This document shows, one piece after another, positions 1 to 64,000 of a stretch of 64,000 bases of DNA; the stretch's first letter is position 1, and every line of letters begins with the position of its first letter. The translations under genes were made by a program, and so were the position numbers. The DNA lies in the NCBI GenBank assembly GCA_964016885.1, contig OZ024745.1:83638001-83702000 (forward strand). The letters run 5' to 3'. The notes under the pieces were generated by a model. That model was not told the DNA's origin, did no database searches, and saw only the letters and a program-made list of their open reading frames with translations. This stretch comes from Eledone cirrhosa (taxonomy: Eukaryota).

Positions 1-202
1 ACAGGGACAGTGGGGGTTTACATAGAGATCGAGTAAGTATAAATAACAAAAAACAAAATAACAATAAAAATACAACAATGAAAGTTCCCCAATAAGAGGG
101 ATCACCACCCAGGGTTGACTCAAGTACCCCACCAGTCCTGAGCCATCCGACGCTCCTAGGGCACCCGGGAAGGGCACCCCTCTCCTTCTCGAATTCACCA
201 GC

Positions 203-3200
203 CTACAGGCGCATAATCAGAGTAGGCCCACTCACGCGGGCCATTCTCGCCACATTCACCCACCTTTCAGTAAATGTACTGGGGGGCAGCACTTCTCTCT
301 CCACCCTCACCTTCCTTTCCAAGTGAAACTTGAAGAAGTTGATGAGGGATTGGCCGAAGAGAAAAGTGTCTGTCTTCAGTCCTTTCAACCTGGTCCACCA
401 TGCAACCTCTTTCGCTACTGCCACCAGGCAGAGGAAAATTGCCTGCCCTTCCTGACCAAAAGAAGGCGGCGGGTCAATCTTCACTATGGACTCGGACGAT
501 AGCCGGATCCGTTCTACACGCGACAATAGCTGTTCGACATAACCCCACAAGTCAGCAATGCACGGACACTGGACGAGTGCGTGCAGAACGGTTTCGTCGC
601 TCTGCGCGCATCTCGGGCAGGTTCGTCTGACAGCACTTCCGTGCCTGTAGAGTTTATCCCGAACCGGCAGCGCCCCCCGGTAGCACTGCCAAGCGAGGGA
701 TTTCTGGAAGTTATCCATCGTCCCCGGCTCGAAAGTCCTCCGGAACATACTGGTCAGTTCTACTTCGTTGACGCCCAGAGCCTCTCCTAGTACGTCATCG
801 CACTTGCCCTCCACTAATCCTCTATAGAAATCTTGAGTGGAAGTTCCACTGACCGCATTGCTCACCTTGCAGAGTGCAGTGAGCGCCTGGCAACATTCCA
901 GATGCCAGTCGCCCAGTCTCGGTCTCTTCTTGACCCAGGACTGCAGCTCAGTCAAAGAGATGAGCTGCGGAAAGGCCTATCTAACAAACGGCGACCACAC
1001 CTGTTCACCGTTTAGGCAAAATATCTGGAGATGTCGCAGCCTCAGCGCATGTCTGCGCATCATTAGCCACGGCATGCCCAGCCCTCCACGAAGAGGGTGC
1101 TGGCAGCAGATGGACCGCCTCACCAACGGGACCCGTCCCCTCCACAAAAATTTGAAAAGGAGCCGTTCCAAATTGGCGAGGCGTGGACGGGGGCAAGGCA
1201 CGACGGTCAGGCGGTAGTAGATGACGGACGCGATGTACGCGTTCGCCACCTCCGCCCGCCCTTTCAGTGATAGCTTTCTCTCAGCCCATTTCTGGGTGAG
1301 GTTGGCTATCCTGCTCGTCACCTCGTCCCAATTCTTATCCACCTGGAGGTCTGGTCCGAACCAAACCCCGAGCAACTTTACCGGTCCGTCTGTCCAGCGC
1401 CCAACGACGCTGTTGGACGGCATGGACTTGCCTCTCCAGGTGCCGAGCTGCAAGCCCACCGACTTTTCCGGGTTAAGTTTTGCTCCCGTCAACCTTTCAT
1501 ATTCCTCCAAATGGGTGCGGATCACCTCGATTTCCGAGGTGTCCGACACCATCACGGTGATGTCGTCCGCATAAGCGGACGCAGCCTTTCTACGTCCCGG
1601 TTCGAGCGGGATGCCCTGCAACAACTCCAGCTTCCGCAGTAGAGGCTCAAGAGTCAATGCGTACAGAAGTGAGGAGAGAGGGCACCCTTGACGGACCGAT
1701 CGAGAGATCTGAAACGGTTCCGAGAGGTGGCCATTAACTTTGACCACCGAGCAGATGCCGCTGTACATTGCAGCGATCCAGCTTCTGAAGACGGGGCCGA
1801 AGCCAGCCGCCTCGAGGACAGCCTCCAAGTACCGATGGTCGACCCTATCGAATGCTTTCGATTGATCTAAATTGATCAGAGCCCCACCGAAGCCAGGTTT
1901 GCACCCAACCCTCTCTATGATGTATCGCATGAGGTGGAGGTTGTCGTGTATGGACCTGGTCAGGATTGCGCAAGTTTGCGCCTCCCCAACCAAATCTTTG
2001 ACGACAAGCGCCAACCTTTTCGCTAACACCTTGGCCAAAATCTTAAACTCTGTGTTGAGCAGGGTTATGGGCCTGAAATTATCTAGTGTGTCCCTCTTGT
2101 TCTCGTCTTTCCTTATCAGCGTCACTACGCCACGGCTCACAGAACTGGGAATGCTCCCGTTCTGCTGCCAGTTGCAGTAGAGCGCTTCGAGGAGATCGGA
2201 GAACAAGTCTGGCATATTTACGTAAAGCTCGTAGGGCAGACCATCCAAACCGGGTGACTTGCGACTCGGGCAGCCGACAAGGGCGTCCTGAATTTCGACT
2301 GATGTTATCGGCTCTTCGCAGCGCTCAGCGTCGGCCGTCGAGAGGCGTGGCAAGCCGTCGAGGTAGGGACTGAAGTCCGCCGCCGTCTCCGACTCACCCA
2401 TCCTCCCGAACAATCGAGCAAAGTGCTGGCGAAAGGCCTCACACATCTGCTTGGAATCGCTCAGTTCGTGTCCATCTCGATCCGTCAAAGACCGAATTGT
2501 GGTTTTATTTCCACGCTGCGTCTCTGCAAAGCGAGCCCATCGGGCAGCTTTGGTTCCCTCGTTCCTCAGAGCACGCGCCTTAGCTCTGACAATGCAACCT
2601 TCGTGTTTCGCATTGAAGAAATGGTCTAGTGCCATTCTCGCCGCTAGCACGTCTGTTGCAATGCCACTACAAATAGCCTCGTCTAACTTAGCTATCAGCC
2701 CCTCCTCCTTTCTATTTTTCTCTATTGCTACTTCTTTGCTAAATCCTATCGAGGTTGCTCTAATCTCTCTTTTGAGTGCCCCCCACCACCTGTTGTTGAC
2801 AACCCCCCCTGTCAACTTTTGCTTAACTAAGTTGTTGACCCGGTCCCTGTAAGCTTTACGTGCCGGAAACGACATGTTTAGCTTCCAGTAGCTAAGTCCT
2901 AACCTACGTGTTTTATCTAGGTCGACCATACAGATCACAAGCTTGTGATCTGAATAGGCAACCGTTTTAAAATGTGGACATCCTACACTATTTCTATCTC
3001 TTTTCCTAATGAAAATCCTATCTATGTACGATCTAGATGACCCTATGCGATTGGTCCAGGTCCATACTGGCGCATTAGGGAAATCTAGTCGGTACCTGTC
3101 AGACAGTTGAAACTGGCTGATCAGGTACTTGAGGCTTTTGCACCCCCGCTCCTATCAGATACTCCCACACAATCCCAGCGTGCTTCTAAGATGCCATTCC

Positions 3201-3621
3201 AATCCCCTATTAACAGTAAAGGGCGAGACGTAAGCAGAAAGTTTTCCAGGCGCCTAAAGAAGTCCGGCCGACCGGCCCCAGTAGGGGCGTAGACGGCCAC
3301 CAGTCTAAAGGCACCACCTCCGCTATTGCTCACGTCCAGGACCACCAACTTTCCGTCAGGATCCCGGAAGATTGACCTTACCTCGAGATCCAGACATTTC
3401 CTAAACAGCACAGCCACTCCACCTCCCATTCCCGGCCGACTAACAGATGCAAAGATCTGATAATCGTCGAAAATCGGCGCCAGTGCGCGTGTGTCGGAAA
3501 TTCTGGTCTCGCTGATGGCAATTACATCCATTCCTAGTGACCTGAGGTCGTTAAGCAAGTGACCTTGCTTCCAGGGCGACCCCAGGCCACGAACATTTAA
3601 ACTTCCTACTCTTATGGCCAT
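203..3621 (-). pseudogene. Tx1-like ORF2 (APE + RT + C-terminal Zn motif), disrupted
   Basis: SLNVRGL, SET, VYAP, GDWN (APE); KSPGLDG, FRPITLL, DQSKAFD, RQGCPLS, YADD (RT); CPRC..H...C; frameshift near 3140 and stop at 977-979. Confidence 0.93.
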
Positions 3622-3650
3622 GCTGGCAGGATGAATGGGAGAGGAAAGGT

Positions 3651-5561
3651 TTACTTACCTTCCGGGGTCTTGTGAAGGTCGGGTGGTTCGACCTCCATGG
3701 TTTGTGCGGTTTCTTTTGGGAACCCCTTTAATAGTCTTGACGTGGGTTTTACGTTCGGGGTTCCCACATCCCGAGGAAAGCTCTTTCGAATTTCTTTGTA
3801 TGAAGCGAGCGACATTCGCATCAGAAGCAAATTATCTGGTATGCGAAATGTGCTCGCTTCAAATGTTTCCCCGTCTTTTTCGATGTTTGTGCTTCGTGCT
3901 ACATGGGCCATCAATTCCTTGTTGGCCCTTCTGGCAAGCACGAAGTTTTTAATGTTTTGTTGCTCGGGTTTTATTTGTTCGTGTGATTGTGGTGGTGATA
4001 GCTTTGTTAGTGTTGTTTCTATTGTGTCTGCGTTTGTTGTGGGTGGGGTGTCTGTAGTTTCTGATGTTTGTGTGTCTATTTGTTCTTGTGTCTGTTTAGC
4101 TTGTTTGCGTTTGGGGGATTTTGGTGGTTGTGTTGGTGATGCTGTGGGGAAAATGTTTGTGTGGGTGGTGTGTGTATTTTTTTTTGTGGGGGTGTTTGTG
4201 CTTTGTGGATTTCTTTTTTTTTTGTGTTTTGTTTTTTGTATTTTGGGGGACTTTGGTTTTCCCTCATCTTCACTGCTGGAGGATGAGGGGTCTGTGGCTG
4301 TGAGCGTGTTTGTGTCTGAGTGAGTGTTTATGTTCTTGTTCGTGTGTGTATTTTGGGGGGGAGGGGGAATGGGAGAGCTTTCCTCGTTTCCCCCCTGGGT
4401 GTGCAATTTTGGTGGTTCCATTGTTGACGGTGTTGCTGGTGGTCCTTGTCCCGGCGTCGCCAGCAGTGGAATCTTTCGACCCCTTGCGCTTTTCGGCAGT
4501 TGAGGGCAGAAGGCTCGCAAGTGTGTCGTTTCCCCACAAAGGAAACAATGCGGCCTTTTGCCCTCAGTCATTATATGCAACACCCTCCCGTTTTGGAGGC
4601 GGATGTGGTCCGGGATTGCTTTTACGTTTTCGGGTCTGATTTGGAGCAGTATCTCCAGATCAACTCCGGACCAGTCGTCCCTGGCAGTTCTCGTTGCCTC
4701 TACCGGGACTGTATCCGTTCCTTCCACGATTACGCAACCCAGGAGCCACCACATATCAAGTCCTGGTGGAATCCTGGGAATGCGCACACGTGCTATTCGT
4801 TTTCCCATGTGGGAGGGGTACATTATGACCTTGCTGGTTTTGCAAGGGGTCATTGAATGCTTCACAGCGAGGGCTTCAGACTTGAACAGCACCGAAACGG
4901 TGCCGTATTGCCTGCCCCTCTCTATGAAGTCTGTGTCCTCTCTGATGTATTTCAGTGCGGCTTCTATATCAGCTTGGGCGATTATCGCTGCCCTCTTTGT
5001 CTCTACTGAGATGCATCTGAAATGCACCGTTCTTTTTTCCACTGCCTCAATGGCTTCTGCCGGGACAGTTAAGTTTGCCCAGGTCTGCTCTTGATTTATG
5101 ATTTTCCAGGCCTGGGCCAACTTTTCCTCTCTGTTGGTTAAGTCGATGCTGTAGCATGGTCTCCTTTTAGCCGCTGCCACAGCAGCGAAGGTGTTCTTGT
5201 TGGTGTTGTCACTGTTGTTGTTCTTGTTGGTGTTGCTGCTGCTATTGCTGTTGTTGTTCTCCCCTGTGTCGTGGTTACCCTCTGTGCTGTTGGCCTTGTT
5301 GGTGCTGTTGCTGTCGCTACTATTACTCTCTGTGCTGTTTGTTTTGTTGGTGCTCTCGCTATTACCACCTTCTGCGCTGTTCGGCTTGTTGGTGTTGGTG
5401 TTGTCGCTGTTACCACCTTCCGCGCCGCTCGGCCCGTTGGTGCTGGCACTGTCGCTGCTCACACTCGTGCTGGTGGCGCTCCTCGCCTCACCTCTCCTCT
5501 CAACGCTCAAGTCGCCGTTGCACGACAGCAGACCCGCCTCTAGGGGGCGTGGCTCCGCCAT
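3651..5561 (-). CDS. Tx1-like ORF1 (gag-like nucleic-acid-binding protein, 636 aa)
   Basis: Open 636-aa frame, S/N-rich N-terminus, CFLCGETTHLRAFC zinc knuckle, P/T/K-rich tail. Confidence 0.88.
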   Translation of the reverse strand: MAEPRPLEAGLLSCNGDLSVERRGEARSATSTSVSSDSASTNGPSGAEGGNSDNTNTNKPNSAEGGNSESTNKTNSTESNSSDSNSTNKANSTEGNHDTGENNNSNSSSNTNKNNNSDNTNKNTFAAVAAAKRRPCYSIDLTNREEKLAQAWKIINQEQTWANLTVPAEAIEAVEKRTVHFRCISVETKRAAIIAQADIEAALKYIREDTDFIERGRQYGTVSVLFKSEALAVKHSMTPCKTSKVIMYPSHMGKRIARVRIPRIPPGLDMWWLLGCVIVEGTDTVPVEATRTARDDWSGVDLEILLQIRPENVKAIPDHIRLQNGRVLHIMTEGKRPHCFLCGETTHLRAFCPQLPKSARGRKIPLLATPGQGPPATPSTMEPPKLHTQGGNEESSPIPPPPQNTHTNKNINTHSDTNTLTATDPSSSSSEDEGKPKSPKIQKTKHKKKRNPQSTNTPTKKNTHTTHTNIFPTASPTQPPKSPKRKQAKQTQEQIDTQTSETTDTPPTTNADTIETTLTKLSPPQSHEQIKPEQQNIKNFVLARRANKELMAHVARSTNIEKDGETFEASTFRIPDNLLLMRMSLASYKEIRKSFPRDVGTPNVKPTSRLLKGFPKETAQTMEVEPPDLHKTPEGK

Positions 5562-5771
5562 GTTTTTTTGAGAAAAAAATTATTATTTTTTCCAAAATAA
5601 AGTTCAAATATTTGGGCCAAAAGGCCCAAATATTATGAGTTATTCCTTCACAGGATACAAATGAATGTCTTATAATGCTTCAGCGGTACAAAAAATAAAC
5701 AATTCTCTACAATTAATCCTCAAAAAATTGCTTACTCACGGAGCTTCAAAAAACGTACATCCACTTTCGTC

Positions 5772-5977
5772 AATAATAATAATAATAATAATTGTTTATA
5801 CTTTAGGCACAAGGGCAGCAACTACCCAGTGTATTACTGGTACTTTATTTTATCGATCCCGTAAGTATGAAAGGCAAAGTCAACCTCGGCGGGATTTGAA
5901 CTCAGATCGTAAAGGGACGTAACTATGCTGGAAAGCATGGCGTCCGACCCTCTACCGATACTGCCAATCCACCGCTC
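5772..5977 (-). mobile_element. tRNA-derived SINE with (ATT)n tail
   Basis: Reverse strand has A-box-like TGGCAGTATCGG, B-box GAGTTCAAATCC and core GACTTTGCCTTTCAT..GTCGATAAAATAAAGTACCAG-like sequence; two more copies in the window. Confidence 0.88.
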
Positions 5978-6246
5978 TAATATGATAAATGATTTCATTT
6001 ATTGGCCACAAGGGCCGACATATAAGAGACAATACAAAAGACTGGGACAGTGGGGTTTTACAGAAAAATCGAGTAAACAATATGAATAACAATAACAAAG
6101 TAACAATAAAGTAACAATAAAATTACAACAAGAAAAAATTCCCCAAGAGGGGGGATGACCACGCAGGGTTCGCTCAGGTACCCCACCAATCCTGAACGAC
6201 CCGACGCTTCGAGTAGGGCACCCATCTCCTCCTCAAATTTACCTAC

Positions 6247-9200
6247 CTACAGCCGCATGACCAGAGTAGGCCCACTCACACGGACCATTCTGGCCATTTT
6301 CACCCACCTTTCAGCAAATATACTGGGGGGCAGCACTTCTCTCTCCAGCCTCACCTTCCTTTCCAAGTGAAACTTGAAAAAGTTGATGAGGGATTGGCCG
6401 AAGACAAAAGTGTCTGTCTTCAGTCCTTTCACCTCGTCCACCATACAACCTCTTTCGCTACTGCCACCAGACAGAGGAAAATTGCCTGCCCTTCCTGGCC
6501 AAAAGAAGGCAGCGGGTCGATCTTCACTATGGACTCGGCCGATAGCCGGATCCGTTCTACACGCGACAACAGCTGTTCAACATAACTCCACAAGTCAGTA
6601 ATGCACGGACACTGGACGAGTGCGTGCAGAACGGTGTCGTCGCTCTGCGCGCATCTCGGGCAGGTTCGTCTGACAGCACTTCCGTGCCTGTAGAGTTTAT
6701 CTCGAACAGGCAGTGCCCCCCGGTAGCACTGCCAAGCGAGGGATTTTTTGAAATTATCCATCGTCCCCGGCTCGAAAGTCATCCAGTAAAGACTGATTAG
6801 TTCGACTTCGTTGACTCCCAAAGCCTCTCCGAGTGCGTCGTCACACTTTCCCACCACTAATCCTCTATAGAACTCGAGAGTGGAAGTTCCACTGACCGCA
6901 TTTCCCGCCTGGTAGAGGGCAGTGAGTGCCTGGCAACATTCCAGATGCCAGTCACCCAGTCTCGGTCTCTTCTCGACCCAGGACTGCAACTCAGTAAAAG
7001 AAACGAGCTGCGGAAAGGCCCGTCTGACAAACGGCAACCACACCTGTTCACCGTTTAGGCAGAATATCTGGAGATGCCGCAGCCTCAACGCGTGTCTGCG
7101 CATCATTAGCCACGGCATGCCCAGCCCTCCACGTAGACGGTGCTGGCAGCAGATGGACCGCCTCACCAGCGGAACCTGACCCCTCCACAAAAATTTGAAG
7201 AGGAGCCGCTCCAAGATGGCGAGGGGCGAACGGGGGCAAGGGACGACGGTCAGACGGTAGTAGATGAAGGACGCGATGTACGCGTTCGCCACCTCCGCCC
7301 GACCTTTCAGTGATAGCTTCATCCCAGCCCATTTCTGGGTGAGACTGGCTACCCTGCCCATCACCTCGTCCCAATTCTTATCCACCAGTACATCTGACCC
7401 GAATCAAACCCCAAGCAACTTTACCGGTCTGTCCGTCCAGCGCCTAACGACGCTGTTGGATGGCATGGCCTTGCCTCTTCAGGTGCCGAGTTGCAAGCCC
7501 ACCGACTTTTCCGGGTTAAGGTTTGCTCCCGTCAACCTTTCATATTCCACCAATAAGTTGCTGACCACCTCGTTTTCTGAGGTGTCCGACACCATCACGG
7601 TGATGTCGTCCGCATAAGCCGACAGCCTTTCCGCGTCCCGGTTCGAGCGGGATGCCCTGCAACAGCTCCAGCTTCGGCAGTAAAGGCTCGAGAGTCAATA
7701 CGTACGGAAGGGAGGACAGAGGGCACCCTTGACTGACCGATCGGGAGACCCGAAACGGTTCCGAGTGGTGGCCATTAATTTTGACCATCGAGCAGGTGCC
7801 GCGGTGCATTGTAGCGATCCAGCTTCTGAAGACGGGGCTGAAGCCAGCCGCCTTGAGGACAGCATCTAGGTACCGATGGTCGACCCTATCGAATGCTTTC
7901 GATTGATCTAAATTGATCAGAGCCCCACCGAAGCCAGGTTTATACCCTACCCTCTCTATGATGTATCGCATTAGGTGGAGATTGTCGTGTATGGACCTGG
8001 TTGGGATTGCGAAAGTTTGCGCCTCCCCAACCAAATCCCCGACGACAAGTGCCAACCTCTTCGCTAACACCCTGGCCAAAATCTTAAACTCTGTGTTGAG
8101 CAGAGTTATGGGCCTGAAATTGTCTAATGTTCTCATCTTTCCTTATCATCGTACTGGGAATAATCCCGTTTTGCTGCCAGTTGCAGTAGAGGGTTTCGAG
8201 GAGATTGGAGAACAAGTCTGGCATATTTACGCTCGTAGGGCAGACCATCCAAACCGGGTGACTTGCGCCTCATGCAGCCGACAAGGGCATCCTGAATCTC
8301 GGCTGAAGTAATCGGCCTTTCGCAGCGCCCAGCGTCAGTCGTCGAGAGTTGCGGCAAGCCATCGAGGTAGGGACTGAAGTCCGCCACCATCTCTGACCCG
8401 CAACTTCCCTCGAACAACCGAGCAAAATGTTGGCGAAAGGCCTCACACATCCGCTTGGAATCGCTCAGCTCGTGTCCGTCTCGGTCCGTCAAAAACCGAA
8501 TCGTGGTTTTATTACCACGCTGCGCCTCTGCTACGCGGGCCCATCGAACAGCTTTGGTTCCCTTGTTTCTGAGAGCACGCGCCTTAGCTCTAACAATGCA
8601 ACCTTCGTGTTTCGCATTGAAGAAATGGTCTAATGCCATTCTCGCCGCTAGTACGTCAGTTGCAATACCACTACCAATAGCCTCGTCTAACTTATCTACC
8701 AACTCCTCCTTCTTTCTATTTTTCTCTAACGCTACTCCTTTGCTAAACTCTATCGATATTACTCTAATCTCTCTTTTGAGAGCCCCCCCCCCCCCATCTA
8801 TTGTTGACGACTCCCCCTGTCAACTTTTTCTTAACTAAATTGTTGACCTGGTCCCTGTAAGCCTTACGTGCCGGAAATGACATGTTTAGCTTCCAGTAAC
8901 CAGGTCATAACCTACGCGTCTTATCTAGGTCGACCATACAGATCACAAACTTGTGATCTGAATAGGCGACCGTTCCAAAACGTGGACAGCTTACACTATT
9001 TCTGTCTATTTTCCTAATGAATATCCTGTCTATATACGATCTAGATGACCCTATGCGGTTAGCCCAGGTCCACACTGGCGCATTAGGGAAATCTAGTCGG
9101 TACCTGTCAGACAGTTGGAACTGGCTGATCAGGTTCTTGAGGCTTTTGCACCCCCCGCTCCTATCGGATACTCCCACACAGTCCCAGCGTGCGTCTAAGA

Positions 9201-9633
9201 TGCCGTTCCAATCCCCCGCTAACAGTAAAGGGCGAGACGTACCCAGAAAGGCTTCCAGGCGTCTAAAGAAGTCCGGCCGTCCTGCCCCAGTAGGAGCATA
9301 GACGGCCACCAGTCTAAAGGCACCACCATCGTTATTGTTCACGTCCAGGACCACCAACTTCCCGTCCGGGTCCCGGAAGATCGACCTTACCTCGAGATCC
9401 AGGCCTCTCTTAAACAGCACTGCCTCCCCGCCTCCCATTCCCGGCCGGCTAACAGATGCAAAGATCTGATAGTCGTCGAAAAAGGGGGCTAGTGCGCGCG
9501 TGTCGGAAATTCTGGTCTCGCTGACGGCAATTTCATCCATTTCTAGAAACCCGAGGTCGTTGAGCAGGTGACCCTGATTCCAGGACGATCCCAGGCCTCG
9601 AACATTTAAACATCCTACTCTTAATACGGCCAA
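6247..9633 (-). pseudogene. Tx1-like ORF2 (APE-RT), frameshifted
   Basis: ORF fragments 8905-9633, 8133-8702, 7540-8136, 6429-7385 and 6247-6444 are homologous to copy 1. Confidence 0.9.
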
Positions 9634-9665
9634 GTTGGCAGGTTAAACAGAGAGAGAGATAAGGT

Positions 9666-11606
9666 TTACTTACCTTCCAGCTCTTGTGAAGGTCGGGTTG
9701 TTCGACCTCCATAGTTGGTGGGGTTTCTTTTGGGAACCTCTTTAAAAGTCTTGAAGTGGGTTTTACGTTCGGGGTTCCCACGTCACGAGGAAAGCTGTCT
9801 CGTATTTCTTTGTATAAATCGAGCGACATTCACACCAGAACCAAATCTTCCGGCACGCGAAATGTGCTCGATTTAAACATTTCCCCCTCTTTTTGTATAT
9901 TTTCACTTCGTGCGACGAGGGCCATCAGTTCCTTGTTGACGAGCACGAAGTTTTGTATGTTTTGTTGGTGTGATTTTATTGCTTGCGTGGCTGTGGTGGT
10001 GATGTTTTTGGTGGTGTTGTTTCGGTTGTGTCTGTGTTTCTTGTGAGTGCGGTGTCTGTGGTTTCAGATGTTTGTGTGTATATTTGTTCTTGTGTCTGTT
10101 TAGGTTGTTTGTGTTTGGGGGATTCTGGTGATGGTGATGGTTGTGTTGATGTTGGTGTTATTGGAGAAATGTTTGCGTGGGTGGTGTCTGCGTTTTTTAT
10201 TGTGGGTGATTTTGTGCTTTGTTGAGTTTTTTTTTTTTTTTTGTGTTTCCTTTTTTGTATTTTGGGGGATTTTGGTTTTCCCTCATCTTCACTACTGGTA
10301 GATGAGGGGTCTGTGTCTGTAAGTGTGTCTATAAGTGTGTCTGTATGTATGTTTATGGTTTCATTGGTGTGTGTATTTTTTTTTGGGGGGGGGGGGAATT
10401 TGACAGCTTTCCTCGTTTCTCGCCTGGGTGGTCAATGTTGGTGGTGGTCTTTCTATTGGTGTTGTTGCTGGTGGTTTTGCCGGTGCTGTTGTTGGTTGTG
10501 GTCCTCGCCCCGGCGTCGGCAGGAGTGGAGCCTTTCGACCCCTTGCCTCTTTCAGCAGTTGAGGGCAGAAGGCTCGCAAATGGGTTTTTTCCCCACAAAC
10601 AAAACACTGCGGCCTTTTGCCTTCGGTCATAATGTGAATGACCGTCCCATTCTGAAGGCGGATGTGGTCCGGGATTGTCTTCACATTCTCAGGCCTGATC
10701 TGGAGAAGGATCTCCAGGTCAACCACGGACCAGTCCTCTGTGGCCGTCCTGTCAGTTCTATAGGGACGGTATCCGTCCCCTCCACAATCACACATCCCAG
10801 AAGCCACCACATGTCAAGTTCTGGTGGGATTCTGGGAATGTGGAGACGGGCCGTTCTTTTTCCCATATGGGAGGGGTACATTATGACCTTGCTGGTTTTG
10901 CAAGGAGTCATAGCGTGTTTCATTGCGAGGGCTTCTGACTTGAACAACACCGAAATGGTTCCGTACTGTCTGCCCCTCTCTATGTATTCGGTGTCTTCTC
11001 TGATGCACCTCAGCGCGACTTCGACATCTGCTTGTGGGATTAAAGCTGCCCTTTTGGTTTGTGCTGAGATGCATCTATAATGCACCGTTCTGCGCTCCAC
11101 TGCCTCAATAGCTTCTACCAGGACAGTTAAGTTGGCCCAGGTTTGCTCTTGCTTGATGAGCTTCCATGCCTGGGCTAACTTTTCATCTTTGTTTGAGAGG
11201 TCCATGTTGAAGCATGGCCTCTTTTTTGTTGCTGCCGCAGCGAAAGTGTTCTTCTTGTTTTCGTTGGGGATGTTGTTGTCGTTGTTTTTGTTCTTGTTAT
11301 CACTGTCGCTGTTATCATTGTTGTCTTTGCTGCCACCGTTGTTCTCGGTGCAGTTGGTATTGTTGCTGTTGGTGTTGTCGCTATTTGTTTTCATGTTAGT
11401 GGTGTTGATATTGTTGTTGCATTTGTCATTTTTTTTTGTTATCTGTATTTTCGTTGTCGCTGTTACTGTCATTTTTTTCGAAAGTAGAGTTCTCATTGGT
11501 ATCATTGGTGTCTTGGTTTACATTGTTTGTGGTGGTGTTTGTGTTATCAATTTGTGTTAATTTTGCTGTAGCGATCCTTTCCACTTCTACGTCGTGGCTC
11601 ATCCAT
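9666..11606 (-). pseudogene. Tx1-like ORF1, frameshifted
   Basis: Starts MDEPRR (copy 1: MAEPRP); CFVCGEKTHLRAFC knuckle; fragments 10681-11505, 10361-10810 and 9533-9829. Confidence 0.85.
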
Positions 11607-11840
11607 GATTTTTTTTTCTCCGTAAATTTTTTAAAATGTAAAAAAAGTTCAAATATTTGGGCCAAAAGGTCCAAATATTATACTTTACCCTTCACAGGGC
11701 AAAGTCTAAGGGCTTATATCCCTTACACAACAAGAAATATTTAACAACAAATAATTTTAACAGGCAAATAAAGCGACTTACAGGGAGAGAACAAAATACG
11801 TCTGATTAGACAAATAATAATAATAATAATAATAATAATA

Positions 11841-14421
11841 AGAGAGCAGAGAGCAGAGTCAGTCAGTATAGACAGAACCGCATGTTTGACAACAACCAGA
11901 AGATGTTGTGTGGACAGCTTGAAGGGAAAGAAAGTGGCAACGACTTGATCCCTGAGGCGGAACAGACTAAGACATTCTGGAGAGGAATATGGGAGCAGGA
12001 TGTTGAACATAATGATCAGGCAGTGTGGATTGAGACAGTACAAATGGAGATTAGTGAACAGGCACACCAACAAACTGATTTGAGTATCACAGTTGAAACT
12101 CTTATGGGGCAGGCCAGAAAACTAACCAACTGGAAATCACCAGGCCCAGATGGTGTGCAGGGGTATTGGATTAAAACTATAACATCCCTCCACCCGAAAC
12201 TGACAACCATGTTCAATGACTGCTTGATGTCAGGTGAGGTAGCAGAGTGGTTGACAAAAGGTACCACAGTTCTGGTAATGAAAGACCAAACCAAGGGTAA
12301 TGATGTTACCAACTATAGACCTATCACATGTCTGTCCGTAATGTGGAAACTGTTAACAACCATTGTGTCTGAGGAAATCTACCATCACCTCCACATAAAC
12401 AACTTGTTAGCGGACGCACAGAAAGGAGTCCCGTGGTACAAAAGACCAGTTACTTATTGATAAGATGGTAATGAGGAATTGCAAGAGGAGACACTTCGTC
12501 TTGCCATGGGATGGATAGCTTACAAAAAGGCATTCGACATGGTACCTCATTCTTGGATAACCAAAAGCCTAGATATCTTCAGGGTGGCAGATAACATCAG
12601 ACAGTTGTTGAGCAAGAGTATGAAGTCCTGGAAAACAGAATTAAAATCGGGCGGAGAATCGTTGGGAGGCGTGAGGATCAAGAGAGATATTTTCCAGGGA
12701 GATAGCTTGTCCCCTCCGTTGTTTGTCCTTGCCCTGATCGCCCTGACCATTATACTGCAAAATGTGAGAGCAGGATACAAGTTGGGAAAGGGCGAGCTTA
12801 CCATCAATCACCTCCTCTTCATGGACGATCATGGACGATCTTCGGGAAGAGTGAGAGGGAGTTGGATGTGCTTGTTGACACTGTCCGTATTTTCAGCAAT
12901 GATATATGTATGCAATTTGGTATTAGTAAGTGTTGAGTCCTTGTGATGAAGAGGGGTAAATTAAGCAGAAGCAACGGAATCCAGGTACCAACAGGTGAGA
13001 TGAAGAAGGAAATTGACACTGAAGAAGGATACAAATATTTAGGTGTTCTGGAGGCAGATGACATCAAGAACATAAAAATGAAGGAATTGATAAGATATGA
13101 ATACATTCGGAGAGTAAGGAGCGTATTAGAGTCACATATATGTCTCCAGCCTTTATAGTGAGTCTGGGCTAGGTGTTTACACTCGGATACAATGTGAGCC
13201 ACAGTCTCCTCTCTCCACAGATCCTACACAGTGGGTTATAAGTGCAGTAAATTCCCGAGCTGTGTCTATTATTAGGTACAGTGCGAGGAATTCTGAGATG
13301 GAATGTTGCTGAACAAAAAGAAATGGATAGGAAGACTAGGAAGCTATTGACTATCTACAACATGTTCCACAAAAGGAGTGGTGTCGATAGACTCAACTTA
13401 AGGAGATCTGATGTGGAAGAGGACTTATCAGCATAGAGGACTGTGTTCAGATGGAGAAAAACAACCTACACTAATACGTGACTGATAGTAGGAAGCCAAT
13501 GCTCAGAATTGTACTGAATGAGAGGACAATAGACCAGGGGATGTCCAAGGAGGAAATAACAACAAGGAGAAAGAGCAACCTTCATGAAAAATCCCTTCAT
13601 AGTACCTTCTTTGAGAAAACTGAATTCAGAGATCCACAGACATGGAACTGGTTGAAAAGAGGAGACCTTAAAAAGGCTACAGAAGGAATGCTAATGGCTG
13701 CGCAAGAGCAGGCCCTCAAAACGAAGTGGCTGAAACACCATATTTACGAGGAGGCTAGCCCACTGTGTAGGATCTGTGGAGAGAGGAGACTGTGGCTCAC
13801 ATTGTATCCGAGTGTAAACACCTAGCCCAGACTCACTATAAAGGCTGGAGACATGATGTGATGGGCAGGGTGATCCACTGGCACCTATGCAAAGTAAACA
13901 ATTTACCACATTCTGAGAAGTGGTATGAGCATAAGCCAGAGTCGGTGATGGAAAAAGATCAGGTGGAGGTGCTCTGGGATTTTAGGATACAGACGGACAA
14001 GAAACTGGAACCCAATAGACCTGACTTGGTGGTTTGGGACAAGGGAAAATGATCGTGCCTGATTGTGGGTGTAGCCTGCCCATTTGACACGAGAGTGCAA
14101 GAGAAGGAGAGGGAGAAAATTAACCGATACCAGGACTTAAAATGGGAGGTAAAATAGATTTGGAACTGCCATGAAGTCAAAGTGGTCCCGATTGTCATAG
14201 ACGCACTAGGTACTATCTCAAAGAGTTTCTAGGGATGGTTAAAGAAAATTGGTCCCGCCCCGATTTTTGGAACACTTCAAAAGGCATGCTTGCTGGGAAC
14301 AGCAAGAAGCCTCTGATACGTCCTGAATATCTCAGGCTGCAGGTAGTGGCTTGATATTCATTTCAACAAACTTTCCAGTTAAATAACATCAATGACTGAG
14401 ACTCAAAGAACAATAATAATG

Positions 14422-14458
<37 letters not shown>
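11841..14458 (+). mobile_element. R4/Dong-like RLE element, family A, copy A1 (5'-truncated, degraded)
   Basis: KSPGPDG, YRPITCL, FMDD, RHD and RPDL fragments; bounded by (AAT)n tracts. Confidence 0.9.
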
Positions 14459-17400
14459 GTTTTGAATTTTTAACATATTTAAACCATTTGTGAAATAATA
14501 ACTCTTAGCACAAATGCTACGTAAAGCACCCGGCTTGAGCCCCAAAAAATTCGGACCCAAAATATATTGTTATAAGGCTCAAATATTCAAATATTCAACT
14601 TTGTATTGTACACTGTATATCCAAAAAAAAAAAAAAAAAATGGCTACAAATGGAAGAAGAACCCCTCCCCTCCTCTCCTCTGGCTACACTATATAGGACA
14701 GCTAAACTCACCAACACCAGAAACTAGATACACCACCCACCCCATCATCTGTGTACACTAAACACAACAGCCAGATAACGACACATTTTCACCTTCACCG
14801 CCACCGCTCACTACGGCCATCATTACCACCACTATCCCATCACCGCCGCCACTACCCCTTGACTCCGCTACAGCACCATCACTACAGTAATACGGTCACA
14901 TCACCGCCACCACTGCCTCGGTATCGACATCACCACCACCACTGTCTCAGTATCGCTAACGCCGCCAGTCTCCCACTTCCCTGCTGGCTGCTACTTCCAC
15001 ATTATAGAATCCCTACTACTAACAAAGAGGAAGGCATCAAAATATATAGATAGACCCAAAAGAAAAAAGAAAAAACAAACAACAAAACCAAAGCAGCACA
15101 GCAACAACAGCAAAAAACGAGAAAAACAAACAGAGAAAAACAAAAACAAAAATAAAGAAACCCCAAAACGTAAAGAAAATAAGAATGAAGAGAGAAGCAG
15201 GCGGACGGACAGAGAAGAGGGGGGAAAAAGTAAAACTTAAAAAACTAAAACTAAGTCAGACATTCGAACACTACATTACAATGAAACTTATGCTTATTCA
15301 TTTCTGGGGCCCTTTCTGCGTGTGTGTTTGTTTGTTTATGTGTGTTCATATACAGCGTGGTGATAGTGCCACACAAGGGCCAAGTGGGATGGCGGATCCA
15401 CAGATGGCTATGTAAACATACGTTCGCCAATCCTCGATAAGAGTGTTTAAATATCGAACATAAACAGTTCGAATAACGGTGAAATGGAGACTAGAACGTC
15501 ATGTGACAGACTCTCACCCAACAGGTGCCCCCTGGCTCAGCAGCAGGAACCTGATTGTCAACCAAATACTGCTGATGTTGGAGGAAGGAGAAGAAGGAAA
15601 GGGGCCAGAACCAACTGGACGAAAGAATTGAATAGAACTGTTATGCAATGCTACCTGAAAAGTAACCCCAAGGAGAGGGGCTACAGGAGACGGATGCATA
15701 ACATCTGGAACGAGATTGGTTTATTTAAATTAGATGAACAAAAATTGGCCGGGCAGGCTCGGGTAATAAGAACTAATGGGTGGATAAGCGAGCTGGAACT
15801 GGAGGAACTGAGCAGAGAGAATGGCTTGGAGATGGCGGGTGTAGTATGCCAGACAAGCGAGCCGCTGGGAAATGAAGGTGAGGAGGTCCTGAGAACGGAG
15901 GAACCACCCGAAGCAGACAATGATCTGAGTACTGAGATAAATAATACCTGGAACAGAGATACGGCCACTGAGGAGATGAATGCTGACGGGCTAGGACAAG
16001 ATTCGGTTGACATCCTAAATTTAGTGGTAGATGAATTGAACAATGATAGTGGGAGGCCTATGAACCTAAGATTTGTAGACAGGAAAAAGTTAAAAGAAAC
16101 AACAGCTAAGGTAAACAAAGTCATCCCATACCTTGAGGCGAGGAGCCTTCACCAGTGCAACAATATCCTCAGAGCAACAGCAAATACGGTGAGGAAACTA
16201 CTTGGTATAAAAGCGAGAGGAAACAACAGACAAGAAAGAGCAGAGCCGTGGTGGAAGAAGCGACTGAGTGGGCAAATCGGGGAAATGAGAAATGACATAG
16301 GAAAGCTTGAGTCACTACTGAATGGGACACTAAAAAACATAGGCACTAAAAATAGACTGGAAATAAAATACAAAACTAGGAGTAAAAAGCTAAATATTAT
16401 CATAGAGGAATTGAAGCAACGCATTGCAGCAAAGTGTGCAAAAATCAGGCGATACGAGAACAGAGTCAGTCAGTATAAACAGAACCGCATGTTCGACAAC
16501 AACCAGAAGATGCTGTTTGGACAGCTTGAGGGCAAAGAAAGAGGCAACGACTTGATCCCTGGGGCGGAGCAAACTAAAACATTCTGGAGAGGTATATGGG
16601 AGCAGGATGTTAGACACAATGCCCAGGCAGGGTGGATTGAGACAGTACAGAGGGAGATCGGTGAGCAGCCACAGCAACAGACTGATTTGAGTATCACAGT
16701 TGAAACTCTTAAGGGGCAAGCCAAAAAACTAACCAACTGGAAATCACCAGGCCCAGATGGTGTGCAGGGGTATTGGATTAAACATCTAACATCCCTCCAC
16801 CCGAAGCTGACGGCCATGTTCAATGACTGCTTGGTGTCGGGTGAGGTGCCAGAGTGGTTGACAAAAGGTACCACAGTTCTGATAATGAAAGACCGAATCA
16901 AGGGTAATGATGCTACCAACTATAGACCTATCACATGTCTGCTCGTAATGTGGAAACTGTTGACGAGCATTGTGTCTGAGGAAATCTACCATCACCTCCA
17001 CACAAACAACTTGTTACCGGACGAACAGAAAGGATGCCGAAAGAAGTCACGTGGTACAAAGGACCAGCTGCTTGTTGATAAGATGGTAATGGGGACTTGC
17101 AGGAGGAGACACACTGATCTTGCCATGGGATGGATATGGTGCCTCATTCCTGGATCACCAAAAGCCTGGAGATCTTCAGGGTGGCAGATAACATCAGACA
17201 GTTGCTGGGCAGGAGTATGGGGTCCTGGGAGACAGAGTTGACATCAACTGGAGTATCCTTGGGAAGCGTGAAGATCAAGAGAGGTATCTTCCAGGGAGAT
17301 AGCCTGTCCCCTCTGTTGTTTGTCCTTGCCCTGATGCCCTTGACCATTATGCTGCGAAAAGTGAGAGCAGGATACATGTTGGGAAGGGGAGAGCTTACCA

Positions 17401-18967
17401 TCAATCACCTCCTCTTCATGGACGATCTTAAGCTCTTCGGGAAAAGTGAGAAGGAGTTGGATGTGCTTGTTGACACTGTCCGTATTTTCAGCAGTGATAT
17501 ATGTATGCAGTTTGGTATTGGTAAATGTGGAGTCATTGTGATGAAGAGGGGTAGGTTGAGCAGAAGTAACGGGATCCAGATACCAACAGGTGAGATGATA
17601 AAGGAAATTGACTCTGAGGAAGGATACAAGTATTTGGGCGTTCTGGAGGCTGATGGCATAAAGAACAAAAAAATGAAGGAATTGTTAAGAACTGAATACA
17701 TTCGGAGAGTAAGGAGCGTATTGAAGTCACATCTGAACAGCAGAAATGCCATAAGCGCAGTAAATTCCCGAGCTGTGTCTATTATTAGGTACAGTGCGGG
17801 AATTCTGAGATGGAATGTTGCTGAACAAAAAGAAATGGATAGGAAGACTAGGAAGCTATTGACTATCTACAACATGTTCCACAAGAGGAGTGATGTCGAT
17901 AGACTCTACCTAAGGAGATCTGAGGGTGGAAGAGGTCTTATCAGCATAGAGGACTGTGTTCAGATGGAGAAAAACAACCTATACAAATACGTGACCTATA
18001 GTAAGGAGCCAATGCTCAGAGCTGTACTGAAGGAGGGGACAGTAGGCCAGGGGATGTCCAGTGAGGAAATAACATCAAGGAGGAAGAGCAGACTTAAGGG
18101 AAAACCCCTTCATAGTACCTTCTTTGAGAAAACTGAATTTAGAGATCCACAGACATGGAACTGGTTGAGAAGAGGAGACCTCAAAAAGGCTACAGAAGGA
18201 ATGCTAATGGCTGCGCAGGAGCAGTCCCTCAAAACGAAGTGGTTGAAGCACCATATCTACAAGGAGGAGGCCAGCCCACTGTGCAGGATCTGTGGAGAGA
18301 GAGAGGAGACTGTGGCTCACATTGTGTCCGAGTGTAAACACCTAGCCCAGACCCACTATAAGGGCTGGAGACACGATGTGATGGGCAGGGTGATCCACTG
18401 GCACCTGTGCAAAGTAAACAATCTACCACATTCTGAGAAATGGTATGAGCATAGGACAGAGGCGGTGATGGAGAACAATCAGGTGAAGGTGCTGTGGGAT
18501 TTTAGGATACAGACGGACAAAAACTGGAACACAATAGACCTGACCTGGTGATTGTGGACAAAGAAAAACGATCGTGCCTGATTGTGGATGTGGCCTGCCC
18601 GTTCGACACGAGAGTGCAAGAGAAGGAGAGGGAGAAAATTAACCGATACCAGGACCTAAAGTGGGAGGTGAAAAGGATTTGAAACTGCCATGAAGTCAAA
18701 GTGATCCCGATTGTCATAGGCACACTGGGGACTATCTCCAAAAGTTTCCAGGGATGGTTAAAGAAAATCGGCCCCTTCACGCTTTTTGGAACGCTTCAAA
18801 AGGCATGCTTGCTTGGAACAGCAAGAACCCTCCGATACGTCCTGAATATCTGAGGCTGCAGGTAATGGCTTGATATTCAATCCAACGGACTTTCCAGTTA
18901 ACCAACATCAATGACTAAGATTCAAGGAATAACAATAACAATAATAATAATAATAATAATAATAATA
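14457..18967 (+). mobile_element. Dong-like family A, copy A2 (near full length, with leader)
   Basis: Leader 14457-15483, ORF 15484-18852 with frameshifts, 3' UTR, (AAT)n tail. Confidence 0.92.
15484..18852 (+). pseudogene. Family A RT-RLE polyprotein, disrupted
   Basis: Fragments 15484-17241 and 17130-18551 plus C-terminus; a deletion near 17133 removes DYRKAF. Confidence 0.9.
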
Positions 18968-21451
18968 AGGGGAATGAGGGGAAAGAAAGAGGCAACGACT
19001 TGATCCCTGGGGCGGAGCAAACTAAAACATTCTGGAGAGGAATATGGGAGCAGGGTGTTAGACATAATGTCCAGGCAGGGTGGATTGAGACAGTACAGAG
19101 GGAGATCGGTGAGCAGGCACAACAACAGACTGATTTGAGTATCACAGTTGAAACTCTTAAGGGGCAGGCCAAAAAAATAACCAACTGGAAATCACCAGGC
19201 CCAGATGGTGTGCAGGGGTATTGGATTAAACATCTAACATCCCTCCACCCGAAGCTGACGGCCATGTTCAATGACTGCTTGGTGTCGGGTGAGGTGCCAG
19301 AGTGGTTGACAAAAGGTACCACAGTTCTGATAATGAAAGACCGAATCAAGGGTAATGATGTTACCAAATATAGACCTATCACATGTCTGTCCGTAATGTG
19401 GAAACTGTTGACGAGCATTGTGTCTGAGGAAATCTACCATCACCTCCACACAAACAACTTGTTACCGGACGAACAGAAAGGATGCCGAAAGAAGTCACGT
19501 GGTAGAAAGGACCAGTTACTTATTGATAAGATGGTAATGGGGAATTGCAGGAGGAGACACACTGATCTTGCCATGGGATGGATAGACTACAGAAAGGCAT
19601 TTGACATGGTGCCTCATTCTTGGATCACCAAAAGCCTGGAGATCTTCAGGGTGGCAGATAACATCAGGCAGTTGCTGGGCAGGAGTATGGGGTCCTGGGA
19701 GACAGAGTTGACATCAACTGGAGTATCCTTGGGAAGCGTGAAGATCAAGAGAGGTATCTTCCAGGGAGATAGCCTGTCCCCTCTGTTGTTTGTCCTTGCC
19801 CTGATGCCCTTGACCATCATGCTGCGAAAAGTGAGAGCAGGATACAAGTTGGGAAGGGGAGAGCTTACCATCAATCACCTCCTCTTCATGGACGATCTTA
19901 AGCTCTTCGGGAAAAGTGAGAAGGAGTTGGATGTGCTTGTTGACACTGTCCGTATTTTCAGCAGTGATATATGTATGCAGTTTGGTATTGGTAAATGTGG
20001 AGTCATTGTGATGAGGAGGGGTAGGTTGAGCAGAAGTAACGGGATCCAGATACCAACAGGTGAGATGATAAAGGAAATTGACTCTGAGGAAGGATACAAG
20101 TATTTGGGCGTTCTGGAGGCTGATGACATAAAGAACAAAAAAATGAAGGAATTGTTAAGAACTGAATACATTCGGAGAGTAAGGAGCGTATTGAAGTCAC
20201 ATCTGAACAGCAGAAATGCCATAAGCGCAGTAAATTCCCGAGCTGTGTCTATTATTAGGTACAGTGCGGGAATTCTGAGATGGAATGTTGCTGAACAAAA
20301 AGAAATGGATAGGAAGACTAGGAAGCTATTGACTATCTACAACATGTTCCACAAAAGGAGTGATGTCGATAGACTCTACCTAAGGAGATCTGAGGGTGGA
20401 AGAGGTCTTATCAGCATAGAGGACTGTGTTCAGATGGAGAAAAACAACCTATACAAATACGTGACCTATAGTAAGGAGCCAATGCTCAGAGCTGTACTGA
20501 AGGAGGGGACAGTAGGCCAGGGGATGTCCAAGGAGGAAATAACATCAAGGAGGAAGAGCAGCCTTAAGGGAAAATCCCTTCATAGTACCTTCTTTGAGAA
20601 AACTGAATTTAGAGATCCACAGACATGGAACTGGTTGAGAAGAGGAGACCTCAAAAAGGCTACAGAAGGAATGCTAATGGCTGCGCAGGAGCAGGCCCTC
20701 AAAACGAAGTGGTTGAAGCACCATATTTACAAGGAGGAGGCTAGCCCACTGTGCAGGATCTGTGGAGAGAGAGAGGAGACTGTGGCTCACATTGTGTCCG
20801 AGTGTAAACACCTAGCCCAGACCCACTATAAGGGCTGGAGACACGATGTGATGGGCAGGGTGATCCACTGGCACCTGTGCAAAGTAAACAATTTACCACA
20901 TTCTGAGAAATGGTATGAGCATAGGCCAGAGACGGTGATGGAGAACAATCAGGTGAATGTGCTGTGGGATTTTAGGATACAGACGGACAAAAAACTGGAA
21001 CACAATAGACCTGACCTGGTGGTTGTGGACAAAGAAAAAAGATCGTGTCTGATTGTGGATGTGGCCTGCCCGTTCGACACGAGAGTGCAAGAGAAGGAGA
21101 GGGAGAAAATTAACCGATACCAGGACCTAAAGTGGGAGGTGAAAAGGATTTGGAACTGCCATGAAGTCAAAGTGATCCCGATTGTCATAGGCGCACTGGG
21201 GACTACCTCCAAAAGTTTCCAGGGATGGTTAAAGAAAATCGGCCCCTTCACGCTTTTTGGAACGCTTGAAAAGGCATGCTTGCTTGGAACAGCAAGAACC
21301 CTCCGATACGTCCTGAATATCTGAGGCTGCAGGTAGTGGCTTGATATTCAATCCAACGGACTTTCCAGTTAACCAACATCAATGACTGAGATTCGAGGAA
21401 TAACAACCATAATAATAATAATAATAATGATAATAATAATAATAATAATAA
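18968..21451 (+). mobile_element. Dong-like family A, copy A3 (5'-truncated, young)
   Basis: Begins directly after the (AAT)n tail of A2 and ends in (AAT)n. Confidence 0.92.
19000..21324 (+). CDS. 5'-truncated RT + CCHC + restriction-like endonuclease ORF
   Basis: [59 protein letters not shown] (PD-(D/E)xK). Confidence 0.9.
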   Translation: MIPGAEQTKTFWRGIWEQGVRHNVQAGWIETVQREIGEQAQQQTDLSITVETLKGQAKKITNWKSPGPDGVQGYWIKHLTSLHPKLTAMFNDCLVSGEVPEWLTKGTTVLIMKDRIKGNDVTKYRPITCLSVMWKLLTSIVSEEIYHHLHTNNLLPDEQKGCRKKSRGRKDQLLIDKMVMGNCRRRHTDLAMGWIDYRKAFDMVPHSWITKSLEIFRVADNIRQLLGRSMGSWETELTSTGVSLGSVKIKRGIFQGDSLSPLLFVLALMPLTIMLRKVRAGYKLGRGELTINHLLFMDDLKLFGKSEKELDVLVDTVRIFSSDICMQFGIGKCGVIVMRRGRLSRSNGIQIPTGEMIKEIDSEEGYKYLGVLEADDIKNKKMKELLRTEYIRRVRSVLKSHLNSRNAISAVNSRAVSIIRYSAGILRWNVAEQKEMDRKTRKLLTIYNMFHKRSDVDRLYLRRSEGGRGLISIEDCVQMEKNNLYKYVTYSKEPMLRAVLKEGTVGQGMSKEEITSRRKSSLKGKSLHSTFFEKTEFRDPQTWNWLRRGDLKKATEGMLMAAQEQALKTKWLKHHIYKEEASPLCRICGEREETVAHIVSECKHLAQTHYKGWRHDVMGRVIHWHLCKVNNLPHSEKWYEHRPETVMENNQVNVLWDFRIQTDKKLEHNRPDLVVVDKEKRSCLIVDVACPFDTRVQEKEREKINRYQDLKWEVKRIWNCHEVKVIPIVIGALGTTSKSFQGWLKKIGPFTLFGTLEKACLLGTARTLRYVLNI

Positions 21452-21469
21452 ATATGATGAAAATATAAT

Positions 21470-21656
21470 TATTTCTACATTAGGCACAAGGCCAGCAATT
21501 ACCCAGTGTATTACTGGTACTTTATTTTATCGACCCCGTAAGGATGAAAGGCAAAGTTAACCTCGGCGAGATTTGAACTCAGAATGGCAAGGGCCGTAAC
21601 TCTATGCGTCAAAGCATGACGTCCGATCCTCTACCGATACTGCCAATCCACCGCCC
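21470..21656 (-). mobile_element. tRNA-derived SINE with 19-bp TSD
   Basis: Same family as 5772-5977; TSD AATATGATGAAAATATAAT at 21451-21469 and 21657-21675. Confidence 0.9.
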
Positions 21657-24600
21657 AATATGATGAAAATATAATGAAAATATATATTAAACATACGAAC
21701 ACAAACTCATAGATACTACGTCAGTAACGACAACACCACCGCTGCCACCACCCCACCACATCCATCATCGCCGCCACCACTCATTCAATGCTACTGACAC
21801 TATTCCCCTGTTAACTTGAGATAGAAAAGGGAAGGTGGCGGTAGCACTAGACAAGAGAGAGGCTAGCAAAAGATATAAATAGATTGACTTGGTGACCTTG
21901 CTACGGCCAAACGTCTACATCAACAATTATGGGACTGCTGGCTCACCCCTTCCTCACCAACAATATAAAAAGACCCGGCACCACCACCGACATAGCCAGC
22001 AGCAATAACAGCCAACTACAACAAAAAGTATATTATATTATTGTAATGCTCTGGGTGATTGCTGGCCTTGTGCCTGGAGTGGAGACAATTATTAATAATT
22101 TCATTCTTAAGCCACGCAATGCTCACATTAAGGAACCACTCATGATAATAACAATTTAAAAAAAACAACAAAAAGAAAACCCCGTGACCAAGAAATACCG
22201 GGATGGCGGCCGGCGGGGAATAGCCATGTCTCTAGGGGAGAACGACCCCTCTAGTCTTGGTTGACACTCGTTCTAGAAGTGGTAACACGAAATGATTACC
22301 CCTTGGCGGATAAGGATAAAACGCGACAAAATAAAGTAATGTCTAATGATAAAATCTCATACCGGATCGGCCGTCACCCGGGTAAAAAAGGGCCGCGTCC
22401 CTCAGAGAGGAACCAGACTGGGGTCGAAAAATCAGCTAATGGTTCAAACCTTCCCATCACTTCGGAGCTGGAGACCTCCCATAACCGGAATACTCCTACT
22501 GTTGGCCCTCCATGCTCACCACCAAGAAATCCAAAGAAAAAGAGAGAAAAATGGTCAAGGGAAGATAATAAAGAAGTCCTTGAGGCTTTCTACACTGCCA
22601 TGTACTACCCATCAAATACATCGAATACAGAACAAACATATATCAACTGGAAAAAGAAACATCCAGAAAACAGAGGCTATATTGACAGTAACAAACTAGC
22701 CAATATACGAAGAAATATTGTAAGAAAAAAGTTACTAACTGATATAGAAATTGATCAGATCAAGCTAGTAGCACAAAGTCAGCGAAGGGAAAATGAAGCA
22801 TGTGTCAGTGAAAACGAGGTAAACTGTAACACTTCGAATCCCAGGGTTGGGGCGGAATCACTGGCAACAGAACAAATTAAAGAAAGGAGCGAAAAAGTGG
22901 AGGGAGTGCATGCTCAGGATGAAACTCCAAATGAAAATAATGAGATCGTAAATGATAAAGAAATGAATGAGAATGAACTTGCCAACTTGAAGGATGAAAT
23001 TATGATCGAATGGATGAAAATGAAAGAATCTGACATGGGGCAACGAGACACCCTCCCTAAGATCCAGAACTCCAAACAGAACCAAAAGATAATACACAAG
23101 ACTAACATAATTCTCAAAAACATTATCATCACAAACAAACTAAACATTACTGACTTAAATCATCTCTATTATGCATCGGCTAAAGTCACCACTCACTTAT
23201 GTGGAGTGAAGATGAAAAAACAAAGGAATTCCCACAAGAAATCTACTTGGCAAGATAACATCAATCGCCAAATAAACCTTCTCCGATCTGACATAGGAAT
23301 TTTAACAAACTATAAAGTAGGTGAACATGTTAAACAAACTAAACTTAGAAAATTTAAAAAAAAGTACAGTATAAGATCAACATGTGACATAGACATGCTG
23401 ATAGAAACAATCAAGCAAAAAGTGTCGGCCAAAGCTGCTCGTATAAGGCGCTTTGAAAAACGATCTAGATTCTATAAGGACAATAATATGTTCAAAAACA
23501 ACCAAAGAAACTTCTACAGAAAAATTGGTAAGTCAACAATAACTGCTAAATCAATACCACCCAAGGAGGAAGTGCAAGAATTCTGGGAAAAGATCTGGGC
23601 CGAAGAAAAAGTTCATAACATACATGCCCCATGGATAGACAGACAAATGAAAGAAACAGCTCACCTTGAAGAACAAACATGGGAAAATATAACAGTTGAA
23701 CAGTTGCGTTTGGCTCTGAGAAAAACCAGCAAATGGAAATCCCCAGGAAAAGACAAAATACAAAATGTTTGGATAAATGCCTCCACAGAGTCTCATGAGC
23801 TGTTATCCCAACTTTACAATGAAATAGTTAAGTAGCCAGAAAAGATACCATCATGGCTAGTTAACGGCATTACATTCCTGCTTCCGAAGAATGATGAGAC
23901 AAACAATCCCAAAAATTACAGACCGATAACCTGCTTGACCACAATGTATAAAATTTTAACATCAGTCCTAACTGAATACACATATGACCACCTGATAACA
24001 AATGACCTATTTCCCATTGAGTAGAAAGGGTGTAAACGAGGCTCATATGGCTGTAAGGATCAGCTTCTGGTTAACAAAATGATACTGGAAGATTGTCATA
24101 ATAGACACAAAAATCTATCGATTGCTTGGATAGATTATAAAAAAGCATTCGATAGTTTGCCACACAGTTGGATTGAAAAATGTTTAGAGATTTTCAAAAT
24201 ATCCCCCGTTGTCAGGAGGTTTTTGTCATTCAGTATGAGGACATGGGGAACGACACTCCTTTTGAATAGTGAAACAAAATCACTGGAAGCTGGAGAAGTT
24301 AACGTTAATTGTGGAATTTTTCAGGGTGACTCTTTATCACCGCTTTTATTCTGCATCGCACTTATACCATTAAGTAAAATGCTCAATGAAACAAAACATG
24401 GATATAGAGTCTATGACAAAACCATTAATCACCTGTTCTACATGGATGACCTGAAACTATTTGCAAAAAATGATGAACAATTGCAAGGGCTATTATCCCC
24501 TGTGAAGCAGTTCAGTGATGACATTAAAATGCAGTTTGGACTGGATAAATGCGCCAAAGCAACGTTCACCAGAGGAAAGCTGCTGAAGAGTTCAGACATT

Positions 24601-26121
24601 AATCTTGATCGGAGGAACGTGATAAGAGAGCTTGATCAAGAAAAAACTTACAAATATCTAGGTGTTTGTGAAGGAGACGGAATCAAGCACTCGACAATGA
24701 GGGAAAGGATAAGGAAGGAATGTTACCGCAGAGTCAGAGCAATCTTAAGAACGGAATTGAATGCAAGGAATAGGCTCGATGCCATAAACACGCTTGCCAT
24801 ACCAGTAGTAACCTACAGTTACAATGTCATCAAATGGTCAAGCACAGAGATCCGTAGGCTCGATACAAAAATCCGAAAACTCTTAACCATGCACAGAATG
24901 CATCACTCTAAGGCAGACATAGATAGAATATATCTCCCTAGGAAAGAAGGAGGACGTGGGTTAATCCAGTTAGATGAAAACTGCAACAATTGGATTATCC
25001 ACATATCTAAGGGAATCACATGATTGGATGATCAAACTCGTTTTGAAACACGAAAGCACCAAAAGATCATATTCCATCACAAAAGATGCACAAAGATACA
25101 GTAATGGACTACAAATTTCAGAAGTCCCATTTACTGCTGAAATGGAAAACACAGAAAAAGCAAAGCAGGTAAAAGTAAATTCAAAGAAAGAACTGCTACA
25201 GAAACTGGCTAAGAAATGGCAAGAAAAGCCGCTGTATGGAAAATACCCAGAGCGAGCTAACAATCCTGATGTTGACAAAACTTTAACCCATCAGTGGTTG
25301 GCATCCTCTGGACTGAAATCGGAGACTGAAGGACTGATTATATCGGCACAAGATCAGTGTCTGCCAACAAAAAATTACCAAGCCAACATAATAAAAAATG
25401 GGTGCAGCCCATTATGCCGTGTATGCAAAAAACAACCAGAGACCATTGACCATATAATTTCAATGTGCAGTCCTATAGCTCCAACCGAATACCTAAACAG
25501 GCATGACAGAGCTGCACAATACATACATTGGATAATGTGTAAGCATTTTGACCTGCCCCATCAAAAGAATTGGTGGGAGCATCAACCACCTCCCATACTT
25601 GAAAAAGATCACATCTCAATCTTGTGGAACTTTAGCATCCAAACAGACCGAAAAATAGATGCAAATAGACCTGATATAATATTGAAAGACTTTCAAAGGA
25701 GGGTATGCCTGCTAATTGATATGTCTGTTCCAATAGACAAGAATGTATCTATAAAAACATTTGAAAAATTGAGCAAGTATAAGGACCTGGAGATTGAAAT
25801 TGGAAACATCTGGAAATTGAGAACTAAAACAATACCAGTGTTTGTAGGCGCTCTGGGAATGATACCTAAGGGGTCTAACGACTACTTATCGCAAATCCCA
25901 GGAAACCCGCGTATAGGAGAAATAAAAAAGATATTACTAATGGCAACTGGCTATATACTAAGGAAGATCCTGTCAATATAAGTACATCACAAGTCTAAAC
26001 ACTAAGGATGCATGTGTGAATATGTATGTTCTTTCTTGAACATGGCGGACCTTGTTGTCTCTTGAGGTCACTTGTTGTGACTTGGTGATAACTCGTATAA
26101 ACATAAAGCAAGAAAAATGCA

Positions 26122-26151
<30 letters not shown>
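21657..26151 (+). mobile_element. Dong-like family B, copy B1 (partial leader, disrupted ORF)
   Basis: ORF from 22339 with stops at about 23833 and 24022 and a deletion near 24973; YMDD; (AAT)n tail. Confidence 0.92.
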
Positions 26152-26153
<2 letters not shown>

Positions 26154-27900
26154 CAAAACCATTAATCACCTGTTCTACATGGATGACCTGAAACTATTTG
26201 CAAAAAATGATGAACAATTGCAAGGGCTATTATCCACTGTGAAGCAGTTCAGTGATGACATTAAAATGGAGTTTGGACTGGATAAATGCGCCAAAGCAAC
26301 GTTCACCAGAGGAAAGCTGCTGAAGAGTTCAGACATTAATCTTGATCGGAGGAACGTGATAAGAGAACTTGATCAAGAAAAAACTTACAAATATCTAGGT
26401 GTTTGTGAAGGAGACGGAATCAAGCACTCGACAATGAGGGAAAGGATAAGGAAGGAATGTTACCGCAGAGTAAGAGCAATCTTAAGAACGGAATTGAATG
26501 CAAGGAATAGGATCGATACCATAAACACGCTTGCCAGACCAGTAGTAACCTACAGTTACAATGTCATCAACTGATCAAGCACAGAGATCCGTAGGCTCGA
26601 TACAAAAATTCGAAAACTCTTAACCATGCACAGAATGCATCACCCTAAGACACATATAGATAGAATATATCTCCCTAGGAAAGAAGGAGGATGTGGGTTA
26701 ATCCAGTTAGACATTGCGTTGAAAACTGCAACAATTGGATTATCTACATATCTAAGGGAATCACATGATTGGATGATCAAACTCGTTTTGAAACACGAAA
26801 GCATCAAAAGATCATATTCCATTCCATTACAAAAGATACACAAAGATACAGTAATGGACTACAAATTTCAGAAGTCCCATTTACTGCTGAAATGGAAAAC
26901 ACAGAAAAAGCAAAGCAGGTAAAAGTAACTGCAAAGAAAGAACTGCTACAGAAACTGGCTACGAAATGGCAAGAAAAGCCTCTGTATGGAAAATACCCAG
27001 AGCGAGCTAACAATCCTGATGTTGACAAAACTTTAACCCATCAGTGGTTGGCATCCTCTGGACTGAAATCGGAGACTGAAGGACTGATTATATCAGCACA
27101 AGATCAGTGTCTGCCAACAAAAAATTACCAAGCCAACATAATAAAAAATGGATGCAGCCCATTATGCCGTGTATGCAAAAAACAACCAGAGACCATTGAC
27201 CATATAATTTCAATGTGCAGTCCTATAGCTCCAACCGAATACCTAAACAGGCATGACAGAGCTGCACAATACATACATTGGATAATGAGTAAGCATTTTG
27301 ACCTGCCCCATCAAAAGAATTGGTGGGAGCATCAACCATCTCCCATACTTGAAAAAGATCACATCTCAATCTTGTGGAACTTTAGCATCCAAACAGACCG
27401 AAAAATAGATGCAAATAGACCTGATATAATATTGAAGGACTTCAAAAAGAGGGTATGCCTGCTAATTGATATGTCTGTTCCAATAGACAAGAATGTATCT
27501 ATAAGAACATTTGAAAAATTGAGCAAGTATAAGGACCTGGAGATAGAAATTGGAAAAATGTGGAAATTGAGAACTAAAACAATACCAGTGGTTGTAGGCG
27601 CTCTGGGAATGATACCTAAGGGGTCTAATGATTACTTATCGTAAATCCCAGGAAACTCGCGTATAGGAGAAATACAAAAGATAGTACTAATGGGAACTGC
27701 CCATATACTAAAGAAGATTCTGTCAATATAAGTACATCACAAGTCTAAACACTAAAGATGCATGTGTGAGTATGTATGTTCTTTCTTGAACATGGCGGAC
27801 CTTGTTGTCTCTTGAGGTCACTGGTTGTGACTTGGTGATAACTCGTATGAACATAAAGCAAGATAAATGCAAATGTAATAATAATAATAATAATAATAAT
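26150..27900 (+). mobile_element. Dong-like family B, copy B2 (5'-truncated)
   Basis: Starts just before YMDD, directly after (AAT)n; RLE C-terminus, 3' UTR, (AAT)n tail. Confidence 0.9.
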
Positions 27901-30900
27901 GAAGGGAAGAAGACGCACGTAGAAGGTCATGAAATCGCTCCCGTAAGTTTTGAATTTTTAACATATTTAAATCATTTGTGGTATAACAACTCTTAGTACA
28001 AATGCTACGTAAAGCATCCGGCTTGAGCCCCAAAATAATTCGGACCCAAAATATATTGTTATAAGGCTCAAATATTCAAATATTCAACTTTGTATTGTAC
28101 ATTGCATATTCAAAAAAGAAAATGGCTATAAATGGAAGAAGAAGAACCCACCCCTCCTCTGTCTACACTATATAGAATAGCCAAACAACACCAATCTCAC
28201 CAACACCAGAAACTAGATACAACACCTACCCCATCACCTCTCTGTTTACACTAAACACAACAGCCAGATAACGGCAATTTCACCACCACCACAACCAATC
28301 TCAACATAATAATGATAATAATAAATATTATTATTATTATTGGCTCAAGTTTTAACAAAATGCTTAATTCCAACATTAAGGGAATTTATGTCAACACATG
28401 TACGAGACTAACCCCATAGATTCACCGAACGGACATCAGTAACGACAACGCCGCCCATCCATCATTACTACCACTACCCCATCACTGCCGCCACCACTCC
28501 TTCATGGCTACCACCGCTACAACACCATCACTACAGTAATACGATCACATTACCACCACCACTGCCATCATTACTACCACTATCCAATCACCGCCGCCAC
28601 CGCTCCTTCATTGCTACCACCGCTACAACACCATCACTACAGTAATACGATCACATCACCACCACCACTGCCTCAGTAGCGACATCACCACCACCACTGT
28701 CTCAGTATCGCTACCGCCGCTATTCTCTCCCATTGCTTCCTGCTAGTTGCTGCCACCACATTATAGAATTCCTACTTAAAAAGAGGAAGGCATCAAAATA
28801 TATAGATAGAATCAAAAGAAAAAACAAACATCAAAACCAAAGCAGCACAGCAACAACAACAAAAAAAGAGAAAAACAAACAGAGAAAAACAAAAACAAAA
28901 AAAACGTAAAGAAAATAAGAATGAAGAGAGAAACAAGCGGATGGACAGAGAAGAGAAGGGAAAAACTAAGCCAGACATTCGAACACTACATTACAATGAA
29001 ACTTATGCTTATTCATTTTTGGGGTTTTTTCTGCCTGTTTGTTTGTTTGTTTGTTTGTGTTCGTCTACAGCGTGGTGATAATGCCACACAAGAGCCAAGT
29101 GGAGCGGCGCAACCACCGGAGACGGTAAATCCACAGATGGTTATGTAACCATACATTCGCCAATCCTCGATAGGAGTGTTTAAATATCGAACCTAAACAG
29201 TTCGAATAACGGTGAAATGGAGACTAGAACGTCATGTGACAGACTCTCACCCAACAGGTGCTCCCTGGCTCAGCAGCAGGAACCTGGCTGTCAACCAAAT
29301 ACTGCTGGTGTCGGAGGAAGAAGAAGAAGGAAAGGGCCCAGAACCAACTGGACGAAAGAATTGAATAGAACTGTTATGCAATGTTACCTGAAAAGTAACC
29401 CCAAGGAGAGGGGCTATAGGAGACGGATGCATAACATCTGGAACGATATTGGTCTATTTAAATTAGATGAACAAAAATTGGCCGGGCAGGCTCGGGTAAT
29501 AAGAACTAATGGGTGGATAAGCGAGCTGGAACTGGAGGAACTGAGCAGAGAGATTAGCTTGGAGATGGAGGGTGGAGTATGCCAGGCAAACGAGCCAGTG
29601 GGAAATGAAGGTGAAGAGGTCGAGAGAACAGAGGAACCACCCGAAGCAGACAATGATCTGAATACTGAGATAAATAATACCTGGAGCCGAGATACAGCCA
29701 CTGAGGAGATGAATGCTGACGGGCTAGGACAAGATTCGGTTGACATCCTAAATTTAGTGGTAGATGAATTGAACAATGATAGTGGGAGACCTATGAACCT
29801 AAGATTTGTAGACAGGAAAAAGTTAAAAGAAACAACAGCTAAGTCATCCCATACCTTGAGGCGAGGAGCCTTCACCAGTGCAACAATATCCTCAAAGCAA
29901 CAGCAAATACGGTGAGGAAACTACTTGGTATAAAAGCGAGAGGAAACAACAGACAAGAAAGAGCAGAGCCTTGGTGGAAGAAACGACTGAGTGGTCAAAT
30001 CAGGGTAATGAGAAATGACATTGGAAAGCTTGAGTCACTACTGAATGGGACACTAAAAAATATAGGTACTAAAAATAGACTGGAAATAAAGTACAAAACT
30101 AGGAGGAAAAAGCTAAATATTATCATAGAGGAACTGAAGCAACGCATTGTAGCAAAGAGTGCAAAAATCAGGCGATACGAGAACAGAGTCAGTCAGTATA
30201 AACAGAACGGCATGTCTGACAACAACCAGAAGATGCTGTTTGGACAGCTTGAGGGGAAAGAAAGAGGCAACGACTTGATCCCTGAGGCGGAACAAACTAA
30301 AACATTCTGGAGAGGAATATGGGAGCAGGATGTTAGACATAATGACCAGGCAGGGTGGATTGAGACAGTACAGAGGGAGATCGGTGAGCAGGCACACCAA
30401 CAAACTGATTTGAGTATCACAGTTGAAACTCTTAAGGGGCAGGCCAAAAAACTAACCAACTGGAAATCACCAGGCCCAGATGGTGTGCAGGGGTATTGGA
30501 TTAAAAATATAACATCCCTCCACCCGAAACTGACAACCATGTTCAATGACTGCTTGATGTTAGGTGAGGTACCAGAGTGGTTGACAAAAGGTACCACAGT
30601 TCTGATAATGAAAGACCGAATCAAGGGTAATGATGTTACCAACTATAGACCTATCACATGTCTGCCCGTAATGTGGAAACTGTTGACGAGCATTGTGTCT
30701 GAGGAAATCTACCATCACCTCCACACAAACAACTTGTTACCGGACGAACAGAAAGGATGCCGAAAGAAGTCACGTGGTACAAAGGAGCAGTTACTTATTG
30801 ATAAGATGGTAATGGGGAAGTAGACACACTGATCTTGCCATGGGATGGATAGACTACAGAAAGGCATTTGACATGGTGCCTCATTCTTGGATCACCAAAA

Positions 30901-32664
30901 GCCTGGAGATCTTCAAGGTGGCAGATAACATCAGACAGTTGTTGGGCAAGAGTATGAGGTCCTGGGAAACAGAGTTGACATCAACTGGAGAATCCTTGGG
31001 AAGCGTGAGGATCAAGAGAGGTATCTTCCAGGGAGATAGCCTGTCCCCCTCTGCTGTTTGTCCTTGCCCTGATGCCCCTGACCAGTGTACTGCGAAAAGT
31101 GAGAGCAGGATACGGGTTGGGAAAGGGAGGGCTTACCATCAATCACCTACTCTTCATGGACGATCTTAAGCTCTTCGGGAAGAGTGAGAAGGAGTTGGAT
31201 GTGCTTGTTGACACTGTCCGTATTTTCAGCAGTGATATATGTATGCAGTTTGGTATTAGTAAGTGTGGAGTCATTGTGATGAGGAGGGGTAGGTTGAGCA
31301 GAAGTAACGGAATCCAGATACCAACAGGTGAGATGATAAAGGAATTGACTCTGAGGAAGGATACAAGTATTTGGGCGTTCTGGAGGCTGATGGCATAAAA
31401 AACAAAAAAATGAAGGAATTGTTAAGAACTGAATACATTCGGAGAATAAGGAGCGTATTGATGTCACATCTGAACAGCAGAAATGCCATAAGCGCAGTAA
31501 ATTCCCGAGCTGTGTCTATTATTAGGTACAGTGCGGGAATTCTGAGATGGAATGTTGCTGAACAAAAAGAAATTGATAGGAAGACTAGGAAGCTATTGAC
31601 TATCTACAACATGTTCCATAAGAGGAGTGATGTCGATAGACTCTACCTAAGGAGATCCGAGGGTGGAAGAGGTCTTATCAGCATAGAGGACTGTGTTCAG
31701 ATGGAGAAAAACAACCTACACAAATACGTGACTGATAGTAGGGAGCCAATGCTCAGAACTGTACTGAAGGAGGGGACAATAGGCCAGGGGATGTCCAAGG
31801 AGGAAATAACATCAAGGAGACGGAGCAGCCTTCAGGAAAAATCCCTTCATAGTACCTTCTTTGAGAAAACTGAATTTAGAGATCCACAGACATGGAACTG
31901 GTTGAGAAGTGGAGACCTTAAAAAGGCTACAGAAGGAATGTTATTGGCTGCGCAGGAGCAGGCCCTCAAAACGAAGTGGTTGAAACACTATATTTACAAG
32001 GAGGAGACTAGCCCACTGTGCAGGATCTGTGGAGAGAGAGAGGAGACTGTGGCTCATATTGTATCCGAGCGTAAACACCTAGCCCAGACCCACTATAAGG
32101 GCTGGAGACATGATGTGATGGGCAGGGTGAACCACTGGCACCTGTGCAAAGTAAACAATTTACCACATTCTGAGAAATGGTATGAGCATAAGCCAGAGGC
32201 GGTGATGGAGAACGATCAGGTGAAGGTGCTGTGGGATTTTAGGATACAGACGGACAAGAAACTGGAACAGAATAGACCTGACCTGGTGGTTGTGGACAAA
32301 GAAAAAAGATCGTGTCTGATTGTGGATGTGGCCTGCCCATTCGACACGAGAGTGCAAGAGAAGAAGAGGGAGAAAATTAACCGATACCAGGACTTAAAGT
32401 GGGAGGTAAAAAGGATTTGGAACTGCCATGAAGTTAAAGTGATCCCGATTGTCATAGGCACACTGGGGACTATCTCCAAAAGTTTCCAGGGATGGTTAAA
32501 GAAAATCAGACCCTTCACGCTTTTTGGAACGCTTCAAAAGGCATGCTTGCTGGGAACAGCAAGAACCCTCCGATACGTCCTGAATATCTAAGGCTGCAGG
32601 TAGTGGCTTGATATTCATTCCAACGGACTTTCCAGTTAATTAACATCAATGACTGAGATTCAAG

Positions 32665-32709
<45 letters not shown>
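27901..32709 (+). mobile_element. Dong-like family A, copy A4 (full length, with complete leader)
   Basis: Leader 27901-29216, ORF 29217-32591 with frameshifts, (AAT)n tail. Confidence 0.92.
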
Positions 32710-35700
32710 GAAGAAGGGAAGAAGACGCACGAGGTGGTAGAACGTCACGAAATTGCTCCCGTAAGTTTTTTGATTTTTGACATATTTAAATCAATTGTGA
32801 AAGAACAATTCTTAGCACAAATGTTGCATAAAGGCACCGAATGAGGTCCCATAAAGTTTCGGATCCATATTATATTGTTGTAACGCTCAAATATTCAATT
32901 TTGTATTATATATTTTGTATTCAAAAAAAGAAAATGGTTATAAATGGAACAAAACACCCTCTGTCTACACTATATAGAACAGCGGCAATTTCAATTTCAC
33001 CAACACCAGAAACTTGATACACTACCTATCCCATCACACTAAATATAACGGCAACTTCACCGGCATCATAATAATAATTACTATTATTATTGTCTCAAAT
33101 TTAAAAAAATGTTTAATTCAAATTTTACAGGAATATGTCAACACAAAATATAATGAAAATATATATTAAACATACGAACACAAACTCATAGATACTATAT
33201 CAGTAACCACAACACCACCACATCCATCATCGCCGCCACCACTCATTCAATGCTACTGACACTATTCCCCTGTTAACTTGAGAGAGAAAAGGGAAGGTGG
33301 TGGTAGCACTAGACAAGAGAGAGGCTAGCAAAAGATATAAATAGATTGACTTGGTAACCTTGCCACGGACAAATGTCTACATCAACAATTATGGGACTGC
33401 TGGCTCACCCCTTCCTCACCAACAATATAAAAAGCCCCGGCACCACCACCGACATAGCCAGCAGCAATAACAGCCAACTACAACAAAAAGTATATTATAT
33501 TATTGTAATGCACTGGGTGATTGCTGGCCTGGAGTGGAGACAATTATTAATAATTTCATTCTTAAGCCACGCAATGCTCACATTAAGGAACCACTCATGA
33601 TAATAACAATTTAAAAAAAACAACAAAAAGAAAACCCCGTGACCAAGAAATACCGGGATGGCGGCCGGCGGGGAATAGCCATGTCTCTAGGGGAGAACGA
33701 CCCCTCTAGTCTTGGTTGACACTCGTTCTAGAAGTGGTAACACGAAAAGATTACCCCTTGGCGGATAAGGATAAAACGCGACAAAATAAAGTAGATGTCT
33801 AATGATGAAATCTCATACCGGATCGGCCGTCACCCGGGTAAAAAAGGGCCGCGTCCCTCAGAGAGGAACCAGACTGGGGTCGAAAAATCAGCTAATGGTT
33901 CAAACCTTCCCATCACTTCGGAGCTGGAGACCTCCCATAACCGGAATACTCCTACTGTTGGCCCTCCATGCTCACCACCAAGAAATCCAAAGAAAAAGAG
34001 AGAAAAATGGTCAAGGGAAGATAATAAAGAAGTCCTTGAGGCTTTCTACACTGCCATGTACTACCCATCAAATACATCGAATACAGAGCAAACATATATC
34101 AACTGGAAAAAGAAACATCCCGAAAACAGAGGCTATATTGACAGTAACAAACTAGCCAATATACGAAGAAATATTGTAAGAAAAAAGTTACTAACTGATA
34201 TAGAAATTGATCAGATCAAGCTAGTAGCACAAAGTCAGCGAAGGGAAAATGAAGCATGTGTCAGTGAAAACGAGGTAAACTGTAACACTTCGAATCCCAG
34301 AGTTGGGGCGGAATCACTGGCAACAGAACAAATTAAAGAAAGGAGCGAAAAAGTGGAGGGAGTGCATGCTCAGGATGAAACTCCAAATGAAAATAATGAG
34401 ATCGTAAATGATAAAGAAATGAATGAGAATGAACTTGCCAACTTGAAGGATGAAATTATGATCGAATGGATGAAAATGAAAGAATCTGACATGGGGGAAC
34501 GAGACACCCTCCCTAAGATCCAGAACTCCAAACAGAACCAAAAGATAATACACAAGACAAACATAATTCTCAAAAACATTATCATCACAAACAAACTAAG
34601 CATTACTGACTTAAATCATCTCTATTATGCATCGGCTAAAGTCACCACTCACTTATGTGGAGTGAAGATGAAAAAACAAAGGAATTCCCACAAGAAATCT
34701 ACTTGGCAAGATAACATCAATCGCCAAATAAACCTTCTCCGATCTGACATAGAAATTTTAACAAACTATAAAGTAGGTGAACATGTTAAACAAACTAAAC
34801 TTAGAAAATTGAAAAAAAAGTACAGTATAAGATCAACATGTGACATAGACATGCTGATAGAAACAATCAAGCAAAAAGTGTCGGCCAAAGCTGCTCGTAT
34901 AAGGCGCTTTGAAAAACGATCTAGATTCTATAAGGACAATAATATGTTCAAAAACAACCAAAGAAACTTCTACAGAAAAATTGGTAAGTCAACAATAACT
35001 GCTAAATCAATACCACCCAAGGAGGAAGTGCAAGAATTCTGGGAAAAGATCTGGGCCGAAGAAAAAGTTCATAACATACATGCCCCATGGATAGACAGAC
35101 AAATGAAAGAAACAGCTCACCTTGAAGAACAAACATGGGAAAATATAACAGTTGAACAGCTGCGCTTGGCTCTAAGAAAAACCAGCAAATGGAAATCCCC
35201 AGGAAAAGACAAAATACAAAACTTTTGGATAAATGCCTTCACAGAGTCTCATGAGCTGTTAGCCCAACTTTACAATGAAATAGTTAAGGAGCCAGAAAAG
35301 ATACCATCATGGCTAGTTAACGGCATTACATTCCTGCTACCGAAGAATGATGAGACAAACAATCCCAAAAATTACAGACCGATAACCTGCTTGACCACAA
35401 TGTATAAAATTTTAACATCAGTCCTAACTGAATACACATATGACCACCTGATAACAAATGACCTATTTCCCATTGAGCAGAAAGGGTGTAAACGAGGCTC
35501 ATATGGCTGTAAGGATCAGCTTCTGGTTAACAAAATGATACTGGAAGATTGTCATAATAGACACAAAAATCTATCGATTGCTTGGATAGATTATAAAAAA
35601 GCATTTGATAGTTTGCCACACAGTTGGATTGAAAAATGTTTAGAGATTTTCAAAATATCCCCCGTTATCAGGAGGTTTTTGTCATTCAGTATGAGGACAT

Positions 35701-37613
35701 GGAGAACGACACTCCTTTTGAATAGTGAAACAAAATCACTGGAAGCTGGAGAAGTTAACATTAATTGTGGAATTTTTCAGGGTGACTCTTTATCACCGCT
35801 TTTATTCTGCATCGCACTTATACCATTAAGTAAAATGCTCAATGAAACAAAACATGGATATAGAGTCTATGACAAAACCATTAATCACCTGTTCTACATG
35901 GATGACCTGAAACTATTTGCAAAAAATGATGAACAATTGCAAGGGCTATTATCCACTGTGAAGCAGTTCAGTGATGACATTAAAATGGAGTTTGGACTGG
36001 ATAAATGCGCCAAAGCAACGTTCACCAGAGGAAAGCTGCTGAAGAGTTCAGACATTAATCTTGATCGGGGGAACGTGATAAGAGAGCTTGATCAAGAACA
36101 AACTTACAAATATCTAGGTGTTTGTGAAGGAGACGGAATCAAGCACTCGACAATGAGGGAAAGGATAAGGAAGGAATGTTACCGCAGAGTCAGAGCAATC
36201 TTAAGAACGGAATTGAATGCAAGGAATAGGATCGATGCCATAAACACGCTTGCCATACCAGTAGTAACCTACAGTTACAATGTCATCAACTGGTCAAGCA
36301 CAGAGATCCGTAGGCTCGATACAAAAATCCGAAAATTCTTAACCATGCACAGAATGCATCACCCTAAGGCAGACATAGATAGAATATATCTCCCTAGGAA
36401 AGAAGGAGGACGTGGGTTAATCCAGTTAGACATTGCGTTGAAAACTGCAACAATTGGATTATCCACATATCTAAGGGAATCACATGATTGGATGATCAAA
36501 CTCGTTTTGAAACACGAAAGCACCAAAAGATCATATTCCATTACAAAAGATGCACAAAGATACAGTAATGGACTACAAATTTCAGAAGTCCCATTTACTG
36601 CTGAAATGGAAAACACAGAAAAAGCAAAGCAGGTAAAAGTAACTGCAAAGAAAGAACTGCTACAGAAACTGGCTAAGAAATGGCAAGAAAAGCCTCTGTA
36701 TGGAAAATACCCAGAGCGAGCTAACAATCCTGATGTTGACAAAACTTTAACCCATCAGTGGTTGGCATCCTCTGGACTGAAATCGGAGACTGAAGGACTG
36801 ATTATATCCGCACAAGATCAGTGTCTGCCAACAAAAAATTACCAAGCCAACATAATAAAAAATGGGTGCAGCCCATTATGCCGTGTATGCAAAAAACAAC
36901 CAGAGACCATTGACCATATAATTTCAATGTGCAGTCCTATAGCTCCAACCGAATACCTAAACAGGCATGACAGAGCTGCACAATACATACATTGGATAAT
37001 GTGCAAGCATTTTGACCTGCCCCATCAAAAGAATTGGTGGGAGCATCAACCACCTCCCATACTTGAAAAAGATCACATCTCAATCTTGTGGAACTTTAGC
37101 ATCCAAACAGACCGAAAAATAGATGCAAATAGACCTGATATAATATTGAAGGACTTTCAAAGGAGGGTATGCCTGCTAATTGATATGTCTGTTCCAATAG
37201 ACAAGAATGTATCTATAAAAACATTTGAAAAATTGAGCAAGTATAAGGACCTGGAGATAGAAATTGGAAAAATGTGGAAATTGAGAACTAAAACAATACC
37301 AGTGGTTGTAGGCGCTCTGGGAATGATACCTAAGGGGTCTAACGACTACTTATCGCAAATCCCAGGAAACCCGCGTATAGGAGAAATACAAAAGATAGTA
37401 CTAATGGGAACTGCCCATATACTAAGGAAGATCCTGTCAATATAAGTACATCACAAGTCTAAACACTAAGGATGCATGTGTGAATATGTGTGTTCTTTCT
37501 TGAACATGGCGGACCTTGTTGTCTCTTGAGGTCACTGGTTGTGACTTGGTGATAACTCGTATAAACATAAAGCAAGATAAATGCAAATAATAATAATAAT
37601 AATAATAATAATA
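32710..37613 (+). mobile_element. Dong-like family B, copy B3 (full length, intact ORF)
   Basis: Leader, structured 5' UTR, 1216-aa ORF, 3' UTR, (AAT)n tail. Confidence 0.95.
33795..37445 (+). CDS. Intact R4/Dong-clade RT-RLE polyprotein (1216 aa)
   Basis: [77 protein letters not shown]. Confidence 0.95.
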   Translation: MSNDEISYRIGRHPGKKGPRPSERNQTGVEKSANGSNLPITSELETSHNRNTPTVGPPCSPPRNPKKKREKWSREDNKEVLEAFYTAMYYPSNTSNTEQTYINWKKKHPENRGYIDSNKLANIRRNIVRKKLLTDIEIDQIKLVAQSQRRENEACVSENEVNCNTSNPRVGAESLATEQIKERSEKVEGVHAQDETPNENNEIVNDKEMNENELANLKDEIMIEWMKMKESDMGERDTLPKIQNSKQNQKIIHKTNIILKNIIITNKLSITDLNHLYYASAKVTTHLCGVKMKKQRNSHKKSTWQDNINRQINLLRSDIEILTNYKVGEHVKQTKLRKLKKKYSIRSTCDIDMLIETIKQKVSAKAARIRRFEKRSRFYKDNNMFKNNQRNFYRKIGKSTITAKSIPPKEEVQEFWEKIWAEEKVHNIHAPWIDRQMKETAHLEEQTWENITVEQLRLALRKTSKWKSPGKDKIQNFWINAFTESHELLAQLYNEIVKEPEKIPSWLVNGITFLLPKNDETNNPKNYRPITCLTTMYKILTSVLTEYTYDHLITNDLFPIEQKGCKRGSYGCKDQLLVNKMILEDCHNRHKNLSIAWIDYKKAFDSLPHSWIEKCLEIFKISPVIRRFLSFSMRTWRTTLLLNSETKSLEAGEVNINCGIFQGDSLSPLLFCIALIPLSKMLNETKHGYRVYDKTINHLFYMDDLKLFAKNDEQLQGLLSTVKQFSDDIKMEFGLDKCAKATFTRGKLLKSSDINLDRGNVIRELDQEQTYKYLGVCEGDGIKHSTMRERIRKECYRRVRAILRTELNARNRIDAINTLAIPVVTYSYNVINWSSTEIRRLDTKIRKFLTMHRMHHPKADIDRIYLPRKEGGRGLIQLDIALKTATIGLSTYLRESHDWMIKLVLKHESTKRSYSITKDAQRYSNGLQISEVPFTAEMENTEKAKQVKVTAKKELLQKLAKKWQEKPLYGKYPERANNPDVDKTLTHQWLASSGLKSETEGLIISAQDQCLPTKNYQANIIKNGCSPLCRVCKKQPETIDHIISMCSPIAPTEYLNRHDRAAQYIHWIMCKHFDLPHQKNWWEHQPPPILEKDHISILWNFSIQTDRKIDANRPDIILKDFQRRVCLLIDMSVPIDKNVSIKTFEKLSKYKDLEIEIGKMWKLRTKTIPVVVGALGMIPKGSNDYLSQIPGNPRIGEIQKIVLMGTAHILRKILSI

Positions 37614-38673
37614 TACAACATGTTCCACAAGAGGAGTGATGTCGATAGACTCTACCTAAGGAGATCTGAGGGTGGAAGAGGTCTTATCAGCATAGAGGAC
37701 TGTGTTCAGATGGAGAAAAACAACCTATACAAATACGTGACCTATAGTAAGGAGCCAATGCTCAGAGCTGTACTGAAGGAGGGGACAGTAGGCCAGGGGA
37801 TATCCAAGGAGGAAATAACATCAAGGAGGAAGAGCAGCCTTAAGGGAAAATCCCTTCATAGTACCTTCTTTGAGAAAACTGAATTTAGAGATCCACAGAC
37901 ATGGAACTGGTTGAGAAGAGGAGACCTCAAAAAGGCTACAGAAGGAATGCTAATGGCTGCGCAGGAGCAGGCCCTCAAAACGAAGTGGTTGAAGCACCAT
38001 ATCTACAAGGAGGAGGCTAGCCCACTGTGCAGGATCTGTGGAGAGAGAGAGGAGACTGTGGCTCACATTGTGTCCGAGTGTAAACACCTAGCCCAGACCC
38101 ACTATAAGGGCTGGAGACACGATGTGATGGGCAGGGTGATCCACTGGCACCTGTGCAAAGTAAACAATCTACCACATTCTGAGAAATGGTATGAGCATAG
38201 GCCAGAGGCGGTGATGGAGAACAGTCAGGTGAAGGTGCTGTGGGATTTTAGGATACAGACGGACAAAAAACTGGAACAGAATAGACCTGACCTGGTGGTT
38301 GTGGACAAAGAAAAAAGATCGTGCCTGATTGTGGATGTGGCCTGCCCGTTCGACACGAGAGTGCAAGAGAAGGAGAGGGAGAAAATTAACCGATACCAGG
38401 ACCTAAAGTGGGAGGTGAAAAGGATTTGGAACTGCCATGAAGTCAAAGTGATCCCGATTGTCATAGGCGCACTGGGGACTATCTCCAAAGGTTTCCAGGG
38501 ATGGTTAAAGAAAATCGGCCCCTTCACGCTTTTTGGAACGCTTCAAAAGGCATGCTTGCTTGGAACGGCAAGAACCCTCCGATACGTCCTGAATATCTGA
38601 GGCTGCAGGTAGTGGCTTGATATTCAATCCAACGGACTTTCCAGTTAACCAACATCAATGACTGAGATTCAAG

Positions 38674-38726
<53 letters not shown>
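37613..38726 (+). mobile_element. Dong-like family A, copy A5 (5'-truncated, about 1.1 kb)
   Basis: RLE C-terminus and 3' UTR between (AAT)n tracts. Confidence 0.9.
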
Positions 38727-39965
<1,239 letters not shown>

Positions 39966-39970
<5 letters not shown>

Positions 39971-42900
39971 CGCACGTGGTGGCAGAAGGTCATGAAATCG
40001 CTACCTTAAGTTTTTGATTTTTAACATATTTAAATCAATTGTGAAATAACAATTCTTAGTACAAATGATGCATAAAGCACCGAATCAAGCATCATAAAAG
40101 TTCGGATCCATAATATATTGCTATATTGCTCAAATATTCAATTTTGTATTATACATTTTATGTTCAAAAAAGAAAATGGTTATAAATGGAAGAAAACCCC
40201 CTCTGTCTACACTATATAGAACAGCCAAATAACAGCAATTTCATCAACATCAGAAACTAGATACACCACCTACCTCATCACCCCGCTGTGTACACTAAAT
40301 AAAACAGCCTGATAACGGCAACTTCACCACCGGCACCACCAATCCCAGCATCATAATAATAATTACTATTATTATTGTCTCAAGTTTTAACAAAATGTTT
40401 AATTCCAATATTAAGAGAATATGTCAACACATATATTAAACAAACGCGACACAAACGCATCGATACTACTGTCTATTCAACAAAACTCAGTAACGTCAAC
40501 GCCACAGCCGCCACCACTCCATCCATCATTACTACCACTATCCCATCACCGCCGCCACAACTCCTTCATTGCTACCACCAATATTCCCCATTACCTTCTG
40601 TTAACTTAAGAAAGGGGAAGGTGGCGGTATCACTAGACAAGGGAGAGGCTAGCAAAAGATATAAATAGATTGACTTAGTGACCCGGTCACCGGCCAAACG
40701 TCAACAACTATGGCACTGCTGGCTCCCCCCTTCCCCACCAACAATATAAAAAGCCCCAGCACCACCACCGACATAACCAACAACAATAACAGGCAACTTC
40801 AGCAAAAAGTATATTATATTATTGTAATGCACTGGGTAATTGCTGGCCTTCTGCCTGGAGTGGAGACAATTGTTAATAATTTCATTCTTATGCCACGCAA
40901 TGCTCACATTAAGGAACCTCTCATGATAATAACAATTTAAAAAAACAACAAAAAAGAAAACCCCGTGACCAAGAAATACCGGGATGGCGGCCGGCCGGGA
41001 ATAGCCGTGTCTCTGAGGAGAACGACCCCTCTAGTCTTGGTTGACACTCGTTCTAGAAGTGGTAACACGAAATGATTACCCCTTGGCGGATAAGAATAAA
41101 ACGCGACAAAATAAAGTAAATGTCTAATGATAAAATCTCATATCGGATCGGCCGTCACCCGGGTCAAAAAGGGCCGCGTCCCTCAGAGAGGAACCAGACT
41201 GGGGTCGAAAAATCAGCTAATGGTTCAAACCTTCCCATCACTTCGGAGCTGGAGACCTCCCATAACCGGAATACTCCTACTGTTGGCCCTCCATGCTCAC
41301 CACCAAGAAATCCAAAGAAAAAGAGAGAAAAATGGTTAAGGGAAGATAATAAAGAAGTCCTTGAGGCTTTCTACACTGCCATGTACTACCCATCTAATAC
41401 AGAACAGACATATATCAACTGGAAAAAGAAACATCCCGAAAACAGAGGCTATATTGACAGTAACAAACTAGCCAATATACGAAGAAATATTGTAAAAAAA
41501 ACGTTAGTAACTGATATAGAAATTGATCAGATCAAGCTATTAGCACAAAGTCAGCGAAGGGAAAATGAAACATGTGTCAGTGAAAACGAGGTGAATTGTA
41601 ACACTTCGAATCCCAGGGTTGGGGCGGAATCACTGACAACAGAACAAATTAAAGAAAGGATCGAAAAAGTGGAGGGAGTGCATGCTCAAGATTAAACTCC
41701 AAAGGAAAACAATGAGATCGTAAATGATAAAGAAATGAATGAGAATGAATTTGCCAACTTGAAGGATGAAATTATGATCGAATGGATGAAAATCAAAGAA
41801 TCTGACATGGGGGAACGAGACACCCTCCCTAAGATCCAGAACTCCAAACAGAACCAAAAGATAATACACAAGACTAACATAATTATCAAAAACATTATCA
41901 TCACAAACAAACTAAACATTACTGATTTAAATCATCTCTATTATGCATCGGCTAAAGTCACCACTCACTTATGTGGAGTGAAGATGAAAAAACAAGGAAT
42001 TCCCACAAGAAATCTACTTGGCAAGAGAACATCATATAAACCTTCTCCGATCTGACATAGAAATTTTAAAAAACTATAAAGTAGGTAAACATGTTAAACA
42101 AACTAAACTTAGAAAATTGGAAAGAAAGTACAGTATAAAACCAACAAGTGACATAGGTATGCTGATAGAAATAATCAAGCAAAAAGTGTCGGCCAAAGCT
42201 GCTCGTATAAGGCGCTTTGAAAAACGATCTATGGACAGACAGACAAATGAAAGATACAGCTCACCTTGAGGAACAAATATGGGAAAATATAACAGTTGAA
42301 CAGTTGCGTTTGGCTCTGAGAAAAACCAGCAAATGGAAATCCCCAGGAAAAGACAAAATACAAAATGTTTGGATAAATGCCTTCACAGAGTCTCATGAGC
42401 TGTTATCCCAACTTTACAATGAAATAGTTAAGTAGCCAGAAAAGATACCATCATGGCTAGTTAACGGCATTACATTCCTGCTTCCGAAGAATGATGAGAC
42501 AAACAATCCCCAAAATTACAGACCGATAACTTGCTTGACCACAATGTATAAAATGTTAACATCAGTCCTAACTGAATATACATATGACCAACTGATAACA
42601 AATGATCTATTTCCCAATGAGCAGAAAGGATGTAAACGAGGCTCATATGGCTGTAAGGATCAGCTTTTGTTTAACAAAATGATACTGGAAGATTGTCATA
42701 ATAGACACAAAAATCTATCAATTGCTTGGATAGATTATAAAAAAGCATTCGATAGTTTGCCACACAGTTGGATTGAATAAATGTTTAGAGATTTTCAAAA
42801 TATCTCCGTTGTCAGGAGGTTCCTGTTATTCAGTATGAAGACATGGAAAATGACACTCCTTTTGAATAGTTAAAAAAAAATAACTGGAAGCTGGAGAAGT

Positions 42901-43060
42901 TAATATTAATTGTGGAATTATAAGGAAGGAATGTTACCGCAGAGCAATCTTAAGAACGGAATTGAATGCAAGGAATAGGATCGCTGCCATAAACACGCTT
43001 GCCATACCAGTAGTAACCTACTGGTCAAGCACATAAATCCGCAGGCTCGATAAAAAAATT
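39966..43060 (+). mobile_element. Dong-like family B, copy B4 (leader + 5' half, internal deletions)
   Basis: Leader, ORF start at 41120, deletions near 42230 and 42920, no 3' end. Confidence 0.88.
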
Positions 43061-46000
43061 TTAAGTTTTTATCTAATTATTTGTTTATTTATTTATATTC
43101 GTCTACAGCGTGATAGTGCCACGCTAAAATCACCGGGAGTGATCAAATCACTTGGGGTTATGAAATCATCGGTGGTTATGTAACCATACATTCATCAATC
43201 CTCGATATGAGTGTTTAAATGTCGATCCTAAACAGTTCGAATAACGGTGACTGGAACGTTATGTGACAGACTCTCACACAGCAGGTGCTCCCTGGCCCAG
43301 CAGCAGGGATCTGCCTGTCATCCAAATACTGCTGGTGTTGGAGGAAGAAGATGGAAAGGGACCAGAACCAACTGGACGAAAGAATTGAATATAACTGTTA
43401 TGGAATGTTACCTGAAGAGTAACCCCAAGGAAAACGGCTCTAGGAAACGGATGCATAACATCTGGAACGAGATTGGTCTATTTAAATTAGATGAACAAAA
43501 ATTGGCCGGGCATGCTCGGGTAATAAGAACTAATGGATGGATAAGCGAGCTGGAACTGGAGGAACTGAGCAGAGAAATGGAGAGTGGAGTATGCCAGGCA
43601 AACGAACCAGTTGGAAATGAAGGTGAAGAGATTGAGAGAAAGGAGGAACCATCCGAAGCAGACAATGGTCTGAATGCTGAAATAAATAATACCTGGAACA
43701 AAGATACGGCCATTGAGGAAATAAATGCTGACGGGCTAGGACAAGATTTGGTTGATATCCTAAACTTAGTGGTAGATGATAGTGGGACACCTATGAACCT
43801 AAGATTGTGGACAGGAAAAAGTTCAAAGAAACAACAGCTAAGGTAAACAAGGTCATCCCATACCTTGAGGCTAGGAACCTTCACCAATGCAACACCAAAT
43901 ACGGAGAGGTTATTACTTGACATAAAAACGAGAGGAAACAAGATAAAAAAAGATCAGAAACTTGGTGGAAGAAACGACTGAATGGTCAAATCAGGGAAAT
44001 GAGAAATGACATTGGAAAGCTTGAGTCCCTACTGAATGGGACATTACAAAACATAGACACTAAAAATAGACTGGAAATAAAGTACAAAACTAGCAGGAAA
44101 TAACTAAATATTATCATAGAGGAACTGAAGCAACGCATTGTAGCAACGAGTGCAAAGATCATGCGATATGAGAGCAGAGTCAGTCAGTATAGGCAGAACG
44201 GCATGTTTGACAACAACCAGAAGATGTTGTTTGGACAGCTTGAAGGGAAAGAAAGAGGCAACGACTTGATCCCTGAGGCGGAACAGACTAAGACATTCTG
44301 GAGAGGAATATGGGAGCAGGATGTTGAACATAATGATCAGGCAGTGTGGACAGAGACAGTACAAAAGGAGATAAGTGAACAGACACACCAACAAACTTAT
44401 TTGAGTATCCCAGTTGAAACTCTTAAAGGGCAGGTTAAAAAACTAACCGACTGGAAATCACCAGGCCCAGATGGTGTGCAGGGTTATTGGATTAAAACTA
44501 TAACATCCCTCCACCCGAAACTGACAACCATGTTCAATGACTGCTTGATATCAGGTGAGGTACCAGAGTGGTTGACAAAAGGTACCACAGTTCTGGTAAT
44601 CAAATACCGAAAAAAGGGTAATGATGTTACCAACTATAGGTCTATCACTTGTCTGTCCGTAATGTGGAAACTGTTAACAAGCATTGTGTCTGAGGAAATC
44701 TACAATCACCTCCACATAAACAACTTGTTACCGGACGAACAGAAAGGATGCCGAAAGGAGTCCCGTGGTACGAAAGACCAGATACTTATTGATAAGATGG
44801 TAATGATGAATTAGAAGAGGAGGCACACTGGTCTTGCCATGGGATGGATAGCTTACAAAAAGGGATTCGACATGGTACCTCATTCTTGGATAACCAAAAG
44901 CCTAGATATCTTCAAGGTGGCAGATAACATCAGACAGTTGTTGAGCAAAAGTATGAAGTTCTGGAAAACAGAGTTAACATCGGGTGGAGAATCCTTCGGA
45001 GGCGTGAAGATCAAGAGAGGTATCTTCCAGGGAGATAGATCGTTCCCTCTGTTGTTTGTCCTTGCCCTGACGCCCCTGACCAGTGTACTGCGAAAAGTGA
45101 GAGCAGGATACAAGTTGGGAAAACGAGAGCTTACCATCAATCACCTCCTCTTCATTGACGATATTAAGCTCTTCGGGAAGTGTGAGAAGGATTTAGATGT
45201 GCTTGTTGACACTGTCCGCATTTTCAGCAATAATGTAATTTGGTATTAGTAAGTGTGGAGTCCTAGTGATGAAGTGGGGTAAATTGAGCAGAAGCAACGG
45301 AATCCAGGTACCAACAGGTGAGATGATAAAGGAAATTGACACTGAAGAAGGATACAAATATTTAGGTGTTCTGGAGGCAGATGACATCATGTACAAAGAA
45401 ATGAAGGAATTGATAAGGTATTAAAATGACATTTGAAAAGGAGGAATGCCATAAGTGCAGTAAATTCCTGAGCTGTGTCTATTATTAGGTACAGTGCGGG
45501 AATTCTGAAATGGAATATTTCTGAACAAAAAGAAATGGATAGGAAGACTAGGAAGCTATTGACTATCTACAATATGTTCCACAAGAGGACTGTTGTCGAT
45601 ATACTCTACTTAAGGAAATCTGAAGGTGGAAGAGGTCTTATCAGCATAGAAGAGTGTGTTCAGATGAAGAAAATCAACCTACACAAATACGTGACTGACC
45701 GTAGGGAGCGAATGCTCAGAATTGTACTGACGGATAGGACAATAGACCAGGGGATGTCCAAGGAGGAAATAATAACAAGGAGGAAGAGCAACCTTCATGA
45801 AAATTCCCTTCATAGTACCTTCTTTGAGAAAACTGAATTCAGAGATCCACAGACATGGAACTGGTTGAAAAGAGGAGACCTTAAAAAGGCTACAGAAGGA
45901 ATGCTAATGGCTGCACAAGAGCAGGCCCTCAAAACGAAGTGGTTGAAGCACCATATTTACAAGGAGGAGGCTAGCCCACTGTGTAGGATATGTTGAGAGA

Positions 46001-46645
46001 GAGAGAGGAGACTGTGGCTCACATTGTATCCGAGTGTAAAGACCTAGCCCAGACTCACTATAAAGGCTGGAGACATGATGTGATGGGCAGGGTGAACCAC
46101 TGGCACCTATGCAAAGTAAACAATTTACCACATTCTGAGAAGTGGTATGAGCATAAGCCAGAGTCGGTGATAGAAAACGATCAGGTGGAGGTGCTGTGGG
46201 ATTTTAGGATACAGACGGATAAGAAACTGGAACACAATAGACCTGACCTGGTGGTTTTGGACAAGGAAAAAAGATCGTGCCTGATTGTGGATGTGGCCTG
46301 CCCATTCGACACGAGAGTGCAAGAGAAGGAGAGGGAGAAAATTAACCGATACCAGGACTTAAAGAGGGAGGTAAAAAGGATTTGGAACTGCCATGAAGTC
46401 AAATTGGTCCTGATTGTCATAGGCGCACTAGGTACTATCTCAAAAGGTTTCCAGGGATGGTAAAAGAAAATTGGCCCCGCCCCGATTTTTGGAACACTTC
46501 AAAAGACTTGCTTGCTGGGAACAGCAAGAACCCTCCGATACGTCCTGAATATATGAGGCTCCAGGTAGTGGCTTGATATTCATTTCAACAAACTTTCCAG
46601 TTAACTAACATCAATGACTGAGGCTCAAAGAACAATAATAATAAT

Positions 46646-46647
<2 letters not shown>
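43061..46647 (+). mobile_element. Dong-like family A, copy A7 (old, degraded)
   Basis: Fragments 43247-46555 homologous to A2/A4; short (AAT)n tail. Confidence 0.9.
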
Positions 46648-47884
<1,237 letters not shown>

Positions 47885-47885
<1 letters not shown>

Positions 47886-47952
47886 TCAGAGTGTTTGAAA
47901 CCATTTATCGTTGTTAATAAAAACAACAATAAATGGTTTCAAATACTCTGAT
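47885..47952. repeat. Near-perfect hairpin (about 31-bp arms)
   Basis: ATCAGAGTGTTTGAAACCATTTATCGTTGTT / AACAACAATAAATGGTTTCAAATACTCTGAT. Confidence 0.85.
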
Positions 47953-48097
47953 AATATCTGAAACATCTGATTTATGATGCTTTGAGTGATCATAAAAAAG
48001 TTGTTCTGTGTTTTGTGGCTAGAGTGTGCTGTCTGTGTTTTATTTTTATATTTAGAAAAAAATAATACCAAGATGATTATTTTGGTGTTGTAAAAAT

Positions 48098-48203
<106 letters not shown>

Positions 48204-48209
48204 CTATAA

Positions 48210-49113
48210 TGTATGTCCATAGGATCATTTGATAATATATATACACCATTTCCTCTCCCAATTAGCATAATTAACCACACAAAAAATCAATTAGACCAGG
48301 CTATAAGATTAAAAGGCACCTATGAAGAAATAGTAGGTAAATAAACTACAGCAATCTCTTCGCGACCAAACGTCATAGAATATTTACCCAACATTTCAAC
48401 AGCACGTGGAAATCGATTAAATATACCGTCAACCATACACAATTAGGTATAAATTTAAAGTTAGAAGAAAAAGATGCATATACACATACAGGATCACGGT
48501 TCTACCCTAGGGTTTCGTTCGCTTTCGGAAATATCCTATTAAGGATAAAATCTCGAACTTCGAACTCGTCTGGAAACAAATTCATTTGGACAAAGGATTT
48601 TCTTAAGTGATCTCCGTCAGAAACGAATTCAAAATGGCTAAGATCTGTGACGTGGCAGTGGTCAAGTCAGAAAGAATGTGATTGGTTGCTTTTACGGCAA
48701 GTGGGCTGGTTGCTAGAAAGCGCAGCCCAATATTGCCCAAATTGTATCTCAACATTATGGGAGATTATTAAATATAAAGATTTACATATACACAGATATA
48801 TATGTTATTAAATATAAAGATTTACATATACACAGATATATATGCTTTGGCAACCATCACGATGTGGCTCAATGATGAATTAATAAATTAAATAATCAGA
48901 GCAATATACTATAAAGTATGTCCATAGAATCATTTGATAATATATATACACCATTTCCTCTCCCAATTAGCATAATTAACCACACAAAAAATCAATTAGA
49001 CCAGGCTATAAGATTAAAAGGCACCTATGAAGAAATAGTAGTTAAATAAACTACAGTAATCTCTTCGCGACAAACCGTCATAGAATATTTCACTCAACAT
49101 TTCAACAGCACGT
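48210..49113 (-). mobile_element. Non-coding hammerhead-bearing unit with about 200-bp direct repeats (non-autonomous PLE or retrozyme-like)
   Basis: Repeats at about 48210-48406 and 48917-49113, with a hammerhead between them. Confidence 0.6.
48498..48577 (-). ncRNA. Type I hammerhead ribozyme motif (U4A variant, long stem II)
   Basis: ttc CAGACGA gttcg...cgaac GAAAC cctagg GTA gaa. Confidence 0.65.
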
Positions 49114-49130
49114 AGAATATATATCATGGA

Positions 49131-49245
<115 letters not shown>

Positions 49246-49270
49246 TGTAATAAACAACACAAGATAATTA

Positions 49271-49331
49271 TTTCATTTAGCAGCGGTTTCATGAAAGCAA
49301 AATAAATTTGCTTTCAGTCATCAGAATGAAA
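49271..49331 (-). ncRNA. Type I minimal hammerhead motif (decayed cleavage site)
   Basis: tttcatt CTGATGA c tgaaagcaaa-tttat-tttgctttca t GAAAC cgctg CTA aatgaaa. Confidence 0.7.
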
Positions 49332-49716
49332 AAATCTTGGTGTATTTATTGACAGTGGATTTTAAAAACAAAAATATAATCTATATGAAAGTGAGGCTAG
49401 AAAATGAAGAAGGAAAGGAGACAGAATAAATATAAAAGTAGATAAACACACATGCACACGCACACACACATATACATAGAAACATATATATATATATATA
49501 CACATATATACATATATATACATATATATACACATATATATATACACACACACATATATATACACATACACACATACATATATATATACATACATACATA
49601 TATACATACATATCCATACAAACACATACACACAAATACACAAACACACACACATGCATATATATATATAGAGAGAGAGAATTCACAAGAATCAAAGCTA
49701 TGTTCAAAGCATTTAT

Positions 49717-49765
49717 TCACTTACAATTGTTTCATTCAAACCTAGGCTTGGAGTCTTCGGAACAT
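49717..49765 (-). ncRNA. Hammerhead motif in the 3' pLTR
   Basis: CCGAAGA ctccaagc-ctag-gtttgaa t GAAAC aatt GTA. Confidence 0.7.
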
Positions 49766-51249
49766 TTTTCAATGTTTGTACATATAATTGACCTCCTATC
49801 AAACGCAAGTGACATACAGATGCATATATATATTGAGGTACAGTGGAGTGACATATATTATACTATACTATATTTGTACAGCAATTCAAATTAAAAATCA
49901 AAATTAAAATTAAAATTAAAATACATTCGGCAGATAACACAGATAATTCAAGAGGATAGTTTGATAGTCAGATCTAGTAGGTAGTATATGCGTTAGTTAC
50001 ACATGGAGCATGCAATTGTGTCATCTATATACGATTATTGTGTGGCAAGGTGTTACATGTAATGCAAGCACTTTAAGCGGCTAAGCAAGAGTATTATGGT
50101 GGTTATAGTGGTAGGGTATTTTTTGTATAGATCAAAAAAGTATGTGTGCAGCAAAAGCGAAAGAAAAAGAAAAAAAAGTTGTAGTGTTCGCATCCACCAC
50201 CATTTTCACATTCGGAAAAAGGAAGTTATAGTTTTTACATCCATCACATGAGTTACGATGATTCCGTATTGAATGTTTGATGCATTAAATTATTTTAGCG
50301 TATTGAGGCTCAGTGTTATTTAATCCATATTTATAGTACAGGTTCTTTCTGCTGCGAGAATTTACAGTGGTTTATTATCCGGAAGTAGGTGTGTAACTAA
50401 GGGGAGTTAATGCGTAAGGGGAGGTAACTAGCTGATTCCCATAACTAAATTCATTGTTTTAACATACATTATATGGTGCCTCAATTGAGTCCCTTATATA
50501 AAATGTTATATATTTATATCTAATTTTCAATTTTAAATACAGTCTACTCTATCATAATGTATTAAAGGTATCTATAGGAAGTTGATTACTCTTTATTATA
50601 TAGTGCTATAATTGAATTTTCCATAGAAAGTGCCATATATTTATATCAAAGTTCACTGTAAATACAGTCTACTCTCAAAAGGACCTATTAGAATTGTGTC
50701 TACATAACCCCTGGTAAGTTATGGAGCAGCGTATGGCTGTTTGCATGAGAAAACCAAATACATCTCTGGGGTAGACAAATACATCCTTCATTTACAATGT
50801 CATTAATCTATCCATCAAGTTATACATGCATATATAATTCATATATAATTCATTGCACCACCCTACATATAAGTTAGACAGATCCCTTATGTTAATAAAT
50901 TAATCATATATATATCTAATGTTATTACTCCATACATTTAATTACAATTGCATATATAATTCACTGCCGTATCTAGTATTTAAAGTTTATATAGACTGTA
51001 TTAAATTTTTATCACTATATAATTATAAGTAATTGAAAGTAATTATATTAGAAGTTGGTGTTTATGGGGATATTTATAGGGTATAAAGTTATAGATAGAT
51101 AGAATGATTTGTGTCGAAGGAAGGCTGGATCAAAGAGTGTGGTGTAGTGGTGTAAGGCATGCCCTTGAGGTGTGGTGTTAGAAGCGGTGATGGGTTCAAA
51201 TCTGACATTGTTATATATTGGGTTTAAAGTTTGGGAAGGAGTGCCGGAA

Positions 51250-53420
51250 GCGGTGCTGGCACGACACAAACACTCCGATTTTTTATTAAGGAGGTTAAGG
51301 TTCGAGAAGATTATAGTATGGGTCTCTAGTAGACAGAGGTTATAGAATTTATTAGGTGGTCTGTACGATGCCGCCTTACCTATCACTTCCCATTGAAGTG
51401 TATGTGATCTATTTCTAGTTTTCAGTTAGTGTATGTAGCTAGGTAGTGAAGTGGAGTTGGCTGGCCTGTGTTTTTTTGAAAGAATGGAGATGTGAATTGT
51501 ATCTGCTTTTGAAGCAGTTCGAAGTAGAGCCTATATAGGTTTCAGAAGAGTTGCTAGTTCTGACCGTGCATGAGTAGATGATGTCCTTGACTAAGCAGTT
51601 TTTATCTAAAGGGCAGGTTCTATTAGATCTACAGTTACAATTATTTTGGATGTTAACCTGCCGGTTATTATGTTGTGTAGAAGTCTGGTTGCTAGGTATT
51701 TCATTATGGCTATGGGGGTCGTCGCTCCCAATGTTATTGATTTCATTAGTGTTATTACTATTATTACGATTGATATCAGGGTTTGCAGATATTACGTTGT
51801 TTTGAAAGTTTACCCCTGCTATGTTTTAGTTTGTTGGAAGTAAGTATTAATCTTTCTTTTATTGCTACTAGCTATGTGGTATGCTATGTTAGGCGTGGTA
51901 GAGTAGGATATTTTAATGGTGTTTTTATTTATAAGACTATGGTACTTGTGGCCAGATGGGAAGTTTTTATCCAGGAGTGAGAAGAAAGCTTTAGGTAGGG
52001 TGGTAGAGACGTTTAGATTGAAAAATGTATTAGTTATTATTCTATGTTTGTTTTTTATATCTGCTGAGGTGTTTCCGTTTATGGTATTTTGGTGTCTTCT
52101 CTGGTGTGAGTTACGTTTGTTGCTACCCTTCGTATTAGTGTGTGTGTGTGGTTATTACTCTTATTACTATTTTTCCTCATGGAAATATTGTGAGAAATAA
52201 TGTTGTAACTATGTGTTTTTATAGGTAGGAACTCGATCTCATTATTATGGCCTGATCTAGCTAATGCCTGGTTATAGTATTGTGAGTTTTTGCTAAATAT
52301 GGTTTCTTCATAAGATAGATTAGAGATTCTGTTGGATATTCCTTTAGAGATAGAGTTTAGTATTGATCTAGGGTGGTTAGACTTGGTATCTACGTAAATT
52401 AGATTTTCGTTAGGTTTATGGTATGGTGTGTATATTTTAGAGTCTAGGTAAAGGGTGGCATCAAGGAAGTTAACGTTTTTAGTGTTTTTGTCTATGGTGA
52501 TACTTAGGTTATAGTTTTTGAAAGTCTTATGCAATAGTTTCCTAGTTCTTTCTATATTAAATTGTTTATAGTCTATAAGGAGTAGTGCATCATCACGGTA
52601 CAAACCACCGTTGAGGTATGATAAGTCCTTATGAATTTCGTTTAGTAGGTATAGGCCCACCAAATCAGTGACCTGCGCCGAGTCACTAGATCCCATGTTT
52701 ATGTCAAAGTTGTTATGCGTATCCTTGCGGGTCCATAACTGATCTTCAACAGTGATTACGGTTTTACAGGCCGCAAGTATGACATCAATATGGGGTCTAG
52801 TCAGGTAACTATTGTTCATGGCCATAATTACTGCCTTATTTAATAGGATAGGGGAAATAGAGGTGTAGTATGAATTGATATCAAACTGAATAAATTTTTT
52901 ATTTTTGTTTTCCTTGATATCCTTAAACCATTCAATATCTTCACCCGTATTTCCCCACTGTTTAAGGTATATTTTGTGTTTAATCTGTGGGATGAGTTTA
53001 TCTGTGGGATGATTTTATCAGACTTTGAAGGGCAGATTAGTCTAATCGAAGGGTTACTAATGAAATCCTCCTTATGGTCCTTCAGAGAGAATCTAGGGGG
53101 GTTCGGGGTGTATGGTTGTGTATGTCTCTGAAGTCCCAGTTTGGACACTATATTACGGCCTTCCAAATTAATATCTTCTAGGTTTTTCATAGTAGTAGTT
53201 TTCTTGTAGCTCTTGTGAGATTCATTATATATAATCTTTCTATATGTATCATAATCTAGGCTGTATATGTTATTAGTTTTGTCCAAATGCACAATAATTT
53301 TACTACTTGTTTTGAATCCATTAATAGAGGAGTTAAGTTTATTTAAGAAGGTGTTGTTTCTATTACGATGCTTTTAGTATTTAATGTTCTTAACTAGTTT
53401 TATTAGGTCATTTTCAAAGG
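51250..53420 (-). pseudogene. PLE RT-GIY-YIG ORF, degraded
   Basis: LKDHK..IRLICP, FDINMGSSDSAQVTDLVG, GLYRDD, FLD, PYHKPN; manual translation CNCRSNRTCPLDKNCLVKDIIYSC..ETYIGSTS. Confidence 0.88.
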
Positions 53421-53826
53421 AGTTTAGTAGTGTGTTATGAGGGGGGCGGGGGGCTTCTAAAAGTTTTGAAGACGTGGATGCGAAAACTATAACTTTTCTT
53501 TTCTTTTTCTGCACACCTACTTATTTGATCTATACAAAAAATATCCTACCACTACAACCACCATAATACTCTTGCTTACCAGCTTAAAGTGCTTGCATTA
53601 CATGTACCACCTTGCTACGCAATAATCCTATATAAATGAGACACACTTGCATGCTTCATCTGTAACTAACGCATATACTACCTACTAGATCTGTATATCA
53701 AACTATCCTCTTGCATTATCTGTGTTATCTGCCGAATGTATTTTAATTTTAATTTTAATTTTGATTTTGAATTTGAATTGCTGTACAAATATAGTATAGT
53801 ATAATATATGTCACTCCACTGTACAT

Positions 53827-53901
<75 letters not shown>

Positions 53902-53978
53902 TATATATATATATATATATGTCTCTGTATGTCTCTTGCGTTTGATAGGAGGTCAATTATATGTACAAACATTGAAAA

Positions 53979-54027
53979 ATGCTCCGAAGACTCCAAGCCT
54001 AGGTTTGGATGAAACAATTGTAAGTGA
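53979..54027 (+). ncRNA. Hammerhead motif in the inverted pLTR
   Basis: gct CCGAAGA c tccaagc-ctag-gtttgga t GAAAC aatt GTA agt, followed by AATAAA. Confidence 0.72.
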
Positions 54028-54528
54028 ATAAATGGTTTGAACATAGCTTTGATTCTTGTGAATTCTATATAACTGCTCTGTAGAACAACTGATGTTATTA
54101 CATTGAGCTATTTATCTTACTGGTAATAAGGTAGTAATAAATTACTGACCTTCCCTGTTTATGGTTTAAAATATACATAACTATAAATAGTATCCTTAAT
54201 ATTATATATATATACATATACACACACATTTAATCATACATATATACACACATACATATACACACATACATACACACATATATACACGCATACATACGCA
54301 CACATATATAGATATATGTACACACACCTACATACGCGCACACAATTAATTATGAGAAAAATAATAATAAAAAGTAAATAAAAATAAAAATAAAAATTAT
54401 TATAAAGTTGTCAGCGATACAAGAAAGGACACAAATAAATACACACACGTGGTAAACAATACACACATTTACACCTACACATACATACATATAAATATAT
54501 ACATACACACACACACATATACACACAC

Positions 54529-54577
<49 letters not shown>

Positions 54578-54663
54578 CATATATATGTACACATATATAC
54601 ACACAAATAATATATATACACACACACACTTACATACATACACACACATATATATATATATAT

Positions 54664-54931
54664 ATAATATATATGTAGTAAGAAACACAGTAAATCGTGT
54701 GTCGATGATGCCCGTGGATTATCTGTTGCAAACACACTCTGGGCGAAACAGATTTATCCCTAATCTGTCCGAGAGATATAATTGTTATTGAGGCGGTTTG
54801 TATAATATAATTTTATTTTTATTTTATCATTCTGTCTGCTTCATGGTTAAATATTTCGAACAATTGTGGTTTTTCAACACTCATAATATTGGACACACGA
54901 TTTACTGTGTTTCTTACTACATATATATTAT
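54664..54931. mobile_element. PLE remnant: about 40-bp perfect inverted repeats enclosing a 5'-clipped hammerhead
   Basis: 54664-54703 is the reverse complement of 54892-54931. Confidence 0.7.
54702..54775 (+). ncRNA. Hammerhead motif with full stem III; 5' arm of stem I missing
   Basis: (t)cGATGA t gccc...gggc GAAAC agatt-tatccct-aatct GTC. Confidence 0.65.
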
Positions 54932-55003
54932 TATAATGCTCAGTATTTATACTTAGAGCTTATTGATTACAGGGTTTCAGTATGAGTTATAACTCTAGCT
55001 TTC

Positions 55004-55108
<105 letters not shown>

Positions 55109-55344
55109 AAAACACATAAATATTATATATATTTAAAAATAAAAAGGTGGAAGGGGTAAACAATTAGTTGGGAATACGACAAATAATAAATAAATAAATA
55201 GATAAAGGTATAAATGTTTATAGCTGATTCAAAGCACTCAACAATTCCTAGAACAAATAATCAATAAAAATAAACATTAAATCACTCTGTATGTAATTAT
55301 GCATACAGATATATATAAAATTAATTATATACAGACACATATAT

Positions 55345-55443
<99 letters not shown>

Positions 55444-55474
55444 TACACATATACACAACACATACATACATACA

Positions 55475-55545
55475 TAAGATTTTCGTTAGGTTTATGATAA
55501 GGTTTAAACATTTTAAACCTTATCATAAACCTAACGAAAATCTTA
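55475..55545. repeat. Perfect 34-bp-arm hairpin formed from a PLE RT fragment
   Basis: 55475-55508 is the reverse complement of 55512-55545; the right arm encodes [11 protein letters not shown]. Confidence 0.92.
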
Positions 55546-55580
55546 GATATATACACAAAGAGTCTTGCCATACCCCTATA

Positions 55581-55652
55581 GTCAGCAATGTATACCTTCC
55601 TGCCAGATTGTTGAACGTTCAACAATCTGGCAGGAAGGTATACGTTGCTGAC
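55581..55652. repeat. 72-bp palindrome (1 mismatch) at a pLTR start
   Basis: GTCAGCAATGTATACC...TTGAAC|GTTCAA...GGTATACGTTGCTGAC. Confidence 0.92.
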
Positions 55653-55684
55653 GATAGCTAATAAGCTTGAAACTAGTACAGCGT
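55642..55684 (+). ncRNA. Minimal type I hammerhead ribozyme
   Basis: acgttg CTGACGA t agct-aata-agct t GAAAC ta GTA cagcgt. Confidence 0.82.
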
Positions 55685-56159
55685 TCCTTTGTCAGTGTTG
55701 AACAAACGAGCAACGATGGTTGCTAGACACTACGGCTTAATACGGGATGTTTGTTTACAAACACACCGAGAATTATAATAAATGCATACTCACATACATA
55801 CACTCACATACGCACGCACATACTTTCAACCACACGTATTGGGACATATACACAAATGTAAGTGTATATACATATATCAATAAATATATACATTCACACA
55901 CACATACAGACATATACATACACATACATAAGACTATACAAACAGAAAATAAAGGCCTATAATCACCGCATACACACAACTGAAACCGTAAAAACATGCA
56001 TGGAAACAAATAAAGGTATACAATAAACATAAACTCACACACATGATAAAAAATACATACAACCACATACACACATGTATATATATATACCTATATATAA
56101 AAATATACATACACACATACACACATACACACATACGCATATGTACAAGTACATACGCA

Positions 56160-56221
<62 letters not shown>

Positions 56222-56326
56222 TAGAAGGGATAATCAATTTGTTGGAAAGCCGACAAATATAAATATAAATGTTTATAACTGATTTATAACTGGAGTAAAT
56301 ATTCAATATTAAATATTTAATATCTT

Positions 56327-56363
<37 letters not shown>

Positions 56364-56530
56364 GCACACACTCACACATACACACATACATAAAGTTATA
56401 TCTACACATATATATATATACATACATATAAATACACACATATATATACATATATATATATATACATATATAAACATATATACATAAACATACATATACA
56501 CGCACAATATATACACACTCACATAAGCAC

Positions 56531-56563
<33 letters not shown>

Positions 56564-56574
56564 GAAACACGTAT

Positions 56575-58266
56575 AACAACTTATTCGATATTACGATGGG
56601 ATCCATGGACTCTGCTCATGTTACAGACCTCATTGGACTATTTCACCTCTATAACATTCATGACTCTTTTCCCCACCTCAAAGGTGGTCTTTATCGGGAT
56701 GATTGTCTATTGTTACCTAACAATCTTAGCAATTCCAATATAGAGAAGAACAAAAATCAAATTAGAAAATCCCTTAAGGACTATTACAGCCTTAGCATCA
56801 CCTTTGAAAACACTTCAAAAGTAGCTAATTTCCTTGATGTTACCTTAGATCTCTCTACGAATACTTATCAACCATACCAGAAACCTAACCAGAATCTACA
56901 TTATGTACATTCACATCTAACCACCCTGGCTCTATACTCAAGAACTTAGTATATAACATATCTCTTAGACTTTCTAAATTATCTTCCAATGAAGATATAT
57001 TGTATAATAATGTACCCTTCTACAACGATGCCTTAACTAGAAGTGGATATAAAGAAGCAAATCTCATATATCCCCAACACTACTATGGACCAAAACATAA
57101 AACCTAACAAAAACATAAACACCAAAAAATAATATTGAAACAAATACCTAAAGTGGTTATTCCTATTACACCAAACAACCAAAAAACCACAACAACTATT
57201 ACTACACGATCTATGACCAATGTTATCAACCCACATATGAATATCAAGCACTCAAAATAACATAATCTACCCAAAAATAATACCAAATACAACCACGATA
57301 ATTTACCAAATTCCACAAATAAGGACACTAACCATAGGAATTCTTCTAGAACACAACACAATAATATAAGGGAGAATAAAAACTTAACTAAAAACCGCAA
57401 AAGAAACATAACATGGTACAACGCACCCTTCAACCTGCAAACTATTGGACAAATCCCCCCAAAATTATTTGAAATACTACATAAACATTTTCCACCAAAC
57501 CACAGATACCACCAAATATTTAATAAATATACTGTTAAATTCTCATGCTCTACATCAAGCAATCTCAAACAAAAAATAAGTAACTACGACATTTATAAAC
57601 TTAAAAATAATATGACTACACCTAATTTAAATAGGACTGCACCTTTTAAAGATAAATAATATAATCCTTCAACCTAGAAAACACAACCACCCAAATCACC
57701 AACACAAAAACAACAGAACACAAAATTACAATACAACTCTAGCACCAAACCACCCACAAAACAACCTTCATTCTCCTGCTATCATTAATTACAATAGGAA
57801 TAGCTCAAGGATAAATGACAATAGTATAGGCACCCCCCAAAACAATCTTACGTATGGCTGTAATTGCAGAAATAGAATCATTTGCGCCTTAAATGGAAAC
57901 TGTTTGATTAATAATGTAATATATAAATGCACTGTATCTACTACAGACTCCAACAAAACATATATAGGATCTACATCAAACACATTTAAGAAGAGATATT
58001 ACGCACAGTCTAGTAGTTTCAACACCACATCTTTAGCTGAAGCGGTAAATAATTATAAAAAGAAAAAAATAGATTTCAAGTTAACGTGGAACACTATTCT
58101 ACAAAAAAGTCCATATCTTGGGAACAGGAGGGAATGCAGATTATGTTCAGGAGAGATCTTGGAAATTACTAAATCTAAGGACAATTTATTAAATAAAAGA
58201 CAGGAATTGATCATAGTCTGTAATCACCGTATACGAAAAACATTTAAATACTATAAACCTAATTAA
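56575..58266 (+). pseudogene. PLE, 5'-truncated RT + GIY-YIG
   Basis: [30 protein letters not shown]; VIYKC..KTYIGSTS..CRLC..LLNKR. Confidence 0.88.
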
Positions 58267-58512
58267 ATACTATAAACCTAATTAAAAATTCTAAATAGCA
58301 ACTCACTATAATTCCGTATAGAATAACATTTATTAGTACCTCTTTCCCCTAATTATATACTTTCATGCTTATTTTTGCCTTTTAATGTTTTAGCTTCCTT
58401 AGATTTATGCGTTAATGACTAGAGGCAACCAGATACACAACCACCCGTAATTGCATGAGTAAAAATATACATCTATGTATGATATGGAAATATATTTATG
58501 TGTGTGTATATT

Positions 58513-58563
<51 letters not shown>

Positions 58564-58689
58564 ATATGTTTATGCATGTGTATATGTGTATATATGCTTG
58601 TATATGTATGTGTGTATGTATATATATATATATAAAGAAAATGCAACTGGAGTCTTATTTTTTAAAAATATATATATATTTATTTGGTT

Positions 58690-58727
58690 CCTTTACCGGT
58701 TTCGCAGTTCTTCTGCTTTTCAAAAGT
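58690..58727 (-). ncRNA. Minimal hammerhead, U3-A8 core variant
   Basis: ctt TTGAAAA gcag-aagaa-ctgc GAAAC cg GTA aag. Confidence 0.65.
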
Positions 58728-58943
58728 AGAGTTGAGATGGAGGGTCAGTGGTTTTTCTCACATCTGGTTGGTCTGTGAATGTTACTTGTTTTATATGGAA
58801 AAAGTGGATCGAAATGCCAGGTTTTTCGAGAAGTAATTTGATTGGTAGGTCAATAATTATAATAAATTTCGCGCCAGTTCGCGTTACAATAGTTCTTTAA
58901 ATAAGAGGGGGGTTGTCACAGGTTGTTTTTTTCATATATGAGT

Positions 58944-59590
58944 GTTTGAATTTATTTTTACTTGAAAAAAGGGGCTCACGAAGGCTTTTTTTTTTTTGAT
59001 AGGTTATAAATGAAATTATGGCTGTCACGTGAACAAGTTTTCATTAAATTTTCGCGCCCTTATTTGGAAATCCATTCTGTAGCCTTTTTAGAGAATTTTA
59101 TGATAAGTAAAAGATAATGGTCAAGAGAAATGGGATTGGAGAATTGTTCTGGTTCATTGAATATGGTTAGTTCTCTGGGGTGTCAGAATTCAGATTTTCT
59201 ATTGAATAAAGAAAGTAAAGATGTGTTTATTTGTGTGCTTGTGTGTATGTGTGTGTGTGTGTGTGTGTGTGTTGTGTGTGTGTGTTTGAATTTCTTTTTA
59301 CTTTAAAAAAAGGTGGCTCACGAAGGCTTTTTTTTAATAAACGTGATTTGATTGGTTATAAATGAAATTTTTCTGTCACGTGAACAAGTTTTCATTACAT
59401 TTTCGCGCCCTTATTTGGAAATCTATTCTGTAGCCTTTATAGAGAATGTCATGACAAGGAAAAGATAGTGGTCAAGAGAAATGGGATGGGAGAATTGTTC
59501 TGGTTCAGTGAATATGGTTAGTTCGCTGGGGTGTCAGAGTTCAGATTTTCTATTGAAGTAAAGATATGTATGTTTATTTGTGTGCTTGTG
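58944..59590. repeat. About 340-bp tandem duplication in the PLE 3' region
   Basis: About 58944-59250 repeats at about 59283-59590. Confidence 0.85.
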
Positions 59591-60220
59591 TGTGTGTGGG
59601 GGGGGTATGTGTGCATTGGAAGATGATTCTATTAGTAGAAATGGGGGAGGGAGTTGTGTGTGTATATGGGTGTTATGTGTGTGTGTGCGAGTACGTTAAG
59701 ATGGAGAGAAGATATATTTTGTGTGTGTGTATATATGTGTGTAGGAAAGTGGTTCTATTAGTAGAAATGGGGGAGGGAGTTGTGGGTGCGTGTATGGGTG
59801 TTATGTGTGTGGGAGTATGGTTAGCATGTTAAGATGAAGAGAATATATATATATATATATATTGTGTGTCTGTGTGTGTGTAGGAAAATGATTCCTTTAG
59901 TAGGAATATTTTTGAATGAACATATTTTCCTTACTTATTCGTATTTGTTCTGTTGTATTGTCAGTGCAAACGTATGTTAAGGTTTATTTAGTTCGGGTTT
60001 TTATTTTCTAAAGTAGAAGGTGTTATGTGTGTGTGTGTATGTCATATTATGGTGTTGACATAATGTATATTAAACCATATTTAATGCTGGTCTATATTTT
60101 TGAATAAACATATTTTCCTTATTTATTCGTATTTGTTTTGTTGTATTGTTAGCGCAAAGGTAAAATGGGAAGACTTGGAATTTGGGTGTCTTATTACTTG
60201 CGCAAATTCTAGATTTGGAC

Positions 60221-62520
60221 TTAGTGGTATCTGTCTCGTGGTTGGATCTCGTAATTGTTGGCGATGAGTGTGAGTTTAGTTCGTCCTATATAATCTTCAT
60301 TGCATCCTTTACATTTAATGGCATAAAGTAGATTTTTTGATGAGCAAGTGAAGTGATTTTTTACAGTAAAATTTTGTCCTGATTTAAATGTATACGTGTT
60401 GCCTTCAATGAGGTGAGTGCAGGTTCCACAATTAGAGCGACCAAATTTTTTGATACTTGGTAGTGGGTTTGTGGTAGGTAATTTGGTGAGTAATGTTTTC
60501 AGTGATTTTGGTTGTCTTTTGCTTTTGATTATTTTGTGTGTTTCAAGAGCTTTTTTCATTCTTGGGTTTTGTTTTAGTAGTGGGATGTTCTTGTGAATAG
60601 TGTTGTAAGCTTCCGCATTTCTTGTGTTGTGTGTTGAGATATATGATAGAATATTGGACGTACCTTGAATTTGTTTCTGCTTCCGTAATTCATCAATGCC
60701 TATTGCTTTAGCCCTTTCTATTCCATTATTTATTAGTAATAGTGGGTACTCTCTCTCGAGTAGAATTTCCATTAATTCTTGAAGTCTTTTATTTCGCGTT
60801 TCATAATTGGAGACAATTGTGCAAATTCTTCTTGCTAGGTTAAAAGGAATGTTCGTCTTCGTGTGCTTTGGATGGTTGGAGGTGAATAGCCGATATTGTT
60901 TGGAATCTGTTGGTTTGTAGTGTATGTCAGTTTCGATATTTGTGTCTTTTTTTAAGATTAAGATGTCCAGAAATGGGAGTTGATCTTGGCTGTATTCCAT
61001 TGTGAATTGGATGTGGTTATTGATGCCATTTATTTAGTTTTTGAAATCCTTCAGTTGGTCGAGTGTGTGGGAACAAAGAATGAGACAATCATCCAAGTAG
61101 CGTTTCCAATTCTCTGATAAATATTTGTGGAAGTTCAATCCGTATTTTGATTTGGACTGTTCATATATCTGGACTTCTAAGTATGCCATGACTAAGTTGG
61201 CATAAGTTGGAGCGGCTTTTGTACCCGTCGCAGTCCCCGATATTTGCTTGTAAGTATTGCCATCGAAATAAAAAAAGTTGTTCTGTAAGATGAATTTTAA
61301 TCCCTCGGTGATGAAGCTTTTTTTTATTCTGTCAGGTATCTCATTGGGATATTTCTCTAGCCAGAATCCTATTGCTTCTAGTCCGTATTAGTGTGAGATC
61401 GTTGTGTAGAGATTCACGACATCGAAAGACACAATAATAGTGTCGTTGTTGACATGTTTGGGGAGGTGGTTTAAGAGGTCCAGATCGTCTCTTACAAGGC
61501 TTGGTATGTGTTTGAGAATTGGTTTCAGTAGTATGTCTATAAAGTTGCTCAGTCTGTGTGTTTCACATTGTGGGCCCGCTACAATTGGTCTTAATTTAAG
61601 GTCTGTGGGGTATTGTGTGTTCACGCAGGCTGAGGTGGATTGTTTACAGGCATCGTTGATTATTTTACACTTGTGGATCTTCGGAAGTCCGTAAAGGTTG
61701 CTGGTTTTGTATTCAAAATTTGTTAAATAATCGCGTTCCTTTTTAGTTAGGTATTCCTGGTATCGATAAATCAGTGTGTTTAATCTGGTCATTATTTTTG
61801 ATTGCTGGTAGGGACGGTAGATTGGCAGTATCGGTAGAGGGTCGGACGCCATGCTTTCCAGCATAGTTACGTCCCTTTACGATCTGAGTTCAAATCCCGC
61901 TGAGGTTGACTTTGCCTTTCATCCTTACGGGGTCGATAAAATAAAGTACCAGTAATGCACTGGATATTTGCTGGCCTTGTGCCTAATGTAGAAACAATTA
62001 TTTTTGATTGCTGGTAGTTTTTTACTCTTTCATAGTAATTAGTATTTTGTAAGAGAGAGAACATAGAATTTTTATATTTTTCAGCCTCCATAATGACAAC
62101 AGTACTTCCCTTGTCCGCTTCCTTAATTATAATGTCCGTATTGTTTTTTAGTTCATGGATAATCTCCCATTCCCTTCGACTCGTGTTGGGTTTGGGTTTA
62201 AGTTGCGGTAGTTTACGGTATGGGAAGGTAGTTATGTGGTCACAAAATTCGTCCAGAACTCTGTTTCTACCTTTTGTTGGGTTGTAGCTGCTTTTATTCC
62301 GTACAATTGATTCGTCGTTATTCTCCTTGTCAAAGAATTCCTCTGTGAGACGTAATTTTCTACAGAAGTGTGAGATATCGTCATTTATCTCATTGCGGTT
62401 AGAGTATTGTGGTGTTGGTGTGAATTTCAGTCCTTTGGAGAGAATTTTTACTTGTTGGGCTGAGAGGATTGTATTTGAAAGGTTGATTATTTTCGGTTTT
62501 TCAAAATCGGTTTGTGCCAC
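60221..62520 (-). pseudogene. PLE RT-GIY-YIG ORF, interrupted by a SINE and stops
   Basis: ORF fragments 61867-62520, 61388-61864 and 60221-61000. Confidence 0.88.
61812..61996 (+). mobile_element. tRNA-derived SINE with 21-bp TSD inserted in the PLE RT
   Basis: TSD ATTATTTTTGATTGCTGGTAG at 61791-61811 and 61997-62017; YQQSKI is duplicated in the RT. Confidence 0.93.
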
Positions 62521-62885
62521 CGGGTGTCATGAGTCCTGTAGCCTTTGTCTAAAAAATGATTTTTCTGGAATGTTTTTTCAATGGTATTATTATATCTAAT
62601 GGTATTTCCCCTGTTGTTGTGTGGTCTTGTATAGAAGTTTCGGACGTATTGAGGTTCGGTTTGTTGATAGTCCGGGTTGTAGATTTTGCTCCTTTGTGTG
62701 GGTTGGGATCTACGGTTTTGGAACAGGTTCTGTGTGGGCAGGGGTCTACGGTTTTGGAATAGGTTTTGTGTGGGTTGTGATCTGCGGATCAGGTCCTGCC
62801 TTGTGTTCGGGGATCTTTGGTTTTTGTTAGTAGGGTTATAGTTTTGTCTATGGTTTCTGGGATTATCGTTATAGTTTTGCTGGGG

Positions 62886-63479
62886 TTATGTTGGACGTTT
62901 TGTTACTTTTTTTGTTATTTGTTGTGCATGTGGTGTGTGAGTTTTAGTTTGTTTTAAAAATTGGTTACCTGTATGTTGTTCATTTTTGAAGTCCATTTCG
63001 TAGTTGTTGAACCAGGTGGCGTTTTTTTCCCATCGCTGGAGGGATGTTAGTTCTTCATCCTCACAGTTTTCTTTCCAAAGTTTTAGGGTTGTTTTGTAGA
63101 GTAGGCCTTCAGAGTGCTTTGATATTTCTGTGTCCATCTGTTGGTCGAGTGACTTGAATTTTTCTTCGTTGGAGTTGGCTCTTAATCGCAACAGTTCTAT
63201 TTCTGTTTTAAATTTTTCCAACGCCATCTTTTCCCTAAGTCGTTGTTGGTTTTCTGGTTCATTCGGGATGGGTTTCATTTGGAGTTTTTTGGGGAGGATG
63301 ATTGGGGTAGAGTTTAGCCACTTTTCATATATGTCTGCCTTGCCATTATTTTTTAGGAGATTCCAAAGGGCGAATTTGCGGGCTGTGAGCTCTTGAGTCC
63401 ATATGTTGATTAGGGTGTTTTTCACTGAGTGGACATCTCGTAGATTGGGTTCTAACGGTTGTTCCAGCTTTTGGAGCAT
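62886..63479 (-). CDS. PLE upstream ORF1 (charged, coiled-coil-like), interrupted
   Basis: E/K/L-rich helical sequence between the 5' pLTR and RT; the same frame is open again just upstream of the RT start. Confidence 0.6.
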   Translation of the reverse strand: MLQKLEQPLEPNLRDVHSVKNTLINIWTQELTARKFALWNLLKNNGKADIYEKWLNSTPIILPKKLQMKPIPNEPENQQRLREKMALEKFKTEIELLRLRANSNEEKFKSLDQQMDTEISKHSEGLLYKTTLKLWKENCEDEELTSLQRWEKNATWFNNYEMDFKNEQHTGNQFLKQTKTHTPHAQQITKKVTKRPT

Positions 63480-63834
63480 TGCTGTTTCAATGGTTTCGAT
63501 TAGCTTAGTTAATACTGGAGTAATATTCGTCTCTTGGGTATTTTCTTTTCTTCGTAGGGTCCTTTTTTATAGATGTGTATTTGGTCCACTTTGTTGGTCA
63601 AAATTGAGAGTTTAGAGGAAATCTCTTTAAGTTCAGTGAGTTGTTGTTTTGTTGAGACTTCGGTGGCATTTTCGGTCTTCGTGTGGTGGGTATATATTAG
63701 AAAGTGAGGTTTTTTTTACAAATTGAAAAATAATCGAGGTGTGCTACACGAGTGAAAGTATAAAGAAAAAGAGATGAAATCGAAAATATAACTGGAGTCT
63801 TATTTTAAAAAAATATATATATATTTATTTGGTT

Positions 63835-63872
63835 CCTTTACCGGTTTCGCAGTTCTTCTGCTTTTCAAAAGT
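63835..63872 (-). ncRNA. Minimal hammerhead, U3-A8 variant (second pLTR)
   Basis: Identical to 58690-58727. Confidence 0.65.
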
Positions 63873-64000
63873 AGAGTTGAGATGGAGGGTCTGTGGTTTT
63901 TCTCACATCTGGTTGGTCTGTGAATGTTACTTGTTTTATATGGAAAAAGTGGATCGAAATGCCAGGTTTTTCGAGAAGTAATTTGATTGGTAGGTCAATA

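What the first reader, a model, noticed from the sequence alone, without database searches (positions are those of the whole stretch)
27901..29216. Two Dong-like RLE families share a ~1 kb leader with a first exon and splice donor; family A adds an acceptor
Seen: families A and B have divergent ORFs and 3' UTRs but begin with a closely similar ~300-bp sequence, GAAGACGCACG..GAAATCGCTCCC|GTAAGTTTTGA (A4 donor 27943; B3 32761; mutated in B4 at 40006; A2 is truncated exactly at TAAGT, 14456-14460). In family A the leader ends in a T-rich tract plus TACAG (15355, 29070, 43108) just before a structured UTR, defining a 1128-nt candidate intron kept in genomic copies. Known: R2-type RLE elements typically rely on host read-through rather than carrying such a leader. 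Inference: these are intron-bearing RLE elements with a shared or exchanged Pol II promoter and first exon. No clear acceptor was seen in family B, where the donor may act only as a promoter-proximal U1 site.
Basis: partly seen in the sequence, partly recalled or inferred. Interest (0 to 1): 0.82.

Follow-up and report, generated by a model that had tools for sequence, protein, structure and literature searches.

The report
Retrotransposons swap a borrowed L1 promoter
Two distantly related families of jumping genes, of a type that usually has no promoter, begin with the same leader, have traded it repeatedly and occasionally lose a short intron from it, and the leader resembles and was likely captured from the promoter region of an unrelated L1-type element in the same genome.

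Summary
Coordinates are confirmed. The leader is the true 5' end of dispersed copies: 30 of 30 best hits and 39 of 40 position-sampled copies lead into an A or B ORF. The A and B proteins are only 39% identical, yet B-borne leaders are not monophyletic (AU p 2e-47), so the leader was swapped repeatedly.

The donor is used, but not as proposed. Four of 1,473 copies are joined exactly at the donor. Two independent ones end at an AG about 167-176 nt downstream, inside the shared leader; a tandem pair keeps 5 extra bases. No copy lacks the proposed 1128-nt intron, and no RNA data were available.

The first ~215 nt align collinearly with the 5' UTRs of co-resident L1-clade elements that target the same microsatellite (up to 36.7 bits; controls at most 6.0). 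No HDV-like ribozyme was found, although Bombyx Dong has one.

Best reading: Dong-like elements likely captured an L1 internal Pol II promoter with a promoter-proximal donor. Mostly unspliced RNA is copied, and rare spliced RNA gives SpIRE-like copies. Promoter activity and the direction of capture are inferred.

The parts
27904..27942 (+). Exon 1 of the shared 5' cassette (A4), directly after a (TAA)n run; holds an out-of-frame upstream ATG
   Evidence: same fixed 5' start in nearly all of 78 distinct copies; 1,452 exact exon-1/donor matches
27943..28118 (+). Short GT-AG intron (176 nt in A4, 167-170 nt in B types); the only intron found removed in genomic copies (B-type leaders)
28122..28124 (+). 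ATG at the position of the L1 ORF1 start codon; opens only a short ORF here
   Evidence: alignment; translations
28119..29001 (+). Low-complexity C/A-rich leader interior; shared with B up to about 28515; zone where A/B chimeras switch
   Evidence: homology to L1 ORF1 tested and not shown
29002..29070 (+).
   Evidence: no joined copy
29071..29216 (+). Family A 5' UTR; folds; only a degenerate, non-catalytic resemblance to an HDV-like scaffold
29217..32591 (+). Family A ORF (broken in this copy; intact 1128-aa copy in L073): RT, CCHC, PD-type RLE
32716..32930 (+). B3 exon 1 (32716-32760) and short intron (32761-32930)
33795..37445 (+). Family B intact 1216-aa ORF: RT, CCHC, PD-type RLE; 39% identical to A
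39966..40172 (+). B4 cassette with mutated donor (40006), preceded by a long (GAA)n run
14456..15355 (+). A2 leader, truncated one base inside the donor; short-intron AG lost in a poly(A) run
43062..43108 (+). 3' end of the leader of the older A' subfamily (A5), whose full leaders are the closest to L1 5' UTRs
5562..5773 (-). 5' UTR of an L1-clade element: donor-like site at 5739, 12-bp hairpin 5607-5634, ORF1 ATG at 5561; collinear with the Dong cassette
11607..11814 (-). 5' UTR of a second L1-clade family: donor at 11781, hairpin 11652-11679

Best explanation
Two Dong-like RLE retrotransposon families share, and have repeatedly swapped, a 5' cassette that is homologous to the 5' UTR of co-resident L1-clade elements, was likely captured from them and likely acts as an internal Pol II promoter; its donor is occasionally spliced to a nearby AG, leaving rare intron-less copies. 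SHOWN: the cassette is the elements' fixed 5' end; leader and ORF lineages are incongruent; independent genomic copies lack exactly the short GT-AG intron; the cassette aligns with L1 5' UTRs from the donor to the ATG. INFERRED: (1) An ancestral A element took over the 5' end of an L1, by template switch or nested insertion, both families sharing the TAA/TTA microsatellite. This replaced read-through plus ribozyme. (2) B took the cassette from A, and later swaps ran both ways in the shared C/A-rich interior. (3) The donor is kept for transcription (U1 binding against early termination, or an overlapping factor site), not to remove an intron. Its AG partner is dispensable, so over 99% of insertions come from unspliced RNA. 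(4) Spliced copies lose most of the cassette and would be dead ends.
For: Attachment: 30 of 30 and 39 of 40 (the exception, L132, is interrupted about 70 nt after the donor). Exchange: proteins 39% identical, but an A-type leader on a B element is 97% identical to A4 and 79% to B3. A tree of 54 leaders needs 8 changes of ORF family (6-8 in bootstraps, at least 3 forced by starred branches), and B monophyly is rejected, p 2e-47. Splicing: 4 of 21 non-G loci are joined exactly at the donor; the same 4 come up; the elements at the three loci run into a full or near-full B ORF; one origin is rejected, p 1e-45, and p 4e-16 for the two with identical junctions. Donor kept, AG not: AG present in 32 of 33 B-type and 27 of 28 A4-type leaders but 9 of 28 A2-type and 2 of 6 A'. 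L1 homology: a profile of 10 L1 5' UTRs scores 8 of 8 A' leaders at 19.3-36.7 bits (best E 6.5e-10 per Mb) and A4 at 13.8. The best of 2,000 shuffles is 6.0 and of 102 reversed or complemented leaders 5.0. The reciprocal profile hits 9 of 10 L1 UTRs, best 18.0, controls at most 1.3. A 15-16-nt exact match spans the donor. The L1 leaders head APE+RT ORFs (5 of 5 checked). No ribozyme: Rfam none, strict HDV scan 0 of 5 elements; Bombyx Dong self-cleaves at its 5' end (PMC3774820, passages).
Against: No promoter assay, start-site data or RNA evidence. L1 homology is weak for younger leaders: B3 scores 6.8 bits and B4 has no hit. Without the two most divergent L1 families the best score falls to 19.2 and A4 is lost. 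The sequences are AT-rich. Sequence after the ATG shows no homology to L1 ORF1 beyond low complexity; reversed controls score as well. No Dong nested in sense behind an L1 5' end was seen (0 of 50), and L1 and Dong face opposite ways in the microsatellite. The direction rests on L1 diversity and on the ATG being functional only in L1, not on a rooted tree. One of three splicing events (L037/L038) keeps 5 extra bases, and its nearest unspliced relatives have no AG there. The HDV scan had no positive control. The model does not explain the conserved T-rich/AG end of the A leader.
Confidence: 0.6

Rival explanations
1. One reading: family A has a real ~0.7-1.2-kb intron. Spliced RNA is the translated message and unspliced RNA is the template.
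For: The T-rich tract plus AG is kept in the A4, A2 and A' subfamilies while the interior varies from 661 to 1246 nt (49 copies). Removal would cut upstream ATGs from 10-24 to 4-8. The donor is functional.
Against: No genomic copy has this junction, although A-type leaders are about two thirds of the sample (24 of 40) and short-intron splicing left copies. The exon-1 ATG stays out of frame in 47 of 48 copies that have it; the exception has a 1-nt deletion. B has no such site. The A' junction was not covered by the patterns.
Confidence: 0.2
2. The L1 likeness is not capture from L1. Either both converged on, or separately recruited, one host promoter type, or the transfer ran from Dong to L1.
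For: Identity is low and AT-rich; exon-1 starts differ; there is no ORF1 homology. Promoter replacement is frequent in LINEs (PMC2881922, passage).
Against: Gap-poor collinearity over about 180 nt from donor to ATG. Several deeply diverged L1 families all carry the cassette with a working ORF1 ATG, while Dong leaders form a shallower group whose ATG opens only a short ORF.
Confidence: 0.12
3. The leader is a passenger. The elements are still transcribed by read-through from neighbours in arrays, and the donor is cryptic.
For: Many copies sit behind another A or B 3' end. Spliced copies are only 4 of 1,473.
Against: Fixed 5' start; (GAA)n runs directly at the 5' junction in 21 of 128 copies, which suggests slippage on an RNA end (inference); the donor block is kept in the diverged A' leaders; leaders were swapped repeatedly.
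Confidence: 0.08

Closest known systems
Dong (Bombyx mori), R4 clade of RLE non-LTR retrotransposons
   Same: Single RT-CCHC-RLE ORF, (TAA)n target and tail; R2 proteins are the only PDB matches.
   Different: Bombyx Dong begins with a self-cleaving HDV-like ribozyme right after the TAA repeats (PMC3774820, passages). These elements begin with a ~1-1.3-kb leader holding a splice donor, and no ribozyme was found.
SpIREs of human L1 (Larson et al., PMC5860796; abstract, sections 7 and 10 read)
   Same: Rare genomic copies made from RNA spliced within the 5' UTR; the donor is conserved for promoter function (mutating it cut L1 RNA to about 18%, mutating the acceptor did little).
   Different: Here in an RLE element; about 0.3% (4 of 1,473) against about 2% (131 of 6,609); the promoter role is untested here.
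Promoter replacement in LINEs (PMC2881922, passage) and promoter co-option by L1 (bioRxiv 10.1101/2025.02.02.635956, abstract)
   Same: A 5' regulatory module acquired independently of the ORF.
   Different: Donor and recipient belong to different endonuclease groups (APE and RLE), and the module moves back and forth between two families with 39% protein identity.
Pr77 hallmark of trypanosomatid retrotransposons (PMC8190864, PMC4035085; search listing only)
   Same: One 5' promoter module shared by several element families.
   Different: Pr77 is shared within the L1Tc/ingi clade and is itself an HDV-like ribozyme, giving unspliced RNA.

Membership tests
Dong / R4 clade | Single ORF with RT, C-terminal CCHC and PD-(D/E)xK RLE | tested here: met
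Dong / R4 clade | Insertion into (TAA)n, with (TAA)n tail | tested here: met
Dong / R4 clade | No N-terminal C2H2 zinc finger (feature recalled, not from a call) | tested here: met
   none by pattern in A or B
Dong / R4 clade | RT phylogeny groups with named Dong/R4 sequences | not testable with these tools
   679 homologues at E<=1e-30; none of the 120 listed is named Dong or R4
Dong / R4 clade | 5'-terminal HDV-like ribozyme, as in Bombyx Dong | tested here: not met
   Rfam none at E<=5 over 27800-34200; strict descriptor 0 of 5, without a positive control
SpIRE-type copy | Precise loss of a GT-AG segment against unspliced relatives | tested here: met
   L039 and L043 exact; L037/L038 exact at the donor, ambiguous at the acceptor
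SpIRE-type copy | Retrotransposition hallmarks and independent origin | tested here: met
   complete 5' ends at all three loci; (TAA)n tails seen for L066 and L067; monophyly rejected
SpIRE-type copy | Reduced promoter activity | not testable with these tools
   needs a reporter assay
L1-clade 5' UTR promoter | Sequence homology and collinearity with L1 5' UTRs | tested here: met
   strong for A', moderate for A4, weak or absent for B
L1-clade 5' UTR promoter | Followed by ORF1 | tested here: not met
   short ORF only; no homology above reversed controls
L1-clade 5' UTR promoter | Drives Pol II initiation at +1 | not testable with these tools
   indirect only
   absent from genomic copies; RNA not available

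The most novel reading that the evidence does not exclude
An RLE lineage abandoned ribozyme-plus-read-through by capturing the Pol II promoter of an L1-clade neighbour at a shared microsatellite. The cassette now moves as a tradable module between two ancient families. A U1-binding donor without a committed acceptor is a selected part of these LINE promoters: two L1 families keep a donor-like site in a shifted form.
Probability: 0.45. Interest if true: 0.8.

Novelty: new variant of a known kind. Interest (0 to 1): 0.66.

Why it matters
R2-group elements are described as lacking a promoter and relying on co-transcription and ribozymes (PMC2881922, PMC3774820; passages). A family of about 1,500 leader-bearing copies that likely runs on a promoter taken from the other major LINE group would show how RLE elements can leave a transcribed target and spread genome-wide, and that shared target sites act as exchange points between distant clades. 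It also offers a ~215-nt natural test of whether a promoter-proximal 5' splice site is kept for transcription rather than splicing (protection by a 5' splice site: PMC12211998, abstract only). No report of an APE-to-RLE promoter transfer or of spliced copies of an RLE element came up in searches. Those cover open-licence papers only, not Repbase or most subscription journals, and no supplements were read.

Tried and rejected
1. Expression: no RNA holder listed. The four runs of unknown kind (one study) were laid as contigs on L068. One contig in X1 leaves exactly at the donor (820 to 1033, letters between unknown); no joint to the far acceptor is among the 15 shown (29 more not shown). The runs may be the genome's own sample, so this is not used for or against.
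2. Leader as an independent repeat: rejected.
3. Leader as a known RNA gene or ribozyme: nothing near threshold in Rfam.
4. Exon-1 ATG in frame after long splicing: no.
5. Leader interior as decayed L1 ORF1: not shown.
6. Spliced copies of one L1 family: 0 of 3 non-G loci, all point changes.
7. Donor-like site at +34 to +48 in L1 and Dong UTRs: best or joint-best site in 14 of 15 (the exception is a donor-mutated copy), but each only p 0.04-0.17 and the sequences are related; weak support.
8. Third, older RLE family: 0 of 20 upstream stretches kept a leader on that strand, and the copies are fragmentary; uninformative.
9. Earlier scan findings: none.
10. The original Dong paper is not held.
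Left open: base-level mapping of the A/B switch points and a count of truncations at the donor.

Full report
Setting. The window lies in a 3.0-Gb animal genome. Positions 11.8-47.8 kb hold a head-to-tail array of two RLE families, A and B, separated by (TAA)n runs; positions 1-11.8 kb hold two L1-clade elements (APE, RT, zf-RVT) on the minus strand. A and B each encode one RT-CCHC-RLE protein and are 39% identical. They are Dong-like by architecture and target; clade membership by phylogeny could not be tested.

Observation. All coordinates are right. The A/B shared part is about 500-640 nt, not 1 kb. The 5' start is fixed.

The leader is exchanged. In the positional sample, leader type and ORF family were crossed in 5 of 40 copies, with 3 more unclassified. 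An A-type leader on a B element is 97% identical to A4's. On a tree of 54 leaders the ORF label changes 8 times and B monophyly is rejected (bootstrap not fully settled; 39 positional copies plus 15 chosen by me). Three A-leader/B chimeras form a supported clade and switch in the same zone, so at least one chimera likely propagated. Rooted on the older A' leaders, all seen on A ORFs, B's leaders nest among A's.

Which intron is real. A retrotransposon records its spliced RNA as DNA, so I looked for copies joined at the donor. Of 21 copies in which exon 1 is followed by a base other than G, 17 are point changes and 4 are joined to sequence about 167 nt downstream. A gapped pattern and a junction-spanning search returned the same 4 and no more. 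Two (C2:299.03M, C3:75.89M) end exactly at an AG present in both families (28117-28118 in A4). A tandem pair (C2:146.87M) keeps 5 more bases; its acceptor is uncertain, although one unspliced copy (L019) has an AG at that place. On a tree of 38 B elements the spliced copies do not group, so the same GT-AG junction arose at least twice. That is 4 of 1,473 copies; copies with other changes just after the G were not counted. The proposed junction to 29071 was found in none of three searches, which did not cover the A' subfamily. It would not put the exon-1 ATG in frame. The T-rich/AG end is nevertheless conserved across A subfamilies and remains unexplained.

Donor kept, acceptor dispensable. The short-intron AG is missing in 19 of 28 A2-type and 4 of 6 A' leaders that keep the donor. 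Human L1 shows the same pattern: the donor lies in a promoter element and about 2% of full-length copies are spliced (PMC5860796, sections 7 and 10).

Where the leader came from. The window's L1 elements sit in the same microsatellite, facing the other way, and start with a ~35-45-nt segment, a donor-like site, about 175 AT-rich nt with a hairpin, and an A-run before the ORF1 ATG. Pairwise, 5 of 6 L1-Dong comparisons were reached by at most 1 of 500 shuffles, the sixth by 10. A profile built only from 10 L1 5' UTRs scores A' leaders at 19.3-36.7 bits from donor to ATG, A4 at 13.8, B3 at 6.8 and B4 not at all, against at most 6.0 for controls. With 8 closer UTRs only, the best score is 19.2. 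The reciprocal test agrees, and several L1 families share 15-16 identical bases across the donor. Five such UTRs were checked and all head APE+RT ORFs. Homology does not demonstrably extend into ORF1, and no sense-nested intermediate was seen in 50 L1 5' ends. L1 as the source is inferred from its greater diversity and functional ATG.

No ribozyme. Bombyx Dong self-cleaves at its 5' junction (PMC3774820, passages). Rfam and a strict descriptor (no positive control) found none here. The A UTR shows only a degenerate resemblance, lacking the catalytic C in all 44 copies parsed of 68; this is a lead, not a result.

Mechanism. Shown: fixed shared 5' end, repeated exchange, occasional precise removal of a short GT-AG intron, L1 homology (strong for A', weak for B). 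Inferred: capture from L1, Pol II initiation at +1, a transcriptional role for the donor, and dead-end status of spliced copies. Confidence 0.6.

Literature seen: PMC5860796 (abstract, sections 7 and 10); PMC3774820, PMC2881922, PMC4640811, PMC9115989 (passages); PMC12211998 and bioRxiv 10.1101/2025.02.02.635956 (abstract and outline); Pr77 papers (search listing only). Each ingredient has a precedent; the combination in an RLE element did not appear in nine searches. No supplements were read, and Repbase entries could already describe these 5' ends.

Verdict. A real feature, partly misread: the supported intron is the short shared one, and the more interesting point is the likely cross-clade origin and trading of the leader. 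New variant of a known kind; interest 0.66.

Noticed in passing
window 1-11814 (-): Two tandem L1-clade elements (85% identical) inserted in the same microsatellite as Dong but in the opposite orientation; a 12-bp hairpin in their 5' UTR occurs 982 times in G000, and one family has many 99-100% identical 5' ends.
   Followed up: partly
L056, L161, L217-L219: Two divergent L1 families lack the homologous donor but have a donor-like site shifted a few bases, with AG before the GT; may indicate selection for U1 pairing.
   Followed up: partly
window 39905-39965; 21 of 128 leader copies: Pure (GAA)n runs directly at the 5' junction, possibly reverse-transcriptase slippage on the RNA's purine-rich end.
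   Followed up: partly
L064:2457-9901: A spliced leader stub, a full A element with an intact 1141-codon frame, then a spliced B element: a nested or duplicated arrangement.
   Followed up: no
window 29140-29216: Family A UTR folds with helices reminiscent of a decayed HDV-like scaffold; one pair alternates G-U and A-U between subfamilies.
   Followed up: partly
L225:5980-6905; L227-L258: Third, older RLE family (about 50% aa identity to B; copies 76-86% identical to the query), fragmentary.
   Followed up: partly
window 5784-5989, 21461-21667, 61812-62005: A ~190-nt SINE-like repeat that also inserts at TAA runs and piles up inside A' leaders.
   Followed up: no
window 13132-13238: Short inverted copy of downstream A ORF sequence inside a truncated A element.
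   Followed up: no
window 52079-63566: Several 160-310-codon frames among TA microsatellites; the five scanned have no Pfam match.
   Followed up: no
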